Origin: Candidatus Omnitrophota bacterium
GTDB lineage: Bacteria; Omnitrophota; Gorgyraeia; 1-14-0-20-64-10
Length of the DNA: 64,000 nt
Direction: 5' to 3'
NCBI GenBank assembly: GCA_023248155.1
Contig: JAHFFE010000002.1
Span: 256,864-320,863, forward strand
Made by a program: the position numbers and the translations under genes. Below the pieces are notes generated by a model. That model saw only the letters and a program-made list of their open reading frames with translations. It was not told the DNA's origin and made no database searches. This document shows, one piece after another, positions 1 to 64,000 of the stretch. How positions within the stretch are numbered: position 1 is the first letter of the stretch; each line of letters begins with the position of its first letter.

Positions 1-491
1 GCGGCCTCTACAAATCAAAGACGACGCTGATTTTCATCAACCAGCTGCGCGAAAAAATCGGCGTGATGTACGGCAATCCGGAAACCACGCCCGGCGGCCG
101 TGCGCTGAAATTTTACGCGTCGGTGCGGCTGGATATCCGCCGCATCGAGCATATCAAACAGGGCGATGTCGTGACCGGCAGCCGCGTGCGCGTGCGCGTG
201 GTCAAGAACAAGGTGGCGCCGCCGTTCCGGCAGGCCGAGTTTGAACTGCTGCACGAAGAAGGCATCTCGAAGATCGGTGATCTAATCGAGATAGGAACGG
301 CTACCGGTGTTTTGCAGAAATCCGGAACCTGGCTGACCTACGGCGAGGTAAAGCTCGGGCAGGGCAAAGACAACGCCCGCAATTACCTGAAGGAAAATCC
401 CAGCTTGCTGTCGGAGCTGGAAGTAAAGGTTCGGGAAAAATTCAGCGCCGGCAATCAGCCGATAGCGACGGCTCCCAGTTCGTCGGGCTGA
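1..491 (+). CDS. recA: Recombinase RecA, C-terminal part (5' end lies upstream of the window)
   Basis: The frame is open from position 3. The translation reads ...[38 protein letters not shown]..., the conserved RecA C-terminal region. The stop codon is at 489-491. Confidence 0.9.
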
Positions 492-540
492 GCCTGATTG
501 GTTAAAACGGATTTGATATAAATCCGGTTACAAAAAGAGA

Positions 541-581
541 CAGCGTGTCGTGGCAGAAGTACCGCCCGGCACGCTGTTTTA
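541..581 (+). terminator. Possible intrinsic terminator after recA
   Basis: A 7-bp stem (cagcgtg / cacgctg) encloses a long loop and is followed by tttt. Weak. Confidence 0.3.
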
Positions 582-605
582 CTCCGGGGAATAAAGGATA
601 AAAGA

Positions 606-2063
606 ATGAGAAAACAAAAAATTCTTTCGATCTGCGCGCTCGTCTTATCGGGCGCGTTGGTTTTTTTTGCGGTTCCGCTGCGCGCCGAAGACGTCATGGT
701 TGTGCCCAGCCTGGCTGAACAATTGCAGAACCAGTTTACCGATGTGGCCAAAAAAGTCGGCCCGGCGGTTGTTTCGATTTCAACCGAAGTAGTACAGCGC
801 GTCCCGATGCGGCAGTATCCGTTCGGCGAATCGGTCGAGGGCGGCAATCCCGATGAGTTGTTCGACCAGTTTTTGCGCGACTTTTTTGGCGAGGCGCCGT
901 CGCGCGAGTTCAAACAGCGCGGTTTGGGAACCGGCGTGATCATCAATTCCAACGGGTATGTGTTGACGAATGAACATGTGGTGCATGGCGCCACGAGCAT
1001 GACCGTGACATTGCCCGACGGCCGCAAATTTGAGGGAACGCTCAAGGCCGCCGATTTTCGTTCCGATCTGGCGGTCATCAAGATCGATGCCAAAGAACTT
1101 CCGGCCGTTGAACTGGGTGATTCGTCGCAGGTGCAATCCGGGCAGTGGGCGATTGCCGTGGGCAATCCGTTTGGGTTCGCCGTCGGCGGAACCGAGCCGA
1201 GCATCACGGTGGGCGTCGTTTCGGCGGTGCACCGCTCCATCCGTATCGGCGGGCCTGACCGCGATTATTCCGACTTGATCCAGACCGACGCGGCGATCAA
1301 TCCGGGCAACAGCGGCGGGCCGCTGGTCGACTTGAATGGAAAAGTGATTGGAATCAATGTGGCGATTTTTTCGACAACCGGCGGGTATCAGGGGATCGGT
1401 TTTGCGATTCCATCCGATACCGTGAAATCGGTCATTGAGAATTTAATCCAGGGCCGCGCCGTCAGTTACGGCTGGATGGGCTTGAATGTGCAGGAAATCA
1501 CCGCCGATCTGCAGCAGCATTTCGGTCTTCAATCCGACGCCGGCGTGATTATCGCCCAGGTGATGCCCGGTTCTCCGGCGCGCAAGGCCGGTCTGAAAGA
1601 CGGCGACGTGATTACCGAATGGAACGGCGAGCCGATCCGCAATGTGCCAGATCTGCTGGCGCGGGTTTCCAAAGCGCGCGTCGGACAAAATGTACAACTT
1701 AAAATAATCCGGGAAGGCCGGACGATCGATGTAACGGCCGAAGTCGGGCCCCGGCCGCTGCAGCAGGAAATGCCTTCTCCGAAGGGCGGTCTTGTTTGGC
1801 GCGGGTTGCGCGTGACCGCGTTAACGCCGGAATTGGCGCGCCAATACCAGTGGGGGCCGCAGCAGCTCGGCGGCGTGGTCGTGATTGACGTCGAGGAAAA
1901 TTCGCCGGCCCAGCGCGCCGGTCTGCAGGTCGGCGATCTGATTCTGGAACTCGACCGCCAGCCGGTCGCGTCAGTGGAGGAGTTTCAATCGCTGGCCGGG
2001 AAGAAAAACAAAGAGGATCTGTTGGTCAAGACCTCGCGCGGATTTTTTGTTTTGCGTGAATGA
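606..2063 (+). CDS. Periplasmic trypsin-like serine protease of the HtrA/DegP/DegQ family with two PDZ domains
   Basis: N-terminal signal peptide. Catalytic motifs HVV...DLAVIKI...GNSGGPL are present. Two C-terminal PDZ-like segments. RBS aaagga lies upstream of the ATG at 606. Confidence 0.85.
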   Translation: MRKQKILSICALVLSGALVFFAVPLRAEDVMVVPSLAEQLQNQFTDVAKKVGPAVVSISTEVVQRVPMRQYPFGESVEGGNPDELFDQFLRDFFGEAPSREFKQRGLGTGVIINSNGYVLTNEHVVHGATSMTVTLPDGRKFEGTLKAADFRSDLAVIKIDAKELPAVELGDSSQVQSGQWAIAVGNPFGFAVGGTEPSITVGVVSAVHRSIRIGGPDRDYSDLIQTDAAINPGNSGGPLVDLNGKVIGINVAIFSTTGGYQGIGFAIPSDTVKSVIENLIQGRAVSYGWMGLNVQEITADLQQHFGLQSDAGVIIAQVMPGSPARKAGLKDGDVITEWNGEPIRNVPDLLARVSKARVGQNVQLKIIREGRTIDVTAEVGPRPLQQEMPSPKGGLVWRGLRVTALTPELARQYQWGPQQLGGVVVIDVEENSPAQRAGLQVGDLILELDRQPVASVEEFQSLAGKKNKEDLLVKTSRGFFVLRE

Positions 2064-2548
2064 TGGACACGCTCGAAGAGGATATTAAGCAGGCACGCTT
2101 CAAGGCGTTTAATCTTCTGAAATTCCGTTTGCGCAGTGAGAAAGAATTGCGTCAGCGGCTGGCCGAAAAAGGGTTTTCAGACACGGTGCTCGACCGGCTC
2201 ATGGAAGATTTAAAGGCCAAAGGGTTTCTGGACGACGCGAAACTGGCACGGCTGATGGCCGCGCAGAAAGTCGCGTTTAAGCCGGTGGGCCGGCGGTTGA
2301 TGCTCGCGCAATTAAAAGCCAAAGGGATTGACGCGTCGCTGGCGCAAAACGCGATTGAGACCGAAACGGCCGGGCAGGATGAAGCCGCCGTGGTTCGCGA
2401 ACTGGCCCGGAAGAAATTTTCCAGTATGAAAGGCCTTGAGCCGGCGGCCGCCGAACGGCGGTTGATCGGTTTTCTGGCGCGGCGCGGATTTCCGGCCAGC
2501 GTGGTTTACCGCGTGGCGCGCGAATTAATTAAAGAGGGAATCGAGTGA
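2060..2548 (+). CDS. recX: RecA regulator RecX
   Basis: 162-aa helical-repeat protein (…FNLLKFRLRSEKELRQRLAEKGF…) positioned between recA and alaS as in the canonical recA-recX-alaS order. The start overlaps the htrA stop. Confidence 0.7.
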   Translation: MMDTLEEDIKQARFKAFNLLKFRLRSEKELRQRLAEKGFSDTVLDRLMEDLKAKGFLDDAKLARLMAAQKVAFKPVGRRLMLAQLKAKGIDASLAQNAIETETAGQDEAAVVRELARKKFSSMKGLEPAAAERRLIGFLARRGFPASVVYRVARELIKEGIE

Positions 2549-5115
2549 CAGGATCGGAATTAAGAAAAAAGTTTCTGGAATTTTTCCGGAGCAAACAGCA
2601 TACGGTGGTTGCCAGCGATTCGCTGGTGCCGGCCAATGATCCGTCGCTGCTGTTCACCGGCGCGGGCATGAACCAGTTCAAGGATAATTTTCTGGGAGTG
2701 AAGCGCGATTTAAAGCGGGCGGCCAGCTGCCAGAAATGCGTTCGCACCGGCGATGTCGACGAAGTCGGCAAGACCGCGTCGCACCTGACCTTTTTTGAAA
2801 TGCTGGGTAATTTTTCGTTCGGCGATTATTTCAAGCCGGAGGCGATCGCCTGGGGCTGGGAGTTTTTGACGAAAGAACTGAAAATTCCGGCCGCAAAATT
2901 ATGCATCTCGGTTTATGAGTCGGACGAAGAAGCGGCCGCGATCTGGGTCGAAAAGATCGGCCTGGCTCCGGATCGGATTTTCCGCTTCGGCGCGAAAGAT
3001 AATTTCTGGCCGTCGAACGCGCCGGCCGACGGACCCAACGGTCCGTGCGGTCCCTGTTCCGAAATCTATTTCGATTATGGCCGGTCGCTGCCGGGCAAGA
3101 TTTGTCCCGACGAAAAGAAATGCAACCCGGCCTGCAAGTGCGGCCGGTTCGTCGAGGTTTGGAATTTGGTTTTCACGCAGTTTGACCGCCAGCCCGATGG
3201 GTCATTGCCGCCGCTGCCGGCCAAGAACATTGATACCGGCATGGGGCTCGAGCGATTGACTGCCGTCATGCAGGACAAGATGGCCGTTTTTGAGACCGAT
3301 TTGTTCGAGCCGATTGTGGCCGAGGTTCGTAAACTGGCTTCCGGTTCCGGCGATCTGCCAAAGCCGATCCTGTATGTGATCGCCGATCATGCGCGCGCGC
3401 TGACCTTTTTAATCGGCGACGGCGTGATTCCGTCCAACGAGAAGCGCGGATATGTGGTGCGCAAACTGTTGCGCAAAGCGGTGGGCGCCGGGCGGACGGT
3501 CGGGATTAATAAACCGTTTCTGCACAAACTAATTCCGGCGGTAATTCAAATTATGAAAGATGCTTATCCGGAACTGGAGAGCCGCCAGAACGCGATTGCG
3601 CAGACCATTTTGTCGGAAGAGGAACGGTTCATTCAGACGCTGGAACAAAAGATGCCGTTGCTGGAAGAAGAGATCCGTTCGTTAAAAGAAAAAGTTCTTC
3701 CGGCCGACCGCGCCGCTCGTTTCTACGATACGAACGGGCTTCCGTATGAATTGATTGCCGAGAGATGCCGTCAGGAAAATGTGAAGCCGCCCTCCGAGGC
3801 CGAATTTGAGAAGGCGCTGGAGGAATTGCAGGTCAAATCAAGAAGCGCCAGCGGGTTCAGTAAAGATATTTTTGCGAAGGATAAGCTGGCCGAACTGCTG
3901 GCCTCAGTGCCGCCAACCCGGTTTTTGGGATATGAAGTAAAACAGAATAAGGCATCGAAAATTCTTTGTTTGGTGGAGAATGAAAAGAAGGTCGATGTGG
4001 TTTTGGATGCCACGCCTTTTTACGGCGAATCGGGCGGGCAGGTGGGCGACACTGGTTTAATCAAAACGCCGGATGCCGAATTAAAAGTGACCGATACGCA
4101 ATGGGTCGGCAAAGTGCTGGTTCATCGCGCGGAACTGGTCCGCGGAAAAATCCGGGAAGGTGATTTGGTTTCTGCCGAGGTAGACCAAGGACAGCGGCAG
4201 AAGACTGCGCGAAATCATACGGCCACGCATCTGCTGCATGCGGCGCTGCGCAAGGTTTTGGGAGAGCATGTGATCCAGGCCGGATCGCTGGTCGCCCCGG
4301 ACCGTTTGCGGTTTGATTTTTCTCACTCGAAAGCATTGACCGCTTCCGAAAAACAGACTGTCGAAGAAATGGTGAATGGCTGGGTGAAATCGGGTTTTCC
4401 GGTTTCGGTCCAGCAGATGCCGGTCGAGCAGGCGAAAAAATCAGGCGCCATGGCGCTGTTCGGCGAGAAATATGCGGCCGATGTGCGCGTCGTCTCGGTC
4501 GGCGGCGTTTCAAAAGAACTGTGCGGCGGTACGCACTTGTCGAACAGCGATGAAATCGGACTGGTCGCGATTGTCGGCGAGGGATCAGTGGCCGCCGGCA
4601 TGCGGCGCATTGAAGCGCTGACCGGAGAACAGGCGCAGGCCTTTTTGAAAGCCGAAACGGTGCGGCAGGGCGAAGAAAAAAAGCGGCTGGCCCAGCATGC
4701 AAAAGAAAAAGAGCAGGAAGCCAAAATTCAGAAAGAAAAAGTAAAAGAAGCACAGGACCAGGTCGGCAAATTGAAGAAGGAACGAATCGGACCGTTTGAT
4801 CTGTTCGCGATCCGGTTCGATCAGCCGATGGATCATTCTGTTCTGCGTCCGGTGGCCGATTCGATCCGGAAATCGGAACCGGAAGCGGTGATCTTTTTAA
4901 CCGATTCGCAGGGGTTTTGTCTGGCCGTCGTCGGTCCTCAAGCCCAGAAGCAGGGGGTTTCCGCCGGACAGTTGATTAAATTGGGAACGCAGATCGCCGG
5001 CGGTTCCGGCGGCGGCAAGGCCGATATCGCGCAGGGCCGGCTTAAAGAGCCGTCCAAAGTTGCCGAACTATTTGAGCGGATGAAGCAAACCCTTCTAGAA
5101 GGAGTGAAAACCTAG
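2545..5115 (+). CDS. alaS: Alanine--tRNA ligase
   Basis: 856 aa. Class II motifs are present, FTGAGMNQFKDNFLG and HTATHLLHAALRKVLGEHVIQAGS, plus a C-terminal DHHA1-like region. Overlaps the recX stop by 4 nt. Confidence 0.95.
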   Translation: MTGSELRKKFLEFFRSKQHTVVASDSLVPANDPSLLFTGAGMNQFKDNFLGVKRDLKRAASCQKCVRTGDVDEVGKTASHLTFFEMLGNFSFGDYFKPEAIAWGWEFLTKELKIPAAKLCISVYESDEEAAAIWVEKIGLAPDRIFRFGAKDNFWPSNAPADGPNGPCGPCSEIYFDYGRSLPGKICPDEKKCNPACKCGRFVEVWNLVFTQFDRQPDGSLPPLPAKNIDTGMGLERLTAVMQDKMAVFETDLFEPIVAEVRKLASGSGDLPKPILYVIADHARALTFLIGDGVIPSNEKRGYVVRKLLRKAVGAGRTVGINKPFLHKLIPAVIQIMKDAYPELESRQNAIAQTILSEEERFIQTLEQKMPLLEEEIRSLKEKVLPADRAARFYDTNGLPYELIAERCRQENVKPPSEAEFEKALEELQVKSRSASGFSKDIFAKDKLAELLASVPPTRFLGYEVKQNKASKILCLVENEKKVDVVLDATPFYGESGGQVGDTGLIKTPDAELKVTDTQWVGKVLVHRAELVRGKIREGDLVSAEVDQGQRQKTARNHTATHLLHAALRKVLGEHVIQAGSLVAPDRLRFDFSHSKALTASEKQTVEEMVNGWVKSGFPVSVQQMPVEQAKKSGAMALFGEKYAADVRVVSVGGVSKELCGGTHLSNSDEIGLVAIVGEGSVAAGMRRIEALTGEQAQAFLKAETVRQGEEKKRLAQHAKEKEQEAKIQKEKVKEAQDQVGKLKKERIGPFDLFAIRFDQPMDHSVLRPVADSIRKSEPEAVIFLTDSQGFCLAVVGPQAQKQGVSAGQLIKLGTQIAGGSGGGKADIAQGRLKEPSKVAELFERMKQTLLEGVKT

Positions 5116-5117
5116 TC

Positions 5118-6356
5118 GTGCGTATTATTCGAGTCAACAGCAGGGAATGGAACAAGCTGGTTCAGCGTGGATTTCTGCGCCGCGTTCGTGTGGAAGAATC
5201 GGTCCGCAAGATTGTCAATTCGGTCCGCTCCGACGGCGATGCGGCCGTGCTGCGCTACACGCGCAAATTCGACAACGTTAAACTGACGCCGCGTACGCTG
5301 AAGGTCAGCGAGGCCGAAATTTCGGCGGCGTTTCAGAACATCGAGCCGAAACTGGTCGCTTCGCTGAAAAAGGTGATCGAGAACATCAACCGGTTTTACA
5401 AGCATTCGGTGAAGAAACCGTGGCGCACGCGTGATGAAAACGGCGTGGTGCTCGGTGAGATCCCGGTTCCGCTCGACCGCGTCGGCGTTTATGTGCCGTC
5501 GGGTACGGCGCCGCTGGTCTCCACCGTTTACATGACCGTGATGCCGGCCAAACTTGCCGGCGTGAAAGAAATTATTCTAGCCACGCCGCCGAAACCGGAC
5601 GGTTCGGTCGATCCGCATATTCTGGCGCTGGCGAACCTGTTGAAGGTGTCGGCCGTTTATAAAATGGGCGGCGCGCAGGCGATCGCCGCGATGGCGTTCG
5701 GCACAAAGACGGTTCCCAAAGTCGACAAGATCGTCGGACCGGGCAACGCGTATGTGACCGAAGCGAAGCGGCAGGTGTTCGGCTATGTCGACATCGACAT
5801 GACGGCCGGCCCGACCGAAATTGCCGTGATCGCCAATCATACGGCCAATCCGGACTATGTGGCGCACGACCTGGCGGCGGAAGGCGAACATCACCAGGGG
5901 CTGTCGATTTTAATCACCACTTCGAAGACACTGGCGAACATCGTTCGTCAGAAAGTGTCGCACGGATATATTGTGATGGCCAAGAATCTCGACGAAGCGG
6001 CTGAGATCGCCAATGCGATTGCGCCCGAACATCTCGAGATTCAGGTGAAGCGGCCCGAGCCGGTGCTGCGCAAGATTCGGCATGCCGGCGCGGTATTTAT
6101 CGGTGATTATTCGCCGGCGTCGGTGGGCGATTACGCAGCCGGTCCCAGCCATGTGCTTCCGACGGGCGGCACGGCCCGCTTTTTCTCGGGACTGGGCACG
6201 CGGGAATTTATAAAAACATTGCACCTGATCAGCTATACGAAGAAGGCGCTCGAGAACGACCGCGATATGATCGAACGGTTGGCCAAGATTGAAGGATTGA
6301 TCAAACATTGGGAATCGGTGCGCGTGCGGTTTGACAAAGACGACCAGGGGAAATAA
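5118..6356 (+). CDS. hisD: Histidinol dehydrogenase
   Basis: 412 aa with the HisD conserved region (…GPGNAYVTEAKRQVFG…IDMTAGPTEIAVIA…). GTG start lies 2 nt after the alaS stop. Confidence 0.9.
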   Translation: MRIIRVNSREWNKLVQRGFLRRVRVEESVRKIVNSVRSDGDAAVLRYTRKFDNVKLTPRTLKVSEAEISAAFQNIEPKLVASLKKVIENINRFYKHSVKKPWRTRDENGVVLGEIPVPLDRVGVYVPSGTAPLVSTVYMTVMPAKLAGVKEIILATPPKPDGSVDPHILALANLLKVSAVYKMGGAQAIAAMAFGTKTVPKVDKIVGPGNAYVTEAKRQVFGYVDIDMTAGPTEIAVIANHTANPDYVAHDLAAEGEHHQGLSILITTSKTLANIVRQKVSHGYIVMAKNLDEAAEIANAIAPEHLEIQVKRPEPVLRKIRHAGAVFIGDYSPASVGDYAAGPSHVLPTGGTARFFSGLGTREFIKTLHLISYTKKALENDRDMIERLAKIEGLIKHWESVRVRFDKDDQGK

Positions 6357-6363
6357 TAAACCA

Positions 6364-7002
6364 ATGAAATCACGCAAAGCAAAAATCATCCGGGACACGA
6401 GCGAAGTTCGCATTCAGGGGACCATCAACCTGGACGGGACGGGGAAATATTCCGTTTCGACCGGCATCCGGTTTTTGGATCATATGCTGGAACTGTTCGC
6501 CAAGCATGGTTTATTCGATATCACGCTGCGTGCCAAGGGCGATATGGACATCGATCTGCACCACACCAACGAAGATGTCGGGTTGGCGCTCGGCGAAGCG
6601 TTTAAGAAAGCGCTGGGCGACAAAAAAGGAATCCGCCGGATGGGCGCCTGCTATGTTCCGATGGATGAGACGCTCTCGCGCGTGCGCGCCGTCGTCGACA
6701 TCAGCGGACGGCCGCACATGGATTTCGGCTGGGCGGCAGGCCAGAAAGAGGCGCTCTACACGCACGGCCGTACCAAAGCGCTGCGCCGCGTTCCGTACGA
6801 TCTGGCCGACACCAAACATTTCCTGGAAAGTTTTTCCGCGAAAAGCGGTGTCACGCTGCATGTCGATGTGTTGAAGGCCGGCGGCGATATCCATCACTTG
6901 CTGGAGTCGGTCTTTAAGGCCTGGGCCCGCGCGATGCGGCAGGCCGTCGAAGTCGATTCCCGCGGGCGCGGAATTCTTCCCTCGACGAAGGGCAAACTGT
7001 AA
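6364..7002 (+). CDS. hisB: Imidazoleglycerol-phosphate dehydratase
   Basis: MKSRKAKIIRDTSEVRIQGTINLDGTGKYSVSTGIRFLDHML… is a typical IGPD N-terminus. ATG at 6364. The track ORF begins at 6331, inside hisD. Confidence 0.9.
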   Translation: MKSRKAKIIRDTSEVRIQGTINLDGTGKYSVSTGIRFLDHMLELFAKHGLFDITLRAKGDMDIDLHHTNEDVGLALGEAFKKALGDKKGIRRMGACYVPMDETLSRVRAVVDISGRPHMDFGWAAGQKEALYTHGRTKALRRVPYDLADTKHFLESFSAKSGVTLHVDVLKAGGDIHHLLESVFKAWARAMRQAVEVDSRGRGILPSTKGKL

Positions 7003-7006
7003 TCGG

Positions 7007-7624
7007 ATGATTGTTATTGTCGATTATGGAATGGGGAATCTTTCCTCGGTCCGCAAAGCGTTTCAGTTTCTGAAGGTTCCGGCAAAAATTAGTTCGGACC
7101 CGAAGCAGGTGGCACGCGCGCAGGCGCTGGTGCTGCCGGGCGTTGGCGCGTTCGGCGAGGCAATGACCGAATTGCGAAAACGGAAACTGATCGAACCGCT
7201 GCGCGAAGCGGTGAATGCAGGGAAGCCGTTTCTGGGGATCTGCCTGGGTCTGCAGCTGTTGTTCGAATCGAGCGAGGAATCGCCGCGCGTGAAAGGGCTG
7301 GCGCTTTTGCCGGGCCGCGTGAAGCGGTTTTCGCGCGCGAGCGGTTTGAAAATACCGCAGATGGGCTGGAACCAGATCGAGAAATCATCGGCGCGGGATC
7401 CGCTGCTGAAGGGAATTCCGGACAACTCCTTTTTTTATTTTGTGCACGGCTATTACGCCGTTCCGTCAAAGCGTTCACAGGTTTTGGCGTCGACGCGCTA
7501 CAGCGAACGGTTTCCATCGATTGTTTCGAATGGGAAAAATTTATGGGCGACGCAGTTCCACCCGGAGAAAAGCCAGAAATGGGGTTTGAAATTGCTGCGT
7601 AATTTCGGGGAGATCGCGCGATGA
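7007..7624 (+). CDS. hisH: Imidazole glycerol phosphate synthase, glutamine amidotransferase subunit
   Basis: MIVIVDYGMGNLSSV…GICLGLQLL…HPEKS are class-I GATase motifs. Confidence 0.9.
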   Translation: MIVIVDYGMGNLSSVRKAFQFLKVPAKISSDPKQVARAQALVLPGVGAFGEAMTELRKRKLIEPLREAVNAGKPFLGICLGLQLLFESSEESPRVKGLALLPGRVKRFSRASGLKIPQMGWNQIEKSSARDPLLKGIPDNSFFYFVHGYYAVPSKRSQVLASTRYSERFPSIVSNGKNLWATQFHPEKSQKWGLKLLRNFGEIAR

Positions 7625-8376
7625 TCGTTATTCCGGCCATTGATATGCGCGGCGGAAAAGTGGTCCGCCTGATTCAGGGTGATTTCTCGAAACAGATCAC
7701 CTACGGCGATGATCCCGTCGCGGTGGCGCGGCAATGGGCTGAGGCCGGCGCGCAGCGCCTGCACTTGGTTGATCTCGACGGCGCAAAAACAGGAACGCCG
7801 CATCATCTGCAGCAGGTCTCCGAGATCGCGAAAGCGGTGAAGGTTCCGGTGCAGATCGGCGGAGGGATCCGCAGTTTCGAAACGATCGACGATTATTTGA
7901 AAGCCGGCGTGGCCTCCGTGATTTTGGGAACTAAAGCCTGCATGGACAAGCCGTTCATGGATGAGGTGGCGAAAAGGTATTCAGGATATATCGCGGCAGC
8001 CGTTGACGTGAAAGAGGGCCGCGTTTCCGTGGAAGGCTGGGCGGCGCAGGGCGGGCTGTTGGCCGATCAGGCGGTGGAACAATTGTTAGAGCAGGGCGTC
8101 GGCACGATCATTTACACCGAGATCGCGCGCGACGGCATGATGAACGGTCCGGCGATTGAGCGGTACAAGCAGCTGCTGGGCCTGATCAAGAAACGGGCGC
8201 GGCTGATCGCATCGGGCGGCATTCATTCTCTGGACGATTTATTGAAACTGAAAGAACTGGAACCGGAAGGATTATGGGGCGCGATCACCGGCCGCGCGCT
8301 GTACGACGGAAAAATTAACCTGAAAGAAGCCATTCAAAAATGTTCGCCAAGCGGATCATTCCCTGCCTCGACATAA
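7621..8376 (+). CDS. hisA: ProFAR isomerase
   Basis: [22 protein letters not shown]… is the HisA N-terminus. Overlaps the hisH stop. Confidence 0.9.
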
Positions 8377-9107
8377 AAAACGGGCGGGTCGTTAAAGGGA
8401 TCCGGTTTCTGAAACTGAAAGACGCCGGAGATCCGGTCGAGACGGCGCGCCGCTACGAACAGCAGGGCGCCGATGAGCTGGTTTTTCTCGATATTACGGC
8501 GTCGGCGCATGGGCGCAAGACGCGCGCGCAGCTGGCCAAACGCGTTTCGGAAGTATTGTTCATTCCGTTTACGGTCGGCGGCGGCATTAGTTCCGTTGAA
8601 GAGATGCGCGCGCTGTTGTCGCAGGGGTGCGACAAGATTTCGATCAATTCGTCCGCCGTGAAACGGCCGGCGTTGATTACCGAAGGTGCGCGCCGTTTCG
8701 GAAGCCAGTGCATCGTGGTGGCGATTGATGCCCGCAAAAAAGGAAAGCGCTGGGAAGTGTTCGTGCATGGCGGCCGCACGCCGACCGGCAAAGATGCGGT
8801 GGCCTGGGCGAAGGAAGCCGAGAAGCGCGGCGCCGGCGAGATTCTGCTGACTTCGATGGATCAGGACGGCATGAAGAACGGCTATGATCTTGAATTAACG
8901 CGCGCCGTGTCGCGCGCCGTGAATATTCCGGTGATCGCCTCGGGCGGCGCCGGGAATTTAAAGCATCTGGCCGACGCGTTTACGAAAGCGCGCGCCGACG
9001 CGGTGCTGGCGGCATCGATTTTTCATTTCGGAACGTTTACCGTTCCGCAGGCAAAACGGTATTTGAAGCGGCGGGGGATTCCCGTCCGAATTGAGGAGCG
9101 AGCATGA
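8340..9107 (+). CDS. hisF: Imidazole glycerol phosphate synthase, cyclase subunit
   Basis: [20 protein letters not shown]… is the HisF N-terminus. Overlaps the hisA 3' end by 37 nt. Confidence 0.9.
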
Positions 9108-9493
9108 AAAAAACATGGGTGGATGAAATCAAATTCGATTCCAACGGACTGGTGCCGGCGATCATTCAGGATTTCAAGACGGGCCAGGTATTGATGGTTG
9201 CTTACATGAACCGTGAAGCGGTGTTAAAAACACTTTCGACGAAGAAAGCGCACTTCTATTCGCGGTCGCGGCAGAAGCTATGGCTCAAAGGCGAAAGCTC
9301 CGGCCATGTCCAGAAAGTAAAATCAATTTCATTTGATTGCGACGGCGATGCGATTCTCGTGAAGGCCCAGCAGATCGGCGGCGCCTGCCACACCGGTTAT
9401 CGCACCTGTTTTTACCGCGTGCTCGATTCAAAAAAGAAATGGAAAGAAACAGGCAAAAAACTGTTTGATCCGGACAAGGTCTATAAAAAATAG
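9104..9493 (+). CDS. hisI: Phosphoribosyl-AMP cyclohydrolase (monofunctional HisI, no HisE domain)
   Basis: 129 aa. …[30 protein letters not shown]…CDGDAILV… is a PRA-CH domain only. Confidence 0.85.
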
Positions 9494-9497
9494 AACA

Positions 9498-10985
9498 ATG
9501 AAAGCGGCAAAAGTTTACCCATCAGCGGAACAGTTCGCAAAGTTGGCGAAGAAAGGGAATCTGGTCCCGGTTTGGACCGAGATCCCGGCCGACTTCGATA
9601 CGCCGCTGTCCGCTTATTTAAAACTGGAAGGAACCGGCCCGGCTTATTTATTGGAATCGGTAGAGCAGGGCGAGAAACTGGGCCGTTATTCATTTTTGGG
9701 CTCTTCGCCGCGATGGATTCTGGAATCAAAGGGCCGGCAGATGTCGCTGCGCGAAGGAAAGAAAATCCGGCGTTGGACGACCGCTTCCGATCCGCTGCGT
9801 GAACTGGAACTGTTGCTGGGCCGTTACCGTGCCGTTGAGACCGAAGGATTGCCCCGGTTTTCGGGAGGCGTGGTCGGTTATGCCGGTTATGAAATGGTCC
9901 GTTTTCTGGAACCGGTCGGTGCGGCGAAAAAAGACAAATTGGGCGTGCCCGACAGCATCTGGATGCTGAGCGATTCGGTGGTGGTTTTCGATCATGTCGA
10001 GCGCCGCATGAAACTGGTGGTCAACGCGTTGATTTCCGATGATCCCGCGCGTGCTTATCGCCAGGCGGTTCAAACGCTCAACCGGCTCACGCTGAAAATG
10101 AAAACGCCGCTGCGGTCTTCGGCTGCGCGCAAACCGGCGGCTGCTTCAAAGAAAGTCGCATCCAATTTAAGCAAGGCCGCTTTCGTGAAAGCGGTACGCG
10201 AAGCGAAGAAGGCGATTTCGGCCGGCGAGATTATTCAGGTGGTTTTGTCGCAGCGGTTTTCGCGGCGGGCATCGGTTCCGGCGTTCGATATTTACCGCGC
10301 GCTGCGGTCGATCAATCCGTCGCCTTATATGTTTTATCTGAACCTGGGCTCGTTCGCGCTGGCCGGAACTTCTCCTGAAATTCTGGTCCGGTGCGAAGAG
10401 GGTGTTGTGGAAACGCGCCCGATTGCCGGCACGCGCCGCCGCGGCAAAACAGCCGCCGCCGATTTGCAGATTGAACAGGGACTTAAGCGCGACCCGAAAG
10501 AACGGGCCGAGCATTTGATGCTGGCTGATCTGGGCCGCAATGACATCGGCCGCGTCTGCGAATATGGTTCGGTGAAACTGAGCGATTGGATGTCGGTCGA
10601 GCGCTACTCGCATGTGATGCATCTGGTCAGCAGTGTCGTCGGGAAATTGCGCAAAGGATTCACGGCGTTTGATGTTTTGCGCGCCGCGTTCCCGGCCGGC
10701 ACCGTGTCGGGCGCTCCGAAAGTGCGCGCGATGCAGATCATCAACGAATTGGAACCGGACGCGCGCGGGCCGTACGCCGGCGCCGTCGGCTACATTGGAT
10801 TTTCCGGAAACCTCGACACCTGCATTACGATTCGCACGGTGCTGGTGAAAAATAAAATCGCATCGGTGCAGGCAGGCGCCGGCATCGTGGCCGATTCCAA
10901 GCCGGAGCGGGAATATCAGGAAACGTGCAACAAGGCGGCCGGCATGCTGCGCGCCATTGATCTGGCGCAACGGGGACAATCGTAA
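9498..10985 (+). CDS. trpE: Anthranilate synthase component I
   Basis: The ATG at 9498 gives MKAAKVYPS…. The C-terminal chorismate-binding region (…GAVGYIGFSGNLDTCITIRT…) is present. Begins 4 nt after hisI, fusing the his and trp gene strings. Confidence 0.9.
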   Translation: MKAAKVYPSAEQFAKLAKKGNLVPVWTEIPADFDTPLSAYLKLEGTGPAYLLESVEQGEKLGRYSFLGSSPRWILESKGRQMSLREGKKIRRWTTASDPLRELELLLGRYRAVETEGLPRFSGGVVGYAGYEMVRFLEPVGAAKKDKLGVPDSIWMLSDSVVVFDHVERRMKLVVNALISDDPARAYRQAVQTLNRLTLKMKTPLRSSAARKPAAASKKVASNLSKAAFVKAVREAKKAISAGEIIQVVLSQRFSRRASVPAFDIYRALRSINPSPYMFYLNLGSFALAGTSPEILVRCEEGVVETRPIAGTRRRGKTAAADLQIEQGLKRDPKERAEHLMLADLGRNDIGRVCEYGSVKLSDWMSVERYSHVMHLVSSVVGKLRKGFTAFDVLRAAFPAGTVSGAPKVRAMQIINELEPDARGPYAGAVGYIGFSGNLDTCITIRTVLVKNKIASVQAGAGIVADSKPEREYQETCNKAAGMLRAIDLAQRGQS

Positions 10986-11561
10986 ATGGCCAAGCAAAAA
11001 ATCTTGATGATCGATAACTACGACTCGTTCACCTACAACCTCGTGCAGTATCTGGGCGAGTTGGGGCAGGAACTGCTCGTTTATCGCAACGACAAAATCA
11101 CGCTCGAGCAGATCAAGCGGTTGAAACCGCACCGCATCGTGATTTCGCCGGGGCCTGGTTCCCCCAAAGATGCCGGCGTGTCGCGGCAGGTGATCGAACA
11201 ATTGGGGTCGAAAATCCCATTATTGGGCGTCTGTCTGGGGCATCAGTGCATCGGCGAGGTGTTCGGCGGCGTCGTTGAGCGCAACTGGAGATTGATGCAC
11301 GGGAAAACCAGCATGATCCATCACAACAAGCAGGGCGTTTTTCGCGGATTACCTGATCCGTTTGAAGCGACGCGGTATCATTCGCTGGTGGTGCGCCGCA
11401 AAGGGTTTCCGTCCGTGTTGGAAATTACCGCTGAGACAAAAGAAAAAGAAATCATGGGCCTGCGCCATAAAACCTATCCGATTCATGGCGTGCAGTTTCA
11501 CCCGGAATCGATCCTCACAAAATCAGGCATGCAATTGTTAAAGAATTTCCTGAAAGTCTGA
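10986..11561 (+). CDS. trpG: Anthranilate synthase component II (glutamine amidotransferase)
   Basis: Class-I GATase motifs: [15 protein letters not shown]…HPESILT. Confidence 0.85.
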
Positions 11562-12577
11562 TGGCTTCCTCCCTTTTATTGACCGATCAGATCCGCAATG
11601 GCCGTGCGCTCACGGAAGAACAGGCCGAGGCCGCAGTCCGCGCGATCATGTCGGGATCGGTTCCCGCCGAAGAAATACGCGACTGGCTGATGGCCTTAAA
11701 AGCAAAAGGCGAAACCCTTTCTGAAATTGTCGGAAGCGTGCGCGCGCTGCGGGCCTGCGCGGTGCCGTTTCCATTGGGTGATGTTGCGGCAGTCGATACC
11801 TGCGGCACGGGCGGCGACGGACTCAAAACGATTAATCTCTCAACGCTGGCGGCATTAACGGCCGCCGCGGCCGGCGCGCCGGTGGTCAAGCATGGCAACC
11901 GGGCTGTTTCGTCAGCGACCGGTTCGGCCGATTTGCTTGAAGCGCTCGGTGTGGGTGTTGATATCGAACCGGAACGGATGCGCCTTTGTTTTGAGAAAAC
12001 CGGATTCGCATTTTTGTTCGCGCCGCGTTATCACCCGGCGATGAAAATTGTAGCGCCGGTCCGCAAAGAACTGGGTGTTCCGACGCTGTTTAATTTGCTG
12101 GGGCCTCTTTCGAACCCGGCCGGTGTTTTGTATCAGGTGGTCGGCGTGGCGAATCCGGCGAAAATGGATCTCTACGCGCAAGCGCTTCAGCGGCTCGGAA
12201 CACGCCGCGCCTGGGTGGTGCATGCCGCCGATGGTCAGGACGAGTTATCAGTCAGCGGATATACCGAGGTGATTGAAGTGACGCCCGATACGCAAAAACG
12301 GTTTCAGGTGGATCCGTCCGATTATGGATTTCATGTGCAGTCGCTGCGCCAGATTCAGGGCGGTTCTCCGTCGGAGAACGCGCAGATCGCGCTTCGAATG
12401 ATCGGCGGCGAGCAGGGTGCCGTGCGGAATGCGGTTCTGTTGAATGCCGGTGCCGCGCTATTAGTTTGCGGACGCGCTGCTTCTTTACAGCAGGGGATTG
12501 AGCAGGCCGCTGCGGCAATCGATTCGGGTGCGCTGTCCCGCCTGCTTGAGAATATTAAACGGGTGACCCATCTCTAA
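11561..12577 (+). CDS. trpD: Anthranilate phosphoribosyltransferase
   Basis: …DTCGTGGDGLKTINLST…NLLGPLSNPAG… are TrpD motifs. Confidence 0.9.
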   Translation: MASSLLLTDQIRNGRALTEEQAEAAVRAIMSGSVPAEEIRDWLMALKAKGETLSEIVGSVRALRACAVPFPLGDVAAVDTCGTGGDGLKTINLSTLAALTAAAAGAPVVKHGNRAVSSATGSADLLEALGVGVDIEPERMRLCFEKTGFAFLFAPRYHPAMKIVAPVRKELGVPTLFNLLGPLSNPAGVLYQVVGVANPAKMDLYAQALQRLGTRRAWVVHAADGQDELSVSGYTEVIEVTPDTQKRFQVDPSDYGFHVQSLRQIQGGSPSENAQIALRMIGGEQGAVRNAVLLNAGAALLVCGRAASLQQGIEQAAAAIDSGALSRLLENIKRVTHL

Positions 12578-12590
12578 ATTAGCGGAAATT

Positions 12591-13352
12591 TTGGATTATA
12601 AAAAAATCGAACTGGCCGATACAAAAAAAGCCCGGCCGCTGAATTTGCTCGAGCGGGAACTGAGGAGCCGCCCGCCGGTTCGTTCTTTTCGTGAGGCTGT
12701 TAACCGCCCCGGCTCTCTGCGGTTGATTGCCGAATTTAAACGGACATCGCCGTCAGCCGGTTCGATCCGCCCCGGAGCCGATCCGGTGGAAACGGCCATG
12801 CTTTATGAAAAGTCGGGTGCCGCTGCCGTTTCGGTGCTGACCGACCGGCAATTTTTTTCCGGATCGATCGACGACTTGAAAGCGATCCGCGCGAAAATTA
12901 ATCTGCCGGTTCTGCGCAAAGAATTTATCATCGATGAATATCAATTGGTTGAGGCCTCGGCCGCCGGCGCCGACGCGATTTTGTTGATTGTCGCCGCGCT
13001 GGATCAGCCGCTGTTGAAACGGCTGCATCAGTTGACCGTTGATCTGGGGTTGGACCCGCTGATCGAGGTGCATCAGGAATCGGAACTGGATCGCGCGCTG
13101 GAAGTCGGCGCGCAGTTAATCGGCGTGAATAACCGCGACCTGGCCACTCTGAAAACCGATTTGAAAACCACCGAGCGTTTAATGCGGAAAATTCCGGCCG
13201 GCCCTGTGAAGATTAGTGAGAGCGGCATCCATTCGCGCGACGATGCGCGGTTCGTGCGCGATGCCGGAGCGCAGGCGATCTTAGTCGGCGAATCCATTTT
13301 ATCCGCGCCGGATATGGCGGCCAAAATCAAGGAACTGACCCATGTGGGTTAA
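12591..13352 (+). CDS. trpC: Indole-3-glycerol phosphate synthase
   Basis: …IAEFKRTSPSAGSIR…VLTDRQFFSGSIDDL…IGVNNRDLATL… is the IGPS signature. The TTG start at 12591 is the first start codon in frame; the exact start is uncertain. Confidence 0.8.
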   Translation: MDYKKIELADTKKARPLNLLERELRSRPPVRSFREAVNRPGSLRLIAEFKRTSPSAGSIRPGADPVETAMLYEKSGAAAVSVLTDRQFFSGSIDDLKAIRAKINLPVLRKEFIIDEYQLVEASAAGADAILLIVAALDQPLLKRLHQLTVDLGLDPLIEVHQESELDRALEVGAQLIGVNNRDLATLKTDLKTTERLMRKIPAGPVKISESGIHSRDDARFVRDAGAQAILVGESILSAPDMAAKIKELTHVG

Positions 13353-13965
13353 AATCTGCGGCATCACCAACCGTGACGACGCGCTGGCGGCGGTCGAGGC
13401 CGGAGCCGACGCCATTGGATTCGTGCTGGTGCCAACCAGTTCCCGCGCGATGACGCGCCATGCAATCGAAGAAATCCTTAAAGTGCTTCCGCCGATGGTG
13501 CTGACCGTCGGCGTAACGGCCAACGAGAATACCGATTATCTGCACGGACTTCTGCGCGTCTGTTCGTTGGGCGCCGTCCAGTTCCATGGTGAGGAGCCGC
13601 CCGAAACAGTACTGGCGCTGAAAGAGTCGGCGAAACTGATCAAGGCGATCCGCGTGAAAGACGCTCATTCGCTGGAAGCCATTCCGCTTTACCGCGGCGT
13701 CGACGCGATTCTGCTCGATACCTACGACACGCAGCGGATGGGCGGCACCGGTCAGCCGTTTGATTGGAACCTGGCGGTCCGCGCCAAGCAGTATGAAATT
13801 CCGCTGATCATCGCCGGAGGCCTTAATTCACGCAATGTGCAGGAAGTCATCAAGCGCGTCCAACCGCACGGCGTCGATGTCTCCAGCGGCGTCGAAGTTT
13901 CCCCCGGGAAAAAGTCTTTTTCCCTCATCCGCGAGTTTGTCCTCAAGGCCAAAAAAGCGGTATAA
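13342..13965 (+). CDS. trpF: Phosphoribosylanthranilate isomerase
   Basis: MWVKICGITNRDDALAAVEAGADAIGFV… is the PRAI N-terminus. Confidence 0.85.
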   Translation: MWVKICGITNRDDALAAVEAGADAIGFVLVPTSSRAMTRHAIEEILKVLPPMVLTVGVTANENTDYLHGLLRVCSLGAVQFHGEEPPETVLALKESAKLIKAIRVKDAHSLEAIPLYRGVDAILLDTYDTQRMGGTGQPFDWNLAVRAKQYEIPLIIAGGLNSRNVQEVIKRVQPHGVDVSSGVEVSPGKKSFSLIREFVLKAKKAV

Positions 13966-13972
13966 TGAAGGT

Positions 13973-14833
13973 ATGAGTACCTTCAAAACAGCATTTTTGC
14001 TGACGCTTTTAACCCTCTTTTTTATCGCCATCGGCGGCGCGCTGGGCGGCCGCCAAGGCATGCAGATGGCGTTTATCTTCGCGATGGCGACCAACCTGTT
14101 TGCCTACTGGTTTTCCGACAAGATTGTTTTGAAGATGTACCGCGCCCGTCCCGTGACCGAATCGGAAGCTCCCGAACTGGTGCGCACGGTCCGCCGGCTG
14201 GCACAATTGGGCGACATGCCGATGCCGAAAGTTTATATTATCCCGACGGAAACACCCAATGCGTTTGCGACGGGCCGCTCGCCGAACCACGCCGCTGTGG
14301 CAGCCACCGAAGGGATTTTAAAAATTCTGAATGCCGAGGAACTGGAAGGCGTATTGGCGCATGAACTTTCGCATGTGAAAAATCGCGATGTGTTAATCGG
14401 TACGATTGCCGCCGCGCTGGCCGGCGCTATTTATATGGTGATCAATATGGCGCGCTGGAGCATGATGTTCGGCGGCCGCAGCGACGACCGCGACCGGAAT
14501 TCCGGCCCCGCGCAGATAGTGGTTTTTCTAATCATTTCAATTATCGGACCGCTGCTGGCGGCGATGATCCAGATGGCGATCTCCCGTTCACGCGAATACC
14601 AGGCCGATGATTCCGGCGCGCGGCTTTGCCGCAAACCGCTGGCGCTGGCCTCGGCGCTGGAGAAGATTCATTCGATTTCCGCCCGTGTCCCGATGGGAAA
14701 TGCCAATCCGGCCACGGCGCATCTATTTATCATCAACCCGTTATCAGGCCGGGATTTGATGAACCTGTTCAGCACGCACCCTCCGGTCGAGCGCCGGGTG
14801 GAAGCGCTTCAGAAGCTGGCCCGCGAGCTATAA
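13973..14833 (+). CDS. htpX: Membrane zinc metalloprotease HtpX (M48 family)
   Basis: The ATG at 13973 gives [13 protein letters not shown]…, a polytopic membrane protein with the [15 protein letters not shown] motif. The track ORF starts at 13835, inside trpF. Confidence 0.85.
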
Positions 14834-14835
14834 CC

Positions 14836-16032
14836 ATGCCATCGCTACCCGATATGCAGGGCCATTTCGGCCCATTTGGGGGGAAGTTTGTTCCCGAAAC
14901 GCTGATGGGTTGTCTCACGGAGCTGGAAAAAGCTTACCGCGACGCCCGTCGTGATCCCGCGTTTCGCCGCGAGCTGACCCACTATTTAAATTCTTACGCG
15001 GGCCGCCCCACGCCGCTTTATCATGCTGAACGGTTGAGTAAAAAGATCGGGCGCGGGGTCCGTGTTTTCTTAAAGCGCGAAGATCTTTTGCATACCGGTG
15101 CCCATAAAATCAACAACACGATCGGGCAGGGCCTTCTGGCCAAGCGGATGGGCAAGCCGCGCGTGATTGCCGAAACCGGCGCCGGACAGCATGGCGTGGC
15201 AACGGCAACGGTGGCCGCGCTTTTGGGAATGCGCTGTGATGTGTATATGGGCGAACTCGACACCGTGCGCCAGCGTCTGAATGTGTTCCGTATGAAAATG
15301 CTGGGCGCGCGCGTGGTTCCGGTGACCAGCGGTTCCAAAACATTGAAAGATGCCTGCAATGAGGCGATCCGCGACTGGGTCACGAATGTCCGCGACACGC
15401 ATTATATTTTGGGATCGGTCGTCGGACCGCATCCGTATCCGATGATGGTGCGCGATTTTCAGTCGGTGATCGGCCGCGAGGCGCGACGGCAGATAAAAAC
15501 CGAGACCGGCCGTCTGCCGGATGTGGTGATGGCGTGCGTCGGCGGCGGCTCCAACGCGATGGGCAGTTTTTATCCGTTCTACCGCGACCGGTCGGTGAAA
15601 TTAATCGGCGTCGAGGCCGCGGGCAAGGGACTCAATACGCCTTATTACGCCGCCACGCTGGTGAAGGGGACCGTCGGTGTTTTGCACGGCGCCAAATCGT
15701 ATTTGCTGCAGGACAAGAACGGCCAGGTGATGGAAACCCATTCGATATCGGCCGGGCTGGATTATCCGGGTGTGGGCCCCGAACATTCGTATTACCGGCT
15801 TTCGGGCCGCGCGCAGTATGTCGCGGTGACCGATTCCGACGCGCTCGACGGTTTTAAATTGCTGGCCGAGACCGAAGGAATTTTGCCGGCGCTGGAAACT
15901 TCGCACGCGCTCGCTTATCTTTACAAGGCGCGCGCGCAGTTGAAGCGCGGATCGACCGTTGTCCTTTGTTTGTCGGGCCGCGGCGATAAAGATGTTGAAA
16001 CCATTTCGCGCGTACTGGAAAAATCGCGGTGA
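14836..16032 (+). CDS. trpB: Tryptophan synthase beta chain
   Basis: ATG at 14836 gives [24 protein letters not shown]…[16 protein letters not shown]…, the canonical TrpB. The track ORF starts at 14626, within htpX. Confidence 0.95.
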
Positions 16033-16823
16033 GCCGTATCTCCGGAATGTTCGCGCAGCTGCGGCGGCGCAAAGAAAAAGCATTAATCGTTTATCTGACG
16101 GTCGGTTTTCCGTCGATGAAGATGCTTCCTTCTTTGGTGAAGGCGGCCGTGGAAGGCGGCGCTGATTTAATCGAGCTGGGTGTTCCGTTCTCCGATCCTT
16201 TGGCCGATGGTCCGACGATCCAGATGGCCTCTCAGAAAGCGCTGGAGAACGGCATCACGGTGCCGAAAATTTTTGAGGCCGTAAAACAACTGCGCCGGTC
16301 CGGCATTAAAATTCCGCTGGTGCTGATGACTTATGCCAATCCGGTTTTTCAGTATGGGCTGGCACAGTTTTGTAAAAAAGCGGCCTCCGTTGGCGTTGAC
16401 GGTTTGATTATTCCTGATCTTCCTCCGGAAGAAGCGGGTGAGTTGCTGCCGTTGGCGCGGGCCGCCCGTCTTGATACGATTTTTTTGACTGCGCCGACCA
16501 GTTCTCCGGAACGGATCCGTAAAATTATTCGGGTATCGACCGGTTTTGTTTATTCGGTCAGTCTGACCGGCGTCACCGGAACGCGCAATGAACTGCCTTC
16601 CGATCTGGTGGCGCAGGCGCGGCGGATCAAAAAGTTATCCCGCGTTCCGGTTTGCGTCGGCTTTGGCATCTCACGGCCCGATCAGGTGCGCCATGTGGCG
16701 TCCGTCGCCGATGGTGTCATTGTCGGTTCCGCGCTGATCCAGACGATCTCTAAAGCGGGTTCTGCTAACGCGCCCCAAGCCGTGGTCCGGTTTTTGAAAG
16801 GATTGAAACAGGCGTGCCGGTAA
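16029..16823 (+). CDS. trpA: Tryptophan synthase alpha chain
   Basis: …[11 protein letters not shown]…[22 protein letters not shown]… is the TrpA signature. Confidence 0.9.
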
Positions 16824-17866
16824 AATCCAATTTGTGGGTGATGATCATGGCCGGTGGAAGCGGCGAACGGCTCTGGCCGTTGTCGCGCCGCAATAGCCCT
16901 AAGCAGACGCTGAAACTCGGCTATAAAAAATCATTGCTTCAAGCGACCGCGCAGCGGCTCAAACCGCTGGTTCCCGCCCGGAGGATGGTAGTTGTAACGA
17001 CGCGGCCGCAGGCGGCCGTGATCCGCAAACAGCTGCCGGAAATTTCATCCGCCCATTTTCTCGTCGAGCCGGCCGCGCGCAATACGGCGGCCGCAATCGC
17101 GCTGGGGACGGCGGCCATTTTGCGCGAAGATCCGGAAGCGGTCATTTTGGTGCTGCCGGCCGATCATGTGATCAGTCCCGATTCAAAATTTCATGCGGTG
17201 GTCCGCAGGGCGGCAGCGGTCGCCGCCCAGAAAGAAGGGCTGGTTTGTTTGGGCATCGCTCCGACTTATCCGGCCACCGGATACGGATACATCGAACCGA
17301 AGGGCGGCAAAGTTGCCCCGGGCGCTTACCGCGTGAAGCGGTTTATCGAGAAGCCGAATCTGTCAGCCGCCAAAAAACTGATCCGGAAAAAAGGGATGGC
17401 GTGGAACGGCGGCATTTTCTGCTGGAAAGGCCGCGTCGTCATGAATGAAATCAATCGCTATTTGCCGGCGTTGTCCCGCTTACAGGACGGAAAACAATTG
17501 GAATCTGTTTACAAGAAACTGCCCAGCGTTTCGATCGATGTGGGTGTGATGGAACGCGCGCGGAATGTTTGGATGATTCCAGCCGATTTTAAATGGAATG
17601 ATGTCGGCTCCTGGAGCAGTGTTGGAGCGCTGCATCTGTGTGATACGGCCGGTAATGTGGCTCTCGGCGCGCATCTCGGGATTGAAACAAGCGGAACGGT
17701 GATCATTACCGATGCGTCGCACCTGGTCGCGACGATCGGCGTGAAAGATTTGATCGTGGTGCGTACGTCCGATGCCACGCTGGTTTGCCACAAAGACCAC
17801 GCGCAGTCGGTCAAAAAAGTCGTGGCTGCGCTGGCCGCGCACCCTCACCGGAGGAAATTGCTGTGA
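16814..17866 (+). CDS. Mannose-1-phosphate guanylyltransferase (nucleotidyltransferase domain only, no isomerase domain)
   Basis: …VMIMAGGSGERLWPLSRRNSPKQ… is the ManC/GMPP N-terminal signature. Alternative starts lie at 16838 and 16841. Confidence 0.8.
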   Translation: MPVKSNLWVMIMAGGSGERLWPLSRRNSPKQTLKLGYKKSLLQATAQRLKPLVPARRMVVVTTRPQAAVIRKQLPEISSAHFLVEPAARNTAAAIALGTAAILREDPEAVILVLPADHVISPDSKFHAVVRRAAAVAAQKEGLVCLGIAPTYPATGYGYIEPKGGKVAPGAYRVKRFIEKPNLSAAKKLIRKKGMAWNGGIFCWKGRVVMNEINRYLPALSRLQDGKQLESVYKKLPSVSIDVGVMERARNVWMIPADFKWNDVGSWSSVGALHLCDTAGNVALGAHLGIETSGTVIITDASHLVATIGVKDLIVVRTSDATLVCHKDHAQSVKKVVAALAAHPHRRKLL

Positions 17867-18576
17867 CCCCATTACCGATTTTGGTGGCGCCGTCGATCCT
17901 GGCGGCTGATTTCGGCCATCTGGCCGATGAAACGAAACGGATGGAATTAGCCGGCGCCGACTGGATTCATGTCGATGTGATGGACGGGCATTTTGTTCCG
18001 AATTTAACGCTGGGGCCGCAGGTGGTGCAGTCGCTGCGCCCCGCGACGACGCTGACGATCGATGTCCATCTGATGATCGACAATCCTCAGCAGTATATTC
18101 CGGAATTTATTAAGGCCGGCGCCAACCGCGTCACTTTTCACGCGGAGGCTGTTTCCGATCCGCTTGCCGTGGTGCGGCAAATCCATTCGCTGGGCGCATT
18201 GGCCGGCATCGCGCTGCGTCCGCAAACGGCGTTGGAACTGCTTAAACCGGCGCTGACTGAACTGGACCTGGCGCTGATGATGACCGTCAATCCCGGGTTC
18301 GGCGGCCAGGTGTTCATGCCCGAAGTCCTTCCCAAAATTGAGACGCTGCGCAGAATTTTCTCAGGGCATATTCAGGTCGATGGAGGCATTAATCACGCGA
18401 CGGCGGCTTCCACTGCCGCGGCCGGGGCCGATGTAATGGTCGCCGGCACTTATATATTCCGGGCTGTTGATCCGAAGCAGGCCGTTTTATCACTGCGCGG
18501 GAAAGCGCCCGCGCCGGAAATGAAGAAATCATCCGATTCATCCACTCAATCCAATAACAAGGGGTATACGGCGTGA
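17863..18576 (+). CDS. rpe: Ribulose-phosphate 3-epimerase
   Basis: The GTG at 17863 is preceded by ggagga and gives VTPLPILVAPSILAADFGHLADE…MTVNPGFGGQ…. The protein has an unusual ~25-aa Ser/Thr-rich C-terminal tail. The track ORF starts earlier, at 17785. Confidence 0.85.
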   Translation: MTPLPILVAPSILAADFGHLADETKRMELAGADWIHVDVMDGHFVPNLTLGPQVVQSLRPATTLTIDVHLMIDNPQQYIPEFIKAGANRVTFHAEAVSDPLAVVRQIHSLGALAGIALRPQTALELLKPALTELDLALMMTVNPGFGGQVFMPEVLPKIETLRRIFSGHIQVDGGINHATAASTAAAGADVMVAGTYIFRAVDPKQAVLSLRGKAPAPEMKKSSDSSTQSNNKGYTA

Positions 18577-20021
18577 AACAGGTGATTGATGTTCAGATAA
18601 AATTCGGGACTGATGGCTGGCGTTCGCTGGTGGCGGAAGATTTTACGTTCGCCAATGTGCGTGCCGTCACGCAGGCGATCGCCCAGTATCTGATCGCGCA
18701 TCCGGCCAAGGGCCGCGCGCGCAAAGTGTTGGTTGGCTATGACACCCGTCCGCTCGGCGATAAATTCGCCGTCGCTGTCGCAGAAGTATTTGCCGGGAAT
18801 GGATTCCAGGTATTGTTAACCGAAACACCGATGCCGACGCCGGCCGTCAGTTTTTCGATCCGCGAATTCAAACTGCAGGGCGGCATCGTGGTAACGGCCA
18901 GCCATAATCCGTTTACCTACAACGGCATCAAATTCAAACCGTATTACGCGGGCCCGTCGGAACCGGAAATGACTTCCTGGATCGAACAGCGGTTATTCAC
19001 AAAACCGGTTCGCCGTATTCCGCTGGAGCAGGCGCTGGCTTCCGGCAAGATCAAGAAAATCGATCTGGCACAAATTTATTTGAAATTTTTGCGCGGCTAT
19101 GCCGACTGGAACCGCATTCGCAACCGGCAGTTTACGGTGGCCTATGAATCGATGCACGGCGCGGGGCAGGATCTGCTGCAGCGCGTGGTGGCCGGAACGA
19201 AAATCAAGGTGATCGCGGTCGAGCATCCAAAATATGTTCCGAGTTCTCACCGGCCGGAACCGGTGGGCGAACATTTGAAAGCGTTATCGCGCACTGTGCG
19301 TGAAAAGAAATGCGATGTTGGAATGGCCACCGACGGTGATGCCGACCGGCTCGGGTTGGTCGGCCCCGACGGGCAGTTTGTCAGCGCGCAGGAGACGATG
19401 GCGCTGCTGCTCTGGCATTTATTGGAAGACCGCCGCTGGAAAGGCAGGGTGGTTTCAACGGTTTCCAGTACGAATATGCTGGACGCGATGACCGCGCATT
19501 ACGGTGCGGAGTTCATCCGAACGCCGGTCGGGTTCAAGCATATCGCGCGCTTGATTCGCGAAGGCGGCGTATTGTTCGGCGGCGAAGAATCGGGCGGATT
19601 CGGGTTCAAGGGGTGCGTGCCGGAACGCGACGGACTGCTGGCCGGCCTGCTGATTCTTGAAATGATCGCGTACCGCAAACAAAGCCTCTCGGTCATTCTC
19701 AAAGCAATGCGCCGGCGGTTCGGGCATTGGTATTTCCACCGCGCCGACATTGAACTGGAAAAGACACTGCCGTCCGCTGTACTGCAGAATTGGGCAAAAT
19801 CGGGCGGCGCGCGAAAACTATCCGACGGTAAATTGAATCCCTGCGTAAATGTGGTTACCGCCGACGGCGTAAAAGTGATTTTCAAGGATAAAAGCTGGCT
19901 GCTGTTCCGTCCCTCGGGCACCGAACCGCTGCTGCGCGTTTACGGCGAAGCGCGATCTTCCGCGCAATTAAAACGGCTGCTGTCGATCGGACAGAAGGCC
20001 GGACTGGCGATGGTGAAATAA
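18573..20021 (+). CDS. Phosphoglucomutase/phosphomannomutase (alpha-D-phosphohexomutase family)
   Basis: Active-site loop TASHNPFTYNGIKFK, metal-binding DGDADR and GGEESGG motifs. Confidence 0.8.
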   Translation: MKQVIDVQIKFGTDGWRSLVAEDFTFANVRAVTQAIAQYLIAHPAKGRARKVLVGYDTRPLGDKFAVAVAEVFAGNGFQVLLTETPMPTPAVSFSIREFKLQGGIVVTASHNPFTYNGIKFKPYYAGPSEPEMTSWIEQRLFTKPVRRIPLEQALASGKIKKIDLAQIYLKFLRGYADWNRIRNRQFTVAYESMHGAGQDLLQRVVAGTKIKVIAVEHPKYVPSSHRPEPVGEHLKALSRTVREKKCDVGMATDGDADRLGLVGPDGQFVSAQETMALLLWHLLEDRRWKGRVVSTVSSTNMLDAMTAHYGAEFIRTPVGFKHIARLIREGGVLFGGEESGGFGFKGCVPERDGLLAGLLILEMIAYRKQSLSVILKAMRRRFGHWYFHRADIELEKTLPSAVLQNWAKSGGARKLSDGKLNPCVNVVTADGVKVIFKDKSWLLFRPSGTEPLLRVYGEARSSAQLKRLLSIGQKAGLAMVK

Positions 20022-20025
20022 CCGA

Positions 20026-21816
20026 GTGGATCAATCTCTTGTCCGCAATCTGTGCATCATCGCGCATATCGATCATGGCAAGTCAACGCTGGCCGACCGG
20101 TTGCTGCTGCGCACCGGCGCCATCACGCAGCGCGAGTTCCGCGAACAGCTGCTCGATGACATGGATCTGGAGCGGGAGCGCGGCATCACGATCAAAGCGT
20201 CGGCCGTCCGGATGCACTACACCGCCAAAGACGGGAAAACCTACCTGCTCAACCTGATCGATACGCCGGGCCATGTCGATTTTTCTTATGAAGTGGCCAA
20301 ATCGCTGCGCGCCTGTGAAGGGGCGCTGCTGCTCGTCGACGCGGCGCAGGGCGTGGAAGCGCAAACCGTCGCCAACTTATACCAGGCCAAGGAAGTCGGG
20401 CTGACCATCATTCCAGTCATCAATAAAATTGATTTGCCGACCGCGCAGACCGAACAGGTGAGAGAAGACCTCAAGCTCAGTCTGGATATTTCCTCCGAGC
20501 CGGTGCTGGCCAGCGCGAAGGAAGGCCTCGGCGTTGATGAACTGCTGGAACGGATCGTTCGCGATATTCCTCCGCCGGAAGGTTTGTTTGAAGATCCTCT
20601 GCAGGCGCTTGTGTTCGACTCGGCATTTGATGCCTACCGCGGCGTCGTGATCTATCTGCGCCTGTTCAACGGTTCGCTCAAGTCGGGCGACAAAATCAAA
20701 CTGATGAGTACGAAAGACGAATTCGAAGTGCAGGAAGTCGGCATCTTCGCGCCCAAAGCGCAGAAACGGGAACTGCTCTCCTGCGGTGAAGTCGGCTACA
20801 TCACCTGCAACATCAAAGATCCGCGCCAGGTCCGCGCCGGCGAGACGATCACGCATGTGCTTCGCCCCACCGACAAAGCGCTGCCCGGTTATCGTCCGGC
20901 GCGCCCGCTGGTTTTCTCGGGAATTTTTCCGGTGAACCCGGCCGATTTTGAACTGCTGCGCGACTGCATTCCCAAACTGCAGTTGTCCGACGCGTCGCTT
21001 GAAGCCCAAATCGAGAATTCCAGTTCGTTCGGCATGGGTTACCGCTGCGGATTTTTGGGTCTGCTGCATATGGAGATTGTGCAGGAACGGCTCGAACGGG
21101 AATTCGGTTTGAATTTAATTGCCACCACGCCCAGCGTCGTCTACCGCGTTGTTATGAATAACGGTGAAACGCTTGATGTGGAAAACCCCACCAAACTGCC
21201 GGATGCCGGATCTATCCGCGGAATGGAAGAGCCGTTCATCAAGGCGTTTCTGATTGCGCCGGCCTTGAGTATGGGCACCGTGATGCAGATGGCCACGGCC
21301 AAGCGCGGTATTTATATATCGACCGAATACCTCGGCAAAAACCGCGCGATGCTGGTCTATGAAATCCCGCTTTCGGAAGTGCTGGTTGATTTTCATGACA
21401 AACTCAAATCGGCTACCAAAGGTTACGGCTCGATGGATTATGAATTGATCGGATACCGGCCGGCTGATCTGGTGAAGCTGGACATTTTATTTAATGGTGA
21501 GCCATGCGAACCGCTGGCCACCATTGTTCCGCGCGAGCAGGCCTACCAAAAAGGCAAAGAGCTGGCCTCGAAACTGAAAGAGGTTATTCCGCAGCAGATG
21601 TTTGAAATCGCGATTCAGGCGGCGATCGGGGCGCGCGTGATCTCGCGTGAAACGGTTCGCGCGCAGGGAAAAAATGTGACGGCCAAATGCTATGGCGGCG
21701 ACATCAGCCGAAAACGAAAACTGCTGGAGAAGCAGAAAGAAGGAAAGAAACGGCTGAAGATGTTCGGCAAGGTGCAGCTGCCGCAGGAAGCATTCATGGC
21801 GGTGCTCAAAGTATGA
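20026..21816 (+). CDS. lepA: Elongation factor 4 (LepA)
   Basis: …NLCIIAHIDHGKSTLADRLL…DTPGHVDF… plus the LepA C-terminal domain. Confidence 0.95.
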   Translation: MDQSLVRNLCIIAHIDHGKSTLADRLLLRTGAITQREFREQLLDDMDLERERGITIKASAVRMHYTAKDGKTYLLNLIDTPGHVDFSYEVAKSLRACEGALLLVDAAQGVEAQTVANLYQAKEVGLTIIPVINKIDLPTAQTEQVREDLKLSLDISSEPVLASAKEGLGVDELLERIVRDIPPPEGLFEDPLQALVFDSAFDAYRGVVIYLRLFNGSLKSGDKIKLMSTKDEFEVQEVGIFAPKAQKRELLSCGEVGYITCNIKDPRQVRAGETITHVLRPTDKALPGYRPARPLVFSGIFPVNPADFELLRDCIPKLQLSDASLEAQIENSSSFGMGYRCGFLGLLHMEIVQERLEREFGLNLIATTPSVVYRVVMNNGETLDVENPTKLPDAGSIRGMEEPFIKAFLIAPALSMGTVMQMATAKRGIYISTEYLGKNRAMLVYEIPLSEVLVDFHDKLKSATKGYGSMDYELIGYRPADLVKLDILFNGEPCEPLATIVPREQAYQKGKELASKLKEVIPQQMFEIAIQAAIGARVISRETVRAQGKNVTAKCYGGDISRKRKLLEKQKEGKKRLKMFGKVQLPQEAFMAVLKV

Positions 21817-22379
21817 AGTCAACCTTCAGGGAATATGCCGAATCGCTGATAATCGCGCTTTTGCTGGCGCTGTTCGTGCGGACGTTTATCGTGCAGGCGT
21901 TTGTAATCCCCAGCGGGTCGATGCGCATGACGCTGGTGGAAGGCGACCGGATTCTCGTCGATAAAGTGACGTACGGCATCCGGATTCCGTTCACCGATAT
22001 TCAGCTGCCTGAAATCCGCCCGCCTCAGCGCGGTGATATCGTGGTGTTCCGCTCTCCGGAAGATCCGGGCCGCGATTTCATTAAGCGGCTGGTCGCCGTC
22101 GGGGGAGATACCGTCGAGATCCGCGATCTTCGGGTCCTGATCAACGGCAAGCCGCTGATTAATCCGCCGGTTTTCACGCGGATCAATTACTACAACCGCG
22201 GCGATTACGGCGTGCCGAACCGGCCGATTCAGGTTCCGCGGGGGCATTATTTCTTTTTGGGGGATAACTCGTCCAGTTCGCGCGATTCCCGGTATTGGGG
22301 ATTTTTGCCGGAGTCCAATATTATTGGGCGGGCATTCGTCATTTATTGGCCGGTGAAACGGATTCGTTTATTAAAATAA
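21813..22379 (+). CDS. lepB: Signal peptidase I
   Basis: The ATG at 21813 gives MKSTFREYAESLIIALLLALFVRTF…PSGSM…GDNSSSSRDSRYWGF…, with S26 boxes B-E. The track ORF begins at 21687, within lepA. Confidence 0.85.
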   Translation: MKSTFREYAESLIIALLLALFVRTFIVQAFVIPSGSMRMTLVEGDRILVDKVTYGIRIPFTDIQLPEIRPPQRGDIVVFRSPEDPGRDFIKRLVAVGGDTVEIRDLRVLINGKPLINPPVFTRINYYNRGDYGVPNRPIQVPRGHYFFLGDNSSSSRDSRYWGFLPESNIIGRAFVIYWPVKRIRLLK

Positions 22380-22395
22380 CAAGTATAATGAACTC

Positions 22396-22947
22396 ATGAG
22401 CCTGGCCAATAAACTTTCATTATTTCGCATTTTGCTGGTTCCCGCGTTTGGGGCCTGCCTGTTGTATTACCGGCCGGGTGAAAGTGAATGGCTGCGCTAT
22501 TTAGCCGCCGCTCTTTTTGTGATCGGCATCCTGACCGACGCCATCGACGGGTATGTGGCCCGCGCCGAGAAACAGGCCACCCGGCTGGGTGCCATTCTGG
22601 ATCCTGCCGCCGACAAACTTTTCCTGGTTACCGGCTACTTGTCTCTGGCGGTTATCCCGACGCTGCCGCCGTCAATGCGCATGCCGGCTTGGGCGCCGAT
22701 TGTGGTCATCAGCCGTGATCTGGTGATTGTCTGCGGATGGCTGATCATTCTTCTGGTTACCGGAAAATTGCAGACACCCCAGCCGTCGAAGCTGGGTAAA
22801 TTGACCACTGCGTTACAGATGACCGCGATCGTATTCAGTTTATTGCTCTGGCCGTTTTCGAAGCAGGTGCTTTGGGCCGCCATGGTTCTCACGGTTGTTT
22901 CCGGAATCGGGTATCTTCGGCTCGGCAACCGGTTGCTGCATCCGTAA
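22396..22947 (+). CDS. pgsA: CDP-diacylglycerol--glycerol-3-phosphate 3-phosphatidyltransferase (CDP-alcohol phosphatidyltransferase family)
   Basis: The motif DAIDGYVAR…G…DPAADK sits in a polytopic membrane protein. Confidence 0.75.
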   Translation: MSLANKLSLFRILLVPAFGACLLYYRPGESEWLRYLAAALFVIGILTDAIDGYVARAEKQATRLGAILDPAADKLFLVTGYLSLAVIPTLPPSMRMPAWAPIVVISRDLVIVCGWLIILLVTGKLQTPQPSKLGKLTTALQMTAIVFSLLLWPFSKQVLWAAMVLTVVSGIGYLRLGNRLLHP

Positions 22948-24309
22948 ATGCCCGCCGCCGACAAGCCACCTCCGCTGTTGGCGATCGTCGGACAGCCCAA
23001 CGTCGGAAAATCTTCGTTATTTAACCGTCTGATTCATCGCCATCAATCCCTCGTTGATTCCATGCCCGGACTTACGCGCGACCGGCTTTACGGACAGATC
23101 CGCTGGGAGGGTGTTTTTTTCCGCGTTGTCGATACCGGCGGTCTGCAATTTGCGAAAGAGGATTCCATGCAGCAGGCCATCGCCAAACAGGCGCAGCATG
23201 CGATGGCGGAAGCCGATCTGGTGCTGTTCGTCTGCGACGGGCGGCAGGGAGTCACTCCGCTTGACCGGCAAGTCGCCGGCTGGCTTCGCCGCGGCAAGAA
23301 ACCGGTTTTCCTCGTCATCAACAAAATGGATGAGAACCGCGATTTGGAGGACATCAATGAATTTTCCGAATTAGGGTGGGGCACCCCCTGGCCGATTTCG
23401 GCGCAGCATGGGCTGGGTATCGGCGATTTGCTGGCAGAGATCCTCGCCTATTTTAAAAAAGCCGGTATTTCAATGCCGAAAGATCCGATGACGGAGAAAG
23501 AGAAGCCGCTGCCCGGTGTTCCTGACCCGCTTCGCCTCGCGTTTATCGGCCGGCCCAACGTCGGGAAGTCCTCGCTGATGAACCGGATTCTCGACGAAGA
23601 ACGCGTGCTGGTCGACGACCAGCCGGGCACGACGCGCGATCCGGTGGAAGTGATGTTCCGGTTCCGGCAGAAAAACTATTGTTTGATCGATACGGCCGGC
23701 ATCCGTTCGCAAAAAACATTGAAAAGCAAAGTGGACGCCGTGTCGCGCATCAAAGCGCTGCAAACCGTCGAGCGGGCGCATGTCTGCGTCGGTGTCGTCG
23801 ACGCATCAGCCGGGTTGATCGCCGATGATTTGAAACTGTTTGATTTTGTGGCCACGGCCGGCCGGCCGCTTTGTCTGGTGGTCAATAAATGGGATCTGCT
23901 TCCGCGCACGGCGTTGCTCAACTCCGTTTCTAAAAAGATTGCCGAGCGCGCCCCGTTTTTGCGGTATGCGGCGGTGGTTGCCGCCTCCGCGCTGACAGGG
24001 TTTCGCGTCTCCAAAGTGTTGGATGAAGTTCAGACCGTGGCCGAATCGGCCTGGCGTACGCTGACCGTTTCGGAATGCGCTCGGATTCTCGAGAATATTG
24101 CCGGCGACAGTCACGCGCCGGCCGGCGTGCGCCACGCGCATTGGATTCGTCTCTATCAAGTTTCCGTCGGGCCGCCCACATTTCATGTGCTGGTACGCTC
24201 GAAACATGCGATGAAACCGGCCGAAACGGCTTATTTTGAATCGGTATTAACCCGCGAGGCCGGTTTTTACGGAACACCGGTCCGCGTACGTTACTTGGTG
24301 AAAAAATGA
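22948..24309 (+). CDS. der: Ribosome-associated GTPase Der/EngA (two GTPase domains plus KH-like domain)
   Basis: Two G1 motifs, GQPNVGKSSLFN and GRPNVGKSSLMN, with DTGG and DTAG G3 motifs. Confidence 0.9.
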   Translation: MPAADKPPPLLAIVGQPNVGKSSLFNRLIHRHQSLVDSMPGLTRDRLYGQIRWEGVFFRVVDTGGLQFAKEDSMQQAIAKQAQHAMAEADLVLFVCDGRQGVTPLDRQVAGWLRRGKKPVFLVINKMDENRDLEDINEFSELGWGTPWPISAQHGLGIGDLLAEILAYFKKAGISMPKDPMTEKEKPLPGVPDPLRLAFIGRPNVGKSSLMNRILDEERVLVDDQPGTTRDPVEVMFRFRQKNYCLIDTAGIRSQKTLKSKVDAVSRIKALQTVERAHVCVGVVDASAGLIADDLKLFDFVATAGRPLCLVVNKWDLLPRTALLNSVSKKIAERAPFLRYAAVVAASALTGFRVSKVLDEVQTVAESAWRTLTVSECARILENIAGDSHAPAGVRHAHWIRLYQVSVGPPTFHVLVRSKHAMKPAETAYFESVLTREAGFYGTPVRVRYLVKK

Positions 24310-24944
24310 TTGGACTAAGTTTTCTCTGTGTCGCTTATTTGATGGGAGCGATCCCGACCGGTCTGATCGCCGGAAAACTGAAGGGAATTGATGTCCGCAA
24401 GCAGGGCAGCGGCAATGTCGGCGCTACGAATGTATACCGCGTCGCGGGTAAACTGCCGGGCGCTCTGGTGCTGATCGTCGACATCGCCAAGGGATTTTTG
24501 CCGGTGACGCTGTTCATGAAATGGGCGATCGCGATGGGGATCGGCGGCGTTTCCCCGGATCTGTTCCGCATTCTGCTTGGCTGCGCGTCGGTGGCCGGGC
24601 ATATCTGGAATCCGTTCCTGCAGTTTAACGGCGGCAAAGGTGTGGCCACGGGCGCCGGTGTTTTATTCGGTCTCGATTTCCGCGTCGGCCTGGCCGCCGC
24701 CTTGATTTGGGCATTGGTCATGTTTTTAACGCGGTTCGTATCGGTTTCATCGATCGCGTCCGCTTTTTTCGCGCCGTTCGTCATGGCGCTGCTCGGTTTG
24801 CCAACCGTATGGGTTTTGGGCGGAATTTTTGTCGGCTTGGCGATTATTTACCGGCACAGGCCCAACATTCTGCGCCTGCTGCAGGGGCAGGAGCACCGGT
24901 TTGGCAAGCCGAAAGAGAAACCGCCGGTGTACCGTTCAAATTGA
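24306..24944 (+). CDS. plsY: Glycerol-3-phosphate acyltransferase PlsY
   Basis: …GSGNVGATNVYRVAGK… is the PlsY signature in a 5-TM protein. Confidence 0.9.
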   Translation: MIGLSFLCVAYLMGAIPTGLIAGKLKGIDVRKQGSGNVGATNVYRVAGKLPGALVLIVDIAKGFLPVTLFMKWAIAMGIGGVSPDLFRILLGCASVAGHIWNPFLQFNGGKGVATGAGVLFGLDFRVGLAAALIWALVMFLTRFVSVSSIASAFFAPFVMALLGLPTVWVLGGIFVGLAIIYRHRPNILRLLQGQEHRFGKPKEKPPVYRSN

Positions 24945-25007
24945 CCCCGTTATTCGCCCCGTGTTAGAATAAGAGATTACTCTTAACATCTTTAACAAGA
25001 AGAACTT

Positions 25008-26000
25008 ATGTCTAAAATTACAGTGATTGGCGATGGGGGATGGGGAACCTGCCTGGCGGTGCATTTGGCCAACCGCGGGCATGAAGTGGTTCTTTGGGGT
25101 GCTTTTCCGCAGTATATCGCCGAGATGCAGCGCAAGCGTGAAAATCCGAAATTTTTGCCCGGGGTTCCGTTTCCCAACTCGCTTGTTTTGACCGGACGGA
25201 TCGATCAGGCGTTTGACAAGACCGAAGTAATCTTAATCGCCGTTCCGTCGCAGTATCTCAAACGCGTTTTTCAGCAGCATGTTCAGTCGGCTCCCTGGAG
25301 TCGTGTTTTGGCGATCAGCGTAGTCAAGGGGATCGACGCCGACACGCTTCAGCGGATGTCACAAGTGATCCATTCGCTGGCGCCCGTTAAGGATTTGGTC
25401 GTTCTTTCCGGTCCGTCGATCTCATATGAAGTGGCGCGCGGCGTACCGACCACCGTTGTGGCTGCCGCTGAAGACGAAGCAATCGCCCGCAAAGCACAGG
25501 CGTTATTTGCGACCGAGCGGTTTCGCGTCTACACCTCAACCGATGTGACCGGAGTCGAGCTGGGTGGATCGCTGAAGAACGTGATTGCCATCGCCTGCGG
25601 CGCGGCGGACGGGCTTGGTTTTGGAACCAACACGAAAGCGGCGCTGACCACGCGCGGTTTAGCTGAAATTTCACGGCTAGGCATGGCGATGGGCGCCAAG
25701 GTTGAAACTTTTTATGGTTTAAGCGGTTTGGGTGATCTGGTCACCACCTGTTTTTCGGCGCACAGCCGCAACCGGCAGGTCGGCGAGAAACTGGGCAAGG
25801 GCGCGACGGTGGTTGAGATTACCGCCGGCATGGAACAGGTCGCCGAGGGTATGCCGACCGCCAAATCGGCCCATGCGCTTTCCAAGAAATACAGCGTCGA
25901 GACACCGATTATGACCGAGGTCTACCGCGTTTTGTACGAGGGGAAATCGCCCAACGACGCGGTGCGCGACCTGATGTTGCGCGAACCAAAAGCGGAATAA
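25008..26000 (+). CDS. gpsA: NAD(P)H-dependent glycerol-3-phosphate dehydrogenase
   Basis: MSKITVIGDGGWGTCLA… Rossmann N-terminus and GpsA C-terminal domain. First intergenic gap (63 nt) after a 24-kb gene string. Confidence 0.9.
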   Translation: MSKITVIGDGGWGTCLAVHLANRGHEVVLWGAFPQYIAEMQRKRENPKFLPGVPFPNSLVLTGRIDQAFDKTEVILIAVPSQYLKRVFQQHVQSAPWSRVLAISVVKGIDADTLQRMSQVIHSLAPVKDLVVLSGPSISYEVARGVPTTVVAAAEDEAIARKAQALFATERFRVYTSTDVTGVELGGSLKNVIAIACGAADGLGFGTNTKAALTTRGLAEISRLGMAMGAKVETFYGLSGLGDLVTTCFSAHSRNRQVGEKLGKGATVVEITAGMEQVAEGMPTAKSAHALSKKYSVETPIMTEVYRVLYEGKSPNDAVRDLMLREPKAE

Positions 26001-26012
26001 ATTCTTTTATGT

Positions 26013-26089
26013 CGGGGCGTAGCGTAGTTTGGTAGCGCGCTTGCATGGGGTGCAAGAGGTCCCCAGTTCAAATCTGGGCGCCCCGACCA
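26013..26089 (+). tRNA. tRNA-Pro (anticodon GGG), CCA encoded
   Basis: Hand-folded cloverleaf. Acceptor CGGGGCG/CGCCCCG. D-stem GCGT/GCGC. Anticodon stem CTTGC/GCAAG with loop AU-GGG-GU. T-stem CCCAG/CTGGG with TTCAAAT loop. A76-CCA at 26086-26089. Confidence 0.85.
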
Positions 26090-26107
26090 TTTTTTAGAGG
26101 TGAAGTG

Positions 26108-27415
26108 ATGGCAAACAATGAAAAAATCAATGTAGGGTTGTTCGGGCTGGGCACCGTCGGATCGGGCGTGGCGCATATGCTGTTGTCGCGCCGCGAATTC
26201 CTGGAACGGCGCACCGGCATTCCGTTCGCGCTGAAGAAAGTCTGCGTGCGCCGGCTGAAAAAACCGCGCCTGGTTCGGATCGACCCGAAACTGCTGACGA
26301 CGCGCGCCGACGAAATTTTAAACGATCCCGACATCGACATTGTCGTTGAGGTGATGGGCGGAATTCATCCGGCCAAGGAGATCGTGCTGCAGGCGATTGC
26401 GGCCGGTAAACCGGTCATTACCGCCAATAAAGCGCTGCTGGCGCACCACGGCGATGAAATTTTCACGGCGGCCGCGAATAAAGGCGTCGATGTCTATTTC
26501 GAATCGAGCGTCGCCGGCGGAATCCCGATCATCAAAAGTTTGCGCGAAGGCCTGGTCGGCAATGACATCGAGGCGCTCTACGGAATTCTCAACGGCACCA
26601 CGAACTTTATCCTGACCGAGATGTCGCGCGGCGAAGGCCGTTCGTTTGAATCGGCGCTGAAAGAAGCGCAGGAACGCGGCTACGCCGAAGAGAATCCATC
26701 GCTCGACCTCAAGGGCATCGATACGGCCCATAAAATTTCGGTGCTGGCACTGCTGGCGTTTGGAAAAATGGTCCGGCCCGACCAGATTTACGTCGAAGGC
26801 ATTCAGCAGATCACCGCCAATGATGTGCGGTACGCGCATGATTTCGGTTACACGATCAAATTGTTGGGCATCGCCAAGCGCGAAGGCGAGCAGCTGGAAA
26901 TCCGCGTCCATCCGACGCTGCTGCCGAATAACCATTTGCTGTCCAGCGTTAACGGCGTTTACAACGGCGTTTTCGTCAAGGGCGATTTAGTCGGCGAGCA
27001 GCTGCTTTACGGCCAGGGCGCCGGCCGTTTCGCGACGACCAGCGCCGTTATTTCAGATCTGGTGGACCTGGGGCGCAATTTAATCCGGCAGACGCCGCAG
27101 CGGATTCCGCTGCCGCTGCCGTCCAAGCGGATCCGCCGCGTGCGCAAGATCGGCGAGATGGAAGGCCGCTACTATTTCCGTTTTTCGTGCATCGACCGTC
27201 CCGGCGTTCTGGCGACGATCGCGCGCATTCTGGGCAGTCACCGCATCTCCATCGCCAGCGTGGTCCAGAAAGACCGCCGCCGCGAGCATATCGTTCCGGT
27301 CGTCATGATGACGCACGACGCGAAAGAAAAAGATGTGCAGGCCGCGTTGGCTGAAATCAACGCGCTTCAGGCAGTCCGCCGCAAGTCGGTTTCAATCCGG
27401 ATCGATCGCGCCTAA
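26108..27415 (+). CDS. hom: Homoserine dehydrogenase (with C-terminal ACT domain)
   Basis: The ATG at 26108 is preceded by agagg and gives MANNEKINVGLFGLGTVGSGV…. The track ORF start at 26045 lies inside the tRNA and is rejected. Confidence 0.9.
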   Translation: MANNEKINVGLFGLGTVGSGVAHMLLSRREFLERRTGIPFALKKVCVRRLKKPRLVRIDPKLLTTRADEILNDPDIDIVVEVMGGIHPAKEIVLQAIAAGKPVITANKALLAHHGDEIFTAAANKGVDVYFESSVAGGIPIIKSLREGLVGNDIEALYGILNGTTNFILTEMSRGEGRSFESALKEAQERGYAEENPSLDLKGIDTAHKISVLALLAFGKMVRPDQIYVEGIQQITANDVRYAHDFGYTIKLLGIAKREGEQLEIRVHPTLLPNNHLLSSVNGVYNGVFVKGDLVGEQLLYGQGAGRFATTSAVISDLVDLGRNLIRQTPQRIPLPLPSKRIRRVRKIGEMEGRYYFRFSCIDRPGVLATIARILGSHRISIASVVQKDRRREHIVPVVMMTHDAKEKDVQAALAEINALQAVRRKSVSIRIDRA

Positions 27416-28477
27416 GTGAACAATAAAGCCTGGCCCGGATTGATCGAGGCCTACCGCCGCTTTCTGCCGGTTTCTTCCAAAACGCCCGTCGTATCGCTGA
27501 TGGAAGGCAACACGCCGCTGATTCCGGCGCGCGCGCTGGAAAAAGAGATCGGCAACGGTTGCCGCGTTTATCTCAAATACGAAGGGTTGAACCCGACCGG
27601 TTCGTTCAAAGACCGCGGCATGACAATGGCCGTTTCCAAAGCGAAGGAAGACGGCCGCAAGGCGATCATCTGCGCCTCGACGGGAAACACCTCAGCGTCG
27701 GCGGCTGCTTATGCCGCGCGCGCCGGACTGCGCTGCGTGGTGGTTATCCCGGAAGGGGCGATCGCGCTGGGCAAATTGGCGCAGGCGCTTATTCACGGCG
27801 CGCAGGTGATCGCCGTGCGCGGATCGTTCGATGTCGCGCTGTCGCTGGTGCGGAAGATCGCGCGCGAGCGGCCGATCGCGCTGGTCAACTCGGTCAACCC
27901 GTACCGCATTGAAGGGCAGAAAACCGCGGCGTTTGAAATCTGCGATCAGCTCGGCCGCGCGCCCGATTATCAGGCGATTCCCGTCGGGAACGCCGGCAAC
28001 ATCACCGCTTATTGGAAGGGCTATCGCGAATATCGCGCCGGTAAAAAAATCAGCCGGCTGCCGCGTATGCTCGGGTTCCAGGCCGCGGGCGCTGCTCCGC
28101 TGGTGAAGAACAAACCGGTCGAAAAACCGGAAACAATTGCCACTGCGATCCGGATCGGCAACCCGGCCAGCTGGGCCGGGGCGATCGCCGCGCGCGACGA
28201 GTCGGACGGCCTCATTGGTGCCGTGACCGACAAAGAAATCCTCAACGCGTATCAGTTCCTTGCCGAGAAGGAAGGTGTTTTCGCCGAACCGGCTTCGGCC
28301 GCGTCGGTGGCCGGTGTTTTAAAACTGGCCCGCAAGCGGTACTTCCGCCGCGGTTCCACGATTGTCTGCATTCTGACCGGGCACGGGCTTAAAGATCCCG
28401 AACGGGCGGTAAAAACCGTTCGCGCGCCCGTCGTGCTTCCTCCCGATTTGCGCGCCATTCTGCGCGTGATAAAATAA
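27416..28477 (+). CDS. thrC: Threonine synthase
   Basis: …FKDRGMT…[18 protein letters not shown]… is the PLP-lysine region. Confidence 0.9.
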
Positions 28478-28490
28478 CAAGATTATTCCG

Positions 28491-29702
28491 ATGAAAACGA
28501 TACTTTTAATTTGTGACGGCATGGCCGATGATCCGGTGGAGCAGCTGGGTGGAAAAACTCCGCTGGAAACTGCAAAAACTCCGCAGATGGACCGGCTTGC
28601 CCGCGAAGGCCGGCTGGGACTGGCCCGCACGATCCCGCAAGGCATGACCGCTTCGCGTGAAGTGGCCGCGATGGGGTTGATGGGGTACGATCCAAAAAAA
28701 TATTATCCGGGCCGCGGGCCGCTGGAAGCCGCTTATTGGGGCGTTCCGGTTCAGGCCGGCGATCTTATTTTTCGCTGTAATCTGGTCACCACCGACGGAG
28801 AACTGCTGATTGACGATCTGGCCGGGCGCATCAGTTCGGAAGAATCGAATCCGCTCATGGAATTGATCCGAAAAGAACTTACTTCCGGCGGCGTTCAGTT
28901 TTTTACGGGCCGGCAATATCGCCACGCGGCCATTTTTCGCGCGCCTGAAGACACGGCGGCGTTGCTCAAGACCGTCTGCCGGCCGGCTTATGAAATGGGC
29001 GGCCAGCCGCTTGAGAAAAATTGGCCCAAAGGCCCCGGCGCGCAGCGGCTGAAAGATCTGATGCTGCGCTCGCGCGATTTGCTGGCTGCCAATGAAGTGA
29101 ACCAGGTTCGCGTCGATCTGAAAGAAAATCCGGCCAACATGATCTGGCTATGGGGGCAGGGCGTTCCGCATGAAATTCCGTCGATGAAAGAACGCTGGAA
29201 TGTCAAAGGCGCCGTGATCTCCGGTTCCGACAGCATCAAGGGCGCCGGACGCGCGGCCGGTTTGCATGTGGAAGAACTTCCGCTGTCGTCGGGAAATCTG
29301 GAGAGCGACCATTTGCAGCGCGCCGAAGCGGCGATCCGCGCCTTGGCCGGAAACGATCTTGTTTTTGTGCATGCCGAAGCGGCGCATGCCGGTATTTATC
29401 CCGACGATCTGCGACAGAAAATTTCGGCGATTGAACTGTTTGACCGCATTGTCGTCGGACCGGTCGTTGAAAAAGCGCGGGCATTGGGTCCGGTGCGCGT
29501 GATGGTCGGGACCGATCATCCGGTGTTAATTGAAAAGCGGGTCTGCACCGACCAGCCGGTTCCTTTGGTGGTCTGGGGCGATGGAATTCCGTCCGGGTCG
29601 GCCGAGCAATTTACCGAACCGCAGGCGAAGTCCGGCGGGTGGATGGTCGAAACCCCGCATGATTTAATGCCGCGCCTGCTGGCCGGCGAAACGATCGTCT
29701 AG
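28491..29702 (+). CDS. Cofactor-independent phosphoglycerate mutase-like protein, archaeal ApgM family (alkaline-phosphatase superfamily); candidate alternative homoserine kinase
   Basis: MKTILLICDGMADDPVEQLGGKTPLETAKTPQMDRLAREG… is the ApgM/COG3635-type N-terminus. The gene is embedded in hom-thrC-X-lysC, where thrB is expected, and no canonical GHMP thrB is present. Confidence 0.75.
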   Translation: MKTILLICDGMADDPVEQLGGKTPLETAKTPQMDRLAREGRLGLARTIPQGMTASREVAAMGLMGYDPKKYYPGRGPLEAAYWGVPVQAGDLIFRCNLVTTDGELLIDDLAGRISSEESNPLMELIRKELTSGGVQFFTGRQYRHAAIFRAPEDTAALLKTVCRPAYEMGGQPLEKNWPKGPGAQRLKDLMLRSRDLLAANEVNQVRVDLKENPANMIWLWGQGVPHEIPSMKERWNVKGAVISGSDSIKGAGRAAGLHVEELPLSSGNLESDHLQRAEAAIRALAGNDLVFVHAEAAHAGIYPDDLRQKISAIELFDRIVVGPVVEKARALGPVRVMVGTDHPVLIEKRVCTDQPVPLVVWGDGIPSGSAEQFTEPQAKSGGWMVETPHDLMPRLLAGETIV

Positions 29703-29981
29703 AACCGGTCTCCTAAATCCCCGTGGCCGCGCTTAAGCAGAATGACGAGCCAGACAAGGCGCGAGGAGGCCGGCGTAGTCAAAGCACTACGGCAACGACG
29801 AGTAACGAAGTATGGCGATGTTAGAATGTTAAGCCCGAAGGGTTTCGGCGGCAGGCCGCCGTCTCCTGCGGCGCTCTTCCTCGACGGATTACTGTGAATA
29901 CGCCGTCGTCATCGCTTCTTGGATACGGCAGGCCTGGCGCACGAAACGCGGTTCACGCGGATTTAGGAGACCGGTTCTAAC
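29702..29981 (+). promoter_or_regulatory. Highly structured 5' leader of lysC with SD-sequestering long-range helix (riboswitch-like)
   Basis: The 19-nt segment GAACCGGTCTCCTAAATCC at 29702-29720 is the exact reverse complement of 29959-29977. The latter contains the lysC Shine-Dalgarno AGGAGA 5-10 nt before the ATG. Several internal GC-rich hairpins lie in between. Confidence 0.5.
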
Positions 29982-31244
29982 ATGGCTCTGATTGTTCAGA
30001 AATACGGCGGTTCTTCGGTGGCCAACGCGGAACGGATCAAACGGGTGGCCCAGCGGATTTCCAAAACAAGGAAAGCCGGCCACTCGGTCGTCGTCGTTGT
30101 CTCGGCGATGGCCGATACCACCGACGATTTGCTGTCGCTCTCCGCGGAAGTATCGCGGCATCCGCCCGAGCGCGAAATGGATATGCTGCTGGCCACCGGC
30201 GAACAGGTTTCCTGCGCGCTGCTGGCAATGGCGATCGACCAATTGGGTGTAAAAGCGGTTTCATTTACCGGCGCGCAGGTCGGCATCATTACGAACCGCG
30301 CGCATACCAAGGCGCGCATTCAGGAAATCAGCGCGCAGAAAATCAAGCAGGCGATCTCGAAAGGGTTCGTCGTGATCGTGGCCGGTTTTCAGGGCATGAC
30401 TCCCGACGGAGAAATCACCACGCTCGGCCGAGGCGGTTCCGACTTGACGGCCGTCGCGCTGGCGTACGCGGTTAAAGCGAAAATCTGTGAAATTTATACC
30501 GATGTCGAAGGCGTCTACACGGCCGATCCGCGATTGGTGCCGACGGCGCGCAAATTAAAAACGATCAGTTACGACGAGATGCTCGAGCTGGCCAGCCTGG
30601 GAGCCCAGGTGATGCAGGCCCGTTCGATGGAAGTGGCGAAAAAATACGGTGTTCCGCTGCATATCCGGTCGAGTTTATCGAACCGGACCGGAACGATTAT
30701 TTCCAAGGAGGTTAGGGCGATGGAAGATGTGGTGGTCAGCGGCGTTTCGCTGCAAAAGGATGAAGCCAAAATCACGATTTGCGATGTTCCGGACCGTCCC
30801 GGCATTGCCGCCGCCATTTTTACCCGGATTTCCGACGCGCACATTAACGTCGATGTGATCGTGCAGAATGTCGGGCGCACCGGCCTCAACGACGTGTCAT
30901 TCACGGTGCCGCGCACCGAATTGTCGCGCGCGCTGCGCGTGGTCCGCCGCGTTGCCGCAGAACTGAAGGCCGGCCGCGTACTGCACGACGACAGCATCGC
31001 GAAACTATCGGTGGTGGGCGTTGGTATGCGCGCCCATTCCGGTATTGCCGCGCGAATGTTCCAGGCGCTGGCGAACGAATCGATCAACATCGACATGATC
31101 TCTACCAGCGAGATCAAGATCTCCTGCATCATCCGCAGGGATCAGGCGCAAAAGGCGATCCGGACCGTGCATGACGCGTTCGGGCTGGATAAATTAGGAA
31201 TCAAACCGGAAATGGTGAAAGTGAGTAAACCGAGGCGCTCCTAA
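29982..31244 (+). CDS. lysC: Aspartate kinase with C-terminal ACT domains
   Basis: MALIVQKYGGSSVANAERIKRVAQRI…VVVVSAMADTTD… is the aspartokinase signature. ACT regulatory domains are present. Confidence 0.9.
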   Translation: MALIVQKYGGSSVANAERIKRVAQRISKTRKAGHSVVVVVSAMADTTDDLLSLSAEVSRHPPEREMDMLLATGEQVSCALLAMAIDQLGVKAVSFTGAQVGIITNRAHTKARIQEISAQKIKQAISKGFVVIVAGFQGMTPDGEITTLGRGGSDLTAVALAYAVKAKICEIYTDVEGVYTADPRLVPTARKLKTISYDEMLELASLGAQVMQARSMEVAKKYGVPLHIRSSLSNRTGTIISKEVRAMEDVVVSGVSLQKDEAKITICDVPDRPGIAAAIFTRISDAHINVDVIVQNVGRTGLNDVSFTVPRTELSRALRVVRRVAAELKAGRVLHDDSIAKLSVVGVGMRAHSGIAARMFQALANESINIDMISTSEIKISCIIRRDQAQKAIRTVHDAFGLDKLGIKPEMVKVSKPRRS

Positions 31245-32815
31245 TGTCTCAAAAAATCTTTTTATACGATACGACGATGCGCGACGGCGCGCAGACCGAG
31301 GGAATCTCTCTGTCCGTCAGCGACAAGATGCAAATCTTGGCCAAGCTCGATGAGCTGGCGATCCCATACATCGAAGGCGGCTGGCCGATGGCCAGTCCCA
31401 AGGAGATGGAATTTTTCCTGAAGGCCAAAAAGGAACTTAAGCTCAAGCACTCGGTATTGACGGCGTTCGGTTCCACGCGCAAGGCCAACATGGCCGTCGG
31501 GAAAGATCCGCAGGTTAAATCGCTGCTTGATTCCGGGGCGCAGGTCGCCACGATTTTCGGCAAGACCTGGGACCTGCACGTGAAAGAGGTGTTCCGCGTT
31601 CCGCTTGAGGAAAATCTCAAGATGATCCACGAGACGGTTGCCTATCTCAAAAAGCAGGGCGTGGAAGTGATGTACGATGCCGAGCATTTCTTCGACGGCT
31701 ACCGCGCCAATCCCGAGTTTGCGCTGAAAACTCTCGAGGCCGCCGCCGACGCGGGCGCTTCGACCATCATCTTGTGCGATACCAACGGCGGTTCTTTGCC
31801 GCACTATGTTTACGAGACGGTAAAATTGGTCCGCGCGCGGATCGCCGTGCAGTTGGGCATCCATTGCCACAATGATTCCGAATTGGCCGTGGCCAATTCG
31901 ATCGCGGCTGTTGAAGCCGGCGTCGCGCAAATCCAGGGCACCATCAACGGCTACGGCGAACGGTGCGGCAACGCGAACCTCTCGTCGATCATTCCGGTGC
32001 TTCAGTTAAAGATGGACCGTCCGGTCGTTCCGTCCGACCGCCTCAAGCATTTGACCGAGGTCTCTCATTTTGTCGCCGAGATCTGCAACATGCGCACCAA
32101 CGATCATCAGCCGTTCGTCGGCGCGTCGGCATTTGCGCACAAGGGCGGTGTCCATATCAACGCGGTGCTTAAAAATACACTGACCTACGAACATATTGAT
32201 CCGGCGCTCGTCGGCAACGAACAGCGGCTGCTGATTTCCGAAATGGGCGGCAAGACCACCATCCAGGCCCGCGCGAAAAAATTGAAGATCGATCCCGATG
32301 CCGATCCCGAAAAGGCGAAGGCTTTTCTGGCCACCGTGCGCGAGCGCGAGAATGCCGGGTTCCATTACGAGGTGGCCGAGGGTTCTCTGGAACTGCTGCT
32401 GCGCAAGGCCTACGACAAATTCAAAAGCTCGTTTGATCTGGAGAAATTCAGCGTGTTGGTCGAGAAAACTCCGAAAGAGCTGACCTCGCAGGCGACGATC
32501 AAACTGAAGGTCGACGGAAAAACACAGTTGACCGTCGGCGAAGGCGATGGTCCCGTCAACGCGCTCGATCAGGCGCTGCGCAGCGCGCTGCAGAAATTTT
32601 ATCCGCAAGTCGGGGAAATGCACCTGGTCGACTTCAAAGTCCGCGTGCTTGAATCGGACCAGGGCGGGACCGCCGCGCGCGTGCGCGTGCTGATCCAGTC
32701 GCAGGATGAAGACGACAGCTGGTGGACCATCGGCGTCAGCGAGAACATCATTGAAGCCAGCTGGCAGGCGCTCGTTGATTCGGTCGAGTACAAACTGCTG
32801 AAAGACAAAAAATAA
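31244..32815 (+). CDS. (R)-citramalate synthase / 2-isopropylmalate synthase family, long form with regulatory domain; likely CimA
   Basis: MSQKIFLYDTTMRDGAQTEGISLS… DRE-TIM barrel with HxH motif (…LGIHCHNDSELAVANS…) and a ~150-aa C-terminal LeuA-dimer-like domain. Start overlaps the lysC stop. Confidence 0.75.
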   Translation: MSQKIFLYDTTMRDGAQTEGISLSVSDKMQILAKLDELAIPYIEGGWPMASPKEMEFFLKAKKELKLKHSVLTAFGSTRKANMAVGKDPQVKSLLDSGAQVATIFGKTWDLHVKEVFRVPLEENLKMIHETVAYLKKQGVEVMYDAEHFFDGYRANPEFALKTLEAAADAGASTIILCDTNGGSLPHYVYETVKLVRARIAVQLGIHCHNDSELAVANSIAAVEAGVAQIQGTINGYGERCGNANLSSIIPVLQLKMDRPVVPSDRLKHLTEVSHFVAEICNMRTNDHQPFVGASAFAHKGGVHINAVLKNTLTYEHIDPALVGNEQRLLISEMGGKTTIQARAKKLKIDPDADPEKAKAFLATVRERENAGFHYEVAEGSLELLLRKAYDKFKSSFDLEKFSVLVEKTPKELTSQATIKLKVDGKTQLTVGEGDGPVNALDQALRSALQKFYPQVGEMHLVDFKVRVLESDQGGTAARVRVLIQSQDEDDSWWTIGVSENIIEASWQALVDSVEYKLLKDKK

Positions 32816-32829
32816 CCGGGGTCCGTCCT

Positions 32830-35562
32830 ATGCCGCTTCCGTCGGTTTATTCGCCGGCCGAGGTTGAAAGCCGCTGGTATTCGGAGTGGGAATCAAAAGG
32901 CTATTTCAAGCCGCGCTCCGATTCCACAAAGCCGCCATTCACGATTGTTATTCCTCCGCCCAATGTCACCGGCATTCTGCATATGGGCCATGCGCTCAAC
33001 GATACGCTGCAGGATGTTCTGGTCCGCTGGAAACGGATGCAGGGCCATCCCGCGCTTTGGGTGCCCGGCACCGATCATGCCGGCATCGCCACGCAGAATG
33101 TCGTCGAGCGGCAGCTCGCGCAGGAAAAACTGACGCGCCAGCAGCTGGGCCGCGAAAAATTCGTCGAGCGGGTCTGGGCCTGGAAAGAAAAATCGGGCTC
33201 GACCATCGTCAAGCAGCTGCGCCGGCTGGGCGCTTCGTGCGACTGGAGCCGCGAGCGGTTCACGATGGATGAGGGCCTCTCCAAAGCGGTCCAAACCACT
33301 TTTATCGAACTGTACAAAGCAGGCCTTCTTTACCGCGGTTATTATTTGGTCAACTGGTGCCCGCGCTGCCAGACTGCGCTCTCCGACGAAGAAGTTGTTC
33401 ACGAAAACTTAAAAGGGAACCTCTGGCATATCCGTTATCCGGCGCAGGGTTCTCCGGATGAAGGGATTATCGTCGCCACGACGCGGCCCGAAACATTGTT
33501 GGGCGATACGGCTGTGGCGGTTCATCCAAGTGATGACCGGTATACAGCACTGCACGGAAAAATGCTGGTGTTGCCGCTGCTCAACCGCCCGGTTCCGGTG
33601 GTTGCCGATCCGTTCGTCGACCGTGAATTCGGGACCGGTGCCGTGAAAGTAACTCCGGCGCATGACCTCAATGACTATCAGCTGGGACAGCGGCACAATC
33701 TCTCAGCGATCCGCGTGATTGGTTCTGACGGCGTCATGATCGCGCAGGCAGGGCCGTATGCCGGGCTCGACCGGTTTGCGGCCCGTAAAAAAATCGTCGC
33801 CGATCTTGAAGCGGCCGGATTATTAATCAAAACGGAACCGTATGCCCATTCGGTCGGTCATTGTTATCGCTGTAAAACGGTCATCGAACCGTCGCTCTCG
33901 CCGCAATGGTTTGTAAAAATGGAACCGTTGGCGAAACTGGGCATTGAAGCGATTGAAAAAGACGGCCTGCGGTTTATTCCCGAGCGCTGGAATAAAGTTT
34001 ATCTCGATTGGCTGCATAATATCCGCGACTGGTGCGTCTCACGGCAGATTTGGTGGGGCCACCGTATTCCGGCCTGGTACTGCCAAACCTGTTATCCGGC
34101 CTATTTAAAGCAGCGCGAAACCACGCCGCTTTCATCGGGTACGCTGTTCGACGAGAAAAAAGCCGGCATTGTGGTTTCACCGCGAAAACCGGCGGCTTGT
34201 CCGAATTGTTCGGGTTCCAATCTGGTTCAGGACGAAGATGTGCTCGATACCTGGTTCTCGTCGTGGCTTTGGCCGTTTTCCACGCTGGGCTGGCCCGATA
34301 AAACGAAAGACCTCGAATCGTTTTATCCCACATCAGCGTTGGTAACGGGGCAGGACATTATTTTTTTCTGGGTGGCCCGCATGGTGATGGCCGGCAAATT
34401 CTTCATGAAGAAAATTCCGTTCAAGGATGTTTATATCCACGGTATTATTCGCGTCGAGGGCGGCAAGAAAATGTCGAAGAGTCTGGGCAACATCATTGAC
34501 CCGATTGAGGTGATCGACCGGCTCGGCACCGACGCGCTCCGTTTCTCGATCGCGCAGATGACTTCGGAAGGGCAGGACCTCTATCTGTCCGAGAATAAAT
34601 TTCTGATCGGCCGCAACTTCGCCAACAAACTCTGGAACGCCTCCCGCCTGATTTTAGACAGGCCGGGCGTTTCGGAACTTAAAGAAATTCATTTCAACGA
34701 AGCGGCGCTGACGATTCCGGATCAATGGATACTCAGTCGCTTGCAGCGGCTCACCACCGATGTGACACGCGCGCTCGAGCAATACCGATTTAACGAAACG
34801 GCCAGATTACTGTATCAATTTGTCTGGAACGATTTTTGCGACTGGTACCTGGAGATCGCCAAGATTCAGCGCGAAGAAGGGGATCCGGCTGTTGCCGCCA
34901 ACACGAATGCGGTGCTGGTTTATGTTCTGGAACGGACACTGCGTCTGCTGCACCCGCTGATGCCGTTCATTACCGAAGAACTTTGGCATCATCTGGGTTA
35001 TCGCGGAATAGAAGCGGCTCCATCAATCAGTCTGGCCGCCTGGCCCGTTCCCGATGAGAAATGGATTAATGCCGGGGCAGAACAGTCGTTTGAACGGCTG
35101 CAGGCCGTTGTGTCGCATGGGCGAACGATCCGTGCCACGTTCCGTGTTCCGCCGGCGCAAAAACTGGAAATGCTGATCAAAGGTTCCAAAGGTTTGGAAT
35201 TGATCGGCCGCTATGAAAAAGCGGTCCAGCGATTGGCCGGTCTGGAAACGATCCGCTGCGGCGCCGATATAAAGCGTCCGGCCGGAGCGGTTTCATCGCC
35301 GGTTTCCGCGCAGGGAAAATTTGATCTGTGGGAAGTGATCGTGCCGCTGGCCGGCCTCGTTGATCTGGTGGTTGAACGTCAGCGGATCCAGAAAGAAATG
35401 GAAAGCCTGGAGACGCGCATCGGCTCCAAAAAAAGCCGGCTCGATGATGCGACATTCCGTTCCCGCGCGCCGGCTGATGTGGTGGAAGAGGAAGAAACGC
35501 TGTTGGGCGAACTTCAGGGAGAACTGCTGAAGTGGAGCGAGAGCCTCAAACAACTGCAGTGA
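32830..35562 (+). CDS. valS: Valine--tRNA ligase
   Basis: 910 aa with HIGH (PPPNVTGILHMGHAL) and KMSKS (GGKKMSKSLGN) motifs and a C-terminal coiled coil. Confidence 0.95.
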   Translation: MPLPSVYSPAEVESRWYSEWESKGYFKPRSDSTKPPFTIVIPPPNVTGILHMGHALNDTLQDVLVRWKRMQGHPALWVPGTDHAGIATQNVVERQLAQEKLTRQQLGREKFVERVWAWKEKSGSTIVKQLRRLGASCDWSRERFTMDEGLSKAVQTTFIELYKAGLLYRGYYLVNWCPRCQTALSDEEVVHENLKGNLWHIRYPAQGSPDEGIIVATTRPETLLGDTAVAVHPSDDRYTALHGKMLVLPLLNRPVPVVADPFVDREFGTGAVKVTPAHDLNDYQLGQRHNLSAIRVIGSDGVMIAQAGPYAGLDRFAARKKIVADLEAAGLLIKTEPYAHSVGHCYRCKTVIEPSLSPQWFVKMEPLAKLGIEAIEKDGLRFIPERWNKVYLDWLHNIRDWCVSRQIWWGHRIPAWYCQTCYPAYLKQRETTPLSSGTLFDEKKAGIVVSPRKPAACPNCSGSNLVQDEDVLDTWFSSWLWPFSTLGWPDKTKDLESFYPTSALVTGQDIIFFWVARMVMAGKFFMKKIPFKDVYIHGIIRVEGGKKMSKSLGNIIDPIEVIDRLGTDALRFSIAQMTSEGQDLYLSENKFLIGRNFANKLWNASRLILDRPGVSELKEIHFNEAALTIPDQWILSRLQRLTTDVTRALEQYRFNETARLLYQFVWNDFCDWYLEIAKIQREEGDPAVAANTNAVLVYVLERTLRLLHPLMPFITEELWHHLGYRGIEAAPSISLAAWPVPDEKWINAGAEQSFERLQAVVSHGRTIRATFRVPPAQKLEMLIKGSKGLELIGRYEKAVQRLAGLETIRCGADIKRPAGAVSSPVSAQGKFDLWEVIVPLAGLVDLVVERQRIQKEMESLETRIGSKKSRLDDATFRSRAPADVVEEEETLLGELQGELLKWSESLKQLQ

Positions 35563-36458
35563 ACGGATTATCACGCGCGGCAATCCTGCCGGTCATTCAG
35601 GCCGCGCTGAAGGAAGATATTGGCGCCCGCGACCTGACCGTCTCGGCATTAATTCCGCGCGACCAACAGGCCAAAGCCGAAATCGTTGCGCATCGCGAAG
35701 GAGTTATTGCCGGCCTTCCCGTCGCCGAAATGGTTTTCAATACAGTCGATCCTAAAATTCGTTTCAAGCCGCTCGTCAAAGAAGGCGAGCGGGTGTATGC
35801 CGATAAAGTAATCGCCTTTATGGAAGGCTCCGCGCGCGGCATTCTCTCGGCCGAGCGGACCGCGTTAAATTTCCTGGGACATTTGTCCGGCATCGCCACG
35901 GTGACCGCTCTGTTCACCGAAAAAATCCGCGGCGCGCCGGCCAAAATCCTCGACACGCGCAAAACCACTCCGGGCCTGCGTTTGTTTGAAAAATATGCGG
36001 TGGCAGTCGGCGGCGGCGTCAATCACCGGATGGGTCTTTTCGACGGAGTTTTGATCAAGGAAAACCACCTGCGTATGGTTTCACACCGCACCGCCGGCGT
36101 GTTCGGCCATTTGTCGGCGGTCGAGGAATCGGTCCGCGTCGCGCGCCGGCAGTCGCTCAAGAATACTGCCATTGAGATTGAAGTCACCACGCTCGATGAA
36201 TTCCGCAAAGCGCTGGCTGCTTCGGCCGACATCATCCTGCTCGATAACATGCGCTTGAACGATATTGAAGAAGCGGTTCGGATCCGCAACGCGTTGTTCC
36301 GGTCGCGCAAGGAGAAACGGATTTTGCTTGAAGTTTCAGGGGGCATTACGCTTTCGAATGTGCGGGCAGTGGCGTTGTCGGGCGTTGACCGGATTTCAGT
36401 CGGCGCACTCACGCATTCGGCGCCGTCGCTGGATCTTTCACTCGAAATCGTCGGATAA
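35532..36458 (+). CDS. nadC: Nicotinate-nucleotide pyrophosphorylase (quinolinate phosphoribosyltransferase)
   Basis: …AALKEDIGARDLTVSALIP… and the type II PRTase C-terminal barrel. The true start may be the GTG at 35559, which overlaps the valS stop. Confidence 0.85.
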   Translation: MEREPQTTAVNGLSRAAILPVIQAALKEDIGARDLTVSALIPRDQQAKAEIVAHREGVIAGLPVAEMVFNTVDPKIRFKPLVKEGERVYADKVIAFMEGSARGILSAERTALNFLGHLSGIATVTALFTEKIRGAPAKILDTRKTTPGLRLFEKYAVAVGGGVNHRMGLFDGVLIKENHLRMVSHRTAGVFGHLSAVEESVRVARRQSLKNTAIEIEVTTLDEFRKALAASADIILLDNMRLNDIEEAVRIRNALFRSRKEKRILLEVSGGITLSNVRAVALSGVDRISVGALTHSAPSLDLSLEIVG

Positions 36459-36473
36459 CAAGGGAGGAATCGA

Positions 36474-36764
36474 ATGGTTCAATTATCGATTTTTCTGATC
36501 TGCGTGGTTCTGGTGATTGTCGGGTCGCTCAGCTTGGTTTCGTCGATGTCGGTCGATGGCAGGTACCGGTCGGTTCTAGCCTGTCTCTTTTCCTGCGTCC
36601 CGATTGGCGTGGCAGTCTGGCTGTTTTATTCCTCCGGACTGAAGATCGGCGATCTTCCTCGGCTGCTGCAGGAAACCGCGCGTGAAATAGAACGCGTAGT
36701 GCGAATCATCAAAGACGGAATAGCCAACCGCAACGATTTCGACAAACTGACAAAGGGAATGTAA
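36474..36764 (+). CDS. Hypothetical small membrane protein (2 TM)
   Basis: 96-aa ORF with a hydrophobic N-terminal half, same strand as its neighbours, tightly packed before uvrB. Confidence 0.45.
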   Translation: MVQLSIFLICVVLVIVGSLSLVSSMSVDGRYRSVLACLFSCVPIGVAVWLFYSSGLKIGDLPRLLQETAREIERVVRIIKDGIANRNDFDKLTKGM

Positions 36765-36774
36765 TCGGGCAGTA

Positions 36775-38829
36775 ATGGCGGCATTCAAACTTGTCAGTGA
36801 GATGACCCCGAAAGGGGACCAGCCCGAGGCCATCCGCCAGCTGGCGGCCGGTCTGCGCGCGAAAAAACAGTTCCAGACGCTGTTGGGCGCCACCGGCACC
36901 GGGAAAACGTTCACGATGGCGCATGTCATCGAGCAGATCCAGAAGCCGACGCTGGTGATTTCGCATAACAAGACGCTGGCCGCCCAGTTGTACAGCGAGC
37001 TGAAATCTTTTTTTCCTGACAACGCCGTCGAGTTTTTTGTCAGTTATTACGATTATTACCAGCCCGAAGCGTACATCCCGCAGACCGACACCTACATCGA
37101 AAAAGATTCCTCGATCAACGACCGGCTCGACCGCCTGCGGCTGGCCGCCACCACATCGCTGCAATCGCGCTCCGATGTGATTTTAGTGGCGTCGGTTTCC
37201 TGCATTTACAACCTTGGCGATCCGGAAGATTACAAAGGGCTACTTCTTTTTCTCGAGAAGGGACAGGCCATCCCTCGCCGTGACCTGCTACGCCGCCTGG
37301 TTGAGATGCTTTATGAACGCAACGAGGTCGAGTTCGCGCGCGGCAAGTTCCGCGTGCGCGGCGAAACGATCGAAATTTTTCCGGCCTATGAAGAACGGGC
37401 TGTGCGTCTCTCGCTGTTCGGCGATCAGATTGAGAAAATTGCAATCATCGATCCGGTGACCGGTAATGTGCTTCAGCCGCTCGACAAATATGCGCTTTAT
37501 CCGGCCAAACATTTCATCACCAGTCAGGACCGCATTGATCGTGCCGTCGGCAATATCGAGCAGGAACTGCAGTCGCGGCTTGAGGATCTCAAATCGCGCG
37601 GCAAACTGCTCGAGGCGCAGCGCCTTGAATCGCGCACGCATTACGACATCGAGATGATGAAAGAAGTCGGCTACTGCCATGGCATCGAAAATTATTCGCG
37701 CGCGCTGTCCAGCCGGCCCGAGGGTTCCCGGCCCTGGTGCCTGCTCGATTATTTTCCGGAAGATTTCCTGATGGTGATCGACGAATCGCACGCGACGATC
37801 CCGCAGGTGCGCGGCATGTACGCGGGCGACCGCGCGCGCAAGCAGGTGCTGGTTGATTTCGGGTTCCGTTTGCCGTCTTGCCTCGATAACCGCCCGCTGC
37901 AATTCAACGAATTTGAAGCGATGATGCGCCAGGCGGTTTTTGTTTCGGCAACGCCAGGCCCCTACGAACTTAAGGCCTGCGCCGGCAAAGTGGTCCAGCA
38001 GGTGATCCGTCCGACCGGACTGATCGACCCGGAGGTGATCATCCGTCCGATCAAGGGTCAGGTCGACGATTTAATTGAAGAGGTTAAACAGCGTGCCGCG
38101 CTGGGCCAGCGTACGCTGATTACCACGCTGACCAAGCGGATGGCCGAAGACCTTTCGTCCTATTTAAAGCAGAACGGCATCCGCGTCACCTACATTCACG
38201 CCGATCTCGACGCGTTTGAGCGCGTCGATGTGCTGCGCAATTTGCGGCTGGGCAATTTCGACTGCGTGGTCGGCATCAACCTATTGCGCGAGGGGCTCGA
38301 TCTGCCGGAAGTTTCACTGGTTTGCGTACTCGACGCCGACAAGGAAGGGTTCCTCCGTTCGGCCACGACGCTGATCCAGATTGCCGGCCGTGCCGCACGG
38401 CACTTAAACGGCCGCGTGATTTTGTACGCGGATCACCGGACCGATTCGATGAATCATATGATCAACGAAACCGAGCGCCGCCGCAAAATCCAGTTGGAGT
38501 ATAATCAAGCCAACGGCATCACACCGCAGTCGGTTAAGAAGGCGATTCGTGAAGGAATTGAAACGGCTGCCAAAGAAGATCCCGAAACGGTAGCCCGATC
38601 GGCCGCCGGTTTGAGTGAAGAGCAGTTTGATCTCGAGCAGGTGATCGCCGATATCGAGCAGGAAATGGAATCGGCCGCGCGCAACCTGCAGTTTGAGCGC
38701 GCCGCGGCATTGCGTGATCAGGCGGCTGCGCTGCGCGAGAAGGGTATTCAGGGATTGTCGTCGCCGGTTCCCCGGCCGTCGAAAAGATCGAAAAAAGATC
38801 GTTCCAACACCAGGAGATCTACGCCATAA
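36775..38829 (+). CDS. uvrB: Excinuclease ABC subunit B
   Basis: …QFQTLLGATGTGKTFTMAHVI… Walker A, helicase motifs and the C-terminal UvrB/UvrC interaction motif. Confidence 0.95.
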   Translation: MAAFKLVSEMTPKGDQPEAIRQLAAGLRAKKQFQTLLGATGTGKTFTMAHVIEQIQKPTLVISHNKTLAAQLYSELKSFFPDNAVEFFVSYYDYYQPEAYIPQTDTYIEKDSSINDRLDRLRLAATTSLQSRSDVILVASVSCIYNLGDPEDYKGLLLFLEKGQAIPRRDLLRRLVEMLYERNEVEFARGKFRVRGETIEIFPAYEERAVRLSLFGDQIEKIAIIDPVTGNVLQPLDKYALYPAKHFITSQDRIDRAVGNIEQELQSRLEDLKSRGKLLEAQRLESRTHYDIEMMKEVGYCHGIENYSRALSSRPEGSRPWCLLDYFPEDFLMVIDESHATIPQVRGMYAGDRARKQVLVDFGFRLPSCLDNRPLQFNEFEAMMRQAVFVSATPGPYELKACAGKVVQQVIRPTGLIDPEVIIRPIKGQVDDLIEEVKQRAALGQRTLITTLTKRMAEDLSSYLKQNGIRVTYIHADLDAFERVDVLRNLRLGNFDCVVGINLLREGLDLPEVSLVCVLDADKEGFLRSATTLIQIAGRAARHLNGRVILYADHRTDSMNHMINETERRRKIQLEYNQANGITPQSVKKAIREGIETAAKEDPETVARSAAGLSEEQFDLEQVIADIEQEMESAARNLQFERAAALRDQAAALREKGIQGLSSPVPRPSKRSKKDRSNTRRSTP

Positions 38830-39383
38830 TGCGCGTTCAGCCGATGACTGCTACAAAATGGATTGAGCTTTTTTTCGGATGCGTGGTCCCGACGGTACTG
38901 GTCGTCCCGTTTTTTTTGACTATTCTTGAATTGGGCCTTTACCGGTTCAGCCAGCCGCAATGGTCGGTACGTGAGCTTTTGCCGGCGATGGCATTCAGCC
39001 TGATTCCTATTGTCGCCGTCGCCTCGATCTGGCTGCTGGTACTGCTCGGTCCGCGGCAGGTGAACCGCCTTTTTCCTCTGCGCCTAATCACGCTGCTATT
39101 CGGCGTTCTAGGTCTTCTGCTGGTGTTCGCTTTTTTCATTCCTCTTTTTCAGCCGGTCATTCGCGGCTACTGGAAAGAAAGTTTCGCGCTGTTTTTGAAA
39201 CCGTACTCGTTCGCGCTGCGCACGATTGTGCGCGGCGATGACTGGCGGCTTTTGTTTTTCGGAACGCTGGGCCCGCTTATTGTCGGCCTGCGCGCGTTTC
39301 CGGTCTTAATCCGGGGAACCCAACCGGTACAGGAGGAACATTTTCCATGGCGGCTCTGGAAGAGGCCGTTTTATACGCCTTAA
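38829..39383 (+). CDS. Hypothetical polytopic membrane protein
   Basis: 184 aa with about 5 predicted TM helices. No recognisable motif. Confidence 0.45.
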   Translation: MRVQPMTATKWIELFFGCVVPTVLVVPFFLTILELGLYRFSQPQWSVRELLPAMAFSLIPIVAVASIWLLVLLGPRQVNRLFPLRLITLLFGVLGLLLVFAFFIPLFQPVIRGYWKESFALFLKPYSFALRTIVRGDDWRLLFFGTLGPLIVGLRAFPVLIRGTQPVQEEHFPWRLWKRPFYTP

Positions 39384-40315
39384 AAGCAAAACCCGGTGAA
39401 TTTGTATCGGGCGAAGAACTCAGCCGTCTTTCCGGCGTTTCGCGCACGGCTATCTGGAAAGAGATTGAGAAGCTGCGCGCCGAGGGCTATAAAATTTCCG
39501 CGCGGCCGCGCCAGGGTTATAAACTGACGGCGGTTCCCGACCGGCTTACCGCGCAGGAACTTCGCTGGAATTTAAAAACCCGCGTCGTCGGCTGCCGGGT
39601 TCACGCCTATGAATCAACCGATTCCACGATGGATTTATCGCATCGGTTGGCCGCCTCCGGCGAACCGGAAGGTTCCGTTGTGATTACCGAATCGCAAAAC
39701 AAAGGCCGCGGCCGGATGGGCAGGGTATGGGCTTCTCCCCGCGGTACCGGCCTTTATTTTTCTGTTTTATTCCGCCCCGCGCTGCCGGTTTCGCGCGTTC
39801 CTCATCTGACGTTGGTCGCCGCGGTGGCTGTCGCCGAAGCGGTTGCCGATTCGACCGGCCTGCGCCCCGATTTGAAATGGCCTAACGATCTGCTCATCGA
39901 CGGTAAAAAAATCTGCGGCATCCTCACCGAACTCAATGCCGAGGTTAACCGCGTCAATTATGTGGTGGTCGGCGTCGGCATGAACGTTAACACGGCCAAG
40001 TCCGATCTTCCGGCGCATGCTACTTCGCTGAAAGCGCAGGCCGGAGAAAAAATAGACCGCATTGCTCTGGCGAGAGCTCTCTTTCAACGCATTGACGCGC
40101 GGTACCACCAATTCCTGGGCGGCGGATGGGAACCGATCCTCGAGGCGTGGCGCTCGCACGCGCGGTTTTTGGGAAGCCGCGTGCGCGTAGCGCTGGAAGG
40201 GCGCGTGATCGACGGGCATGCGCTTGACATCGATTCCGACGGGGCGCTGCTGGTGCGCGCCGATACTGGCATCGTTGAATCGGTCTCAGCCGGCGAGGTT
40301 TTGCTGGTAAGATGA
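39347..40315 (+). CDS. birA: Bifunctional biotin--[acetyl-CoA-carboxylase] ligase / biotin operon repressor
   Basis: N-terminal HTH (…LSRLSGVSRTAIWKEIEKLRAEGY…), BPL catalytic motif …GRGRMGRVW…, and a C-terminal SH3-like domain. Confidence 0.85.
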   Translation: MAALEEAVLYALKAKPGEFVSGEELSRLSGVSRTAIWKEIEKLRAEGYKISARPRQGYKLTAVPDRLTAQELRWNLKTRVVGCRVHAYESTDSTMDLSHRLAASGEPEGSVVITESQNKGRGRMGRVWASPRGTGLYFSVLFRPALPVSRVPHLTLVAAVAVAEAVADSTGLRPDLKWPNDLLIDGKKICGILTELNAEVNRVNYVVVGVGMNVNTAKSDLPAHATSLKAQAGEKIDRIALARALFQRIDARYHQFLGGGWEPILEAWRSHARFLGSRVRVALEGRVIDGHALDIDSDGALLVRADTGIVESVSAGEVLLVR

Positions 40316-41634
40316 AAAAAATAACAGCGGCATTTATTTGTTTTTTTGCGGGAGCGGCTTTTTTTCTATGTGCTCCAGGCTCTGCGATTTATGCCAGACA
40401 AGAACAGCACCCGGTCGTGGTGCTTCGCGCCGAAGGGACGATTGATCCGGCGCTGGCCCGTTATCTGGCGCGCGGCCTGGATGAAGCCCGTCAGCGGCAG
40501 GCTTCAGTTGTTATTCTGCGGATCAATACCGAAGGCGGGTTGGATCGTTCCATCCGCCGCATGATTCAAACCATTCTTGATTCTCCGGTTCCGGTAGTGG
40601 TCTATGTTTCGCCGGAAGGCGCCCGGGCCGCTTCCACCGGCGCTTTTATCGCGGCGGCCGCGCATGGTTCGGCCATGGCCCCCGGCACCATGATTGGCGC
40701 CGCGTGCGCGGCCGACCCCGCCGATGAATCCGACGACAAATTATCAATGGCCCGCCTGAAGCTGACCAATGATGCAGCGGCTTATCTGCGGTCGGTCGCC
40801 CAGGATCATGGGCGTAATATTGAATGGGTTGAAACGGCGGTTCGCCAGGGCCGCGTTATTACCGCGCAAGAAGCGTTTAAACAAAATGCCGTCGATTATC
40901 TGGCTCCCGACCTTGAAGATCTTTTGGGCCAGATCAACGGCCGCGAAGTAAAAACTGTTTTTGGGGCCGTGACCATCGACACCGAAGATCAACCCCGCCT
41001 TTTCTTGGGTATTTCGCATGTCGAGAATTTTCTGCACCGGATCATGCGGCCCAACCTGGCTTACGCGCTGCTGTTGTTCGGCATTTATGCCATCGTTTTC
41101 GAGCTGTCCACCGCGGGCTTCGGCTTACCGGGCGTTGCCGGGGCCGTCGCGCTGGTGCTGTCGCTGGTGATGCTTGAAACGCTGGCGGTCTATTGGCTCG
41201 GCCTGGGATTGATCGCGTTTTCCATGGCGCTTTTTATCACCGATATCAAATTGGCGGGGCGCGGTGTTTTCTCATTGGCCGGCCTGATTCTGTTTGTGAT
41301 CGGCTCACTCTTTCTTTTTCCGGGCGCCGATGTGACCGGCGTCTATCTTTCGCCGCCGCTGGTCATTGGGGCCTCAGCGTTTACCGCTTTGTTTTTTCTG
41401 TTCGTGGTCGGCGCGGGTATTCGTTCGCTTAAAAACCGCGCCATTGCCGGACTCATGGCGCTGGTCGGGCAGGAAGGCAGCGTCGAAACCGACTTAAACC
41501 CGCAGGGGATTGTGCGCGTGCATGGCGAGCAGTGGCAGGCCCGCTCCACGCAGCCGCTCTGGAAAGGCTCGCGTGTGAAAATCATCCGCGCTGATGGACT
41601 GGTACTCTGGGTTGAGCCGATTCTGGACAAATGA
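40312..41634 (+). CDS. NfeD-like membrane-bound ClpP-class serine protease
   Basis: Signal sequence, ClpP/crotonase-like domain (…VVILRINTEGGLDRSIRRM…), a 4-5 TM block, and a C-terminal OB-fold segment. Confidence 0.7.
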   Translation: MKKITAAFICFFAGAAFFLCAPGSAIYARQEQHPVVVLRAEGTIDPALARYLARGLDEARQRQASVVILRINTEGGLDRSIRRMIQTILDSPVPVVVYVSPEGARAASTGAFIAAAAHGSAMAPGTMIGAACAADPADESDDKLSMARLKLTNDAAAYLRSVAQDHGRNIEWVETAVRQGRVITAQEAFKQNAVDYLAPDLEDLLGQINGREVKTVFGAVTIDTEDQPRLFLGISHVENFLHRIMRPNLAYALLLFGIYAIVFELSTAGFGLPGVAGAVALVLSLVMLETLAVYWLGLGLIAFSMALFITDIKLAGRGVFSLAGLILFVIGSLFLFPGADVTGVYLSPPLVIGASAFTALFFLFVVGAGIRSLKNRAIAGLMALVGQEGSVETDLNPQGIVRVHGEQWQARSTQPLWKGSRVKIIRADGLVLWVEPILDK

Positions 41635-41638
41635 TCCC

Positions 41639-42061
41639 ATGATAAAAACTAAAATCAAACGGATATTGATGATGAAAGAGGATCCGCATTTTTTGGCGCT
41701 CTCGCTGGGTGTTGGCATCGCGCTGGGCATCCTGCCGGGCATCGGCGCGATTGTCGCCGGGATACTGGCTCCGTTTCTCGGCTTGAATCTTCCGCTGATG
41801 GTTGCCGGCGCGTTACTGAGCAATCCGATTACCAGTCCTCTGGTCTATGGCGCCAGTTACTGGATCGGCTGCCGTCTCTGTCAGATCACTTTTCTTGAAC
41901 AGTTCAAACTGGCGCAGATTTTGTTGAAAACGCTGGCAGGTAATGTAGTTCTTGCGTTGGCGATGGGCCTGGCCGGTTATTTGTTTTTATTTCTGTTCTT
42001 GCTTTCCATGCGCTCGTTAATCCGCCATCGTCCTCGCCCCGATAGAAAGAAACCACTATGA
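41639..42061 (+). CDS. Hypothetical membrane protein, DUF2062-like
   Basis: The ATG at 41639 gives MIKTKIKRILMMKEDPHFLALSLGVGIALGILPGIGAIVAG…. The track ORF starts at 41594, inside nfeD. Confidence 0.5.
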   Translation: MIKTKIKRILMMKEDPHFLALSLGVGIALGILPGIGAIVAGILAPFLGLNLPLMVAGALLSNPITSPLVYGASYWIGCRLCQITFLEQFKLAQILLKTLAGNVVLALAMGLAGYLFLFLFLLSMRSLIRHRPRPDRKKPL

Positions 42062-42798
42062 CATCGCTATTACTTGTTCTTGACGCCGGCAACACCAGCA
42101 TTACGCTGGGACTCTTCCGCGGTGAAAAATTAATTCGCCGAGGGCATATTCCCACTGCCGGTACTCGTCATGCAAAAGAAATATCGCGGTTTATTTCCGG
42201 CCTGCCGGTGGAAACGGCGATTCTCTCCAGTGTGGTTCCTTCCGCCACGCGGTCGCTCAAAAAAACGTTCCGCGCTCTGTGCATTTCTCTTTTTGTCACC
42301 GGCGAGAATATCAAAATACCGGTCGTCAATAAATACCGTATTCCGTCCCAGGTGGGGCAAGACCGGCTCGTCAATGCGGTGGCCGCCTGCGAGCGGTATG
42401 GCGCGCCGGCCATCATCGCCGATTTTGGCACCGGTCTTACGATCGACCTAGTCTCAGCCCGCCGCGAATATTTAGGCGGCCTGATTATCCCCGGCATTAA
42501 CCTGGCGCTGGAAGCGCTCACGCACCGCGCGGCACTGCTTCCTAAAATAACACTGGCGCCGCCCAAAGAATTTTTAGGCCGCGATACAAAATCCAGCATG
42601 CGCAGCGGCATTTTTTACGGGTATGGCGCGATCTGCGACGGCATCGTTGCCCGGCTCAAAAAGCAGGCTCCGCGGGCCAGGGTAGTCGCCACGGGCGGCC
42701 AGGCCCGGCTCATTAAACCGTTCTGCAAATCAATCCAGATCGTTGACCCCGACCTGACGCTCTACGGCTTGTTCTACACTTACCAAGCATCATTTTGA
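42058..42798 (+). CDS. coaX: Type III pantothenate kinase
   Basis: MTSLLLVLDAGNTSITLGLF… is the CoaX N-terminus, with …ADFGTGLTIDLVS… also present. Confidence 0.85.
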   Translation: MTSLLLVLDAGNTSITLGLFRGEKLIRRGHIPTAGTRHAKEISRFISGLPVETAILSSVVPSATRSLKKTFRALCISLFVTGENIKIPVVNKYRIPSQVGQDRLVNAVAACERYGAPAIIADFGTGLTIDLVSARREYLGGLIIPGINLALEALTHRAALLPKITLAPPKEFLGRDTKSSMRSGIFYGYGAICDGIVARLKKQAPRARVVATGGQARLIKPFCKSIQIVDPDLTLYGLFYTYQASF

Positions 42799-42857
42799 CT
42801 TGATATTTCACTAACCACCAGCCATACTTCCTATATAAGCCGTATTTTTCAACCTGG

Positions 42858-42884
42858 CCGGAACTGTTTTTCCGGTTTTGTTTT
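42858..42884 (+). terminator. Intrinsic terminator after coaX
   Basis: Hairpin ccggaa-ctgttt-ttccgg followed by ttttgtttt. Confidence 0.6.
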
Positions 42885-42921
42885 GGGGGATTTCTAGACT
42901 GTTTTTTAAAGGATAAACAGT

Positions 42922-45900
42922 ATGCTTGAACGCAAAAAATTAAGACACCTTAAAACAATCCTTTGCCTGACGCTGGCCATCGTTATGGCGTTGCCGCCGC
43001 CCTTTCTTTTTGCAGCTTCTTCCAATACAAATCATCTTCGTATGGCCCAGATTCAAGATAGTCGTTCCAACCCCATTCGTACCGGTCTGGAAGAATCTCT
43101 GCGCGGCGCGCTGGAGGAAAATACAGGCGAAAATAGAGCCGAACATCCGGACGTTTCCCTCAACCCGGTTTCTTTCTACATTGAAGCTTTCGGAGAAAGC
43201 ATTAGTGCTGCGAAGAGTTCTCTGGGCGCTCCTACGTCTGTTAGCTGGGCTGGCTTTTTGAGGAATGAACTGCCCTCTGTTGAATGGCAATTTGAACATC
43301 TAATAAGACCTATCCAAAATAACCTCCCCGCTTTTCTGCGTTTTTTGAAATCAAGCGATGCCGTCACTTCTGATTTGTTGGCGGAAGCTCGTTCGGAGAT
43401 CGCGAAGGAAGTGGGGCTGCCTTCCGATCAGATTTTCTTTATCCGGCCAAATGACTATTTGGTGTGGGGTTTGTTTTACGGCCTGAATGATTTCGAAGGA
43501 CCGTCCGGAGAACTGCGGCCCCATTTGGGTACTCGGGGCTTTCATGTGGCTGTTCCCGATGCGTCAGGGCAGCCAGTCAGGCTATTGTTTATTCGAAATG
43601 ATCTGAATGATTTCAATGGATTAGCAACGCTTGCTCACGAAGTGGCGCACTCTCGGCAGGATGTTAACGCTTTGGACTTGTATCATCGGAATGAGTTGGG
43701 GCGCAGTATCATCGAAGGCCTTCAGCAAGATCAGGAATATCAGATTTTATTATCTTTAGCTCAGAGGGAAACCGCTTTTGGACAGAGAGTTGCCCAAGTC
43801 ATTCAGGATGAATTTCGGGAAACCGCCTCTACTAGCGAACAGCGGATTCCCAAGGACCTTTCAATGCAATTGGGATCATTATTGTGGGACATTGATTATC
43901 AACAGGAGCACCTGTTTGTTAGAAGTCTGAGGGACCGGATGGTGGAAGCGGCGGGAGAAGCAGCGGCAGAAGCAGCGCTTCAAGAAGTTTACCAGAGAGG
44001 TAACTTGACCGCGGTTAGCTCAGCGCTTGTTGGATCTTCGCGCTACGAGCTGACGTCGTCTATTCTCGATCAGTTTCGGCAACTGCAGGCGCGTAATGAG
44101 CGGTTCTATCAACATGTTGGATTAAGCCTGGCCTCCCACTTTGGACTTGGTTCCAGGGAATACACGCCGCGTGAAACAGAATTGCTTCTGGAATTTTTTG
44201 AAACATTGGTTGATCTACTGTCGAAGAATATAGCTTTCCAAAAGGAAGAAAACGACCCCTTTTCGCTTTCAGAAGATGTTATTGATCTGGCAGAAGCGTA
44301 TCTGCAAGGGGGAATTTCCAGAGAAGAAGCTCCAGGGAACATCGCTAATCTTTTCGACAACTTTGAACCCGATACCTCTGAATCCGGTTTGGAAGAAGCA
44401 GAGGCGCGGGTTCAGAAGATTCTGCAGATTCTTCGGGAAGGGAATGCAAAAGAAGAGGGAGGGGTTCTGCTTAATCTCGACAGACTTCTTACGCCCGAGC
44501 CCCATCCGGCGTTGGTTCAGCAGGCAAAACTTGTAGTGACAGAGTTCGTCCAAAACTTATCCACAACCGACTTGGATATGAGGCGAGTTTCAGTAAGAGG
44601 GTTACAGCGTCTCATGCCACACGCTGCTTTTCGAGATGCGATGGTTGGAACCGGTCTGGTCCAAGCTGCGATAGAGCATCCGTCCTATCATCTGATGGGC
44701 TATCCTAGCTCAGATTTGACAGGAACCTTGTCTCCGTTAATTCCGGATGAGCGTTTTAGAAATGAGTTCTCTGAGGGAGTTCTTCGATTGCTTCTGCTGA
44801 TGGCCTCTTCCGAAAAATCATTGCTTCGTGATGATGCGAAAAAGCTTCTGTCCGCCATCAGTGCCGACCCAGGGTTTTACCCTGTTTTGGTTGTTCAGAT
44901 TCCAACATTAGTTGACTGGACCATTTACGGTGATCAAAACAACATCTTCTTGCGTAGCGACAGTTATGAGCTCCTTGAGGCCATGGCCAAAGCCGACCAT
45001 CGCCTTTACTGGCCCGAGCTTTTAGCTCAAGTGCCGTATATTCTTGCGGCTCTGCCTCGGAGTCCTGTCTATGCAAGCGATTTGCTTAGAGACATTCTTA
45101 AGCAAATGGATTTAGCTCAAAATCCGGATCTCCAAAATGTATTAATTCGGGGAACCCCCTTACTCATAAAGCTTGCCTACGGTTTTGCCCAATCATCAGT
45201 TGTAAGAGATATTCTTCTCGATTTATCCAGGGCGGATAATCCTTTGTTCGATACGGCTCTTGCTTTGGAAGTGACAGGGCGGTTGTCTAAACTGGGGGAT
45301 TCAAATTTGGAAATTCGGTCTGAAGCCAGCTTTAGTCTGAATCGGATGGTGGGAAAAGGAGATTTTTCTCCGGTGCTGGCGGCTCATATCCCGGAGCTTG
45401 TTTCTCAGCTTAGTTCCCCAGAATGGGATGCCCGTTATCATGCAGGCAAAATTCTCTCTGAAATGGCTCTTAATCCGGCAAGAGTCTTTCATTCAGCATT
45501 GGCGCTGCAGATTCCGAATTTGTTTGAGCCCCTGGGTCATCAAAGCGACGTAGTCGCCGCGGCGACAAACAGCGTAGTCGCCGCTTTTCTGCAGGGCGGG
45601 GTCGCTCCGGGTGTTCTGGCGCTGCATTATTTAGTTCATTTCCCGCAATTGGCGGAACGCGGCGAAGCGCTGCTGCGCGCCCTATATCTCAAGGGGTTTT
45701 ATGCGGCACCGGTCTATGAACAAGCTGCTCGTTCAGTGCTTCAAAGCAATGGTTCAAGCCGTTGGCATGTGGAAAGTAATCAAGGAGGTCTTGTGTTGGT
45801 AGAAAGTTATGGCCGGCCGTTGGACATTCCGGCGGACGAGCGTGTTCCCCTCACTGATCCCGATGGAGATTCTATCGCGGACGCGAAACTGGAAATAGCT

Positions 45901-47436
45901 GAGGAAAATGATGAGTCATCCTACGGCGGCATAGCCGACCAGTTTTACCGAGTGGCGACATTAACTCGCGATGGAGAGAGACAAGGGCTTCTGCTTTATC
46001 AACCGGCACTGACAGCGTGGGAGAGTGCCACTACTCAGCAGAGGCAGCAGAAAGGCGCTGTTTTTGTGGGTATGTCACCGTACGCAGGGCAGGTCTTCTT
46101 CCTGATGCCGTGGGGAGAACTGCTGCAAATATGGGTGAACACCCAGGAGCTTCTGAATGATCAAGACCGCCGCGTTCGAGAAGCGCAAGCTTATTTTAAA
46201 GAACATCAGGATCTTTCGAGGTTAATGACGAATCTGACTGGCAATGACGATGATAAATACTTTATCTTTCAAAGTCTGATCGTAGAAATGCCGTTGGAAG
46301 GGGCATTTCTGGATGAAGAAAGCGGTCTTCCCATGAGTGTGGTAGCGGAGTTGACGTCCAAGGGCGTTGACAGAGAAGAGATAAGGCCCTTTGTGAATCA
46401 TGCCTTGGCGATATGGCTGGAGGAAGTCCAACAGGAAGGCGACCTCCGGTCGCTCTATGAGATGCTCTTTCATCTGATTTACTTCAAGATTTTGCCCGGT
46501 GAAATATCCGGATATCGCGATGTGATTCAGGTTCGACAGGGAGAGTTCAATGGCATGCAGGCAGAACAGATGTTAAACGAAGCCATTGCGCCCGATCTTC
46601 CTCCGGCCATTAGTGCGGGGATCACGAAAGAGGTTGCAGAAGGTGGCAGCGTTGGGCTTCGGCGTGGGGGTGTCTTCGATGTCCACGCCAAAACCACCTG
46701 GCAACTTTTGGCTGATTTAGAGACACGCGGCCGTGTCCAGACTCCGACAGCGCCCTCCCTCTCGTTGGGAGAAGAAGGGTGGACTCTTAAACTGCTGGGA
46801 GAACTTCAAAAAGGAACAATAGGTATTTATCTCAACAGCGATGCCCAGCCCTTGTCGCCAGATCGGTTTGGCGATGAATTTCCGGATGGAATCAGCCATC
46901 TTGTGATTAAGCCTGTGCCTTCTTCCGGCATGGAGGAAGAAACTGTTACCGTTACGCAAAATGGGCCGGTCATTACCACCACGGCCACGGCGCTGCGCAT
47001 CGAATGGAACAATTTCCCCAGGGTCACTATTTCTTCGACGATAACCGAGCCTAAGCGCGTATTGATTGTAACGCCGGATGGTTTAACCAAACTTTCGTTG
47101 GCGGCGGTCTTTGCCGGCCCCGACGGGAAGAGCCCGTTGATCATCGAAGCGCTGGCAGTCGATGATGCGCAGAAAGGTCGCGTCGAATCGGCTTTGCGCG
47201 AATTGGGTTTGACCAATATCCGCGTCCATAGCGTTAAATCAGAGTTTGGCGGGAATACCGGCGAGGGGATCGCTACTCTTGAGATGTTGCACTGGCAGCA
47301 GAACCAGCAAACTCTTGTAGTCACCGCTCTCACCGAGCTGGCAGATATTGCGCAGTTCCTGGGTGTTCCCGGCGCGGAATTGGAACTCTTTGGTGTTGAA
47401 GCGGCTGCCCAGAATAGCCAGTCGGTTTGGTCGTAA
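42922..47436 (+). CDS. Giant (1504 aa) secreted hypothetical protein with HEXXH motif and HEAT-like repeats
   Basis: N-terminal signal peptide MLERKKLRHLKTILCLTLAIVMALPPPFLFAASS. LATLAHEVAHSRQD motif near residue 240. Repeated helical HEAT/PBS-lyase-like units (…SPEWDARYHAGKILSEMA…). RBS aagga upstream. GC is clearly below that of neighbouring genes. Confidence 0.7.
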   Translation: MLERKKLRHLKTILCLTLAIVMALPPPFLFAASSNTNHLRMAQIQDSRSNPIRTGLEESLRGALEENTGENRAEHPDVSLNPVSFYIEAFGESISAAKSSLGAPTSVSWAGFLRNELPSVEWQFEHLIRPIQNNLPAFLRFLKSSDAVTSDLLAEARSEIAKEVGLPSDQIFFIRPNDYLVWGLFYGLNDFEGPSGELRPHLGTRGFHVAVPDASGQPVRLLFIRNDLNDFNGLATLAHEVAHSRQDVNALDLYHRNELGRSIIEGLQQDQEYQILLSLAQRETAFGQRVAQVIQDEFRETASTSEQRIPKDLSMQLGSLLWDIDYQQEHLFVRSLRDRMVEAAGEAAAEAALQEVYQRGNLTAVSSALVGSSRYELTSSILDQFRQLQARNERFYQHVGLSLASHFGLGSREYTPRETELLLEFFETLVDLLSKNIAFQKEENDPFSLSEDVIDLAEAYLQGGISREEAPGNIANLFDNFEPDTSESGLEEAEARVQKILQILREGNAKEEGGVLLNLDRLLTPEPHPALVQQAKLVVTEFVQNLSTTDLDMRRVSVRGLQRLMPHAAFRDAMVGTGLVQAAIEHPSYHLMGYPSSDLTGTLSPLIPDERFRNEFSEGVLRLLLLMASSEKSLLRDDAKKLLSAISADPGFYPVLVVQIPTLVDWTIYGDQNNIFLRSDSYELLEAMAKADHRLYWPELLAQVPYILAALPRSPVYASDLLRDILKQMDLAQNPDLQNVLIRGTPLLIKLAYGFAQSSVVRDILLDLSRADNPLFDTALALEVTGRLSKLGDSNLEIRSEASFSLNRMVGKGDFSPVLAAHIPELVSQLSSPEWDARYHAGKILSEMALNPARVFHSALALQIPNLFEPLGHQSDVVAAATNSVVAAFLQGGVAPGVLALHYLVHFPQLAERGEALLRALYLKGFYAAPVYEQAARSVLQSNGSSRWHVESNQGGLVLVESYGRPLDIPADERVPLTDPDGDSIADAKLEIAEENDESSYGGIADQFYRVATLTRDGERQGLLLYQPALTAWESATTQQRQQKGAVFVGMSPYAGQVFFLMPWGELLQIWVNTQELLNDQDRRVREAQAYFKEHQDLSRLMTNLTGNDDDKYFIFQSLIVEMPLEGAFLDEESGLPMSVVAELTSKGVDREEIRPFVNHALAIWLEEVQQEGDLRSLYEMLFHLIYFKILPGEISGYRDVIQVRQGEFNGMQAEQMLNEAIAPDLPPAISAGITKEVAEGGSVGLRRGGVFDVHAKTTWQLLADLETRGRVQTPTAPSLSLGEEGWTLKLLGELQKGTIGIYLNSDAQPLSPDRFGDEFPDGISHLVIKPVPSSGMEEETVTVTQNGPVITTTATALRIEWNNFPRVTISSTITEPKRVLIVTPDGLTKLSLAAVFAGPDGKSPLIIEALAVDDAQKGRVESALRELGLTNIRVHSVKSEFGGNTGEGIATLEMLHWQQNQQTLVVTALTELADIAQFLGVPGAELELFGVEAAAQNSQSVWS

Positions 47437-47468
47437 AAAAGAAACGGTCAGGGATTATAATAACGTTC

Positions 47469-49643
47469 ATGCGTTGTTTTAAGAAATTCTCTCCGCTGTT
47501 ACTAACATTCCTTATCGTAACTTCCGGTTGTTCTAAGCCGAAGGAACCCCCGCAGTCATTTTTCTCCGAAATGGATCATCTGTCTGAAACGGGCAATTAC
47601 ACCCAGCTGGTCAAAGCGGCGCAGACGATGGCAAAAAAACATCCCGATTCCGGCCGTCTGCAGCGCATTATAGGAAACGCCGAATTCTCCCAAACTCATT
47701 TTTCCGAAGCGGCCGATGCGTTGCAATCGGCGGTTGATCGCGGGTATGGCGGCGCTGAAACGCGCCGGATGCTGGGTCTCTCTTATTTTTATACCGGCGA
47801 TTTCGACGAAGCGGCCGCGCAATTAGAAGCGGTCTTGCGTCAGCAATCGCTGGACACCGAGGCGATGCGGCATCTGGGCTATCTCTATTATTACCTTGGC
47901 CAGGGCGCGAAAGCGGTGGCGGTGTTCGAAAAGCTCCGAGATGAAAACCCGCAAGACCTCGAATCGCTGATCGCGCTTGATGGATTATTGGCGCTCACTA
48001 AAAAATGGCAGGCCGCGCAAATGATCTGGTATTCCGAGCCGTCGTCAGGCTTGCAATTTTGTTATCCGGGCGGCTGGCTGCGCGAAGACAAAGAAAAATT
48101 AATTTCATCGGGCAAAACAATTTCCCGCTTGTTTTACCAGCCGCTGGTTTCTTCGGGCGGCCGCTTTTCAGGCATCTCGATGATGCTGGTCTCGGTCGAT
48201 AATGCCCGCCATGTTCCCTCTGAAAATCTTTTGAAAGGCCCCTGGCGGATGAGTGGCCAAACAGCCGAAGGTGAAAATATTTACTCCAATCTCTCGGGCA
48301 ACGCGGATTCTCCAAAGACTCAGGCGGTTTCGCGCGAGCCGGAAGAAATCACCCGCTGGCTCAGCCGGCAGGGGACCCGCATGATATCCAGCAGTTATAA
48401 TCTGGCATTCAAAGAGAGAAAAATTTCTTCGTGGGTCGGCGTGCGCGGCCAGGCCCGATATTGTCTTGGAGAAGAATTGGGTGAAGACGAGTCCGGCCGC
48501 CTGATTTACGGAAACAGCGCCGGCATTTACGATCCCGGCGCCGATCACTTTTTTCTGCTGATGGTGTATGGGCCGTCCGACAGAAAAGAAGACACGGCCG
48601 CTCTGTTTCGCGCGGTTTTTCAGACGGCGTTGTTTGGCGGGGTGGCCGGCATTCCGCCGGCGCCGGGTGAATGGCTGCCTGAAAAAGAGTATATCGCCCG
48701 CACCCAGGGTTTCCTGCAGAACGACGCTTCCGCCCGCGCGCTCACCGAGGCCAAAGAGGGAATAAAAGCCTATCCCAATTCCGGCGAAATGTTTTTCTGG
48801 GCCGGCAAATCGCACGCCGCTCTCTGGGATATGGAAGAAGCCGCCAAGGCCTACGAGCAGGCGAAAGAAAAAGGGTTTTCTTCCGCCGAATTGGAATTCG
48901 CGCTGGGCCAGTCGCGGTTGATGCTGGGCCAGTATGCCGAAGCCGAGAAAGCGTTTCTTCGCGGGTTGCAAATCGATTCGGCCAATGTTGAGGTGTTGAT
49001 GGGGCTTGCCAAAACCAGCTTCTGGCAAAACCAGATGGACCGGTCGATTGAACTATTTGAAAAAATCCCGAAAGATTCCGCCCGATTTGAAGAAGCCGCT
49101 TATTATGCCGGCGCGGTTCGCGCGCTGCAGGGGATCCCGGGCCCGGTGCAGTGGTACTCGTCTCAAAACGGAAGTTCTTTTTGTTATCCCGCCAACTGGG
49201 AGGCGCATGAATCAACCGAGCCGGACGGAAAGAATCAAATCATTTTTTACGACCGTTCCTGGTACCAGGCAGGCAGTCTTCCGGAAAGTATCCTTTTATA
49301 CGAGTGGCAGGACAGCGCTTCTCATCGCACCCAGAAAATCCGCGTAAAATCTCCGCCCGAGCAGATCCTCAACGAATTTTTCACCGACTATTGGGAAAAA
49401 CTGCCCGATCCGCTCAAAACCATTAAGTCGGTCAGCCCCATATTAAGGAAGGGCAGCGACCGTTTCTTGTGGGCCGAAGGTTCCTATACCGAAAACTCAA
49501 TCCGTAAAACCGTCCGCTGGCTGGCCTGCTACAATCCCGAAAAAGACCGCCTCCATCTGCTTGAATTTCATTCCGCCGGAACTTCTCTCGGCAAATGGTC
49601 GCTTTTTGCCGATGTCTGCCTGAATACCGCCCATTTCGAATAA
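47469..49643 (+). CDS. TPR-repeat lipoprotein with internal two-module duplication
   Basis: The ATG at 47469 gives MRCFKKFSPLLLTFLIVTSGCSKP, a lipobox. Two TPR blocks are each followed by a similar W-Y-S-x6-F-C-Y-P-x2-W module. Confidence 0.7.
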   Translation: MRCFKKFSPLLLTFLIVTSGCSKPKEPPQSFFSEMDHLSETGNYTQLVKAAQTMAKKHPDSGRLQRIIGNAEFSQTHFSEAADALQSAVDRGYGGAETRRMLGLSYFYTGDFDEAAAQLEAVLRQQSLDTEAMRHLGYLYYYLGQGAKAVAVFEKLRDENPQDLESLIALDGLLALTKKWQAAQMIWYSEPSSGLQFCYPGGWLREDKEKLISSGKTISRLFYQPLVSSGGRFSGISMMLVSVDNARHVPSENLLKGPWRMSGQTAEGENIYSNLSGNADSPKTQAVSREPEEITRWLSRQGTRMISSSYNLAFKERKISSWVGVRGQARYCLGEELGEDESGRLIYGNSAGIYDPGADHFFLLMVYGPSDRKEDTAALFRAVFQTALFGGVAGIPPAPGEWLPEKEYIARTQGFLQNDASARALTEAKEGIKAYPNSGEMFFWAGKSHAALWDMEEAAKAYEQAKEKGFSSAELEFALGQSRLMLGQYAEAEKAFLRGLQIDSANVEVLMGLAKTSFWQNQMDRSIELFEKIPKDSARFEEAAYYAGAVRALQGIPGPVQWYSSQNGSSFCYPANWEAHESTEPDGKNQIIFYDRSWYQAGSLPESILLYEWQDSASHRTQKIRVKSPPEQILNEFFTDYWEKLPDPLKTIKSVSPILRKGSDRFLWAEGSYTENSIRKTVRWLACYNPEKDRLHLLEFHSAGTSLGKWSLFADVCLNTAHFE

Positions 49644-49646
49644 TAG

Positions 49647-49674
49647 TTGACAACCAGTTCCCGCGTGGTACTAT
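49647..49674 (+). promoter_or_regulatory. Sigma70-type promoter of the groES-groEL-groES operon
   Basis: TTGACA (49647-49652), a 16-nt spacer, then TACTAT (49669-49674). Located ~70 nt upstream of groES and immediately before the CIRCE-like element. Confidence 0.5.
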
Positions 49675-49684
49675 ATCCCTGCGA

Positions 49685-49711
49685 TTAGCACTCTGCACCA
49701 GAGACCGCTAA
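49685..49711 (+). promoter_or_regulatory. CIRCE-like (HrcA operator) inverted repeat
   Basis: TTAGCACTC-N9-GACCGCTAA, compared with the consensus TTAGCACTC-N9-GAGTGCTAA. The left half is perfect and the right half matches 7 of 9. Confidence 0.55.
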
Positions 49712-49743
49712 TAAGTACTGCATAAATCAACCGAGGAGATGTA

Positions 49744-50043
49744 ATGGCGATTCAACCGTTGAATGACCGTATTTTAATCAAGCTGGAAGATCAGGAAGAC
49801 AAATCATCCGGCGGCATTATTTTGCCGGACTCCGCCCAGGAGAAACCGCATATGGGCAAGGTGGTTTCGGTAGGCAAGGGCAAAGTTTTGGAAGACGGCA
49901 CCGTCCGTCCGCTGGAAGTTAAAACGGGCGATACCATTTTGTTCGGCCGCTACACCGGAACCGAAGTTGTCTTCGACGACAAGGAATATACGATCCTCCG
50001 CGAAGACGATGTTCTGGCTATTGTCAGAGAACACCGTAAGTAA
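49744..50043 (+). CDS. groES: Co-chaperonin GroES (copy 1)
   Basis: [35 protein letters not shown]…, a 99-aa Cpn10. RBS gaggag. Confidence 0.9.
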
Positions 50044-50066
50044 TTACCCCACTATTAAAGGAGTAA

Positions 50067-51713
<1,647 letters not shown>

Positions 51714-51716
51714 TCC

Positions 51717-52007
51717 ATGATGAATCTAAAGCCTCTCGGCGATAAAGTAATCGTGGAAGTGCTCGGCTCGGCCGAAAAGACCAAGAGCGGACTCTACCTG
51801 CCGGATACCGCGCAGGAAAAACCGCAGGAGGCCAAGGTATTAGCGGTCGGTTCAGGGCGCGTTCTGCCCAACGGCAAAGTGGTTCCGCCGGATCTCAAGG
51901 CGGGCGACATTGTTCTGTTCGGCAAGTACTCCGGCAACGAGGTCACACTCGACGGCAAGGAGTATTTGATCATCGGTCAGGACGATGTTTTGGCTGTTAT
52001 CAAGTGA
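51717..52007 (+). CDS. Second Cpn10/GroES paralog downstream of groEL
   Basis: MMNLKPLGDKVIVEVLGSAEKTKSGLYLPDTAQEKPQEAKVLAVGSGRVL… is a full-length Cpn10 fold sequence. Start is 4 nt after the groEL stop. Confidence 0.85.
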   Translation: MMNLKPLGDKVIVEVLGSAEKTKSGLYLPDTAQEKPQEAKVLAVGSGRVLPNGKVVPPDLKAGDIVLFGKYSGNEVTLDGKEYLIIGQDDVLAVIK

Positions 52008-52015
52008 AATAGATA

Positions 52016-52047
52016 GTCATCCCCGAATCGTTTTTGTCGGGGATCTA
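52016..52047 (+). repeat. Hairpin repeat R, copy 1 (gtcATCCCCGAatcgtttttgTCGGGGATct)
   Basis: An 8-bp stem ATCCCCGA/TCGGGGAT with a 10-nt loop. A near-identical copy lies at 58035-58067, matching at 29 of 32 positions. Confidence 0.7.
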
Positions 52048-52061
52048 AAATCGTAAACAGT

Positions 52062-52093
52062 CGGCCGGGGAAAACTCCCGGCCGTTTTGTTTT
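52062..52093 (+). terminator. Intrinsic terminator of the groESL operon
   Basis: Hairpin cggccggg-gaaaact-cccggccg followed by ttttgtttt. Confidence 0.75.
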
Positions 52094-52119
52094 GAGGGAG
52101 AGTTAAAACTAAAAATCTC

Positions 52120-53268
52120 ATGAGGACTGGAAGAAACGACCCGTGTCTATGTGGCAGCGGAAAAAAATACAAGAAATGTTGTCTTGAGCGAATCTCTGTG
52201 CCGACTGTTCCTATTGAGATTTTAATGGAGTTAAGGGATCGTGAGCAAAAGTTGCGAACATGGAAACAGCAATATGGAGATGTTCGCCCTCCGATAGCGT
52301 TTGATTTTAAAGGAAAAAAACTTGTTGTATCAGGCAGTCGGGTGCATTACGCAAATGTTGATCAGTGGAGATTTATACCAGATTTTTTGATGAATTATTT
52401 ACCTGTGACTCTGGGAAAAGAATGGGGAGATGCAGAATTAAAGAAACCATTCCAAGAACAGCACCCGATTGTCCAATGGCGGACCAAAACCCTGGAATAT
52501 ATGGGAAAACAAAAAAAAGAAGAAAACGGTTCTTACTCTGCTGTTGCCAGTGGATTTATGGCTGCATTCTTATCGCTCGCTTGGGATATTTATGTAGTCC
52601 AAGACAATGGTCGATTAGATAGTTCTTTATTAGAGCGATTAAAACACAAGGAGCAATTTCAAGGTGCTCGTCACGAGTTGTTTGCTGAAGCTACCTGTCT
52701 TCGTGCAGGCTATTCTATTGTTCATGAAAACGAGAAAGATGGTAGAACAAGGCACGCTGAATTCAGCGCAACACATAAAGAAACCGGTCAAAAAATCTCT
52801 GTTGAAGCAAAAAGCAGGCATCGTCCAGGAGTGCTTGGATATCCAGGTGTGCCAAAAGCGGAAGACAAAATGAGTTTAAGATTTGGTCAGCTTCTTAACG
52901 ATGCTATTAATAAACAGCCGCCTTACCCGCTCGTTGTTTTTATAGACACTAATCTTCCCGCCAGTATTGCCGACAGAGTGTATGCCCCGGCCTCCATCAA
53001 TCCGTTTAGTCCGTCACGAGTCATAAATCAATTATTAGAGCAAACAAACAAAAATCATGGGGGCACAGATCCCTGCAACCTCGTAGTATTTACAAATCAT
53101 CCGCATCATTACAGCAAGGATGAGGAGTTAGATCCGAAAAGTCACAATTTGTCGATCATGGCTCAAATTCCTCAGAAAAAACCAACACATCCGCTCAGTA
53201 TATTGAAAATTCATGAGGCCGCTTGTCTTTATGGGTGTGTTCCAAATGAATTTCCACAGATAAAATAA
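52120..53268 (+). CDS. SEC-C metal-binding-motif protein, possible PD-(D/E)xK-like core (AT-rich islet)
   Basis: N-terminus MRTGRNDPCLCGSGKKYKKCC is a SEC-C zinc-binding motif. The central region …HAEFSATHKETGQKISVEAKS… fits the hhE-x15-ExK pattern of restriction-endonuclease-like folds (speculative). GC is ~43%. Confidence 0.65.
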   Translation: MRTGRNDPCLCGSGKKYKKCCLERISVPTVPIEILMELRDREQKLRTWKQQYGDVRPPIAFDFKGKKLVVSGSRVHYANVDQWRFIPDFLMNYLPVTLGKEWGDAELKKPFQEQHPIVQWRTKTLEYMGKQKKEENGSYSAVASGFMAAFLSLAWDIYVVQDNGRLDSSLLERLKHKEQFQGARHELFAEATCLRAGYSIVHENEKDGRTRHAEFSATHKETGQKISVEAKSRHRPGVLGYPGVPKAEDKMSLRFGQLLNDAINKQPPYPLVVFIDTNLPASIADRVYAPASINPFSPSRVINQLLEQTNKNHGGTDPCNLVVFTNHPHHYSKDEELDPKSHNLSIMAQIPQKKPTHPLSILKIHEAACLYGCVPNEFPQIK

Positions 53269-53285
53269 CGCAAAAAGTTTGGCGA

Positions 53286-53348
53286 ATAGCGGTACCGGGT
53301 ACCGCGGGGACAGGTTAAAATAGATCCGGCACTTTTGGAAACGGTACC
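53286..53348. repeat. Intergenic repeat pair: Y-type repeat (ATAgCGGTACCGGGTACCGCGGGGACA) plus inverted X-type repeat
   Basis: 53286-53312 matches the Y repeats at 54121-54147 and 54156-54182. The reverse complement of 53326-53348 is GGTACCgTTTCCAAAAGTGCCGG, which matches the X repeats. Confidence 0.7.
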
Positions 53349-53395
53349 TAACAGTAACTAGGTGACGTGGGAATCAAACTATTGAGAGGGTTAAG

Positions 53396-54073
53396 GTGAA
53401 GTTTTTGAGAGGTTTCTTGTTAATAGTCCTTCTAGTGGCTTCGCAGGGGTGTGCTTTGGGAGTACTGGCTAATGGGCCAAAGGGTTTGAACGCGATCAAG
53501 CATATGACGGAGATAGTCTCTGACCCTCCAGGAGCTCGAATTGAGATTAATAATCGATATATTGGCAATACGCCACTTACAGTAGAAATTCCTCGCGGAT
53601 ACACTTGGATGAAAGATGATTATTTCAGTCCAAAGCGCATAACAGGTTTCGAAGCAGTGAAGATCACGGCTTATCCGGAGCCTCCGACGGAAGGAGTTTA
53701 CTATGTTCAAACAAAGATTCTCGATTCAAATGAACCGACTCCTTACAATCTCTCCTTTACCATGTGGCTAGAACCTGCTTTTGTTCGTCAAGAAAGAGAG
53801 CATAGAGTACAAGAGGAAGATCGTCAGAGAAAAACCTATGAGGCTTTAAATAGCTGGATAGGCCACACAAAGACAGAACTTCTAGAGCAATGGGGTCCTC
53901 CTACCCAAGTTATTACGAACAAGGAGCAAGATGTCCTTGCATATGATAATTCGGTTCAAATGACTGTGCCTGTGGGATCGGCTGGCCAGCGGTTAATTGT
54001 GAAATCAGGGAAGTATGTAATGTTTTGGATAGATGCCAAGGAAAAAATTTATAAAGTCACATGGAAGGATTAA
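53396..54073 (+). CDS. PEGA-domain lipoprotein
   Basis: GTG start with RBS aagg. Lipobox LLVASQGC. …SDPPGARIEINNRYIGNTPLTVEIPRG… matches the PEGA domain pattern. AT-rich. Confidence 0.65.
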   Translation: MKFLRGFLLIVLLVASQGCALGVLANGPKGLNAIKHMTEIVSDPPGARIEINNRYIGNTPLTVEIPRGYTWMKDDYFSPKRITGFEAVKITAYPEPPTEGVYYVQTKILDSNEPTPYNLSFTMWLEPAFVRQEREHRVQEEDRQRKTYEALNSWIGHTKTELLEQWGPPTQVITNKEQDVLAYDNSVQMTVPVGSAGQRLIVKSGKYVMFWIDAKEKIYKVTWKD

Positions 54074-54081
54074 TCATGAAG

Positions 54082-54218
54082 AGTACCATTTCCAAAAGTG
54101 CCGGGTCTGAGCTTGTGTGGATAACGGTACCGGATACCGTGGGGACAGCGTGAGCATAACGGTACCGGGTACCGCGGGGACACCCGTAGGGTACCATTTC
54201 CAAAAGTGCCGGGTCTGA
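54082..54218 (+). repeat. Nested direct-repeat block X-Y-Y-X filling the intergenic region
   Basis: X1 spans 54082-54110 and X2 spans 54190-54218 (aGTACCATTTCCAAAAGTGCCGGGTCTGA, 28 of 29 identical). Y2 spans 54121-54147 and Y3 spans 54156-54182 (ATAACGGTACCGGrTACCGyGGGGACA). Spacers are 7-10 nt. Confidence 0.8.
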
Positions 54219-54239
54219 TTGATTAGCAGGGGTGGTGTT

Positions 54240-54566
54240 ATGATGCTTAAGACCAAAATTTTTAGCGCGGGTTTTTTGGGCGGGTTAATTCTGGCCCTTT
54301 TTCTGAATCTTCTGCCTTATTGGAAAACAAAAGGGGCTTTGGCGTGGGATGGTGCTGAGTATGCCGGATTTCCATTCCATTTCTATGAGCGATGGGCAGG
54401 TGAGATGCTGCCAGGGGCAACGACCAATTTAACAGCCCATTTTCTTATGGTGAATTTATTGGGTGACATAGGTGTTGGAGTCGCATTCGCGATAATTTTA
54501 GGTGTTTTGTGTGTCATGGCGCGTAATCGTGCCGGGTTCAATAAAGCATTGGGCGGGGACAGGTAG
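54240..54566 (+). CDS. Hypothetical small membrane protein (3 TM)
   Basis: The ATG at 54240 gives MMLKTKIFSAGFLGGLILALFLNLL…. The track ORF starts at TTG 54219, inside repeat X2. Confidence 0.5.
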   Translation: MMLKTKIFSAGFLGGLILALFLNLLPYWKTKGALAWDGAEYAGFPFHFYERWAGEMLPGATTNLTAHFLMVNLLGDIGVGVAFAIILGVLCVMARNRAGFNKALGGDR

Positions 54567-54584
54567 TAAAGTCCCCGTTTTTTT
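54554..54584 (+). terminator. Intrinsic terminator
   Basis: cggggac-aggtagtaaa-gtccccg followed by ttttttt. The stop codon lies in the loop. Confidence 0.75.
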
Positions 54585-54625
54585 CTGGCCACGATATTGC
54601 TGAATCAGCATAAATATTATTTGGG

Positions 54626-55075
54626 GTGATGCTCGACTCCGATCTGGCAGAGTTGTATGGTGTTCCCACGAAAGTTCTAAACCAAGCGGTAAAGAGAAAC
54701 GAGGAGCGATTTCCCGAAGGTTTTATGTTCCAATTGAATCAAGCAGAGTATAAATCTCTAAGGTCACAATTTGTGACCTTAGAGAAAGGGCGTGGAAAAT
54801 ATCCAAAATACCTCCCCCTGGTATTTACCGAACAGGGAGTCGCGATGCTCTCCAGTGTATTGCGCAGCAAGCGAGCAATTCAGGTGAACATTGCCATCAT
54901 GAAAACCTTCGTGAAGCTCCGGGAATTGTTATCAACCCACAGGGATCTTGCTGAAAAGCTGGCCACGCTGGAAAGCAAGTACGACTCGCAATTTAAGGTG
55001 GTTTTTGAAGCAATCCGCCAGTTAATGCTTCCTCCCGAAACGCCCCGCCGCAAAATAGGATTCCATTCGGATTAA
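54626..55075 (+). CDS. ORF6N/KilA-N-type DNA-binding domain protein (phage antirepressor-like)
   Basis: [37 protein letters not shown]…[31 protein letters not shown]… matches the ORF6N domain consensus. Shorter than typical at the N-terminus; a stop lies 15 nt upstream in frame. Confidence 0.8.
54756..54784 (+). other. 29-bp perfect palindrome inside the ORF6N coding sequence (ctctaaGGTCACAAtTTGTGACCttagag)
   Basis: 14-bp perfectly complementary arms around a single central T. The 17-bp core GGTCACAATTTGTGACC is identical to the terminator hairpin at 55080-55112. Encodes [10 protein letters not shown]. Confidence 0.8.
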
Positions 55076-55079
55076 ATTG

Positions 55080-55114
55080 AAACTTGAGGTCACAATTTGT
55101 GACCTCAAGTTTTT
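55080..55114 (+). terminator. Intrinsic terminator of the ORF6N gene (second copy of the GGTCACAATTTGTGACC palindrome)
   Basis: gaaacttgaGGTCACAAtTTGTGACCtcaagttt, a 14-16-bp stem followed by ttttt, 5 nt after the stop codon. Confidence 0.75.
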
Positions 55115-55119
55115 AGCAA

Positions 55120-55162
55120 GGTACCATTTGCGGTGATGCCGGGTTAAAATAAACCCAATCAG
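55120..55162 (+). repeat. Upstream motif C (GGTACCATTTgCGGtGaTGCCGGGTTAaAATAaaCCCAatCAg) abutting the next start codon
   Basis: Shares GGTACCATTTcC…GTGCCGGGT with the X repeats and shares …TGCCGGGTTA-AATA--CCCA-CA with motif D at 55986-56029. Ends 1 nt before the ATG at 55163. Confidence 0.7.
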
Positions 55163-55978
55163 ATGACCCGATTCGTTCACCGATCTCTCGCCGCTGGGCT
55201 GTTGGTGCTGAGCCTTTTCACGGGTTCGGCAAGCGCGCGAGATTTTCTGTTTACAGAAGCAGAATCGGATTGCTTTGCCCAGATGATTTTCATGAATGAA
55301 TGTTCGGGCAGAGAAGAAAAGTTGCTTTACTGGTCGCCCGATGAGGCGTTTCCATCGCTTGGGATCGGGCATTTTATCTGGTACCCCGAAAATGCCTCGG
55401 GCTCTTACCTGGAAACATTCCCGGCATTTCTTGGTTTTGCTAAAGAGATCCATCTGATGATCCCGCCCTGGATTGTCGCACTGCCAAACAAACACTGCCC
55501 CTGGCAGTCGCGCGAGGAGTTTCTGCGAGATCTTCCCAGCGACCGCGTACGCGAGTTGCGGGCTTTCCTGAGCAACACGAAAAGCGAGCAGGCGCAGTTT
55601 ATCGGCCGCCGTTTTATGCGGGTTTTTCCTCGGATTCTTGACGATCTCAACGAGTCGGATCGTGAAGCTACTCAACAGAAATACGATCTTTTGATGCGGC
55701 GTCGCGAGGCGACTTTTGCCATGATCGACTATGTCAATTTTAAAGGGGAAGGACTGCGCGCGGATGCCCGTTATGACGGGATGGGGTGGGGTCTTGCCCA
55801 TGTTCTTATTGAGATGAATATTCCGGACGATCCCGAGAAAGCCCTCGATGAATTTATCCTGGCGGCGGAACGGGTGCTTGAAAGGCGAGTGAGCCGCTCT
55901 CCGAGGCCGGAAATCGAAGCGAAATGGCTGCCCGGCTGGAAAAATCGCGTTAGAAGCTACTCGAGAATCAAGTGTTGA
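55163..55978 (+). CDS. Hypothetical secreted protein
   Basis: Signal peptide MTRFVHRSLAAGLLVLSLFTGSASA. No recognisable domain. High GC (~65%), unlike the preceding AT-rich genes. Confidence 0.6.
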   Translation: MTRFVHRSLAAGLLVLSLFTGSASARDFLFTEAESDCFAQMIFMNECSGREEKLLYWSPDEAFPSLGIGHFIWYPENASGSYLETFPAFLGFAKEIHLMIPPWIVALPNKHCPWQSREEFLRDLPSDRVRELRAFLSNTKSEQAQFIGRRFMRVFPRILDDLNESDREATQQKYDLLMRRREATFAMIDYVNFKGEGLRADARYDGMGWGLAHVLIEMNIPDDPEKALDEFILAAERVLERRVSRSPRPEIEAKWLPGWKNRVRSYSRIKC

Positions 55979-55985
55979 TCAGCAG

Positions 55986-56029
55986 GGTACCATTTCCGGC
56001 GGTGCCGGGTTAGAATAGGCCCAGCAAGG
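55986..56029 (+). repeat. Upstream motif D (GGTACCATTTCCGGCGGTGCCGGGTTAGAATAGGCCCAGCAAGG)
   Basis: Paralogous to motif C. Ends 3 nt before the GTG at 56033 and 12 nt before the ATG at 56042. Confidence 0.7.
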
Positions 56030-56041
56030 GGGGTGTCTTCG

Positions 56042-56410
56042 ATGCATGAAAAGAAACACCAAAAAGTAGCGCCCGTTTCAATTTTTGTAAAGAGAATGAC
56101 GATCTATGTAGGCGTCGTTCTTTCGCTGATGGTCTGCGCTTTGTTTATTGGCGTTGCCGGATACCATTGGTTGGCGGGCCTGAGCTGGGTTGATTCTCTT
56201 TTAAATGCCTCGATGATCCTGGGCGGAATGGGGCCTGTTAATGTTCTGCCTAATGCCGCTTCGAAGGTGTTCGCCTCAGCGTTCGCTCTTTTTAGCGGAA
56301 TATTTTTTATCGCGATGATGGGGATCCTTTTTGTGCCGATTATGCACCGGGTGCTTCACAAATTTCATGCCGAGGAGAAAGATTTTCAGCAAAAATCAAA
56401 AAGAGAATAA
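56042..56410 (+). CDS. Hypothetical membrane protein (3 TM)
   Basis: MHEKKHQKVAPVSIFVKRMTIYVGVVLSLMVCALFIGVAGY…. An alternative GTG start lies at 56033. Confidence 0.5.
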   Translation: MHEKKHQKVAPVSIFVKRMTIYVGVVLSLMVCALFIGVAGYHWLAGLSWVDSLLNASMILGGMGPVNVLPNAASKVFASAFALFSGIFFIAMMGILFVPIMHRVLHKFHAEEKDFQQKSKRE

Positions 56411-56420
56411 AGGAGCATTC

Positions 56421-56714
56421 GTGGCGCAAATAACCGTAGTCGCAAAGGCAAAAGCCAAACCGGGATCTGAAAAAGAGCTGCAGCGGGCGCTGGAAGCGGT
56501 GGTCGCGCCGACCCGTCAGGAAAAGGGCTGTTTATCGTATGTTCTGCATCAGGGCGCAGAAGACCCCGCCTTGTTTGTATTCATTGAACAATGGGAATCC
56601 CGCGAGGCGCTTAAAGAGCATTTCAACAAGCCGTATGTTCAAGCCTTGTTTATGAATCTGCCCGCGTTAATTGCCGGCGCTCCGGAAATCCTGACGCTTT
56701 CTGAGGTATCTTGA
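56421..56714 (+). CDS. Antibiotic-biosynthesis-monooxygenase (ABM) domain protein
   Basis: GTG at 56421 preceded by aggag. MAQITVVAKAKAKPGSEKELQRALEAVVAPTRQEKGCLSYVLHQ…FVFIEQWESREALKEHF… is a ferredoxin-like ABM fold signature, ~97 aa. The track ORF starts at 56331, inside the upstream gene. Confidence 0.7.
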   Translation: MAQITVVAKAKAKPGSEKELQRALEAVVAPTRQEKGCLSYVLHQGAEDPALFVFIEQWESREALKEHFNKPYVQALFMNLPALIAGAPEILTLSEVS

Positions 56715-56854
56715 CCGAAAAAATCGGTTTGTGGTACATTACCTTATGGCGTACTTGGTACCATCCTCAGCACTAAAAACTCTCGCAATACCGGAAAATT
56801 CCGCGCCATCTTTTTCTGTCCAACCATCTTATTATTCAAGGGAGATTCTGTCTC

Positions 56855-58015
56855 ATGGGTGAATATATTGGAGTCGGCCGCAAGGCGCGCCGCTGTTACG
56901 GGTTTGATGAAATCGCCCTGGTTCCGGGCAACGTAACGATCAATCCGAACGAGGTTGATGTTTCCTGGAAATTGGGCAAGCAGCAGTACCGCGTGCCGAT
57001 TATTGCCAGCGCGATGGATGGCGTGGTCGATGTGAAGGTGGCCATCGCGTTCGGCAAGCATGGCGGTTTGGGTGTGTTGAACCTGGAAGGGGTGCAGACC
57101 CGCTACGAAGAGCCGGAAGAATTGTTGTCGAAGGTGCGCGCCGCTACTCCCGAAGAAGCAACCGAACTTTTGCAGAAAATTTACCGCGAACCGGTGAAAG
57201 AGAAACTGGTTTCCAAGCGGATTGAAGAAATTAAAGCGGCCGGCGTTTCAGCCGCGGTCTCAGCGATTCCGCAGCGGGCCGCGCGGTTCGGGCCGCTCGC
57301 GCAGGAAGCCGGCGTTGATGTATTCGTCGTGCAGTCGACGGTCTCCACGGTAAAACATATTTCCACAGAATATGAATCACTCGATATCAAGAAATTGTGC
57401 AAGACGATGAAGGCGCCGGTCATCGCCGGCAACTGTGTGACTTATCAGGTGGCGCTGGAATTAATGCAGTGCGGCGTCTCCGGCGTGCTGGTGGGCATCG
57501 GGCCGGGTGCGGCCTGCACCACGCGCGGCGTGCTGGGCATTGGCGTTCCGCAGGTTTCGGCCACGGTTGACTGCGCGGCTGCCCGCGACGCGTACTACAA
57601 GAAAACCAAACGGTATGTGGCGATCATTACCGACGGCGGCATGCGCACCGGCGGCGATGTCTGCAAGGCGTTTGCCTGCGGTTCCGACGCGGTCATGATC
57701 GGGTCGCCGTTCGCGCGCGCGAAAGAAGCGCCGGGCGGCGGATATCACTGGGGCATGGCGACACCGCACGCGAACCTGCCGCGCGGCACGCGCATTCAGG
57801 TGGGTGTCACCGGTACGCTCGATGAAATTTTATACGGACCGGCCCGCACCGACGACGGCACCCAGAATTTGATGGGCGCTCTGTCGACGGCGATGGGTTC
57901 GGTCGGCGCCAAAACCATCAAGGAATTCCAGAAGACGGAAATCATCATCGCGCCGTCCATTCAGACTGAAGGGAAACTGGCCCAGCGGACGCAGCGCGTC
58001 GGCATGGGGAAGTGA
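56855..58015 (+). CDS. IMP dehydrogenase-related protein (GuaB-like TIM barrel without CBS pair)
   Basis: 386 aa. MGEYIGVGRKARRCYGFDEIALVPGNVTINPNEVDVSWKLG…IIASAMDGVV…GIGPGAACTTRGVLGIGVPQ… is IMPDH-family, comparable to the 'GuaB3' type. Confidence 0.75.
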   Translation: MGEYIGVGRKARRCYGFDEIALVPGNVTINPNEVDVSWKLGKQQYRVPIIASAMDGVVDVKVAIAFGKHGGLGVLNLEGVQTRYEEPEELLSKVRAATPEEATELLQKIYREPVKEKLVSKRIEEIKAAGVSAAVSAIPQRAARFGPLAQEAGVDVFVVQSTVSTVKHISTEYESLDIKKLCKTMKAPVIAGNCVTYQVALELMQCGVSGVLVGIGPGAACTTRGVLGIGVPQVSATVDCAAARDAYYKKTKRYVAIITDGGMRTGGDVCKAFACGSDAVMIGSPFARAKEAPGGGYHWGMATPHANLPRGTRIQVGVTGTLDEILYGPARTDDGTQNLMGALSTAMGSVGAKTIKEFQKTEIIIAPSIQTEGKLAQRTQRVGMGK

Positions 58016-58067
58016 CATTCGGTTGCAACCGAATGTCATCCCCGAATTGCTTTTGTCGGGGATCTTA
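58013..58067 (+). repeat. 26-bp perfect palindrome plus hairpin repeat R copy 2
   Basis: 58013-58038 is TGACATTCGGTT-GC-AACCGAATGTCA, starting at the stop codon. 58035-58067 is gtcATCCCCGAattgcttttgTCGGGGATctta, which matches 52016-52047. Confidence 0.7.
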
Positions 58068-58069
58068 GA

Positions 58070-59173
58070 ATGACTACAAAGGTTTCTGTCTTTGGTTTAA
58101 CGCTCGATGAATTGACCGCCTGGATGGTCGAGCATGGCCAGCCGGTTTACCGCGCCCGCCAGATTTTTCAGGCGATCTATCACCGGCCGCTGACCGGGTT
58201 CTCCGATTTAAAAGAAATTCCGCAACCGCTGCGCGAGCAGCTGGCCGCCTCATTTTCATTTGCTACGATTAATACGCTTGAGCATCAGCTTTCCGTCGAC
58301 GGCACGCAAAAATGGCTGCTGGGGCTCGACGATCAGCAGACGATTGAAACGGTAATGATCCCGGCCCCTGTTTTAAAAAGCCGCACCGGTGCCGACAAAG
58401 AAGAAACCTCTTCGCGCAGAACGGTTTGCGCTTCCACGCAGGTCGGTTGCGCGTTCGGCTGCGCGTTTTGCGCCAGCGGATTAAAAGGCCTCAAGCGCAA
58501 TTTAACCACCGGCGAAATTGTTCAGCAAATTCTGCTGGTTGAGCAGGGGCTCGGCAAAGAACGGGTCTCGAACATTGTCTTCATGGGCATGGGCGAGCCG
58601 CTGGCCAATTACGATAATCTGATCAAGGCGATCCGCATCATTAACTCCGAGCAGGGGCTTAAAATCGGCGCGCGCAAGATTACGATTTCCACAGTCGGTC
58701 TGGTTCCGATGATTGAGCGGTTAGCCAAAGAAGGGCTGCAGTTGGAACTGGCGATTTCATTGCACGCGTCGAATGACCGGCTGCGCGAGCAGATTATGCC
58801 GGTCAACCGCAAATATAAAATGGAAGAGTTGATTGCCGCCTGCCGCGCCTATGCGGGCGCGACGAAGCGGATGCTTACCTTTGAATATATCCTGATTGAC
58901 GGATTGAACGACGGCATCGCGCAGGCCAAGGAACTGGCCGAGTTGCTGAAAGGCCTGCTTTGCAAGGTGAACCTGATTCCGTGCCATCCGATTCCGGGTA
59001 CGCCCTGGGGCCGGCCGCCGCAACTGCGGATGATCGCATTTGAGCGGCAGCTGCGCAACAGCGGCGTGCAATGCACGCTGCGCCGGTCGCGCGGGCTTGA
59101 TATCGACGGCGCTTGCGGCCAGCTTCGTCTGCGAAAAGAAGGTTCCGCCGGCGCACCCGCGGAGGTAAAATAG
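58070..59173 (+). CDS. rlmN: 23S rRNA/tRNA adenine-C2 methyltransferase (radical SAM)
   Basis: …[20 protein letters not shown]… is a CxxxCxxC radical-SAM motif in the RlmN context (…[12 protein letters not shown]…). Confidence 0.9.
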
Positions 59174-59177
59174 AAGA

Positions 59178-60725
59178 ATGTCAGCCCCGCAGGAAACCGT
59201 TCTCGTTTTAGATTTCGGATCTCAGTACGCGCAGTTGATCGCGCGGCGTGTGCGCGAGCTCAATGTGTTCTGTAAAATCGTTCCGTTTAAAATTTCCCCC
59301 GAAGAGATCCGCCGCGAAAATCCCAAAGGAATTATTCTTTCCGGCGGGCCGGCCTCGGTCTGGGCCGAAGCGTCGCCCAAGCCGCACGCCGATCTATTTA
59401 AAACGGAAATCCCGACGCTCGGCATCTGCTACGGCATGCAGTTAATGGGGCAGATGATGGGCGGCGATGTATCCCGGGCATCGCACCGCGAATTCGGCAA
59501 AGCCGATTTCTTCGTCGATCAGCCGCAGGGGCTGCTGAACGGTTTGCCCAACTCGATTATTTCCTGGATGAGCCACGGCGATTATGTGACCAAACTTCCG
59601 TCGGGGTTTCAGGCGATCGGTCATACCGAGAACACGGCGATCGCCGCGATGGCCAACGCGCCCGCCAAAAAATACGCGCTGCAGTTTCATCCCGAAGTGG
59701 CGCATACGGCGATGGGTAAAGATATCCTGAAGAACTTTTTGTATGCGATCTGCGGCTGTAAAGGCGAGTGGACCTCGCAGTCGTTCGTCGAAACCAGCGT
59801 GGCCGAAATTCGCGCGCAGGTGGGTGAGAATAAAGTGGTCCTCGGGCTTTCCGGTGGTGTCGATTCGTCGGCGGCGGCGCTGCTGCTGCACAAGGCGATC
59901 GGCAAGAACCTGATTCCGATCTTTGTGGATACCGGCATGCTGCGCAAGAATGAGCGCGCGCAGGTGATTGAGATGTTTGAAAAGCATTTCGGCATTCCGC
60001 TCTGCGTGGTCGACGGTGAAAAACAATTTTTGCATGAGTTGGCCGGCGTGGTTGAACCGGAGAAGAAACGAAAAATCATCGGACGGTTGTTTGTGGAATG
60101 TTTCGATGCCGAAGCGAAGAAACATCCCGACGCGAAATTTCTGGCGCAGGGAACGTTGTACCCCGATGTGATCGAATCGCAGTCGGCGTTCGGCGGGCCA
60201 TCGGCCGTTATCAAGACGCACCACAACGTGGGTGGGCTTCCGGAGCGGATGAATTTGAAACTGGTCGAGCCGCTGCGGTTTTTATTTAAAGATGAAGTGC
60301 GCGAAATCGGCAAGGTGCTGGGCCTGCCCGAGAAAATGTTGCAGCGGCACCCATTCCCGGGGCCGGGGCTGGCGATACGAATTTTGGGTGAGGTCACCAA
60401 AGAACGGCTGGACCTGTTGCGCGAAGCCGACGCGCGCTTTATTGAAGAACTCGAGAAGAGCGGGCAATATTCCAAAACCTGGCAGGCGTTCGCAGTGCTG
60501 CTGCCGGTAAAAACGGTCGGCGTGATGGGCGACGAGCGGACCTACGAGCATGTGGCCGCGCTGCGCGCGGTGACCAGTACCGACGGCATGACGGCCGACT
60601 GGGCGCGCCTGCCGCCGGAACTGCTCGAGAAAGTTTCAAACCGGATCATTAACGAAGTACGCGGCATCAACCGGGTGGCGTATGACATTACCAGCAAGCC
60701 GCCCGGCACAATCGAGTGGGAATAA
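59178..60725 (+). CDS. guaA: GMP synthase (glutamine-hydrolysing)
   Basis: N-terminal class-I GATase (…GICYGMQLM…) and ATP-PPase P-loop SGGVDSS, with the C-terminal dimerisation domain …IEWE. Confidence 0.95.
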
Positions 60726-60741
60726 AATGGAGGGATTAACA

Positions 60742-60996
60742 ATGATGGGTGCACACGGTCTCGCTATGTCATTATTGCCCGCGGCAGTTGGTTACTGGGT
60801 ACTGATCGCTTCAGGAAAAGAAAAAGATGATGTTAAGAAGCTGGGCAAATGGCTGGGTATCGCGATCATCGCGCTGAGCGTTCTGGGAACCGCTTGTAAA
60901 GTTTATTATTGCGCGATGGGAAAAATGGGTATGTGCCAGTCGAAGATGGCTTGTCCGATGGCGGGTAAGCCGGCTCCGATGGCTCCGCAAGGTTAA
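60742..60996 (+). CDS. Hypothetical small membrane protein with Met/Cys-rich C-terminus
   Basis: The ATG at 60742 is preceded by ggaggg and gives MMGAHGLAMSLLPAAVGYWVLIAS…KVYYCAMGKMGMCQSKMACPMAGKPAPMAPQG. Confidence 0.5.
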   Translation: MMGAHGLAMSLLPAAVGYWVLIASGKEKDDVKKLGKWLGIAIIALSVLGTACKVYYCAMGKMGMCQSKMACPMAGKPAPMAPQG

Positions 60997-61004
60997 CCAA
61001 ATCA

Positions 61005-61037
61005 GGGCCGGGTCTTTTATAGGCTCGGCCCTTTTTT
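61005..61037 (+). terminator. Intrinsic terminator
   Basis: gggccg, a 15-nt loop, then cggccc followed by ttttttat. Confidence 0.6.
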
Positions 61038-61054
61038 ATCGGGTCTGTTGAGTT

Positions 61055-64000
61055 ATGGGAAATTCCGCTTCTGCTGATTTTGTTCATCTGCATGTGCACA
61101 GCCAGTATTCATTGCTGGATGGCGCCTCCCGTCTTGCCGATTTAGTCGCCGCCGCGAAGAAAAATAATATGCCGGCCGTGGCGCTGACGGACCATGGCAA
61201 CATGTACGGCGCGATTGATTTTTACCGCGAAGCCGAGAAAGCCGGCGTCAAACCGATCATCGGCATGGAAGCCTATATCGCGCCGGAATCCCGCTTAACT
61301 AAGGAAGCGAAGGGAATCGACGAAGCGTCGTTCCATTTAATTCTGCTGGCCAAGGACATCGACGGTTACCGCAATTTAATGAAGCTCTCCTCGATTGCCA
61401 GCCTTGAAGGATTTTATTACCGGCCGCGCATCGATAAAGAAGTGCTGGCAAAACATTCCAAAGGGTTAATTTGCCTTTCGAGCTGTCTGCAGGGTGAAGT
61501 CAGTTATTGGTTGAACCGCGACGATCCGGCCAAGGCGCGCAAGGCGGCCGGCGAATTCTCGGGACTTTTCCCGAAGGGCGATTATTACCTCGAAATCCAG
61601 GACCATGGCATTAAAGATCAGCGCAAAATTATTCCGGCCATGCTCGAGCTGGGCAAAGAAATGGATATTAAGGTCGTCGCCACGAACGACCTGCATTATC
61701 TTGAGAAAGGGCAGGCGCGCGCGCATGAAACGCTGCTCTGCATTCAAACCCAGACGACGCTCGACGATCCGAAACGGTTCAAGTTCGAGACCGATGAATT
61801 TTATTTCAAGTCGGCCGATGAAATGAAGCGCGTGTTCGGCGAGATTGAGAGCGCGTTGTTGAATACGCGCGAGATCGCCGAGAAATCAAACATCAAGCTG
61901 GAATTCGGGAAATATCATCTGCCGCATTTCACGCCGCCCGAAGGGAAGACCGAACCGGAGTACCTCGATGAACTGGTCAAGGAAGGGCTGGCCAAGCGGT
62001 ATCCGCGCGCCGATAAAAAAGTGCATGACCGGCTCGCGCATGAGCTCGGTGTTATTTCCAAGACCGGATTTATCAGTTACTTCCTGATCGTCTGGGATTT
62101 TATCCGTTATGCCCGATCGAAACAGATTCCGGTGGGGCCGGGCCGCGGTTCGGCCGCCGGTTCGGTGGTCAGTTATTGTTTGGGCATTACCGACTTGGAC
62201 CCGATTGAGCATGACCTGATCTTCGAGCGGTTTTTAAACCCCGACCGCATTTCGATGCCCGATATCGACATCGACTTTTGCTATGAGCGCCGCGGCGAAG
62301 TGATCGATTATGTTTCCAATAAATACGGCAAGGGGAATGTCGCGCAGATCATTACGTTCGGAACGATGCAGGCCAAAGCCGTCGTGCGTGATGTGGCGCG
62401 CGCGATGGGTTTTTCGTACCCCGAGGCCGACAAGATCGCCAAGATGATTCCGTTCGAACTGAACATGACGCTGAAAAAAGCGATGGAGATGGTGCCCGAC
62501 CTGCGCAAGATGTGCGAGACCGACGGGCGCGTCAAGCAATTGATTGAAACTTCACAGGTGCTGGAAGGGCTCACGCGCCACGCTTCAACGCACGCGGCCG
62601 GCGTCGTGATTGCCGACGGCGACCTGACCGATTATGTGCCGCTGGTCAAAACTTCGGAAGGGCTGATCTCGACCGGTTACTCGATGGATGCCGTTGAGAA
62701 AATCGGCCTGTTGAAGATGGACTTTTTGGGCTTGCGCACACTGACAGTGCTCGACGAGGCGGCTAAGCTGATCCGCCAGACGCGTGATATCCCGTTCGAT
62801 CAGGAAAAGATCCCGCTGGAAGACGCGAAAACTTACGCGATGCTCGGCAAGGCCGAATGCACGGGCGTTTTTCAGTTGGAATCGAGCGGCATGCGCGACC
62901 TGGTGCGGCGGCTCAAGCCGGACCGGTTTGAGGATTTGGTCGCGCTGGTGGCGCTGTTCCGCCCGGGACCTCTCGGCTCCGGCATGGTCGACGACTTTAT
63001 CCGCCGCCGGCATGGGCAGGTGAAGGTGGCCTATGACCATCCGAAACTGGAACCATCGCTGAAAGATACCTACGGCGTTTACATTTATCAGGAACAGGTA
63101 ATGCGGATCGCCAACGAGCTGGCCGGGTTTACGCTTGGACAAGCCGATATGCTGCGGCGCGCGATGGGTAAGAAGACGCCCGAGGTGATGGAAAAAGCGC
63201 GCGGTGATTTCGTGAACGGCTGCGTGAAAAACGGCGTCGACCGGCAGACCGCCGAAATGATTTTCGACAAGATTGAATATTTTGCAGGGTACGCGTTCAA
63301 CCGGTCGCACAGCGCGGCCTACGCGCTGATTTCGTACCGGACTGCCTATTTAAAAGCCAATTATCCGGTCGAGTTCATGACGGCATTGCTGACCAGTGAG
63401 CGCGAAAACACCGACAAGATCGCCGAGTATATCGAGGAATCGCGCCGCATGAACATCGCGATGCTGCCGCCCGATGTAAATGCCAGCTTCGCGAAATTTA
63501 CCGTTGAGGATGGCGGCATCCGCTACGGTCTGCTGGCGATCAAGAATGTGGGCGAGAAGGCGATCGAATCGATTATTCAGGTGCGAAAAGAGCAGGGGCC
63601 ATACAAATCATTAGTCGATTTCTGCGAGCGCGTCGATACGCGCACGGCCAACAAGAAAGTGATCGAATCACTGATCAAGGTCGGCGCGTTTGATTCATTG
63701 AAACCGCACCGCGCGCAGCTGCTGGCCGCTCTGGAGCAGTCTATGGAGGTCAGTTCCAAGCGGCAGAAGGAAAAAGTCGACGGCCAGCTTTCATTTTTCG
63801 ATGTGTTCGGCGGCGCGGCCGCCTCGAAGGCCGAAACGGCCGCTCCGACGGTTGAGGATTGGACCGAGGAACAGCGGCTCGGTTTTGAAAAAGCGCTGCT
63901 CGGTTTTTATTTGTCGGGGCACCCGCTTTCGGCGTCGGAACCGGTGATCCGTTTGTTCAGTAAAACCACAACGGCCGATCTAATGCAGGGACGCGACGGC
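61055..64000 (+). CDS. dnaE: DNA polymerase III alpha subunit, N-terminal ~980 aa (runs off the 3' end of the window)
   Basis: MGNSASADFVHLHVHSQYSLLDGA… PHP domain. …GRGSAAGSVVSYCLGITDLDP… and the …FNRSHSAAYAL… polymerase core. No stop codon before the window end. Confidence 0.95.
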   Translation, partial: MGNSASADFVHLHVHSQYSLLDGASRLADLVAAAKKNNMPAVALTDHGNMYGAIDFYREAEKAGVKPIIGMEAYIAPESRLTKEAKGIDEASFHLILLAKDIDGYRNLMKLSSIASLEGFYYRPRIDKEVLAKHSKGLICLSSCLQGEVSYWLNRDDPAKARKAAGEFSGLFPKGDYYLEIQDHGIKDQRKIIPAMLELGKEMDIKVVATNDLHYLEKGQARAHETLLCIQTQTTLDDPKRFKFETDEFYFKSADEMKRVFGEIESALLNTREIAEKSNIKLEFGKYHLPHFTPPEGKTEPEYLDELVKEGLAKRYPRADKKVHDRLAHELGVISKTGFISYFLIVWDFIRYARSKQIPVGPGRGSAAGSVVSYCLGITDLDPIEHDLIFERFLNPDRISMPDIDIDFCYERRGEVIDYVSNKYGKGNVAQIITFGTMQAKAVVRDVARAMGFSYPEADKIAKMIPFELNMTLKKAMEMVPDLRKMCETDGRVKQLIETSQVLEGLTRHASTHAAGVVIADGDLTDYVPLVKTSEGLISTGYSMDAVEKIGLLKMDFLGLRTLTVLDEAAKLIRQTRDIPFDQEKIPLEDAKTYAMLGKAECTGVFQLESSGMRDLVRRLKPDRFEDLVALVALFRPGPLGSGMVDDFIRRRHGQVKVAYDHPKLEPSLKDTYGVYIYQEQVMRIANELAGFTLGQADMLRRAMGKKTPEVMEKARGDFVNGCVKNGVDRQTAEMIFDKIEYFAGYAFNRSHSAAYALISYRTAYLKANYPVEFMTALLTSERENTDKIAEYIEESRRMNIAMLPPDVNASFAKFTVEDGGIRYGLLAIKNVGEKAIESIIQVRKEQGPYKSLVDFCERVDTRTANKKVIESLIKVGAFDSLKPHRAQLLAALEQSMEVSSKRQKEKVDGQLSFFDVFGGAAASKAETAAPTVEDWTEEQRLGFEKALLGFYLSGHPLSASEPVIRLFSKTTTADLMQGRDG

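Follow-up and report, generated by a model that had tools for sequence, protein, structure and literature searches.

In this work we analysed 64 kb of DNA from a Candidatus Omnitrophota bacterium (64,000 nucleotides, hereafter the window) and found in its threonine operon a gene, hereafter gene X, which gene order and sequence identify as a positional ortholog of HomK (ThrB2, TIGR02535) from which the catalytic Ser and one of the two metal sites have been lost. Because of these losses X cannot use the mechanism of the HomK family, and judging from its residues it probably no longer works as a substitute for homoserine kinase. The new observation is this variant of the HomK slot without a nucleophile and one metal site, the displacement of ThrB by HomK itself being already known.

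HomK, an ApgM-like member of the alkaline phosphatase superfamily, is the phosphotransferase from which bacteria without thrB obtain O-phosphohomoserine, and two proteins of the family, BT2402 of Bacteroides thetaiotaomicron and DET_RS08350 of Dehalococcoides mccartyi, complement an E. coli thrB::kan mutant (bioRxiv 10.1101/2024.10.14.618325). According to the authors who named it, canonical HomK acts at a two-metal centre by way of a phospho-serine intermediate and recognises the amino group of homoserine through a Glu; at this specificity position HomK has Glu (BT2402 E299) and PGMs have a Lys that favours an anionic substrate (2zkt K302). A preliminary description of the locus noted that displacement of ThrB by a PGM-like protein had been proposed, from genome context, for some thrB-less bacteria, and took the locus to be a further example. 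The locus does fit this pattern, but such displacement is no longer a mere genome-context proposal, as there is now a named family with two complementing members. We found no report in the literature of a nucleophile-less HomK, nor of threonine synthesis in Omnitrophota.

The genes gpsA, tRNA-Pro, hom, thrC, X, lysC and cimA follow one another on the same strand, with a 280-bp spacer between X and lysC. The features of the operon are:

26013..26089, plus strand: tRNA-Pro(GGG), between gpsA and hom (Rfam RF00005, 61 bits; ARAGORN)
26108..27415, plus strand: hom, homoserine dehydrogenase with a C-terminal ACT domain (PF00742, PF03447, PF01842; NF004976, 534.7 bits)
27416..28477, plus strand: thrC, threonine synthase, intact (TIGR00260, 328.3 bits for a cutoff of 167)
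28491..29702, plus strand: gene X, ATG start, 403 aa, ApgM fold, orthologous by position to HomK/ThrB2/TIGR02535, its catalytic centre dismantled
29700..29979, no strand: 280-bp structured insertion with 26-nt terminal inverted repeats, exactly between the X stop codon and the lysC start
29982..31244, plus strand: lysC, monofunctional aspartate kinase with ACT domains (NF005155, 606 bits)
31244..32815, plus strand: cimA, citramalate synthase (TIGR00977, 718 bits)

The longest hom ORF (from 26045) overlaps the tRNA, so that the true hom start lies further downstream; the gene call on the identical contig L001 gives hom a length of 435 aa. The product of hom is the substrate of the missing kinase step, and ThrC requires O-phosphohomoserine. 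The stop codon of thrC (28477) is 13 nt ahead of the X ORF. The insertion directly 3' of X resembles a mobile element and is missing from relatives, in which X and lysC are 0–11 nt apart (L011, L095 and L096); it matched no riboswitch or known RNA in Rfam, even at E <= 1. A promoter and terminator scan gave counts close to the shuffled expectation. The block gpsA-hom-thrC-X-lysC-cimA-valS-nadC-uvrB(-birA) is conserved in about 70 of the 80 species loci among the matches listed. In the nearest genomes a canonical HomK occupies the position of X in the block hom-thrC-X-lysC-cimA-valS-nadC-uvrB-birA, and this synteny with canonical HomKs rules out that X is a spare paralog.

The statement of the preliminary description that no GHMP homoserine kinase is present holds within the 64-kb window, where neither a GHMP motif, nor a phmmer match to E. 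coli ThrB, nor an APH-type homoserine kinase, nor a second PGM-like gene was found. The GHMP enzyme (E. coli b0003) catalyses the equivalent step and in many bacteria is encoded in the operon between hom and thrC, and has no homology to X. All ORFs of at least 240 aa were scanned with Pfam, or had their families read from the identical contig L001 (uvrB, birA); ORFs of 1504, 271 and 241 aa gave no Pfam match, and the only kinases found in the window are lysC and coaX.

The ORF call, the profiles of the neighbouring genes and the searches that follow bear out the earlier description of X as an ApgM-like protein encoded between thrC and lysC. X matches the PhosphMutase (PF10143, 1.5e-42) and Metalloenzyme (PF01676, 5.8e-23) families of Pfam and, in phmmer, P. 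horikoshii apgM 2zkt (1.3e-49). Its AF2 model (pLDDT 92, pTM 0.91) has the two-domain ApgM-type fold, with 2zkt as the best Foldseek match (E 7e-32 and TM 0.77–0.81 for the ApgM structures 2zkt, 3idd and 3kd8). ApgM proteins thus provide the closest solved structures and share the Pfam domains of X, but they have Lys in place of the Glu, keep the Ser and all metal ligands, and act in glycolysis. That X is a true archaeal-type cofactor-independent phosphoglycerate mutase is next to impossible: it does score above the subfamily cutoff of TIGR00306 (381.8 against 320 bits) and public records annotate its relatives as PGM, but the same model gives HomK BT2402 509 bits and so cannot separate PGM from HomK function, while X has Glu at the specificity position, lacks the nucleophile and a metal site, and belongs to a threonine-synthesis context. 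The earlier question of whether the X clade is separate from true ApgM can be answered positively, from Glu296 and from the synteny with canonical HomKs in about 70 Omnitrophota species among the loci listed. With TIGR02535, X reaches 383.8 bits, below the trusted cutoff of 446.3, and canonical Omnitrophota orthologs and BT2402 reach 507–550 and 603.9 bits, respectively. DET_RS08350, an experimentally supported HomK, is likewise not classed under TIGR02535, so that the sub-cutoff score alone is not decisive against membership of X in the HomK family.

The positions that define the active site of X are:

28515..28517, plus strand: codon of Asp9, retained nucleophile-side metal ligand (BT2402 D9; alignment columns)
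28653..28658, plus strand: codons of Ser55-Arg56 (TCG CGT), Arg56 being in the catalytic Ser column (BT2402 S56, 2zkt S60)
29376..29378, plus strand: codon of Glu296, HomK specificity residue (BT2402 E299, Lys302 in 2zkt; alignment)
29385..29405, plus strand: HAGIYPD replacing the invariant DEAGHNG, with the metal ligands Asp changed to His299 and His to Tyr303
29514..29519, plus strand: codons of Asp342-His343, retained DH metal ligands (BT2402 D346/H347; alignment columns)
29544..29546, plus strand: codon of Cys352, replacing the third ligand His (BT2402 H356); Phe in the relative P0002

The nucleophile-side metal ligands (D9, D342, H343) are thus kept, while the second metal site, made in BT2402 by D302/H306/H356 (D305/H309/H356 in 2zkt), has become H299/Y303/C352. 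The second site was assigned with the help of D-x3-H ... DH ... H, which we take to be the pattern of the alkaline phosphatase superfamily. Its positions come from alignment to 2zkt, as the residue numbers of the preprint (D274/H278/H325) cannot be reconciled with the BT2402 sequence. The PxSDVxN motif has become ASREVAA in an ungapped alignment of five sequences. Arg56 stands in the catalytic Ser column in four independent alignments, with Ser55 adjacent but out of register, one residue upstream, and a helix begins at residue 56 in the AF2 models of the window protein and of a canonical one alike. The signature at BT2402 positions D9/S56/E299/D302/H306/D346/H347/H356 reads DREHYDHC in X and DSEDHDHH in 82 of the 83 full-length loci outside the window clade, as well as in nearly all of 119 protein homologs. 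More generally, 34 of the 129 invariant columns (conservation of 95% or more among 114 canonical sequences) are changed in X, and they cluster in PxSDVxN, DYSAGH, PPHD, ISAVDL, GATGYYDTxYxxK, DEAGHNG and PDHxTP..H; the pocket residues R75, R95, N97 and R144 are retained. Dips of AF2 pLDDT specific to the window protein are confined to the lost metal-site motifs (78/67 at HAGIYPD, compared with 93/90 in the canonical control). These losses are read directly from the sequences. They are not an alignment artefact, since phmmer against 2zkt and four MAFFT alignments give the same columns, ungapped around the sites; sequencing or assembly error is ruled out by the agreement of five independent assemblies. 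When the codons were read for a frameshift origin of the new motifs, no change of frame was seen.

The five sequences are X and four relatives at 80–93% identity, which come from independent assemblies and carry the same degenerate state; all other close homologs are canonical. The best match among the 80 loci listed, which do not include the species itself, is at 53%. In pairs of canonical genomes, X identity follows neighbour identity (X = 0.996 x neighbour identity - 0.032, SD 0.023). The window pairs fall 0.135 below this line (-5.9 SD), and no other of the 49 genomes scored is an outlier. Within the window clade, dN/dS of X is 0.09–0.13 (six pairs, dS up to 0.75), about twice that of canonical X (0.12 versus 0.05; canonical range 0.03–0.09), and the corresponding values are 0.03–0.05 for hom, 0.08–0.15 for thrC and 0.01–0.06 for lysC. 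X has therefore diverged in a burst on the stem of its lineage and has afterwards been under purifying selection. These values, and the five intact ORFs (no frameshifts, no stops), rule out a pseudogene. The later constraint is uneven: 92 of the 95 retained invariant columns are identical in all five sequences, against 23 of the 34 changed columns, which behave like ordinary columns (p = 2e-5). Ser55, Arg56, His299 and Tyr303, and the motifs HAGIYPDD and ASREVAA, are the same in all five; there is variation within the clade at position 352 (Cys or Phe) and in what was the GATG..DT motif.

X thus resembles the HomKs BT2402 and DET_RS08350 in its two-domain ApgM fold, its specificity Glu and its place beside hom and thrC, and differs from them by the absence of the catalytic Ser and of the Asp/His/His site, by the 34 changed invariants and by its sub-cutoff score, and the residue losses and the score together make HomK activity doubtful. 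Most likely X is a HomK derivative that is either catalytically disabled or altered in its mechanism. We infer, with about even chances of being right, that it is a catalytically disabled one maintained by selection. The catalytic centre was taken apart on the lineage stem, with the Ser changed to Arg, the Asp/His/His metal site to His/Tyr/Cys(Phe) and five further active-site motifs rewritten, while the fold, the HomK Glu, several pocket Arg and Asn, and the Asp and Asp-His ligands of the other metal site were preserved. Purifying selection has maintained X since then, presumably for a non-catalytic role, the binding of a ligand or partner linked to the threonine operon, and a separate enzyme encoded beyond the window would phosphorylate homoserine. 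Several observations speak against a disabled protein: an intact thrC implies a need for O-phosphohomoserine, the 64 kb searched yielded no other homoserine kinase, the operon position is kept 13 nt after thrC, the HomK Glu, pocket Arg and Asn and nucleophile-side ligands are also those expected of a working enzyme, Ser55 immediately precedes the lost nucleophile in all five sequences, and the replacement His, Tyr and Cys are all capable of metal binding. Furthermore, we know of no non-catalytic role for any HomK.

The operon position, Glu296, the relatives in the HomK clade and the lack of a thrB in the window would also suit an ordinary, fully functional HomK standing in for ThrB with the usual mechanism. 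This is nevertheless very improbable, given the missing Ser and three metal ligands, the 34 changed invariant positions, a TIGR02535 score under the cutoff, which canonical orthologs exceed, and the functional-residue check with which diverged HomKs were accepted (GapMind 2026) and which X fails. For the same reasons (Ser and three second-site ligands gone, 383.8 against 446.3 bits, the residue check), X is not the good candidate for biochemical confirmation that the preliminary description saw in it. It is unlikely, but less so, that X still makes O-phosphohomoserine at a remodelled single-metal site, with Ser55 as a shifted nucleophile or by direct transfer, and with Arg56, His299 and Tyr303 stabilising the phosphate and the leaving group. 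The retained Asp9/Asp342/His343 are exactly the nucleophile-side site and could hold one metal, Ser55, Arg56, His299 and Tyr303 are identical in the five sequences, Glu296 and R75, R95, N97 and R144 are retained, the operon position is kept with thrC intact, and dN/dS of X is about 0.1. However, the 34 changed positions, taken as a class, are conserved in the clade no better than ordinary ones, position 352 and the remains of the GATG..DT motif are variable, and other lineages show far more complete decay of these sites in the same operon slot; in addition, if X were the sole kinase, it could have exchanged Ser for Arg and lost three ligands only by way of non-functional intermediates.

There is a small chance that X acquired a new reaction or substrate after another homoserine kinase had made HomK redundant. 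A burst concentrated in the active site and followed by renewed constraint, with HAGIYPDD and ASREVAA invariant in the five sequences, speaks for this, but the nucleophile and a metal site are gone and no new catalytic motif can be recognised, the constraint on the changed positions, taken together, is only average, and the operon context is unaltered. We consider it improbable, too, that X is a remnant in the course of being lost, dispensable as a HomK and with its ORF not yet disrupted. The twofold higher dN/dS compared with canonical X, the drift of the former active-site motifs, the mobile-element-like insertion directly after X and the example of P0133 and P0272, homologs that differ at five of the eight signature positions at 84% identity, all go in this direction; yet dN/dS is far from neutral over dS up to 0.75, the five independent sequences have no frameshift or stop, 92 of the 95 retained invariant positions are identical in all of them, and some degenerate clades are old and diversified (many clusters below 50% identity).

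Degenerate HomK-like proteins recur in Omnitrophota and relatives, which provides a precedent for a disabled X. An alignment of 145 cluster representatives and a set of reference sequences (156 in all, the five window-clade sequences among them) has 47 members that have lost two or more of seven catalytic residues, and among five degenerate proteins sampled, three adjoin hom and/or lysC and a fourth is near a thrC-like PALP gene. A second recent loss of catalytic residues has taken place inside Omnitrophota. An NJ tree contains two large all-degenerate clades, probably as a result of long-branch attraction; since P0133 falls in one of them despite having canonical proteins as its closest relatives, these clades should not be read as single events. 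We tentatively propose, with less confidence than a disabled X itself, that HomKs have a second function, independent of catalysis and tied to the threonine operon, that sustains selection after loss of the centre; it might, for instance, lie in the binding or regulation of ThrC, Hom or aspartate kinase, or in a response to homoserine or phosphohomoserine as a sensor. On this view several pseudo-HomK lineages would have arisen independently in Omnitrophota and relatives, the window clade among them, with the real kinase elsewhere.

Other systems offer partial parallels. ThrH, the phosphoserine:homoserine phosphotransferase of Pseudomonas aeruginosa, provides a route to O-phosphohomoserine that does not use ATP; it has been proposed as a functional analogue of HomK and is described as non-homologous to it. 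PGM5/aciculin, of the alpha-D-phosphohexomutases, is a catalytically inactive member of a phosphomutase family that serves as a structural protein in eukaryotes. Like X, it is a mutase or phosphotransferase scaffold selected after catalytic loss, but it belongs to another superfamily and has no operon context. Within the alkaline phosphatase superfamily, one-metal members (arylsulfatases, phosphonate monoester hydrolases, LtaS/EptA) keep, as X does, only the nucleophile-side metal site, and use basic residues to stabilise the phosphate and the leaving group; to our knowledge all of them keep a nucleophile (formylglycine, Ser or Thr) where X has Arg.

HomK has only recently been accepted as the filler of a very common gap in predicted bacterial threonine synthesis, and pathway tools and NCBI annotation, in which its name is PGM, detect it by homology. 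This work shows that homology and a perfect operon context are insufficient, as a positional ortholog can lose its nucleophile and a metal site, and can do so recurrently in one phylum. If the degenerate proteins are inactive, the genomes that carry them would encode a homoserine kinase that has escaped recognition, and to call their threonine pathway complete, as automated tools do, would be wrong. If, on the contrary, they are active, the mechanism assumed for HomK, with its phospho-serine and two metals, would not be obligatory.

As the preliminary description proposed, an ApgM-like ORF lies between thrC and lysC in the window, in the slot of homoserine kinase (thrB); we call this gene X, here and in relatives. 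The features of the region are as follows.

26013-26089: tRNA-Pro(GGG), between gpsA and hom
26045-27415: longest hom ORF, 456 aa, overlapping tRNA-Pro(GGG)
28491-29702, forward strand: X, ATG start, 403 aa
29700-29979: 280-bp element, precisely between the X stop codon and the lysC start

X starts 13 nt after the thrC stop codon and matches PF10143 (1.5e-42) and PF01676 (5.8e-23) in Pfam; among proteins of solved structure it is closest to the archaeal-type cofactor-independent phosphoglycerate mutases (PGMs) 2zkt, 3idd and 3kd8 (phmmer 1.3e-49). Upstream of thrC-X lie gpsA, tRNA-Pro and hom, and downstream lysC, cimA, valS and nadC. Because the longest hom ORF overlaps the tRNA, hom truly begins at about 26108; on L001, a contig of identical sequence, it is called as 435 aa. 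The claim that a GHMP-type homoserine kinase is absent holds for the 64-kb window, which has neither a GHMP motif nor a match to E. coli ThrB, and where X is the only PGM-like gene. Pfam scans of its larger ORFs identified housekeeping genes and operons for his and trp, with lysC and coaX as the only kinases (the uvrB and birA families were taken from the called genes of L001). The his (hisD, hisB, hisH, hisA, hisF) and trp clusters lie upstream of X on the same strand, within 5118-16823 (trpE, trpD, trpC, trpB and trpA are Pfam-confirmed, with short ORFs at the trpG and trpF positions), so the organism encodes extensive amino-acid biosynthesis. A 1504-aa ORF at 42922-47436, with a 738-aa TPR protein after it, has no Pfam match at E <= 1e-5, and G+C in its region is 0.49-0.51 vs about 0.57 elsewhere.

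The 280-bp element bears 26-nt terminal inverted repeats (TAGAACCGGTCTCCTAAATCCCCGTG / CACGCGGATTTAGGAGACCGGTTCTA) and a strong predicted RNA fold (-138.7 kcal/mol, z = -7.5), and gave no match in Rfam. Its terminal repeat is unique within the window and among all loci compared, and close relatives lack the element, their X-lysC gap being 0-11 nt; it looks like a MITE-type insertion. In many other Omnitrophota loci X lies about 2.7 kb from lysC, a gap that suggests a further gene.

The family to which X belongs carries the name 'proposed homoserine kinase' in NCBIfam (TIGR02535), was named ThrB2 by Ashniev et al., who found it in genomes without thrB (PMC9026213), and was named HomK when Bacteroides thetaiotaomicron BT2402 and the diverged Dehalococcoides mccartyi DET_RS08350 were found to rescue E. 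coli thrB::kan (10.1101/2024.10.14.618325). Displacement of thrB by a PGM-like protein, put forward in the preliminary description, is already established for the family. The proposed mechanism involves a phospho-serine intermediate on S56 and a two-metal centre, with phosphoserine suggested as phosphate donor, and residue 299 discriminates HomK (Glu) from true PGMs (Lys) (10.1101/2024.10.14.618325). We recovered the BT2402 sequence from metagenome contigs via the native stretch of the forward primer as published: the ORF (L008:5284-6507) agrees at both ends with both primers, is flanked by an ask-hom fusion and thrC, and has D9, S56, E299, D346 and H347 at the preprint's positions. The second metal site given in Appendix 3 of the preprint, D274/H278/H325, reads N/E/V in this sequence (10.1101/2024.10.14.618325). 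Alignment to 2zkt (D305, H309, H356) places this site at D302/H306/H356. The superfamily pattern D-x3-H ... DH ... H points to the same residues.

X is the HomK ortholog of this genome and not a spare copy, as its shared gene block indicates, and the family relationship given in the preliminary description was right. The nearest canonical protein (P0005, 55% identity, Omnitrophota GCA_016196455.1) lies in a matching block, hom-thrC-...-X-lysC-cimA-valS-nadC-x-uvrB-birA-nfeD, and the order gpsA-hom-thrC-X-lysC-cimA-valS-nadC-uvrB is found again in roughly 70 of 80 loci listed from GTDB representatives. Among the matches listed, loci with this block are nearly all from Omnitrophota or PVC-labelled MAGs, and the window's own species is absent (best match 53%). 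The closest canonical relative has thrC and homK separated by an 872-aa ORF that carries a DHDPS (PF00701) domain (L012 7342-9960, L013 6692-9310). Against TIGR02535 (cutoff 446.3), X scores 383.8 and its variant relatives reach 367 (P0002) and 402 (P0003), while canonical Omnitrophota orthologs lie at 507-550 and BT2402 at 603.9. NF003242, an 'equivalog' for cofactor-independent PGM with a cutoff of 426, gives 581 bits for BT2402 and 532-570 for canonical Omnitrophota HomKs, and TIGR00306 gives 509 for BT2402; these two models do not separate HomK from PGM function, which is probably why public records name HomK proteins PGM.

X is a HomK ortholog without the nucleophile and without one metal site. 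When it is aligned with BT2402, 2zkt and 119 homologs, D9, E296, D342 and H343 are retained, the catalytic-serine column holds Arg56, and the second-site Asp/His/His has become H299/Y303/C352, so that the eight-residue signature (BT2402 D9/S56/E299/D302/H306/D346/H347/H356) reads DREHYDHC instead of DSEDHDHH. The changes lie in ungapped blocks (PxSDVxN to ASREVAA, DEAGHNG to HAGIYPD, PDHPTP....H to TDHPVL....C). Four more sequences, from separate ENA, JGI, NCBI and Logan assemblies and with 80-93% identity to the window protein, share this state (one with Phe for Cys), and thrC and lysC flank X in every one with context. Nearly all other homologs of the first search carry DSEDHDHH, as do 82 of the 83 full-length loci outside this variant clade among the matches listed from species-representative genomes. 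Across 114 canonical sequences, 129 columns are conserved at 95% or more. X retains 95 of them, and the other 34, which are changed, concentrate in seven motifs of the active site, among them DYSAGH, PPHD and GATGYYDTxYxxK. P0024, on a 2-kb ENA contig, is an Omnitrophota HomK (TIGR02535 511 bits) that is canonical except for one signature change, Ser56 to Arg (PARDVGN); it also carries D67A. Either the nucleophile was hit early here too, or the sequence is in error.

AlphaFold2 predicts a confident ApgM fold for X (pLDDT 92.1, pTM 0.91; 94.7 for the canonical control P0005), with 2zkt as top PDB match (E 7e-32, TM 0.77-0.81). A pLDDT dip at 261-270 is common to both models, while those at 291-310 (78/67 vs 93/90 in P0005) and 341-350 (84 vs 94) are confined to the window model, where they coincide with the lost metal site. 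A helix starts at residue 56 in both models, which would put Arg56 at the helix N-terminus, the nucleophile's usual place, and Ser55 in the preceding loop.

X underwent a burst of change and is now under purifying selection. In canonical genome pairs, X identity tracks the average for its neighbours hom, thrC, lysC and cimA very closely (slope 0.996, intercept -0.032, residual SD 0.023); pairs containing the window lie 0.135 below this line (-5.9 SD), the window being the sole outlier among 49 genomes scored (next worst -0.023). Against L012, the neighbours show 74-80% identity and X 55%, with 73% expected.

Table. dN/dS in the variant clade and in canonical pairs of similar divergence
X: variant clade 0.09-0.13 (six pairwise comparisons, dS 0.28-0.75); canonical 0.03-0.09, median 0.05
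thrC: variant clade 0.08-0.15; canonical median 0.07
hom: variant clade 0.03-0.05; canonical median 0.056
lysC: variant clade 0.01-0.06; canonical median 0.051

Together with the identity deficit, these values point to a burst on the stem followed by real selection on X, about twofold weaker than normal; thrC is likewise slightly raised. Of the kept invariant columns, 92/95 are identical across all five variant sequences, vs 23/34 changed columns (Fisher p = 2e-5), the latter no better conserved than ordinary columns (173/274), so former active-site positions, as a class, are under no special constraint. Even so, ASREVAA and HAGIYPDD are invariant across all five.

Similar forms are found repeatedly in thr operons. 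Among 1.84 billion cluster representatives searched, 647 clusters matched at E <= 1e-30, and 87 of the best 150 representatives have the canonical signature. An alignment of 156 sequences combined 145 of these 150 with reference sequences, the five window-clade members among them. Two or more of the seven catalytic residues are missing from 47 of the 156; misalignment was ruled out by the good alignment of their scaffold motifs. With the signature columns left out, a neighbour-joining tree groups the degenerate sequences into eight all-degenerate clades and places the window clade on a long stem within canonical Omnitrophota.

Table. Signature and context of five degenerate representatives sampled
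P0123: NCEDQDYP; thrC-X-lysC
P0133: DAEGRSYY; hom-thrC-X
P0148: DDEHLNQH; hom-X-lysC
P0141: DGHDRSHQ; X after a PALP gene, lepB and purC
P0170: AREYMDLQ; L098 8001-9197, unrelated neighbourhood (methyltransferase, HtrA-like protease, phosphomannomutase)

The degenerate sequences make up large, varied groups in which most catalytic residues are gone, and at least P0170 has no threonine genes around it. P0133, from Omnitrophota, has a degenerate relative at 84% identity whose signature differs at 5/8 positions, and the next relatives of the pair (57-64%) are canonical. The pair is a second recent, independent loss within Omnitrophota, and its canonical relatives imply that the large all-degenerate clades result partly from long-branch attraction. 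The older degenerate clades lack E296, R75, N97 and the DH ligands, all retained in the window protein.

We infer that the mechanism assumed for the family, with a phospho-serine and two metals, is not available to X. As a candidate for confirming the displacement, as which it had been recommended, it is therefore the wrong member. The most likely reading, on which we are evenly divided, is that X derives from HomK but has been disabled as a catalyst and is retained for a non-catalytic, operon-linked role, because an essential kinase without a backup could exchange its nucleophile and three ligands only by way of dead intermediates, because the changed positions now drift, and because decay in the same slot is more complete in other lineages. 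The main rival, to which we give distinctly less credence, is that X is still active as a one-metal enzyme using Ser55 or direct transfer; thrC is intact, Glu296, the pocket residues and the nucleophile-side ligands are retained, and S55, R56, H299 and Y303 are invariant, all of which speak for it.

A new enzymatic activity is improbable: the two rebuilt motifs are fixed, which speaks for it, but the changed columns as a class vary like ordinary ones. Slow decay seems unlikely to a similar degree; the relaxed selection on X speaks for it, but its dN/dS stays far below one. That X is an ordinary HomK, as its synteny and Glu296 might suggest, is very improbable given its score below the TIGR02535 cutoff and its lost residues, and that it is a true PGM, as the public names of its relatives might suggest, is hardly credible with Glu at the discriminating position. 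We found no report of a nucleophile-less, metal-site-less HomK in the searchable literature; what is new here is such an ortholog maintained under selection, together with the recurrence of such forms.

Follow-up and report, generated by a model that had tools for sequence, protein, structure and literature searches.

A large exported protein of an Omnitrophota bacterium with a putative gluzincin-type metallopeptidase module and motif-bearing joints

The largest open reading frame of the window, i.e. of the 64,000-nucleotide stretch of Omnitrophota DNA analyzed here, starts with ATG and encodes a protein of 1504 amino acids, as the initial annotation had read it (Table 1). Judged from its sequence and a structure model, this protein is most likely a secreted metallopeptidase. 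It is arranged in the order signal peptide, protease module A, module B (a HEAT-like and an unknown part) and C-terminal module C. A probability of about 0.6 is assigned to the full reading, in which a Sec-exported multi-module protein combines a gluzincin-type protease (module A), motif-bearing joints and a scaffold of HEAT-like repeats and module B2, and is encoded in an inserted two-gene unit.

Table 1. Positions of the features in the window.
Feature	Position	Strand	Remarks
Terminator-like hairpin followed by T-run	42856..42877	+	between coaX and the big gene; consensus scan and sequence read
Whole open reading frame	42922..47436	+	AAGGA Shine-Dalgarno-like sequence 8 nt 5' of ATG; syntenic ortholog with common modules in L001
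Sec-type signal peptide or signal anchor, residues 1-31	42922..43014	+	MLERKKLRHLKTILCLTLAIVMALPPPFLFA-AS; basic n-region, hydrophobic core
Tandem motifs after the signal, T-G-L-E-E-S (54-59) and G-A-L-E-E-N (62-67)	43081..43122	+	
Module A core, gluzincin-like metallopeptidase domain (putative), residues ~120-490	43279..44391	+	H239-E240-x-x-H243, E265-G-x-Q268-x-x-x-E272
Joint A/B motif S-G-L-E-E, residues 488-492	44383..44397	+	left breakpoint of a 2.5-kb segment present in the window but not in L001
Module B1, helical with HEAT-like repeats, residues 493-900	44398..45621	+	clearest at ~730-900; missing in L001
Module B2, unknown function, residues ~900-1332	45622..46917	+	common to P0005 and P0027; missing in L001
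Joint B/C motif S-G-M-E-E, residues 1335-1339	46924..46938	+	right breakpoint of the window-specific segment vs. L001
Module C, conserved C-terminal, residues 1340-1504	46939..47436	+	79% identity to L001; dN/dS 0.18; GC3 0.62
TPR lipoprotein gene, 724 aa	47469..49643	+	matches Pfam TPR_16 (E 9e-23) as well as further TPR families; LIVTSGC
groES promoter-like site TTGACA-16-TACTAT	49647..49711 (with CIRCE-like repeat)	+	consensus scan
CIRCE-like inverted repeat TTAGCACTC-N9-GACCGCTAA	49685-49711	+	upstream of groES, after the gene pair

The HEXXH motif that had been noticed near residue 240 and called zincin-like is H239-E-V-A-H243, located in LATLAHEVAHSRQD. Comparison with homologs supports it as the conserved core of a zincin-like domain and not a chance motif. 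An exhaustive phmmer search matched 28 proteins, about 22 of them via residues ~120-390, and the domain of ~370 amino acids shows the family pattern HExxH-x21-EGxQxxxE. The two His and the Glu of HExxH as well as the E, G, Q and E further downstream are kept in at least 90% of the sequences at an overall identity of merely 18-32%, and the catalytic glutamate of HExxH is the sole fully invariant column. This is the pattern expected of a catalytic site, not of a scaffold. The AF2 model of module A (pLDDT 86.1, pTM 0.84; full-protein residue numbers are those of the model plus 100) comprises strand 71-74, helix 79-88 and strands 106-112 and 118-125, followed by helix 130-144, which bears the HExxH motif, and helix 158-180, which bears E165 and E172 (all in model numbering). 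The structure prediction that had been proposed for this region thus shows the order of elements of the gluzincin core (PMC6414381). In the predicted active site, the zinc ligands would be H239 and H243 on the active-site helix plus E265 on the next helix as the third, and E240 would act as catalytic base.

The gluzincin clan MA(E) includes M1 (aminopeptidase N/LTA4H), M4 (thermolysin), M9 (collagenase), M13 (neprilysin), M32 and M49 (DPP III) as well as minigluzincins such as jannalysin. As in these proteins, a backing helix and a small beta-sheet precede the HExxH helix of module A, and the long helix after it bears a conserved Glu 22 residues past the second His. The context of this residue, hhEG(F/Y/L)Q, resembles NEGFA, the third-ligand motif of M1. 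However, three residues past the putative Glu ligand module A harbors a near-invariant Gln, whereas in many gluzincins this position is taken by a small residue, Ala, Ser or Gly (PMC6414381). Also unlike gluzincins, the domain has a large all-helical C-terminal half (~200 amino acids) with no counterpart in the matches, and it sits within multi-module secreted proteins of 400-4400 amino acids. Weak sequence matches to the family are confined to the HExxH helix; they comprise DUF6782 ('putative metallopeptidase') in five of 22 family members as well as M1, M78, M48 and WLM. No profile membership was found for module A in the peptidase families of Pfam and NCBIfam, and a PDB profile search returned IrrE at E 0.6. 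The best, though insignificant, matches were IrrE/ImmA (M78) and DUF6782, which align to the strand and the HExxH helix over ~30 residues with E values of 0.00075 to 0.6, all falling short of curated cut-offs (e.g. '...ILIrnd....LrtLaHEiaHa' of the family against 'VILINSQVRPERQRFTLAHEISHAL' of IrrE). M78 proteins work as regulators in the cytoplasm and carry fused HTH or GAF domains, whereas the proteins harboring module A are secreted and modular. Module A most likely represents a previously unclassified and undescribed family of putative gluzincin-type zinc metallopeptidases.

Alternatively, module A might be a non-catalytic zincin-like scaffold that kept fold and metal site for a binding or regulatory role, e.g. 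in a cell-surface adhesin or receptor, within one uncut polypeptide whose GxEE stretches are flexible linkers only. The resemblance to true peptidases is indeed modest, HEAT and TPR repeats are typical binding modules, and dN/dS, which is below 1 for the big open reading frame, is raised in module A (0.42). In addition, the motif is degenerate in the homologs P0011 (HETGN) and P0023 (REAVK), which indicates that some copies of the family are probably inactive. The strict conservation of the motif residues at such low overall identity, with the catalytic Glu invariant, argues against a mere scaffold, and this alternative is regarded as unlikely.

The N-terminus fits a Sec signal, as had been annotated, judged from its pattern of charge and hydropathy: it contains the basic residues K5, K6, R8 and K11 and a hydrophobic core of 19 residues (13-31; mean Kyte-Doolittle 2.2), then LFA-AS. 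The relative P0002 keeps the same pattern, similar signals are present in P0003, P0004, P0011, P0012 and P0021, and the signal peptides of P0005 and P0016 were recovered once their N-termini had been corrected. A Sec signal by itself reaches only the periplasm.

The central region had been described as HEAT repeats, which holds weakly for about residues 560-900, but residues 900-1332 are non-HEAT. Pfam HEAT matched at E=0.0046 with 17.5 bits, below the gathering threshold of 23.5. Both phmmer and jackhmmer matched the HEAT arrays of P0010 (phmmer E 1.8e-9) and P0018 (E 1.4e-6), as well as the HEAT-like part of P0005. As in HEAT/Armadillo alpha-solenoids, residues ~730-900 align to repeat units of such arrays; unlike in those proteins, just part of the central region is repeat-like. 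In the distant family member P0014, HEAT_2-like repeats follow module A. Module B2 is a separate module without a match in Pfam, and it aligns to P0005 with 28% identity over 414 amino acids (BLASTP, E 3e-29), in agreement with jackhmmer. The Thr/Val-rich C-terminus of the initial annotation is a short stretch, TVTVTQNGPVITTTATA (residues 1340-1357), which opens module C and does not extend over its remainder. Homologs of module C were found only at L001, the locus of the syntenic ortholog. That no homolog is recognizable stands insofar as a single close relative was found among 5.8 billion proteins, but distant homologs exist for two modules. The initial annotation had missed that the protein is modular, that a motif recurs at its joints and that a wider domain family exists.

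The big gene is preceded by a weak sigma-70-like site (42800-42828, consensus scan), and the putative hairpin would set the gene apart from the coaX transcript. The TPR lipoprotein gene starts 33 nt downstream, with no terminator in this gap, and groES-groEL follow immediately. Read from Met 47469, the lipoprotein has a plausible lipobox, and each of its two TPR blocks precedes a ~200-aa domain of unknown function. The short gap, the hairpin before the pair and the groES promoter and CIRCE-like operator after it support the two-gene unit upstream of groESL that had been proposed, and the separate control region of groESL delimits the inserted unit on its downstream side. A coaX-groES spacing of 6.8 kb is present only in the window and in L001, where the TPR lipoprotein gene (90% amino acid identity) likewise adjoins the big gene. 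In L004, L005, L006, L012 and L015 groES directly follows coaX, and the TPR lipoprotein gene is missing from this gap at other Omnitrophota loci. Module A was found at none of 80 GroEL loci; the best GroEL matches (73-77% identity) are mostly from Omnitrophota MAGs, which assigns the window to Candidatus Omnitrophota. Judged from gene order, the pair is a lineage-specific insertion in a conserved uvrB-(birA)-coaX-groES-groEL region.

The GC content had been given as 38-52% against ~60% in flanking genes. The deviation is real but smaller, 50% versus about 57%: the big gene has 0.503 (0.48-0.52 in 1-kb windows, 200-bp minimum 0.41) and the remainder of the window ~0.566 (individual genes 0.55-0.60). 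It is clearest at third codon positions, with a GC3 of 0.495 compared to 0.61-0.75, which bears out the differing codon usage noticed before; codon adaptation to the other genes of the window, calculated as had been suggested, is 0.51 compared to 0.63-0.75. For the horizontal acquisition that had been considered, a recent date is not supported: dS of the common modules between window and L001 (0.47-0.71) is similar to that of adjacent housekeeping genes (0.46-0.88). This indicates that the big gene was already present in the common ancestor. By these estimates the two-gene unit predates the split, and the change since then is in whole-module content.

Omnitrophota are considered predators or dependent on hosts. 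A role as surface or effector protein, as had been suggested, is possible. In one such reading the protein would be a polymorphic effector or toxin that is introduced into prey or host cells, with signal and module C as constant delivery frame, the exchangeable modules in between (A, B, or X in L001) as payloads and the TPR lipoprotein as chaperone, immunity or docking factor. The constant ends and variable middle in window and L001 agree with this, as do the composition, the lineage-specific insertion and the location of other family members, which are likewise inserted in housekeeping operons, next to a Phd/ParE pair in L085 and to primase and MerR-like genes in L086. Predation and protease-bearing giant proteins have been discussed for Omnitrophota (bioRxiv 10.1101/2023.11.21.568195). 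However, searches of Pfam, NCBIfam, PADLOC and PHROGs revealed no toxin, immunity or secretion-system (T5SS/T6SS/T7SS/CDI) domain, module A itself is common to both genomes and not variable, and the comparison rests on two genomes. This explanation is considered quite improbable, and it overlaps with the metallopeptidase reading, since effectors can be secreted proteases.

Each joint between modules bears a [S/T/A]-G-[L/M]-E-E motif. In L001, where module B is missing, the A-to-C joint reads PESGLEE then TVTVTQ, and a 1.5-kb module sits exactly between two tandem N-terminal motif copies. The breakpoints between window and L001 (BLASTP, blastn) coincide with the motifs, within 4-7 nt of the 12-15 nt encoding them, and whole modules were gained or lost. 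The pattern [STAG]G[LMAIF]EE occurs three times in the big protein and not once in the other 17,536 amino acids of the window, and exceeds the expectation from shuffles in P0002 (5 vs. 0.21) and P0016 (9 vs. 0.43). Distant homologs carry other lineage-specific joint motifs, RSEVR, ARLA and RAM, and enrichment was also observed for RSExR in P0015 (12 vs. 0.04) and ARLA in P0006 (6 vs. 0.18). No description of GxEE, RSEVR, ARLA or RAM as junction motifs was found in the literature searched. In 10 of 13 multi-module homologs a joint motif is located at most about 30 amino acids from the C-terminal border of module A, and such motifs are almost never domain-internal; the A/B joint lies where the AF2 model ends in a tail of low pLDDT (residues 487-500). 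The motif copies differ synonymously (CTG, TTG, ATG, CTC; GGT, GGC, GGG) while the peptide is kept, which indicates conservation at the peptide level. That the motif is a DNA-level recombination or insertion site of a cassette mechanism, without a protein role, is highly unlikely: the position of the breakpoints and the two tandem N-terminal copies of the window, which resemble a precise-excision scar or an empty insertion site, agree with it, but the synonymous differences, the unrelated peptide motifs at the same structural position in distant lineages and the lack of flanking inverted or direct repeats and recombinase genes in the window speak against it.

The module linkers, probably flexible and with a small-small-G-hydrophobic-E-E motif, may be proteolytic processing sites. 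Thermolysin-like P1' pockets prefer a hydrophobic residue that is preceded by a small or charged residue, and the hydrophobic residue of the motif would suit such a pocket. The joints may also be mere linkers, kept since recombination between them is tolerated, and the type of joint motif does not cleanly follow the module A tree, which makes self-processing with co-evolving specificity less likely. The Porphyromonas gingipain RgpA/Kgp/HagA precursors are secreted polyproteins processed at inter-domain sites. Like these, the product of the big gene would be a large exported precursor with a protease domain, binding modules and short recurrent motifs at the module borders. In contrast, its embedded protease would be a zincin and belong neither to the cysteine peptidases (C25/C39) nor to S8, and its joint motifs are lineage-specific. 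Embedded peptidase domains have been proposed to cleave giant Omnitrophota proteins post-translationally, with no cleavage points known (bioRxiv 10.1101/2023.11.21.568195). Here, once exported, the precursor would be split into its modules, with either module A itself or a protease in trans as the cleaving enzyme; the HEAT-like solenoid and module B2 would most likely serve as substrate- or partner-binding scaffold, and the lineage-specific module C may contact the co-transcribed TPR lipoprotein.

The large gene, the longest open reading frame of the window, encodes a protein that starts with MLERKKLRHLKTILCLTLAIVMALPPPFLFA/ASS. Four basic residues and a hydrophobic stretch precede an LFA/A site, and a hydropathy scan of residues 13-31 gave a mean Kyte-Doolittle value of 2.2. 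These features of a Sec-type signal (basic n-region, hydrophobic h-region, AXA-like site) are conserved among the homologues. In line with the Sec signal peptide of the initial annotation, the N-terminus is a predicted signal peptide or signal anchor, the signature of an exported protein. The gene has a GC content of 0.503 and a GC3 of 0.495, and its codon adaptation relative to the remaining genes in the window is 0.51; the 40 other genes range from 0.55 to 0.60, from 0.61 to 0.75 and from 0.63 to 0.75, respectively. The deviating codon usage was thus confirmed by codon adaptation. The claimed GC contrast (38-52% versus 60%) is real in direction but was overstated; the lowest GC content in 200 bp of the gene is 0.41. 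A tblastn search with each module detected no paralogues in the window.

Table. Coordinates of the large gene, its modules, its surroundings and features of related loci
Feature	Sequence	Position	Strand	Remarks
nfeD (three NfeD domains) and DUF2062 gene	window	40312-42061		between birA and coaX, only in window and L001
Terminator-like hairpin	window	42856-42877		after coaX
Large gene	window	42922-47436	+	ATG start, 1504 codons
TPR lipoprotein gene	window	47469-49643	+	
groES promoter	window	49647-49674		strong, sigma-70-like; TTGACA-16-TACTAT with TG
CIRCE-like inverted repeat	window	49685-49711		TTAGCACTC-N9-GACCGCTAA; ahead of groES, past promoter
Second lineage-specific low-GC stretch	window	51717-56850		groEL to IMPDH-like gene
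Second Cpn10/GroES gene	window	51717-52007		96 aa, Pfam E 2e-32, 4 nt past groEL
ORF with N-terminal SEC-C motif	window	52120-53268		GC 0.42, GC3 0.34
ORF with PEGA domain	window	53396-54073		GC 0.43
IMPDH-like gene	window	56855-58015		
Signal and linker	large protein	residues 1-60		common to window and L001
Module A	large protein	residues ~49-492		P0002 552-992, 63% identity
Module B	large protein	residues 493-1332		2.5 kb, missing from L001
Module C	large protein	residues 1333-1504		P0002 986-1155, about 78% identity
Module X	P0002	residues 61-551		1.5 kb, missing from window
P0003 gene	L082	8001-9338		signal, 2x GLEE, module A
P0003 gene	L083	2696-4033		as in L082
P0003 gene	L084	155-1492		as in L082
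P0016, wrong deposited start	L085	6661-6900		
Surroundings of P0016	L085	12362-12909		P0016 interrupts nuo (NADH dehydrogenase) gene row; Phd/ParE toxin-antitoxin pair then follows
P0005, wrong deposited start	L086	7776-8030		
Surroundings of P0005	L086	2796-7456		P0005 adjoins Toprim primase-like gene, MerR-like small gene and unannotated ORFs; near intein-bearing gyrA

The TPR gene starts 33 nt past the stop codon of the large gene, and its product of 724 aa combines two TPR blocks with a lipobox-like LIVTSGC. Due to the hairpin after coaX and the separate promoter and CIRCE-like repeat of groES, both genes are regarded as a unit of their own outside the heat-shock operon, which agrees with the earlier description of a two-gene secreted module upstream of groESL. 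The right arm of the CIRCE-like repeat is two positions off the canonical sequence. The TPR lipoprotein is apparently duplicated internally, since a domain of ~200 aa (starting WYSEPSSGLQFCYPGGW and WYSSQNGSSFCYPANW) lies behind each of its TPR blocks (residues ~57-200 and ~416-560). It shows a very weak PsbP-like match (NCBIfam E 0.003).

The GroEL of the window is 73-77% identical to those of Candidatus Omnitrophota MAGs, which make up most of the best matches among 185,579 species represented by one genome each. By GroEL identity, the window thus stems from a bacterium of the Omnitrophota, to which none of these genomes is closely related. The order uvrB-(birA)-coaX-groES-groEL-IMPDH-like gene is conserved over Omnitrophota loci, and groES directly follows coaX in the related loci L004, L005, L006, L012 and L015. 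Only in the window and in L001, a Logan contig (SRR22388058) with flanks 85-88% identical to the window, are the large gene and the TPR gene located between coaX and groES; relatives of the large protein were found at none of 80 GroEL loci. Unrelated genes occupy the coaX-groES gap in two other Omnitrophota genomes, indicating that this site is variable. Judged from gene order, the pair is a two-gene unit inserted beside groESL in one Omnitrophota lineage.

Other parts of the region vary as well. As birA abuts coaX in L005 and L015, the nfeD and DUF2062 genes represent a third lineage-specific insertion. The IMPDH-like gene lies directly or within ~1 kb after groEL in L003-L005, L012 and L015, so that groESL of the window has insertions on either side. 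The order groES-groEL-groES also occurs in L006, and L016 has groEL-groES-groEL.

Divergence between the window and L001 was estimated from Nei-Gojobori counts. Module A showed a dS of 0.47 (dN/dS 0.42) and module C a dS of 0.71 (dN/dS 0.18). Values for birA, nfeD and the TPR gene were 0.46-0.50 (dN/dS 0.07-0.15), and coaX reached 0.88 (dN/dS 0.13). Since the large gene occupies the same site in L001 and its dS equals that of the flanking genes, its acquisition is old relative to the split of the two genomes. The horizontal acquisition suggested initially is therefore not supported as a recent event, although the composition is atypical, and mobility genes are absent from the window. By these estimates the common ancestor of both genomes already carried the gene, which evolves faster than its neighbours, yet under purifying selection. 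The pattern is compatible with an older lineage-specific acquisition or with de novo assembly from mobile modules.

Mapping of the breakpoints between the window and L001 by BLASTP and blastn revealed an exchange of whole modules. The large protein and P0002, its version in L001, share the signal with linker, module A and module C; module B is present only in the window and module X only in L001. A short joint peptide occurs at every breakpoint, namely the adjacent PIRTGLEES and LRGALEEN, SESGLEEA and SSGMEEE in the window, and PIRTGLEES, PIRGGLEED and PESGLEE/TVTVTQ in L001 (examples of joint peptides are DTSESGLEEAEAR and PVPSSGMEEETVT). The underlying motif, [STAG]G[LMAIF]EE (GxEE), is found three times in the large protein but not once in the 17,536 residues that the window encodes besides it. 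Its copies differ synonymously (CTG, TTG, ATG, CTC; GGT, GGC, GGG), which indicates conservation of the peptide and not of the DNA.

Module A was analyzed for homologues and for its potential catalytic site. Searches of the whole protein against Pfam, NCBIfam, PADLOC and PHROGs yielded nothing but a sub-threshold HEAT match, and a word-indexed search of 5.8 billion proteins with the full protein recovered only itself and P0002. With the family profile the same type of search found P0021 only, its filter of 8000 candidates being probably saturated, and collection scans of genome and metagenome contigs detected no relatives of module A. An exhaustive phmmer search (query residues 40-1239, 1.84 billion cluster representatives) matched 28 proteins of 148-4428 aa, essentially without Pfam annotation, ~22 of them via residues ~120-390 with 24-38% identity. 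The initial view that no homologue is recognizable by eye hence nearly holds for close relatives, P0002 being the only one, but not for distant ones. Local iteration delimited a domain of ~370 aa. In the resulting alignment of 22 sequences, whose members share 18-32% overall identity with the window protein, E240 is invariant and at least 90% of the sequences retain H239, H243, E265, G266, Q268 and E272, giving the pattern HExxH-x21-EGxQxxxE.

AlphaFold2 gave a useless model from two sequences (pLDDT 40.6) and a confident one from the 22-sequence alignment (pLDDT 86.1, pTM 0.84). DSSP assigned a strand (71-74, model numbering), a helix (79-88), two strands (106-112 and 118-125) and a helix (130-144), followed by a short helix and a long helix (158-180) with E265 and E272. 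The HEXXH motif, H239-E-V-A-H243, falls on the predicted helix 230-244 (model 130-144, pLDDT above 90), the position of an active-site helix; the zincin-like motif of the initial annotation is thus present, with its His residues conserved in at least 90% of the 22 homologues. In gluzincins, a Glu on the 'glutamate helix' that comes next serves as the third zinc ligand, usually 18-70 residues past HExxH. E265 is located 22 residues past H243 on such a helix, and either E265 or E272 is the putative third ligand predicted from the model. Gluzincins are defined by a three-stranded sheet, a backing helix, an active-site helix and a glutamate helix (PMC6414381), and the order of strands and helices in the model matches this definition of the N-terminal subdomain. 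They commonly have a small residue (Ala/Ser/Gly, often Ala; 'Ser/Gly-turn') three positions after the Glu ligand (PMC6414381), whereas module A has a near-invariant Q268 three positions after E265 and a variable residue three positions after E272.

Foldseek detected no significant match of the model in the PDB. Proteins named alongside this fold are aminopeptidase N, LTA4H, collagenases and PepF, as well as jannalysin, Wss1 and IrrE/PprI/CapP. Weak sequence matches (DUF6782 'putative metallopeptidase', M1, M78, M48, WLM) were all confined to the HExxH helix. No match of the 22 members passed a gathering threshold, the best being DUF6782 (E 7.5e-4) next to single weak M1, M78, M48 and WLM matches, and a sequence-profile search of the PDB returned only IrrE (E 0.6), again on the HExxH helix. 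Literature searches on DUF6782 found no papers. Neither membership of a well-characterised family nor genome-typical composition was thus observed (no curated family passed; GC3 0.495 versus 0.61-0.75). From predicted fold and motif we conclude that module A is gluzincin-like, a putative clan member outside every described family; its assignment as a protease is well supported in silico.

The central HEAT repeats proposed earlier were recovered in part. Residues ~560-900 are weakly HEAT-like (Pfam HEAT 17.5 bits at residues 823-849, cut-off 23.5), and several stretches align with HEAT arrays in P0010 and P0018. Residues ~900-1332 make up another domain, which P0005 (28% identity over 414 aa, E 3e-29) and P0027 also contain. 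Assembly GCA_016201735.1 is the source of P0005 and likewise of P0003, which comes nearest to module A among the distant homologues. Modules A and B thus reside on separate proteins in that genome and are fused in the window, which suggests that the two work together. In the distant member P0014, HEAT_2-like repeats follow module A. For module C (1340-1504), no relative beyond L001 was found by word-indexed search, in metagenome contigs or among the C-termini of the distant homologues, and module X showed no homology to anything found.

Junction motifs also occur in the homologues (P-numbers), where they are specific to lineages and far more frequent than in shuffled sequences. Observed and shuffle-expected counts, to be read with care where small because the patterns were defined after sequence inspection, were for GxEE 3 and 0.32 (P0001), 5 and 0.21 (P0002), 2 and 0.05 (P0003), 3 and 0.20 (P0004), 3 and 0.17 (P0011) and 9 and 0.43 (P0016). 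The counterparts in distant homologues were RSExR, with 12 and 0.04 (P0015), 4 and 0.02 (P0014) and 3 and 0.02 (P0023), ARLA, with 6 and 0.18 (P0006), and xAMx, with 3 and 0.20 (P0020), 2 and 0.08 (P0007) and 2 and 0.14 (P0025). For P0015 and P0016 the counts leave no doubt. A motif lies at most ~30 residues from the C-terminal border of module A in 10 of 13 multi-module proteins, and it almost never occurs within the domain; in the window protein this joint falls within the low-confidence tail of the AlphaFold2 model. P0005 lacks module A, yet has GxEE at the border of its own module. For P0016 and P0005 the deposited starts are wrong, being a Leu or Met codon inside AG(L/M)EE, a second GxEE, and both reading frames extend upstream to a Met with signal peptide (MRRTHTLPRILAAFLTLALALPAGA... 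and MMNRRRSLFSRSAAMQQIAAIFLAVNLALPSQALA...) and a first GxEE. With these N-termini corrected, all GxEE-type members have a signal peptide, tandem GxEE and then GxEE-separated modules.

P0005 and P0016 have mobile-element-like genes among their neighbours. In each of three independent assemblies the P0003 gene ends at most ~120 nt before the contig does, suggesting that repeat or strain-variable sequence downstream breaks assembly. Distant module A proteins have further unannotated modules in common, at the N-termini of P0006, P0014, P0015 and P0023 and at the N- and C-termini of P0007, P0020 and P0025. One of these modules is N-terminal ('...IQDAH...GGFH...') and on reading gives the impression of being TraB/GumN/TIKI-like, another is a C-terminal domain, GGIDLTPANMNLQ...FHLDPAMLQQLQ, and many members of the family end in -(S/R/A)AA or -SA.

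Omnitrophota are abundant nanobacteria, mostly uncultured, and probably live as predators or depend on hosts. They are noted for very long secreted proteins of unknown processing. A recurrent short site at module borders, as expected of a self-processing polyprotein, is present in the large protein and its relatives. In all four motif types a small or charged residue precedes a hydrophobic one (L, M, V, I, A, F), which suits the typical preference of thermolysin-like zincins for a hydrophobic P1' and a reading of the joints as processing sites. The large protein is most likely a secreted zinc metallopeptidase whose HEAT-like and following parts may bind a substrate or partner, and we put forward as a hypothesis that its joints would be processed. 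In the full form of this hypothesis, Omnitrophota and related uncultured bacteria would export beads-on-a-string polyproteins with a built-in gluzincin from a new family. This enzyme would cut at the hydrophobic residue of a lineage-specific motif (GxEE here, RSEVR/ARLA/RAM elsewhere) and so free the modules once they are outside the cytoplasm. Through microhomology of the motif-coding DNA, these joints might also allow in-frame swaps of whole modules between genes. This reading is tentative, with a probability of about one in four.

Alternatively, the joints may be cut in trans by another protease or not be cut at all. Neighbour joining of module A gave a star-like, uninformative tree with no visible co-evolution with motif type, which makes self-processing with a co-evolving specificity less likely. 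An earlier proposal has long Omnitrophota proteins cleaved after translation by C39 or S8 peptidases that they contain, its authors stating that where the cuts would lie is unknown (bioRxiv 10.1101/2023.11.21.568195). The joints were not taken as double-glycine (C39) leader sites or as AXA sites of signal peptidase, since only some copies match these patterns. An internal translation start at the motif was rejected, as the reading frames reach an upstream Met with signal peptide, one copy is CTC, many copies have Ala (GCN) and a properly spaced Shine-Dalgarno sequence is absent. Two preprints on long Omnitrophota proteins (bioRxiv 10.1101/2023.11.21.568195 and one of 2026) mention neither junction motifs nor a metalloprotease, and literature searches found no papers on Omnitrophota polyproteins. 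On this basis the junction motif of the large protein appears to be previously undescribed, and it occurs in a modular, predicted exported protein.

The module A family is metallopeptidase-like and absent from curated libraries; its model is confident and its catalytic-site signature clear. As a natural 'before and after' pair, the window and L001 document that whole modules were exchanged precisely at a short linker motif. Even if the joints are plain linkers, what stands is a zincin family that is new and a clear case of domains shuffled in frame. The motifs, which differ by lineage, offer a testable candidate junction or cleavage code for the modular exported proteins of the phylum, and the beads-on-a-string reading, if true, would provide the first concrete cleavage code for its very long proteins.

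Follow-up and report, generated by a model that had tools for sequence, protein, structure and literature searches.

What are the GGTACC-containing repeats that punctuate a short row of genes in this genome, and do they serve the genes beside which they lie? The window, by which we mean the whole 64-kb stretch of DNA analysed, contains 16 GGTACC sites compared with 4.23 +/- 2.07 expected, a count that none of 100 shuffles reached. Eleven of these sites fall within 53291-56762, in line with the crowding of about 10 in 3.5 kb described in the original prediction, and one, at 55380, is internal to the 271-aa gene, outside any repeat. The surrounding region is a low-GC mosaic islet bordered by groES2 on one side and an IMPDH-like gene on the other. 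Its genes, as assigned by Pfam scan, encode in order a SEC-C protein, a PEGA lipoprotein, a membrane protein, an ORF6N protein, a 271-aa secreted protein, a second membrane protein and an ABM protein. These genes have no functional relation to one another, and their GC3 varies from gene to gene (0.34-0.58 each vs 0.68-0.73 in the flanking genes). Two motif families, X (with the variants C and D) and Y, were re-located at the positions proposed earlier, and the features of the islet are as follows.

52008-56714, no strand assigned: low-GC mosaic islet of seven plus-strand genes, with repeats at the gene junctions
53286-53318, plus strand: Y1, a Y-type REP/TIR arm, ATAGCGGTACCGGGTACCGCGGGGACAGGTTAA (Y match at 53286-53312)
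53322-53348, minus strand: inverted X arm, minus-strand sequence GGTACCGTTTCCAAAAGTGCCGGATCT (nhmmer E = 8e-8)
54082-54110, plus strand: X1, an X-type REP arm, AGTACCATTTCCAAAAGTGCCGGGTCTGA (nhmmer E = 3.7e-8)
54121-54147, plus strand: Y2, a slightly diverged Y-type arm, GGTACCGGATACCGTGGGGACAG
54156-54182, plus strand: Y3, a Y-type arm
54190-54218, plus strand: X2, an X-type arm ending in GGGTCTGA (nhmmer E = 9e-9)
54528-54560, plus strand: tentative partial composite remnant made of two 3' arm halves, X (GTGCCGGGTTCAATA) followed by Y (GCGGGGACAGGTA)
55120-55162, plus strand: C, an X-type arm that has diverged (mismatched at 3 of 23 specified positions)
55986-56029, plus strand: D, an X-type arm, subtype 'GGCG' (nhmmer E = 8.6e-8)

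Y1 and the inverted X arm together make up a hybrid doublet, with Y1 on the left; this is the sole '+-' doublet of the window, and it has no stable fold (folding z about 0). A GCCGGATCTA variant of the inverted X arm is also present in three copies at locus L053 of another genome. X1, whose first base is A (hence AGTACC), opens the X-Y-Y-X array at 54082-54218, the units of which are direct copies, as had been noted before. The array closes with X2, 22 nt ahead of the ATG of the 108-aa membrane-protein gene. C is followed by TAAAAT and a short GGGTT/AACCC hairpin, with the ATG of the 271-aa gene adjoining, and D is followed by TAGAAT. The copy at 54528-54560 was absent from the earlier list; it closes the 108-aa membrane-protein ORF at the 3' side, encoding the last ~13 residues, and its GGGGAC provides the stem of a terminator-like hairpin. 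Its X half has an nhmmer E-value of 0.16, and its assignment as a composite X/Y remnant, made from context, is tentative. A further partial copy proposed near ~56756 dissolved on inspection, since at 56757 there is just GGTACCAT, which is not significant.

An independent nhmmer model, trained solely on copies from other genomes, recovered X1, X2, the inverted X arm and D at E < 1e-7 and yielded no further significant match in the rest of the window, which in total holds five X and three Y copies in 64 kb. None of the window copies folds as a single strand (z about 0) or has a foldable partner arm, and no gene for a REP-associated tyrosine transposase (RAYT) was detectable in the window by tblastn with a RAYT query. 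Apart from the 54528-54560 fragment, which forms a C-terminal tail, the copies are intergenic, and no conserved gene is interrupted. They occur, in decayed form, singly or in clusters where one islet gene meets the next.

The same sequences are numerous elsewhere. A scan of 185,579 species genomes, one genome per species, for the X pattern (arm consensus GGTACCRTTTCC-N4-GTGCCGGGTYN) returned 75 loci, 61 of them with conserved flanks in about 22 Omnitrophota-type MAGs, which are labelled Omnitrophota or, in a few cases, Elusimicrobia, Planctomycetia or 'uncultured'. The remaining 14 are isolated matches in unrelated taxa, with about 17 chance matches estimated. The 61 loci contain 139 arms, and exact matches occur on at least 16 contigs of the MAG JACQQZ alone. 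There, two arms of 27-29 nt, inverted relative to each other and separated by a loop of 1-53 nt, make up the usual unit, laid out as GGTACCRTTTCC-N4-GTGCCGGGTTC, loop, GAACCYGGCAC-N4-GGAAAYGGTACC. Such '+-' inverted doublets are the commonest single form (37 of 80 elements, with no '-+' arrangement among the 80), and they fold into a REPIN-like hairpin of ~30 bp; the six that were folded gave -35 to -43 kcal/mol, with z = -11 to -14. Essentially all copies carry GGTACC (GTAC) at the outer end, a tag akin to, but distinct from, the canonical GT[AG]G of REPs. The sequence CCGG-N5-CCGG is present in the GGGA, GGCG and GGAA arm subtypes; it is missing from AAAA arms, the window's X among them, which taken singly are not self-palindromic. 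The arm sequence is kept over about 22 species of 44-65% GC and contains no stop codon in any of the six frames.

In the relatives, doublets are found downstream of genes, in intergenic spacers (in any orientation) and, in frame, within long housekeeping ORFs. A sizeable fraction of copies is intragenic, including in-frame elements in AroA, RimO, ABC-transporter genes and very long ORFs, where each adds ~9-27 residues in loops or linkers. The elements also differ in presence between genomes at an orthologous site. The window and locus L043 share the synteny of guaA with a small membrane-protein gene (GuaA 67% identical), and the guaA spacer holds an X doublet in L043 vs 18 nt and no element in the window.

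The X arms are tied to a transposase. Inverted X arms bracket a gene of ~195 codons at loci L053, L038 and L071, and at L022 an X arm lies on one side only of such a RAYT gene. Pfam assigns the products of these X-flanked genes to Y1_Tnp (E = 1e-11 to 1e-13), and their scores with NCBIfam NF047646, 'REP-associated tyrosine transposase', run from 67 to 85 bits, straddling the curated cut-off of 80 bits (two, at 85.4 and 80.5, lie above it). A profile of 15 RAYTs had E. coli TnpA_REP (PDB 4ER8) as its best match (E = 2.7e-6), above ISDra2 TnpA, and the HUH histidines H60 and H62 and the tyrosine Y120, part of a YIERNP motif, are invariant. The reciprocal test, from protein to flanks in metagenomic RAYT homologues, found flanking arms in all 12 homologues of at least 60% identity (11 X-type, and an X/Y hybrid in L088) and X arms in none of 68 homologues of at most 47% identity. 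The 5' arm always precedes the RAYT ATG by 12-90 nt, and the 3' arm overlaps the stop codon. X is thus the terminal repeat of one RAYT clade, and the association holds in both directions. The GGGTCTGA ending of X2 is typical of arms 5' of RAYT genes (cf. L083 and L084), and D hardly differs from the arm that precedes the RAYT gene at L078 (GGTACCATTTCCGGCGGTGCCGGGTCTAATAGG).

The Y motif, GGTACCGGGT[AT]C[CG]NNGGGGACAGGT, was found at L003, L014, L015, L020, L054, L083 and L093. Inverted Y arms flank the RAYT gene of L109 (43% identity), the L088 RAYT gene (60% identity) bears the hybrid arm GGTACCATTTCCTACAGGGACAGGTCT, and more distant RAYTs have terminal repeats containing GGGGACAC. At L093, an X-type RAYT gene is cut by a Y element. 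Judged from two loci, L109 (complete) and L093 (partial), Y appears to be the terminal repeat of a second RAYT clade. The terminal repeats form a graded series, from Y through the L088 hybrid to X, that tracks RAYT divergence.

RAYTs are HUH/Y1 nucleases of the IS200-like superfamily, and REP-type repeats are their short terminal repeats. We conclude, with a probability of roughly 0.87, that the X motif (C and D included) and the Y motif belong to two related REP-type families of RAYTs, to which sequence similarity firmly assigns the window copies. The suggestion made earlier as an alternative, that the motifs are remnants of a small non-autonomous mobile element, is therefore supported, X and Y being RAYT terminal repeats. 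By analogy with E. coli TnpA_REP and IS200/IS605, the RAYT would recognise the folded arm in single-stranded DNA, cut beside the conserved outer tetranucleotide (GTAC within GGTACC here, GTAG in E. coli) and thereby copy or move doublets in trans; both the cleavage chemistry and the cleavage site are carried over from those systems. Because a model built from other genomes matches the GGTACC motifs of the window, the motifs do not fold and tblastn detects no RAYT gene, they are read as worn-down REP copies. They are most likely immobile relics, probably inert, and seem to have accumulated in, or come with, low-GC DNA gained by horizontal transfer and inserted between groES and the IMPDH-like gene. 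An active RAYT, together with many intact doublets, may lie outside the window in the same genome. The relic set comprises one hybrid Y/X doublet, one direct X-Y-Y-X cluster, the diverged solo arms C and D, and one fragment. That some copies lie just 5' of start codons follows from the short intergenic spacers of a co-directional gene row. This pre-start position also mirrors that of the 5' arm ahead of the RAYT ATG.

This identification removes a false lead for annotation, as neither a regulon nor an ORF6N operator appears to be involved, and it supplies two repeat consensus sequences, each with the RAYT clade it belongs to, for use in annotating Omnitrophota MAGs. Such repeats can break up assemblies and lengthen or shift ORF predictions, and they have added 9-27 residues to real enzymes. 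To our knowledge, REP-RAYT work so far has dealt almost only with Proteobacteria; the system described here belongs to an uncultured PVC-related phylum. This host phylum, the arm that spans a wide GC range, the graded repeats and the frequent in-frame insertions make it a useful comparative case for the co-evolution of element, transposase and host.

A more elaborate scenario is that the arms mark junctions of separately acquired genes, joined by a RAYT or by recombined repeats in a form of RAYT/REP cassette assembly, with coding-compatible, strand-biased REPINs of two competing lineages in housekeeping genes across the Omnitrophota. The junction-marking role is drawn from the fact that each islet gene has its own GC3 and, ahead of it, a same-strand arm of the RAYT-5' type. 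The strand bias refers to the antisense G.T-forming strand of all eight intragenic heterodimers, and the competition to the X-type RAYT gene cut by a Y element at L093. We regard this scenario as unlikely.

The original prediction favoured shared operators, promoters or 5'-UTR motifs that co-regulate the islet genes, for example through the ORF6N protein. X2, C and D do end 0-22 nt ahead of start codons in intergenic DNA, C and D are followed by the TAAAAT and TAGAAT noted above, and the 12-90-nt spacing of RAYT 5' arms would allow an arm to carry or abut a promoter; in addition, L054 has the order Y, ORF6N fragment, X found in the window. However, the position upstream of start codons, presented as fixed, does not hold in the relatives, where the same sequences are symmetric hairpin doublets sited after genes, 3' of stop codons, or in frame inside genes such as AroA and RimO, and the elements are therefore not bound to gene starts. 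Even in the window, the doublet at 53286-53348 and X1 lie downstream of genes. ORF6N accompanies the motif at only one of the 61 loci, there as a gene fragment cut by an arm, and its proposed role as regulator finds no support. A scan for sigma-70-like sites (-35/-10 hexamers at 16-18 nt spacing, a scope outside which Omnitrophota-specific promoter types fall) found 4 in 53200-56900 vs 4.4 expected by shuffle, none of them at a motif, and the genes to be co-regulated are unrelated in function and unequal in GC3. A shared regulon is thus very improbable, although single arms may have incidental promoter activity, which is conceivable given the 5' arm placement at the RAYT ATG and the TAAAAT and TAGAAT after C and D.

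Equally doubtful is a role as structured RNA, that is, a riboswitch, sRNA or terminator family acting post-transcription. The doublets would give very stable RNA hairpins, stabilisation or termination of transcripts by REPs is documented in other bacteria (PMC3733652), and in 24 of 43 doublets a CCGGG arm is paired with a CCAGG arm, so that a G.U pair forms on one strand only. Against this reading, the G.T-forming strand is antisense to the gene in all eight intragenic heterodimers, and the variable 4-nt core is mismatched between the arms in 19 of the 43 doublets and hence shows no compensatory pattern. The elements also occur in either orientation and in all reading frames, and the window copies are unfolded and lack a partner arm. 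Rfam gave no relevant match in 53000-57000 even at E <= 10; over the whole window, only the tRNA at 26013-26086 exceeded the gathering threshold (Rfam 15).

The arms could instead be terminal inverted repeats of a deleted DDE insertion sequence (MITEs), spread by cut-and-paste with target-site duplication. Inverted repeats of 27-29 bp around a short internal segment, dispersed and polymorphic between genomes, would fit such elements, but the only gene found between inverted arms is the HUH/Y1 transposase (four loci from the repeat side, 12 from the protein side), and no DDE transposase was seen beside any arm. The doublet flanks show, by eye, no target-site duplication but a tandem stutter of the outer GTACC with a few flanking bases, and we consider this origin highly improbable.

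Still less credible are attC-type sites between promoterless cassettes of an integron without integrase. In favour, the islet genes are small, unrelated, of foreign composition and all in one direction, with 60-140 bp of repeat overall at each junction, and the repeats elsewhere form imperfect hairpins with a variable centre. Against it, the outer ends read GGTACC and not RYYYAAC...GTTRRRY, the window sites form no single-strand fold (z about 0), Pfam revealed no integrase among the ten ORFs scanned around the islet, the same repeats occur singly inside housekeeping genes, and the associated enzyme is a RAYT and not an IntI tyrosine recombinase.

The REP-type families described here are closest to E. 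coli REP/BIME with TnpA_REP and to Pseudomonas REPIN-RAYT (Nunvar 2010, PMC2817692; Bertels & Rainey 2011, PMC3116915; Messing 2012, PMC3479197). They share with these systems short high-copy repeats, mostly as inverted hairpin doublets, a conserved outer tetranucleotide and an HUH/Tyr transposase gene between the same inverted repeats; clusters mixing two repeat types recall BIMEs, and 4ER8 of E. coli is the best structural-sequence match. They differ in the GTAC tag in place of GT[AG]G, in the many single arms without the self-complementarity of textbook REPs, in their hosts (uncultured Omnitrophota vs Proteobacteria), and in the many intragenic copies and the arm conserved over about 22 species of 44-65% GC. 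TIRtron/TIRYT systems combine tyrosine transposases with non-REP terminal inverted repeats sharing GGGGWSAS (Di Nocera 2013, PMC3733652). Compared by repeats alone and through that one short consensus from PMC3733652, Y arms resemble them in carrying GGGGACAG or GGGGACAC, which fit GGGGWSAS, and in their fixed distance from RAYT gene ends, whereas in X arms this motif has been lost and they read GTGCCGGG instead. As in TIRYTs, the Omnitrophota repeats occur as singles, dimers and clusters, and AAAA-subtype single arms are closer to 'TIR' repeats, in the nomenclature of PMC3733652, than to textbook REPs.

With IS200/IS605 elements (IS608, ISDra2), the system shares the Y1 HUH fold and motifs and subterminal hairpins that are presumably recognised in single-stranded DNA. 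However, the Omnitrophota proteins score 67-85 bits on the RAYT model vs 19-23 bits on the IS200 model, there is no tnpB, and the arms are symmetric inverted repeats rather than distinct left and right ends. In-frame palindromic repeats in working housekeeping genes are also a feature of the Rickettsia RPEs and of the intragenic GTAG REPs of Opitutus terrae. We know of no transposase for RPEs, whereas the Omnitrophota family has a cognate RAYT.

The window contains 16 copies of the palindrome GGTACC where 4.2 are expected, a count that none of 100 shuffles reaches, and 11 of the 16 sites lie within 53291-56762, in keeping with the local excess described in the original prediction. Repeat finding also recovered its two GGTACC-containing families, X and Y, and the X variants C and D, at the following positions:

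53286, start of a Y copy
53322-53348, X, inverted copy
54082-54110, X
54121, start of a Y copy
54156, start of a Y copy
54190-54218, X
55120, start of C
55986, start of D

X, C and D have GGTACCRTTT-N7-TGCCGGRT in common, and an additional partial copy occupies 54528-54560, within the 3' end of a 108-aa membrane-protein ORF. The partial copy previously placed near 56757 amounts to only eight bases and is not significant.

A scan for GGTACCRTTTNCNNNNNTGCCGGRT in one genome per species (185,579 species) returned 75 loci in all. Fourteen are isolated, occur in unrelated taxa and show no similarity outside the pattern, for which about 17 matches were expected by chance on our own estimate. The other 61 lie in about 22 MAGs of 44-65% GC that carry the label Candidatus Omnitrophota (in a few cases Elusimicrobia, Planctomycetia or 'uncultured'). 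The window itself is an Omnitrophota-type genome, and its motifs belong to the same family. In these MAGs the usual conserved unit is an inverted pair, or doublet, consisting of GGTACCRTTTCC[AAAA/GGGA/GGCG/GGAA...]GTGCCGGGTTC, a loop of 1-53 nt and the reverse complement. A relaxed scan yielded 139 arms (an arm being one repeat copy of 27-29 nt) in 80 elements, comprising 37 '+-' doublets, 35 solo arms and 8 clusters, with no '-+' pair among the 80, and six doublets that were folded formed hairpins of about 30 bp (z = -11 to -14). Insertion polymorphism is visible behind guaA. The GuaA proteins of the window and of MAG JACQQZ are 67% identical and a small membrane-protein gene follows guaA in both, whereas the spacer holds an intact X doublet in JACQQZ (L043, 1343-1430) and only 18 nt, with no element, in the window (60726-60743); these are a filled and an empty orthologous site.

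In 24 of 43 doublets (L008, L011, L031, L039, L058, L059, L065, L076 and others), a CCGGG arm is combined with a CCAGG arm, so one strand of the hairpin contains a G.T pair and the opposite strand an A.C mismatch. According to crude gene calls, all 8 doublets of this kind within ORFs of at least 200 aa have their G.T-forming strand antisense to the gene, and the intergenic ones lean the same way (9 versus 5); if real, this bias suggests strand-specific insertion. In L003 (~480-560), about 15 nt separate a solo X arm from the 3' end of a tRNA gene encoded on the other strand.

At three loci of other genomes (L053, L038, L071), inverted X arms bracket a gene of about 195 aa, and at a fourth (L022) an arm is present on one side only. 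The encoded proteins are mutually homologous (MPRKPRELVDGGIYH.FNRGN...YHYCLMPNHFHLLL...CGRYIERNP), match Pfam Y1_Tnp, and score 67-85 bits against the NCBIfam model 'REP-associated tyrosine transposase' (RAYT; cut-off 80) but only 19-23 bits against the IS200 model. A direct PDB search with a single RAYT sequence gave no match; only the profile search succeeded, a 15-sequence profile matching E. coli TnpA_REP best (4ER8, E = 2.7e-6), with ISDra2 TnpA behind. The association between repeat and enzyme holds in both directions. In the reverse test, from protein to repeat, at 80 metagenomic loci encoding relatives, flanking arms accompanied all 12 homologues of at least 60% identity (11 X-type, one X/Y hybrid at L088), while an X arm accompanied none of the 68 homologues of at most 47% identity, so the association with X arms is a property of a single RAYT clade. 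Between the 5' arm and the ATG there are 12-90 nt, and the 3' arm starts within the stop codon (TGA-ACCCGGCAC...).

Y could be taken for a mere stutter of GGTACCG, but this is ruled out because GGTACCGGGT[AT]CC is conserved in the Y copies of seven other loci; the longer pattern GGTACCGGGT[AT]C[CG]NNGGGGACAGGT was found again in L003, L014, L015, L020, L054, L083 and L093. Inverted Y arms flank the RAYT of L109, which is 43% identical to the X-clade enzyme, the hybrid arm of L088 (60% identity) reads GGTACCATTTCCTACAGGGACAGGTCT, and the terminal repeats of more distant RAYTs contain GGGGACAC, fitting the GGGGWSAS motif reported in repeats that flank tyrosine transposases (PMC3733652). X and Y thus serve as terminal repeats for two RAYT lineages, related to each other and present side by side in these genomes. 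One lineage has disrupted the other in L093 (3001-3330), where a Y arm, accompanied by the 5' leader characteristic of a Y-clade RAYT, has inserted into an X-clade RAYT gene (84% identity) and truncated it at codon 95.

The original prediction favoured operators, promoters or 5'-UTR elements of one regulon, placed just upstream of start codons. Among the 139 arms, crude ORF calls put 65 in intergenic regions, 60 within ORFs and 14 across ORF ends; the family, as seen in these relatives, is therefore not tied to gene starts, an outcome that the original prediction itself had named as refuting its reading. Counted conservatively, 11 of the 80 elements are embedded in ORFs of at least 300 aa, 40 codons or more from the ORF ends. 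All six frames of the arm are free of stop codons, and the reading frame runs on through intragenic elements in various frames; in alignments to solved structures, the element accounts for about 16 additional residues in an AroA loop (CAYJTC010000086) and for two inserts between domains of RimO (MHFR01000037). Intragenic REPs have previously been described for Opitutus terrae and Rickettsia (PMC3733652). The promoter idea finds no sigma-70-like match at any window motif, and an ECF-sigma-type promoter (GGTACC as -35, GTT/GTC as -10), conceived from spacing alone, was dropped when the motif proved to be a symmetric doublet also found inside genes. Single-stranded folds of the repeat-bearing window spacers are no better than shuffles (z -0.6 to +0.3; about 0 over all sites), which argues against attC sites or other single-strand hairpins, classical REP hairpins and structured leaders in the window; the only exceptions are a palindrome associated with the ORF6N gene, unrelated to the repeats, and a terminator-like stem. 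A riboswitch or other structured RNA is likewise rejected, as Rfam is empty in the region both at gathering and at E <= 10, and hairpins derived by hand for C and D are missing from X. A dif/Xer-like 28-bp site fails on its non-palindromic halves, a phage origin on the lack of any match to the X pattern in IMG/VR viral contigs, and CRISPR, already discounted in the original prediction, on direct clusters with gaps of 7-22 nt and no spacers.

By analogy with E. coli TnpA_REP and IS200/IS605 (PMC3479197, PMC6006769), the RAYT would bind the folded arm in single-stranded DNA, and its HUH/Tyr site would cut alongside the tetranucleotide at the outer end, GTAC in this family. At their outer ends, arms frequently bear GTACC plus 4-8 flanking bases in 2-4 tandem copies, as in L083 (2880-2960, AACAACCGGTAC four times), 5' of the RAYT gene in L080 and L081, 3' of it in L087, and in L023, L011 and L049; such tandem copies may reflect either slippage or recurrent rounds of nicking and rejoining where cleavage is presumed to occur. 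The Omnitrophota X/Y system shares most defining features of REP/REPIN-RAYT systems. However, its arms lack the canonical REP tag GT[AG]G and many of them, taken singly, are not palindromes as REPs are; the system is therefore a variant that stands close to the 'TIRYT' class. A literature search found no work linking Omnitrophota with REPs or RAYTs.

The window holds decayed copies only. Its two X copies and the inverted X belong to the AAAA subtype typical of low-GC Omnitrophota (e.g. MHFR) and end in GGGTCTGA or GGATCTA, a feature shared with arms 5' of RAYT genes; D is an almost exact match to the arm that precedes the L078 RAYT, and C is a diverged arm. Every window arm lacks a foldable partner, and tblastn found no RAYT in the 64-kb window (best E = 0.11). 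The pair of Y and inverted X and the X-Y-Y-X array are mixed clusters of both repeat types, comparable to BIMEs. The surrounding islet, whose genes are all on the + strand, has a low and uneven GC content (GC3 per gene 0.34-0.58 versus 0.68-0.73 in neighbours) and is flanked by groEL-groES2 on one side and an ABM / IMPDH-like / rlmN / guaA block on the other. We interpret the window copies as relics, no longer mobile, that lie at the junctions of a mosaic islet gained by horizontal transfer.

At 54545-54580, Y-derived GGGGAC pairs with GTCCCC, followed by T7, in a terminator-like hairpin (z = -2.2) positioned right at the stop codon of the gene for the 108-aa membrane protein, which appears to owe its C-terminal codons as well as its terminator to a REP remnant. 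A second stretch of lowered GC (42001-50000, 0.49-0.53), free of X and Y copies, encodes a 738-aa TPR protein and includes an ORF of 1504 aa that matches HEAT repeats only faintly. The gene order groES-groEL-groES (49744-50043, 50073-51713, 51717-52007) puts a second Cpn10 gene, which shares 46% identity with the first, immediately after groEL, and the low-GC islet starts right behind it. In addition, a perfect palindrome of 31-33 nt occurs twice, inside the ORF6N gene (54755-54785, TCTCTAAGGTCACAATTTGTGACCTTAGAGA, encoding 10 residues) and just past its stop codon (55080-55112, AAACTTGAGGTCACAATTTGTGACCTCAAGTTT); the latter copy has compensatory stem changes and a fold z of -6. The same palindrome is present in an ORF6N gene fragment of L054 (~3925-3955), which an X arm truncates a few bases further on; this palindrome may be a conserved operator or hairpin of ORF6N genes, or else a place where the arm preferentially lands.
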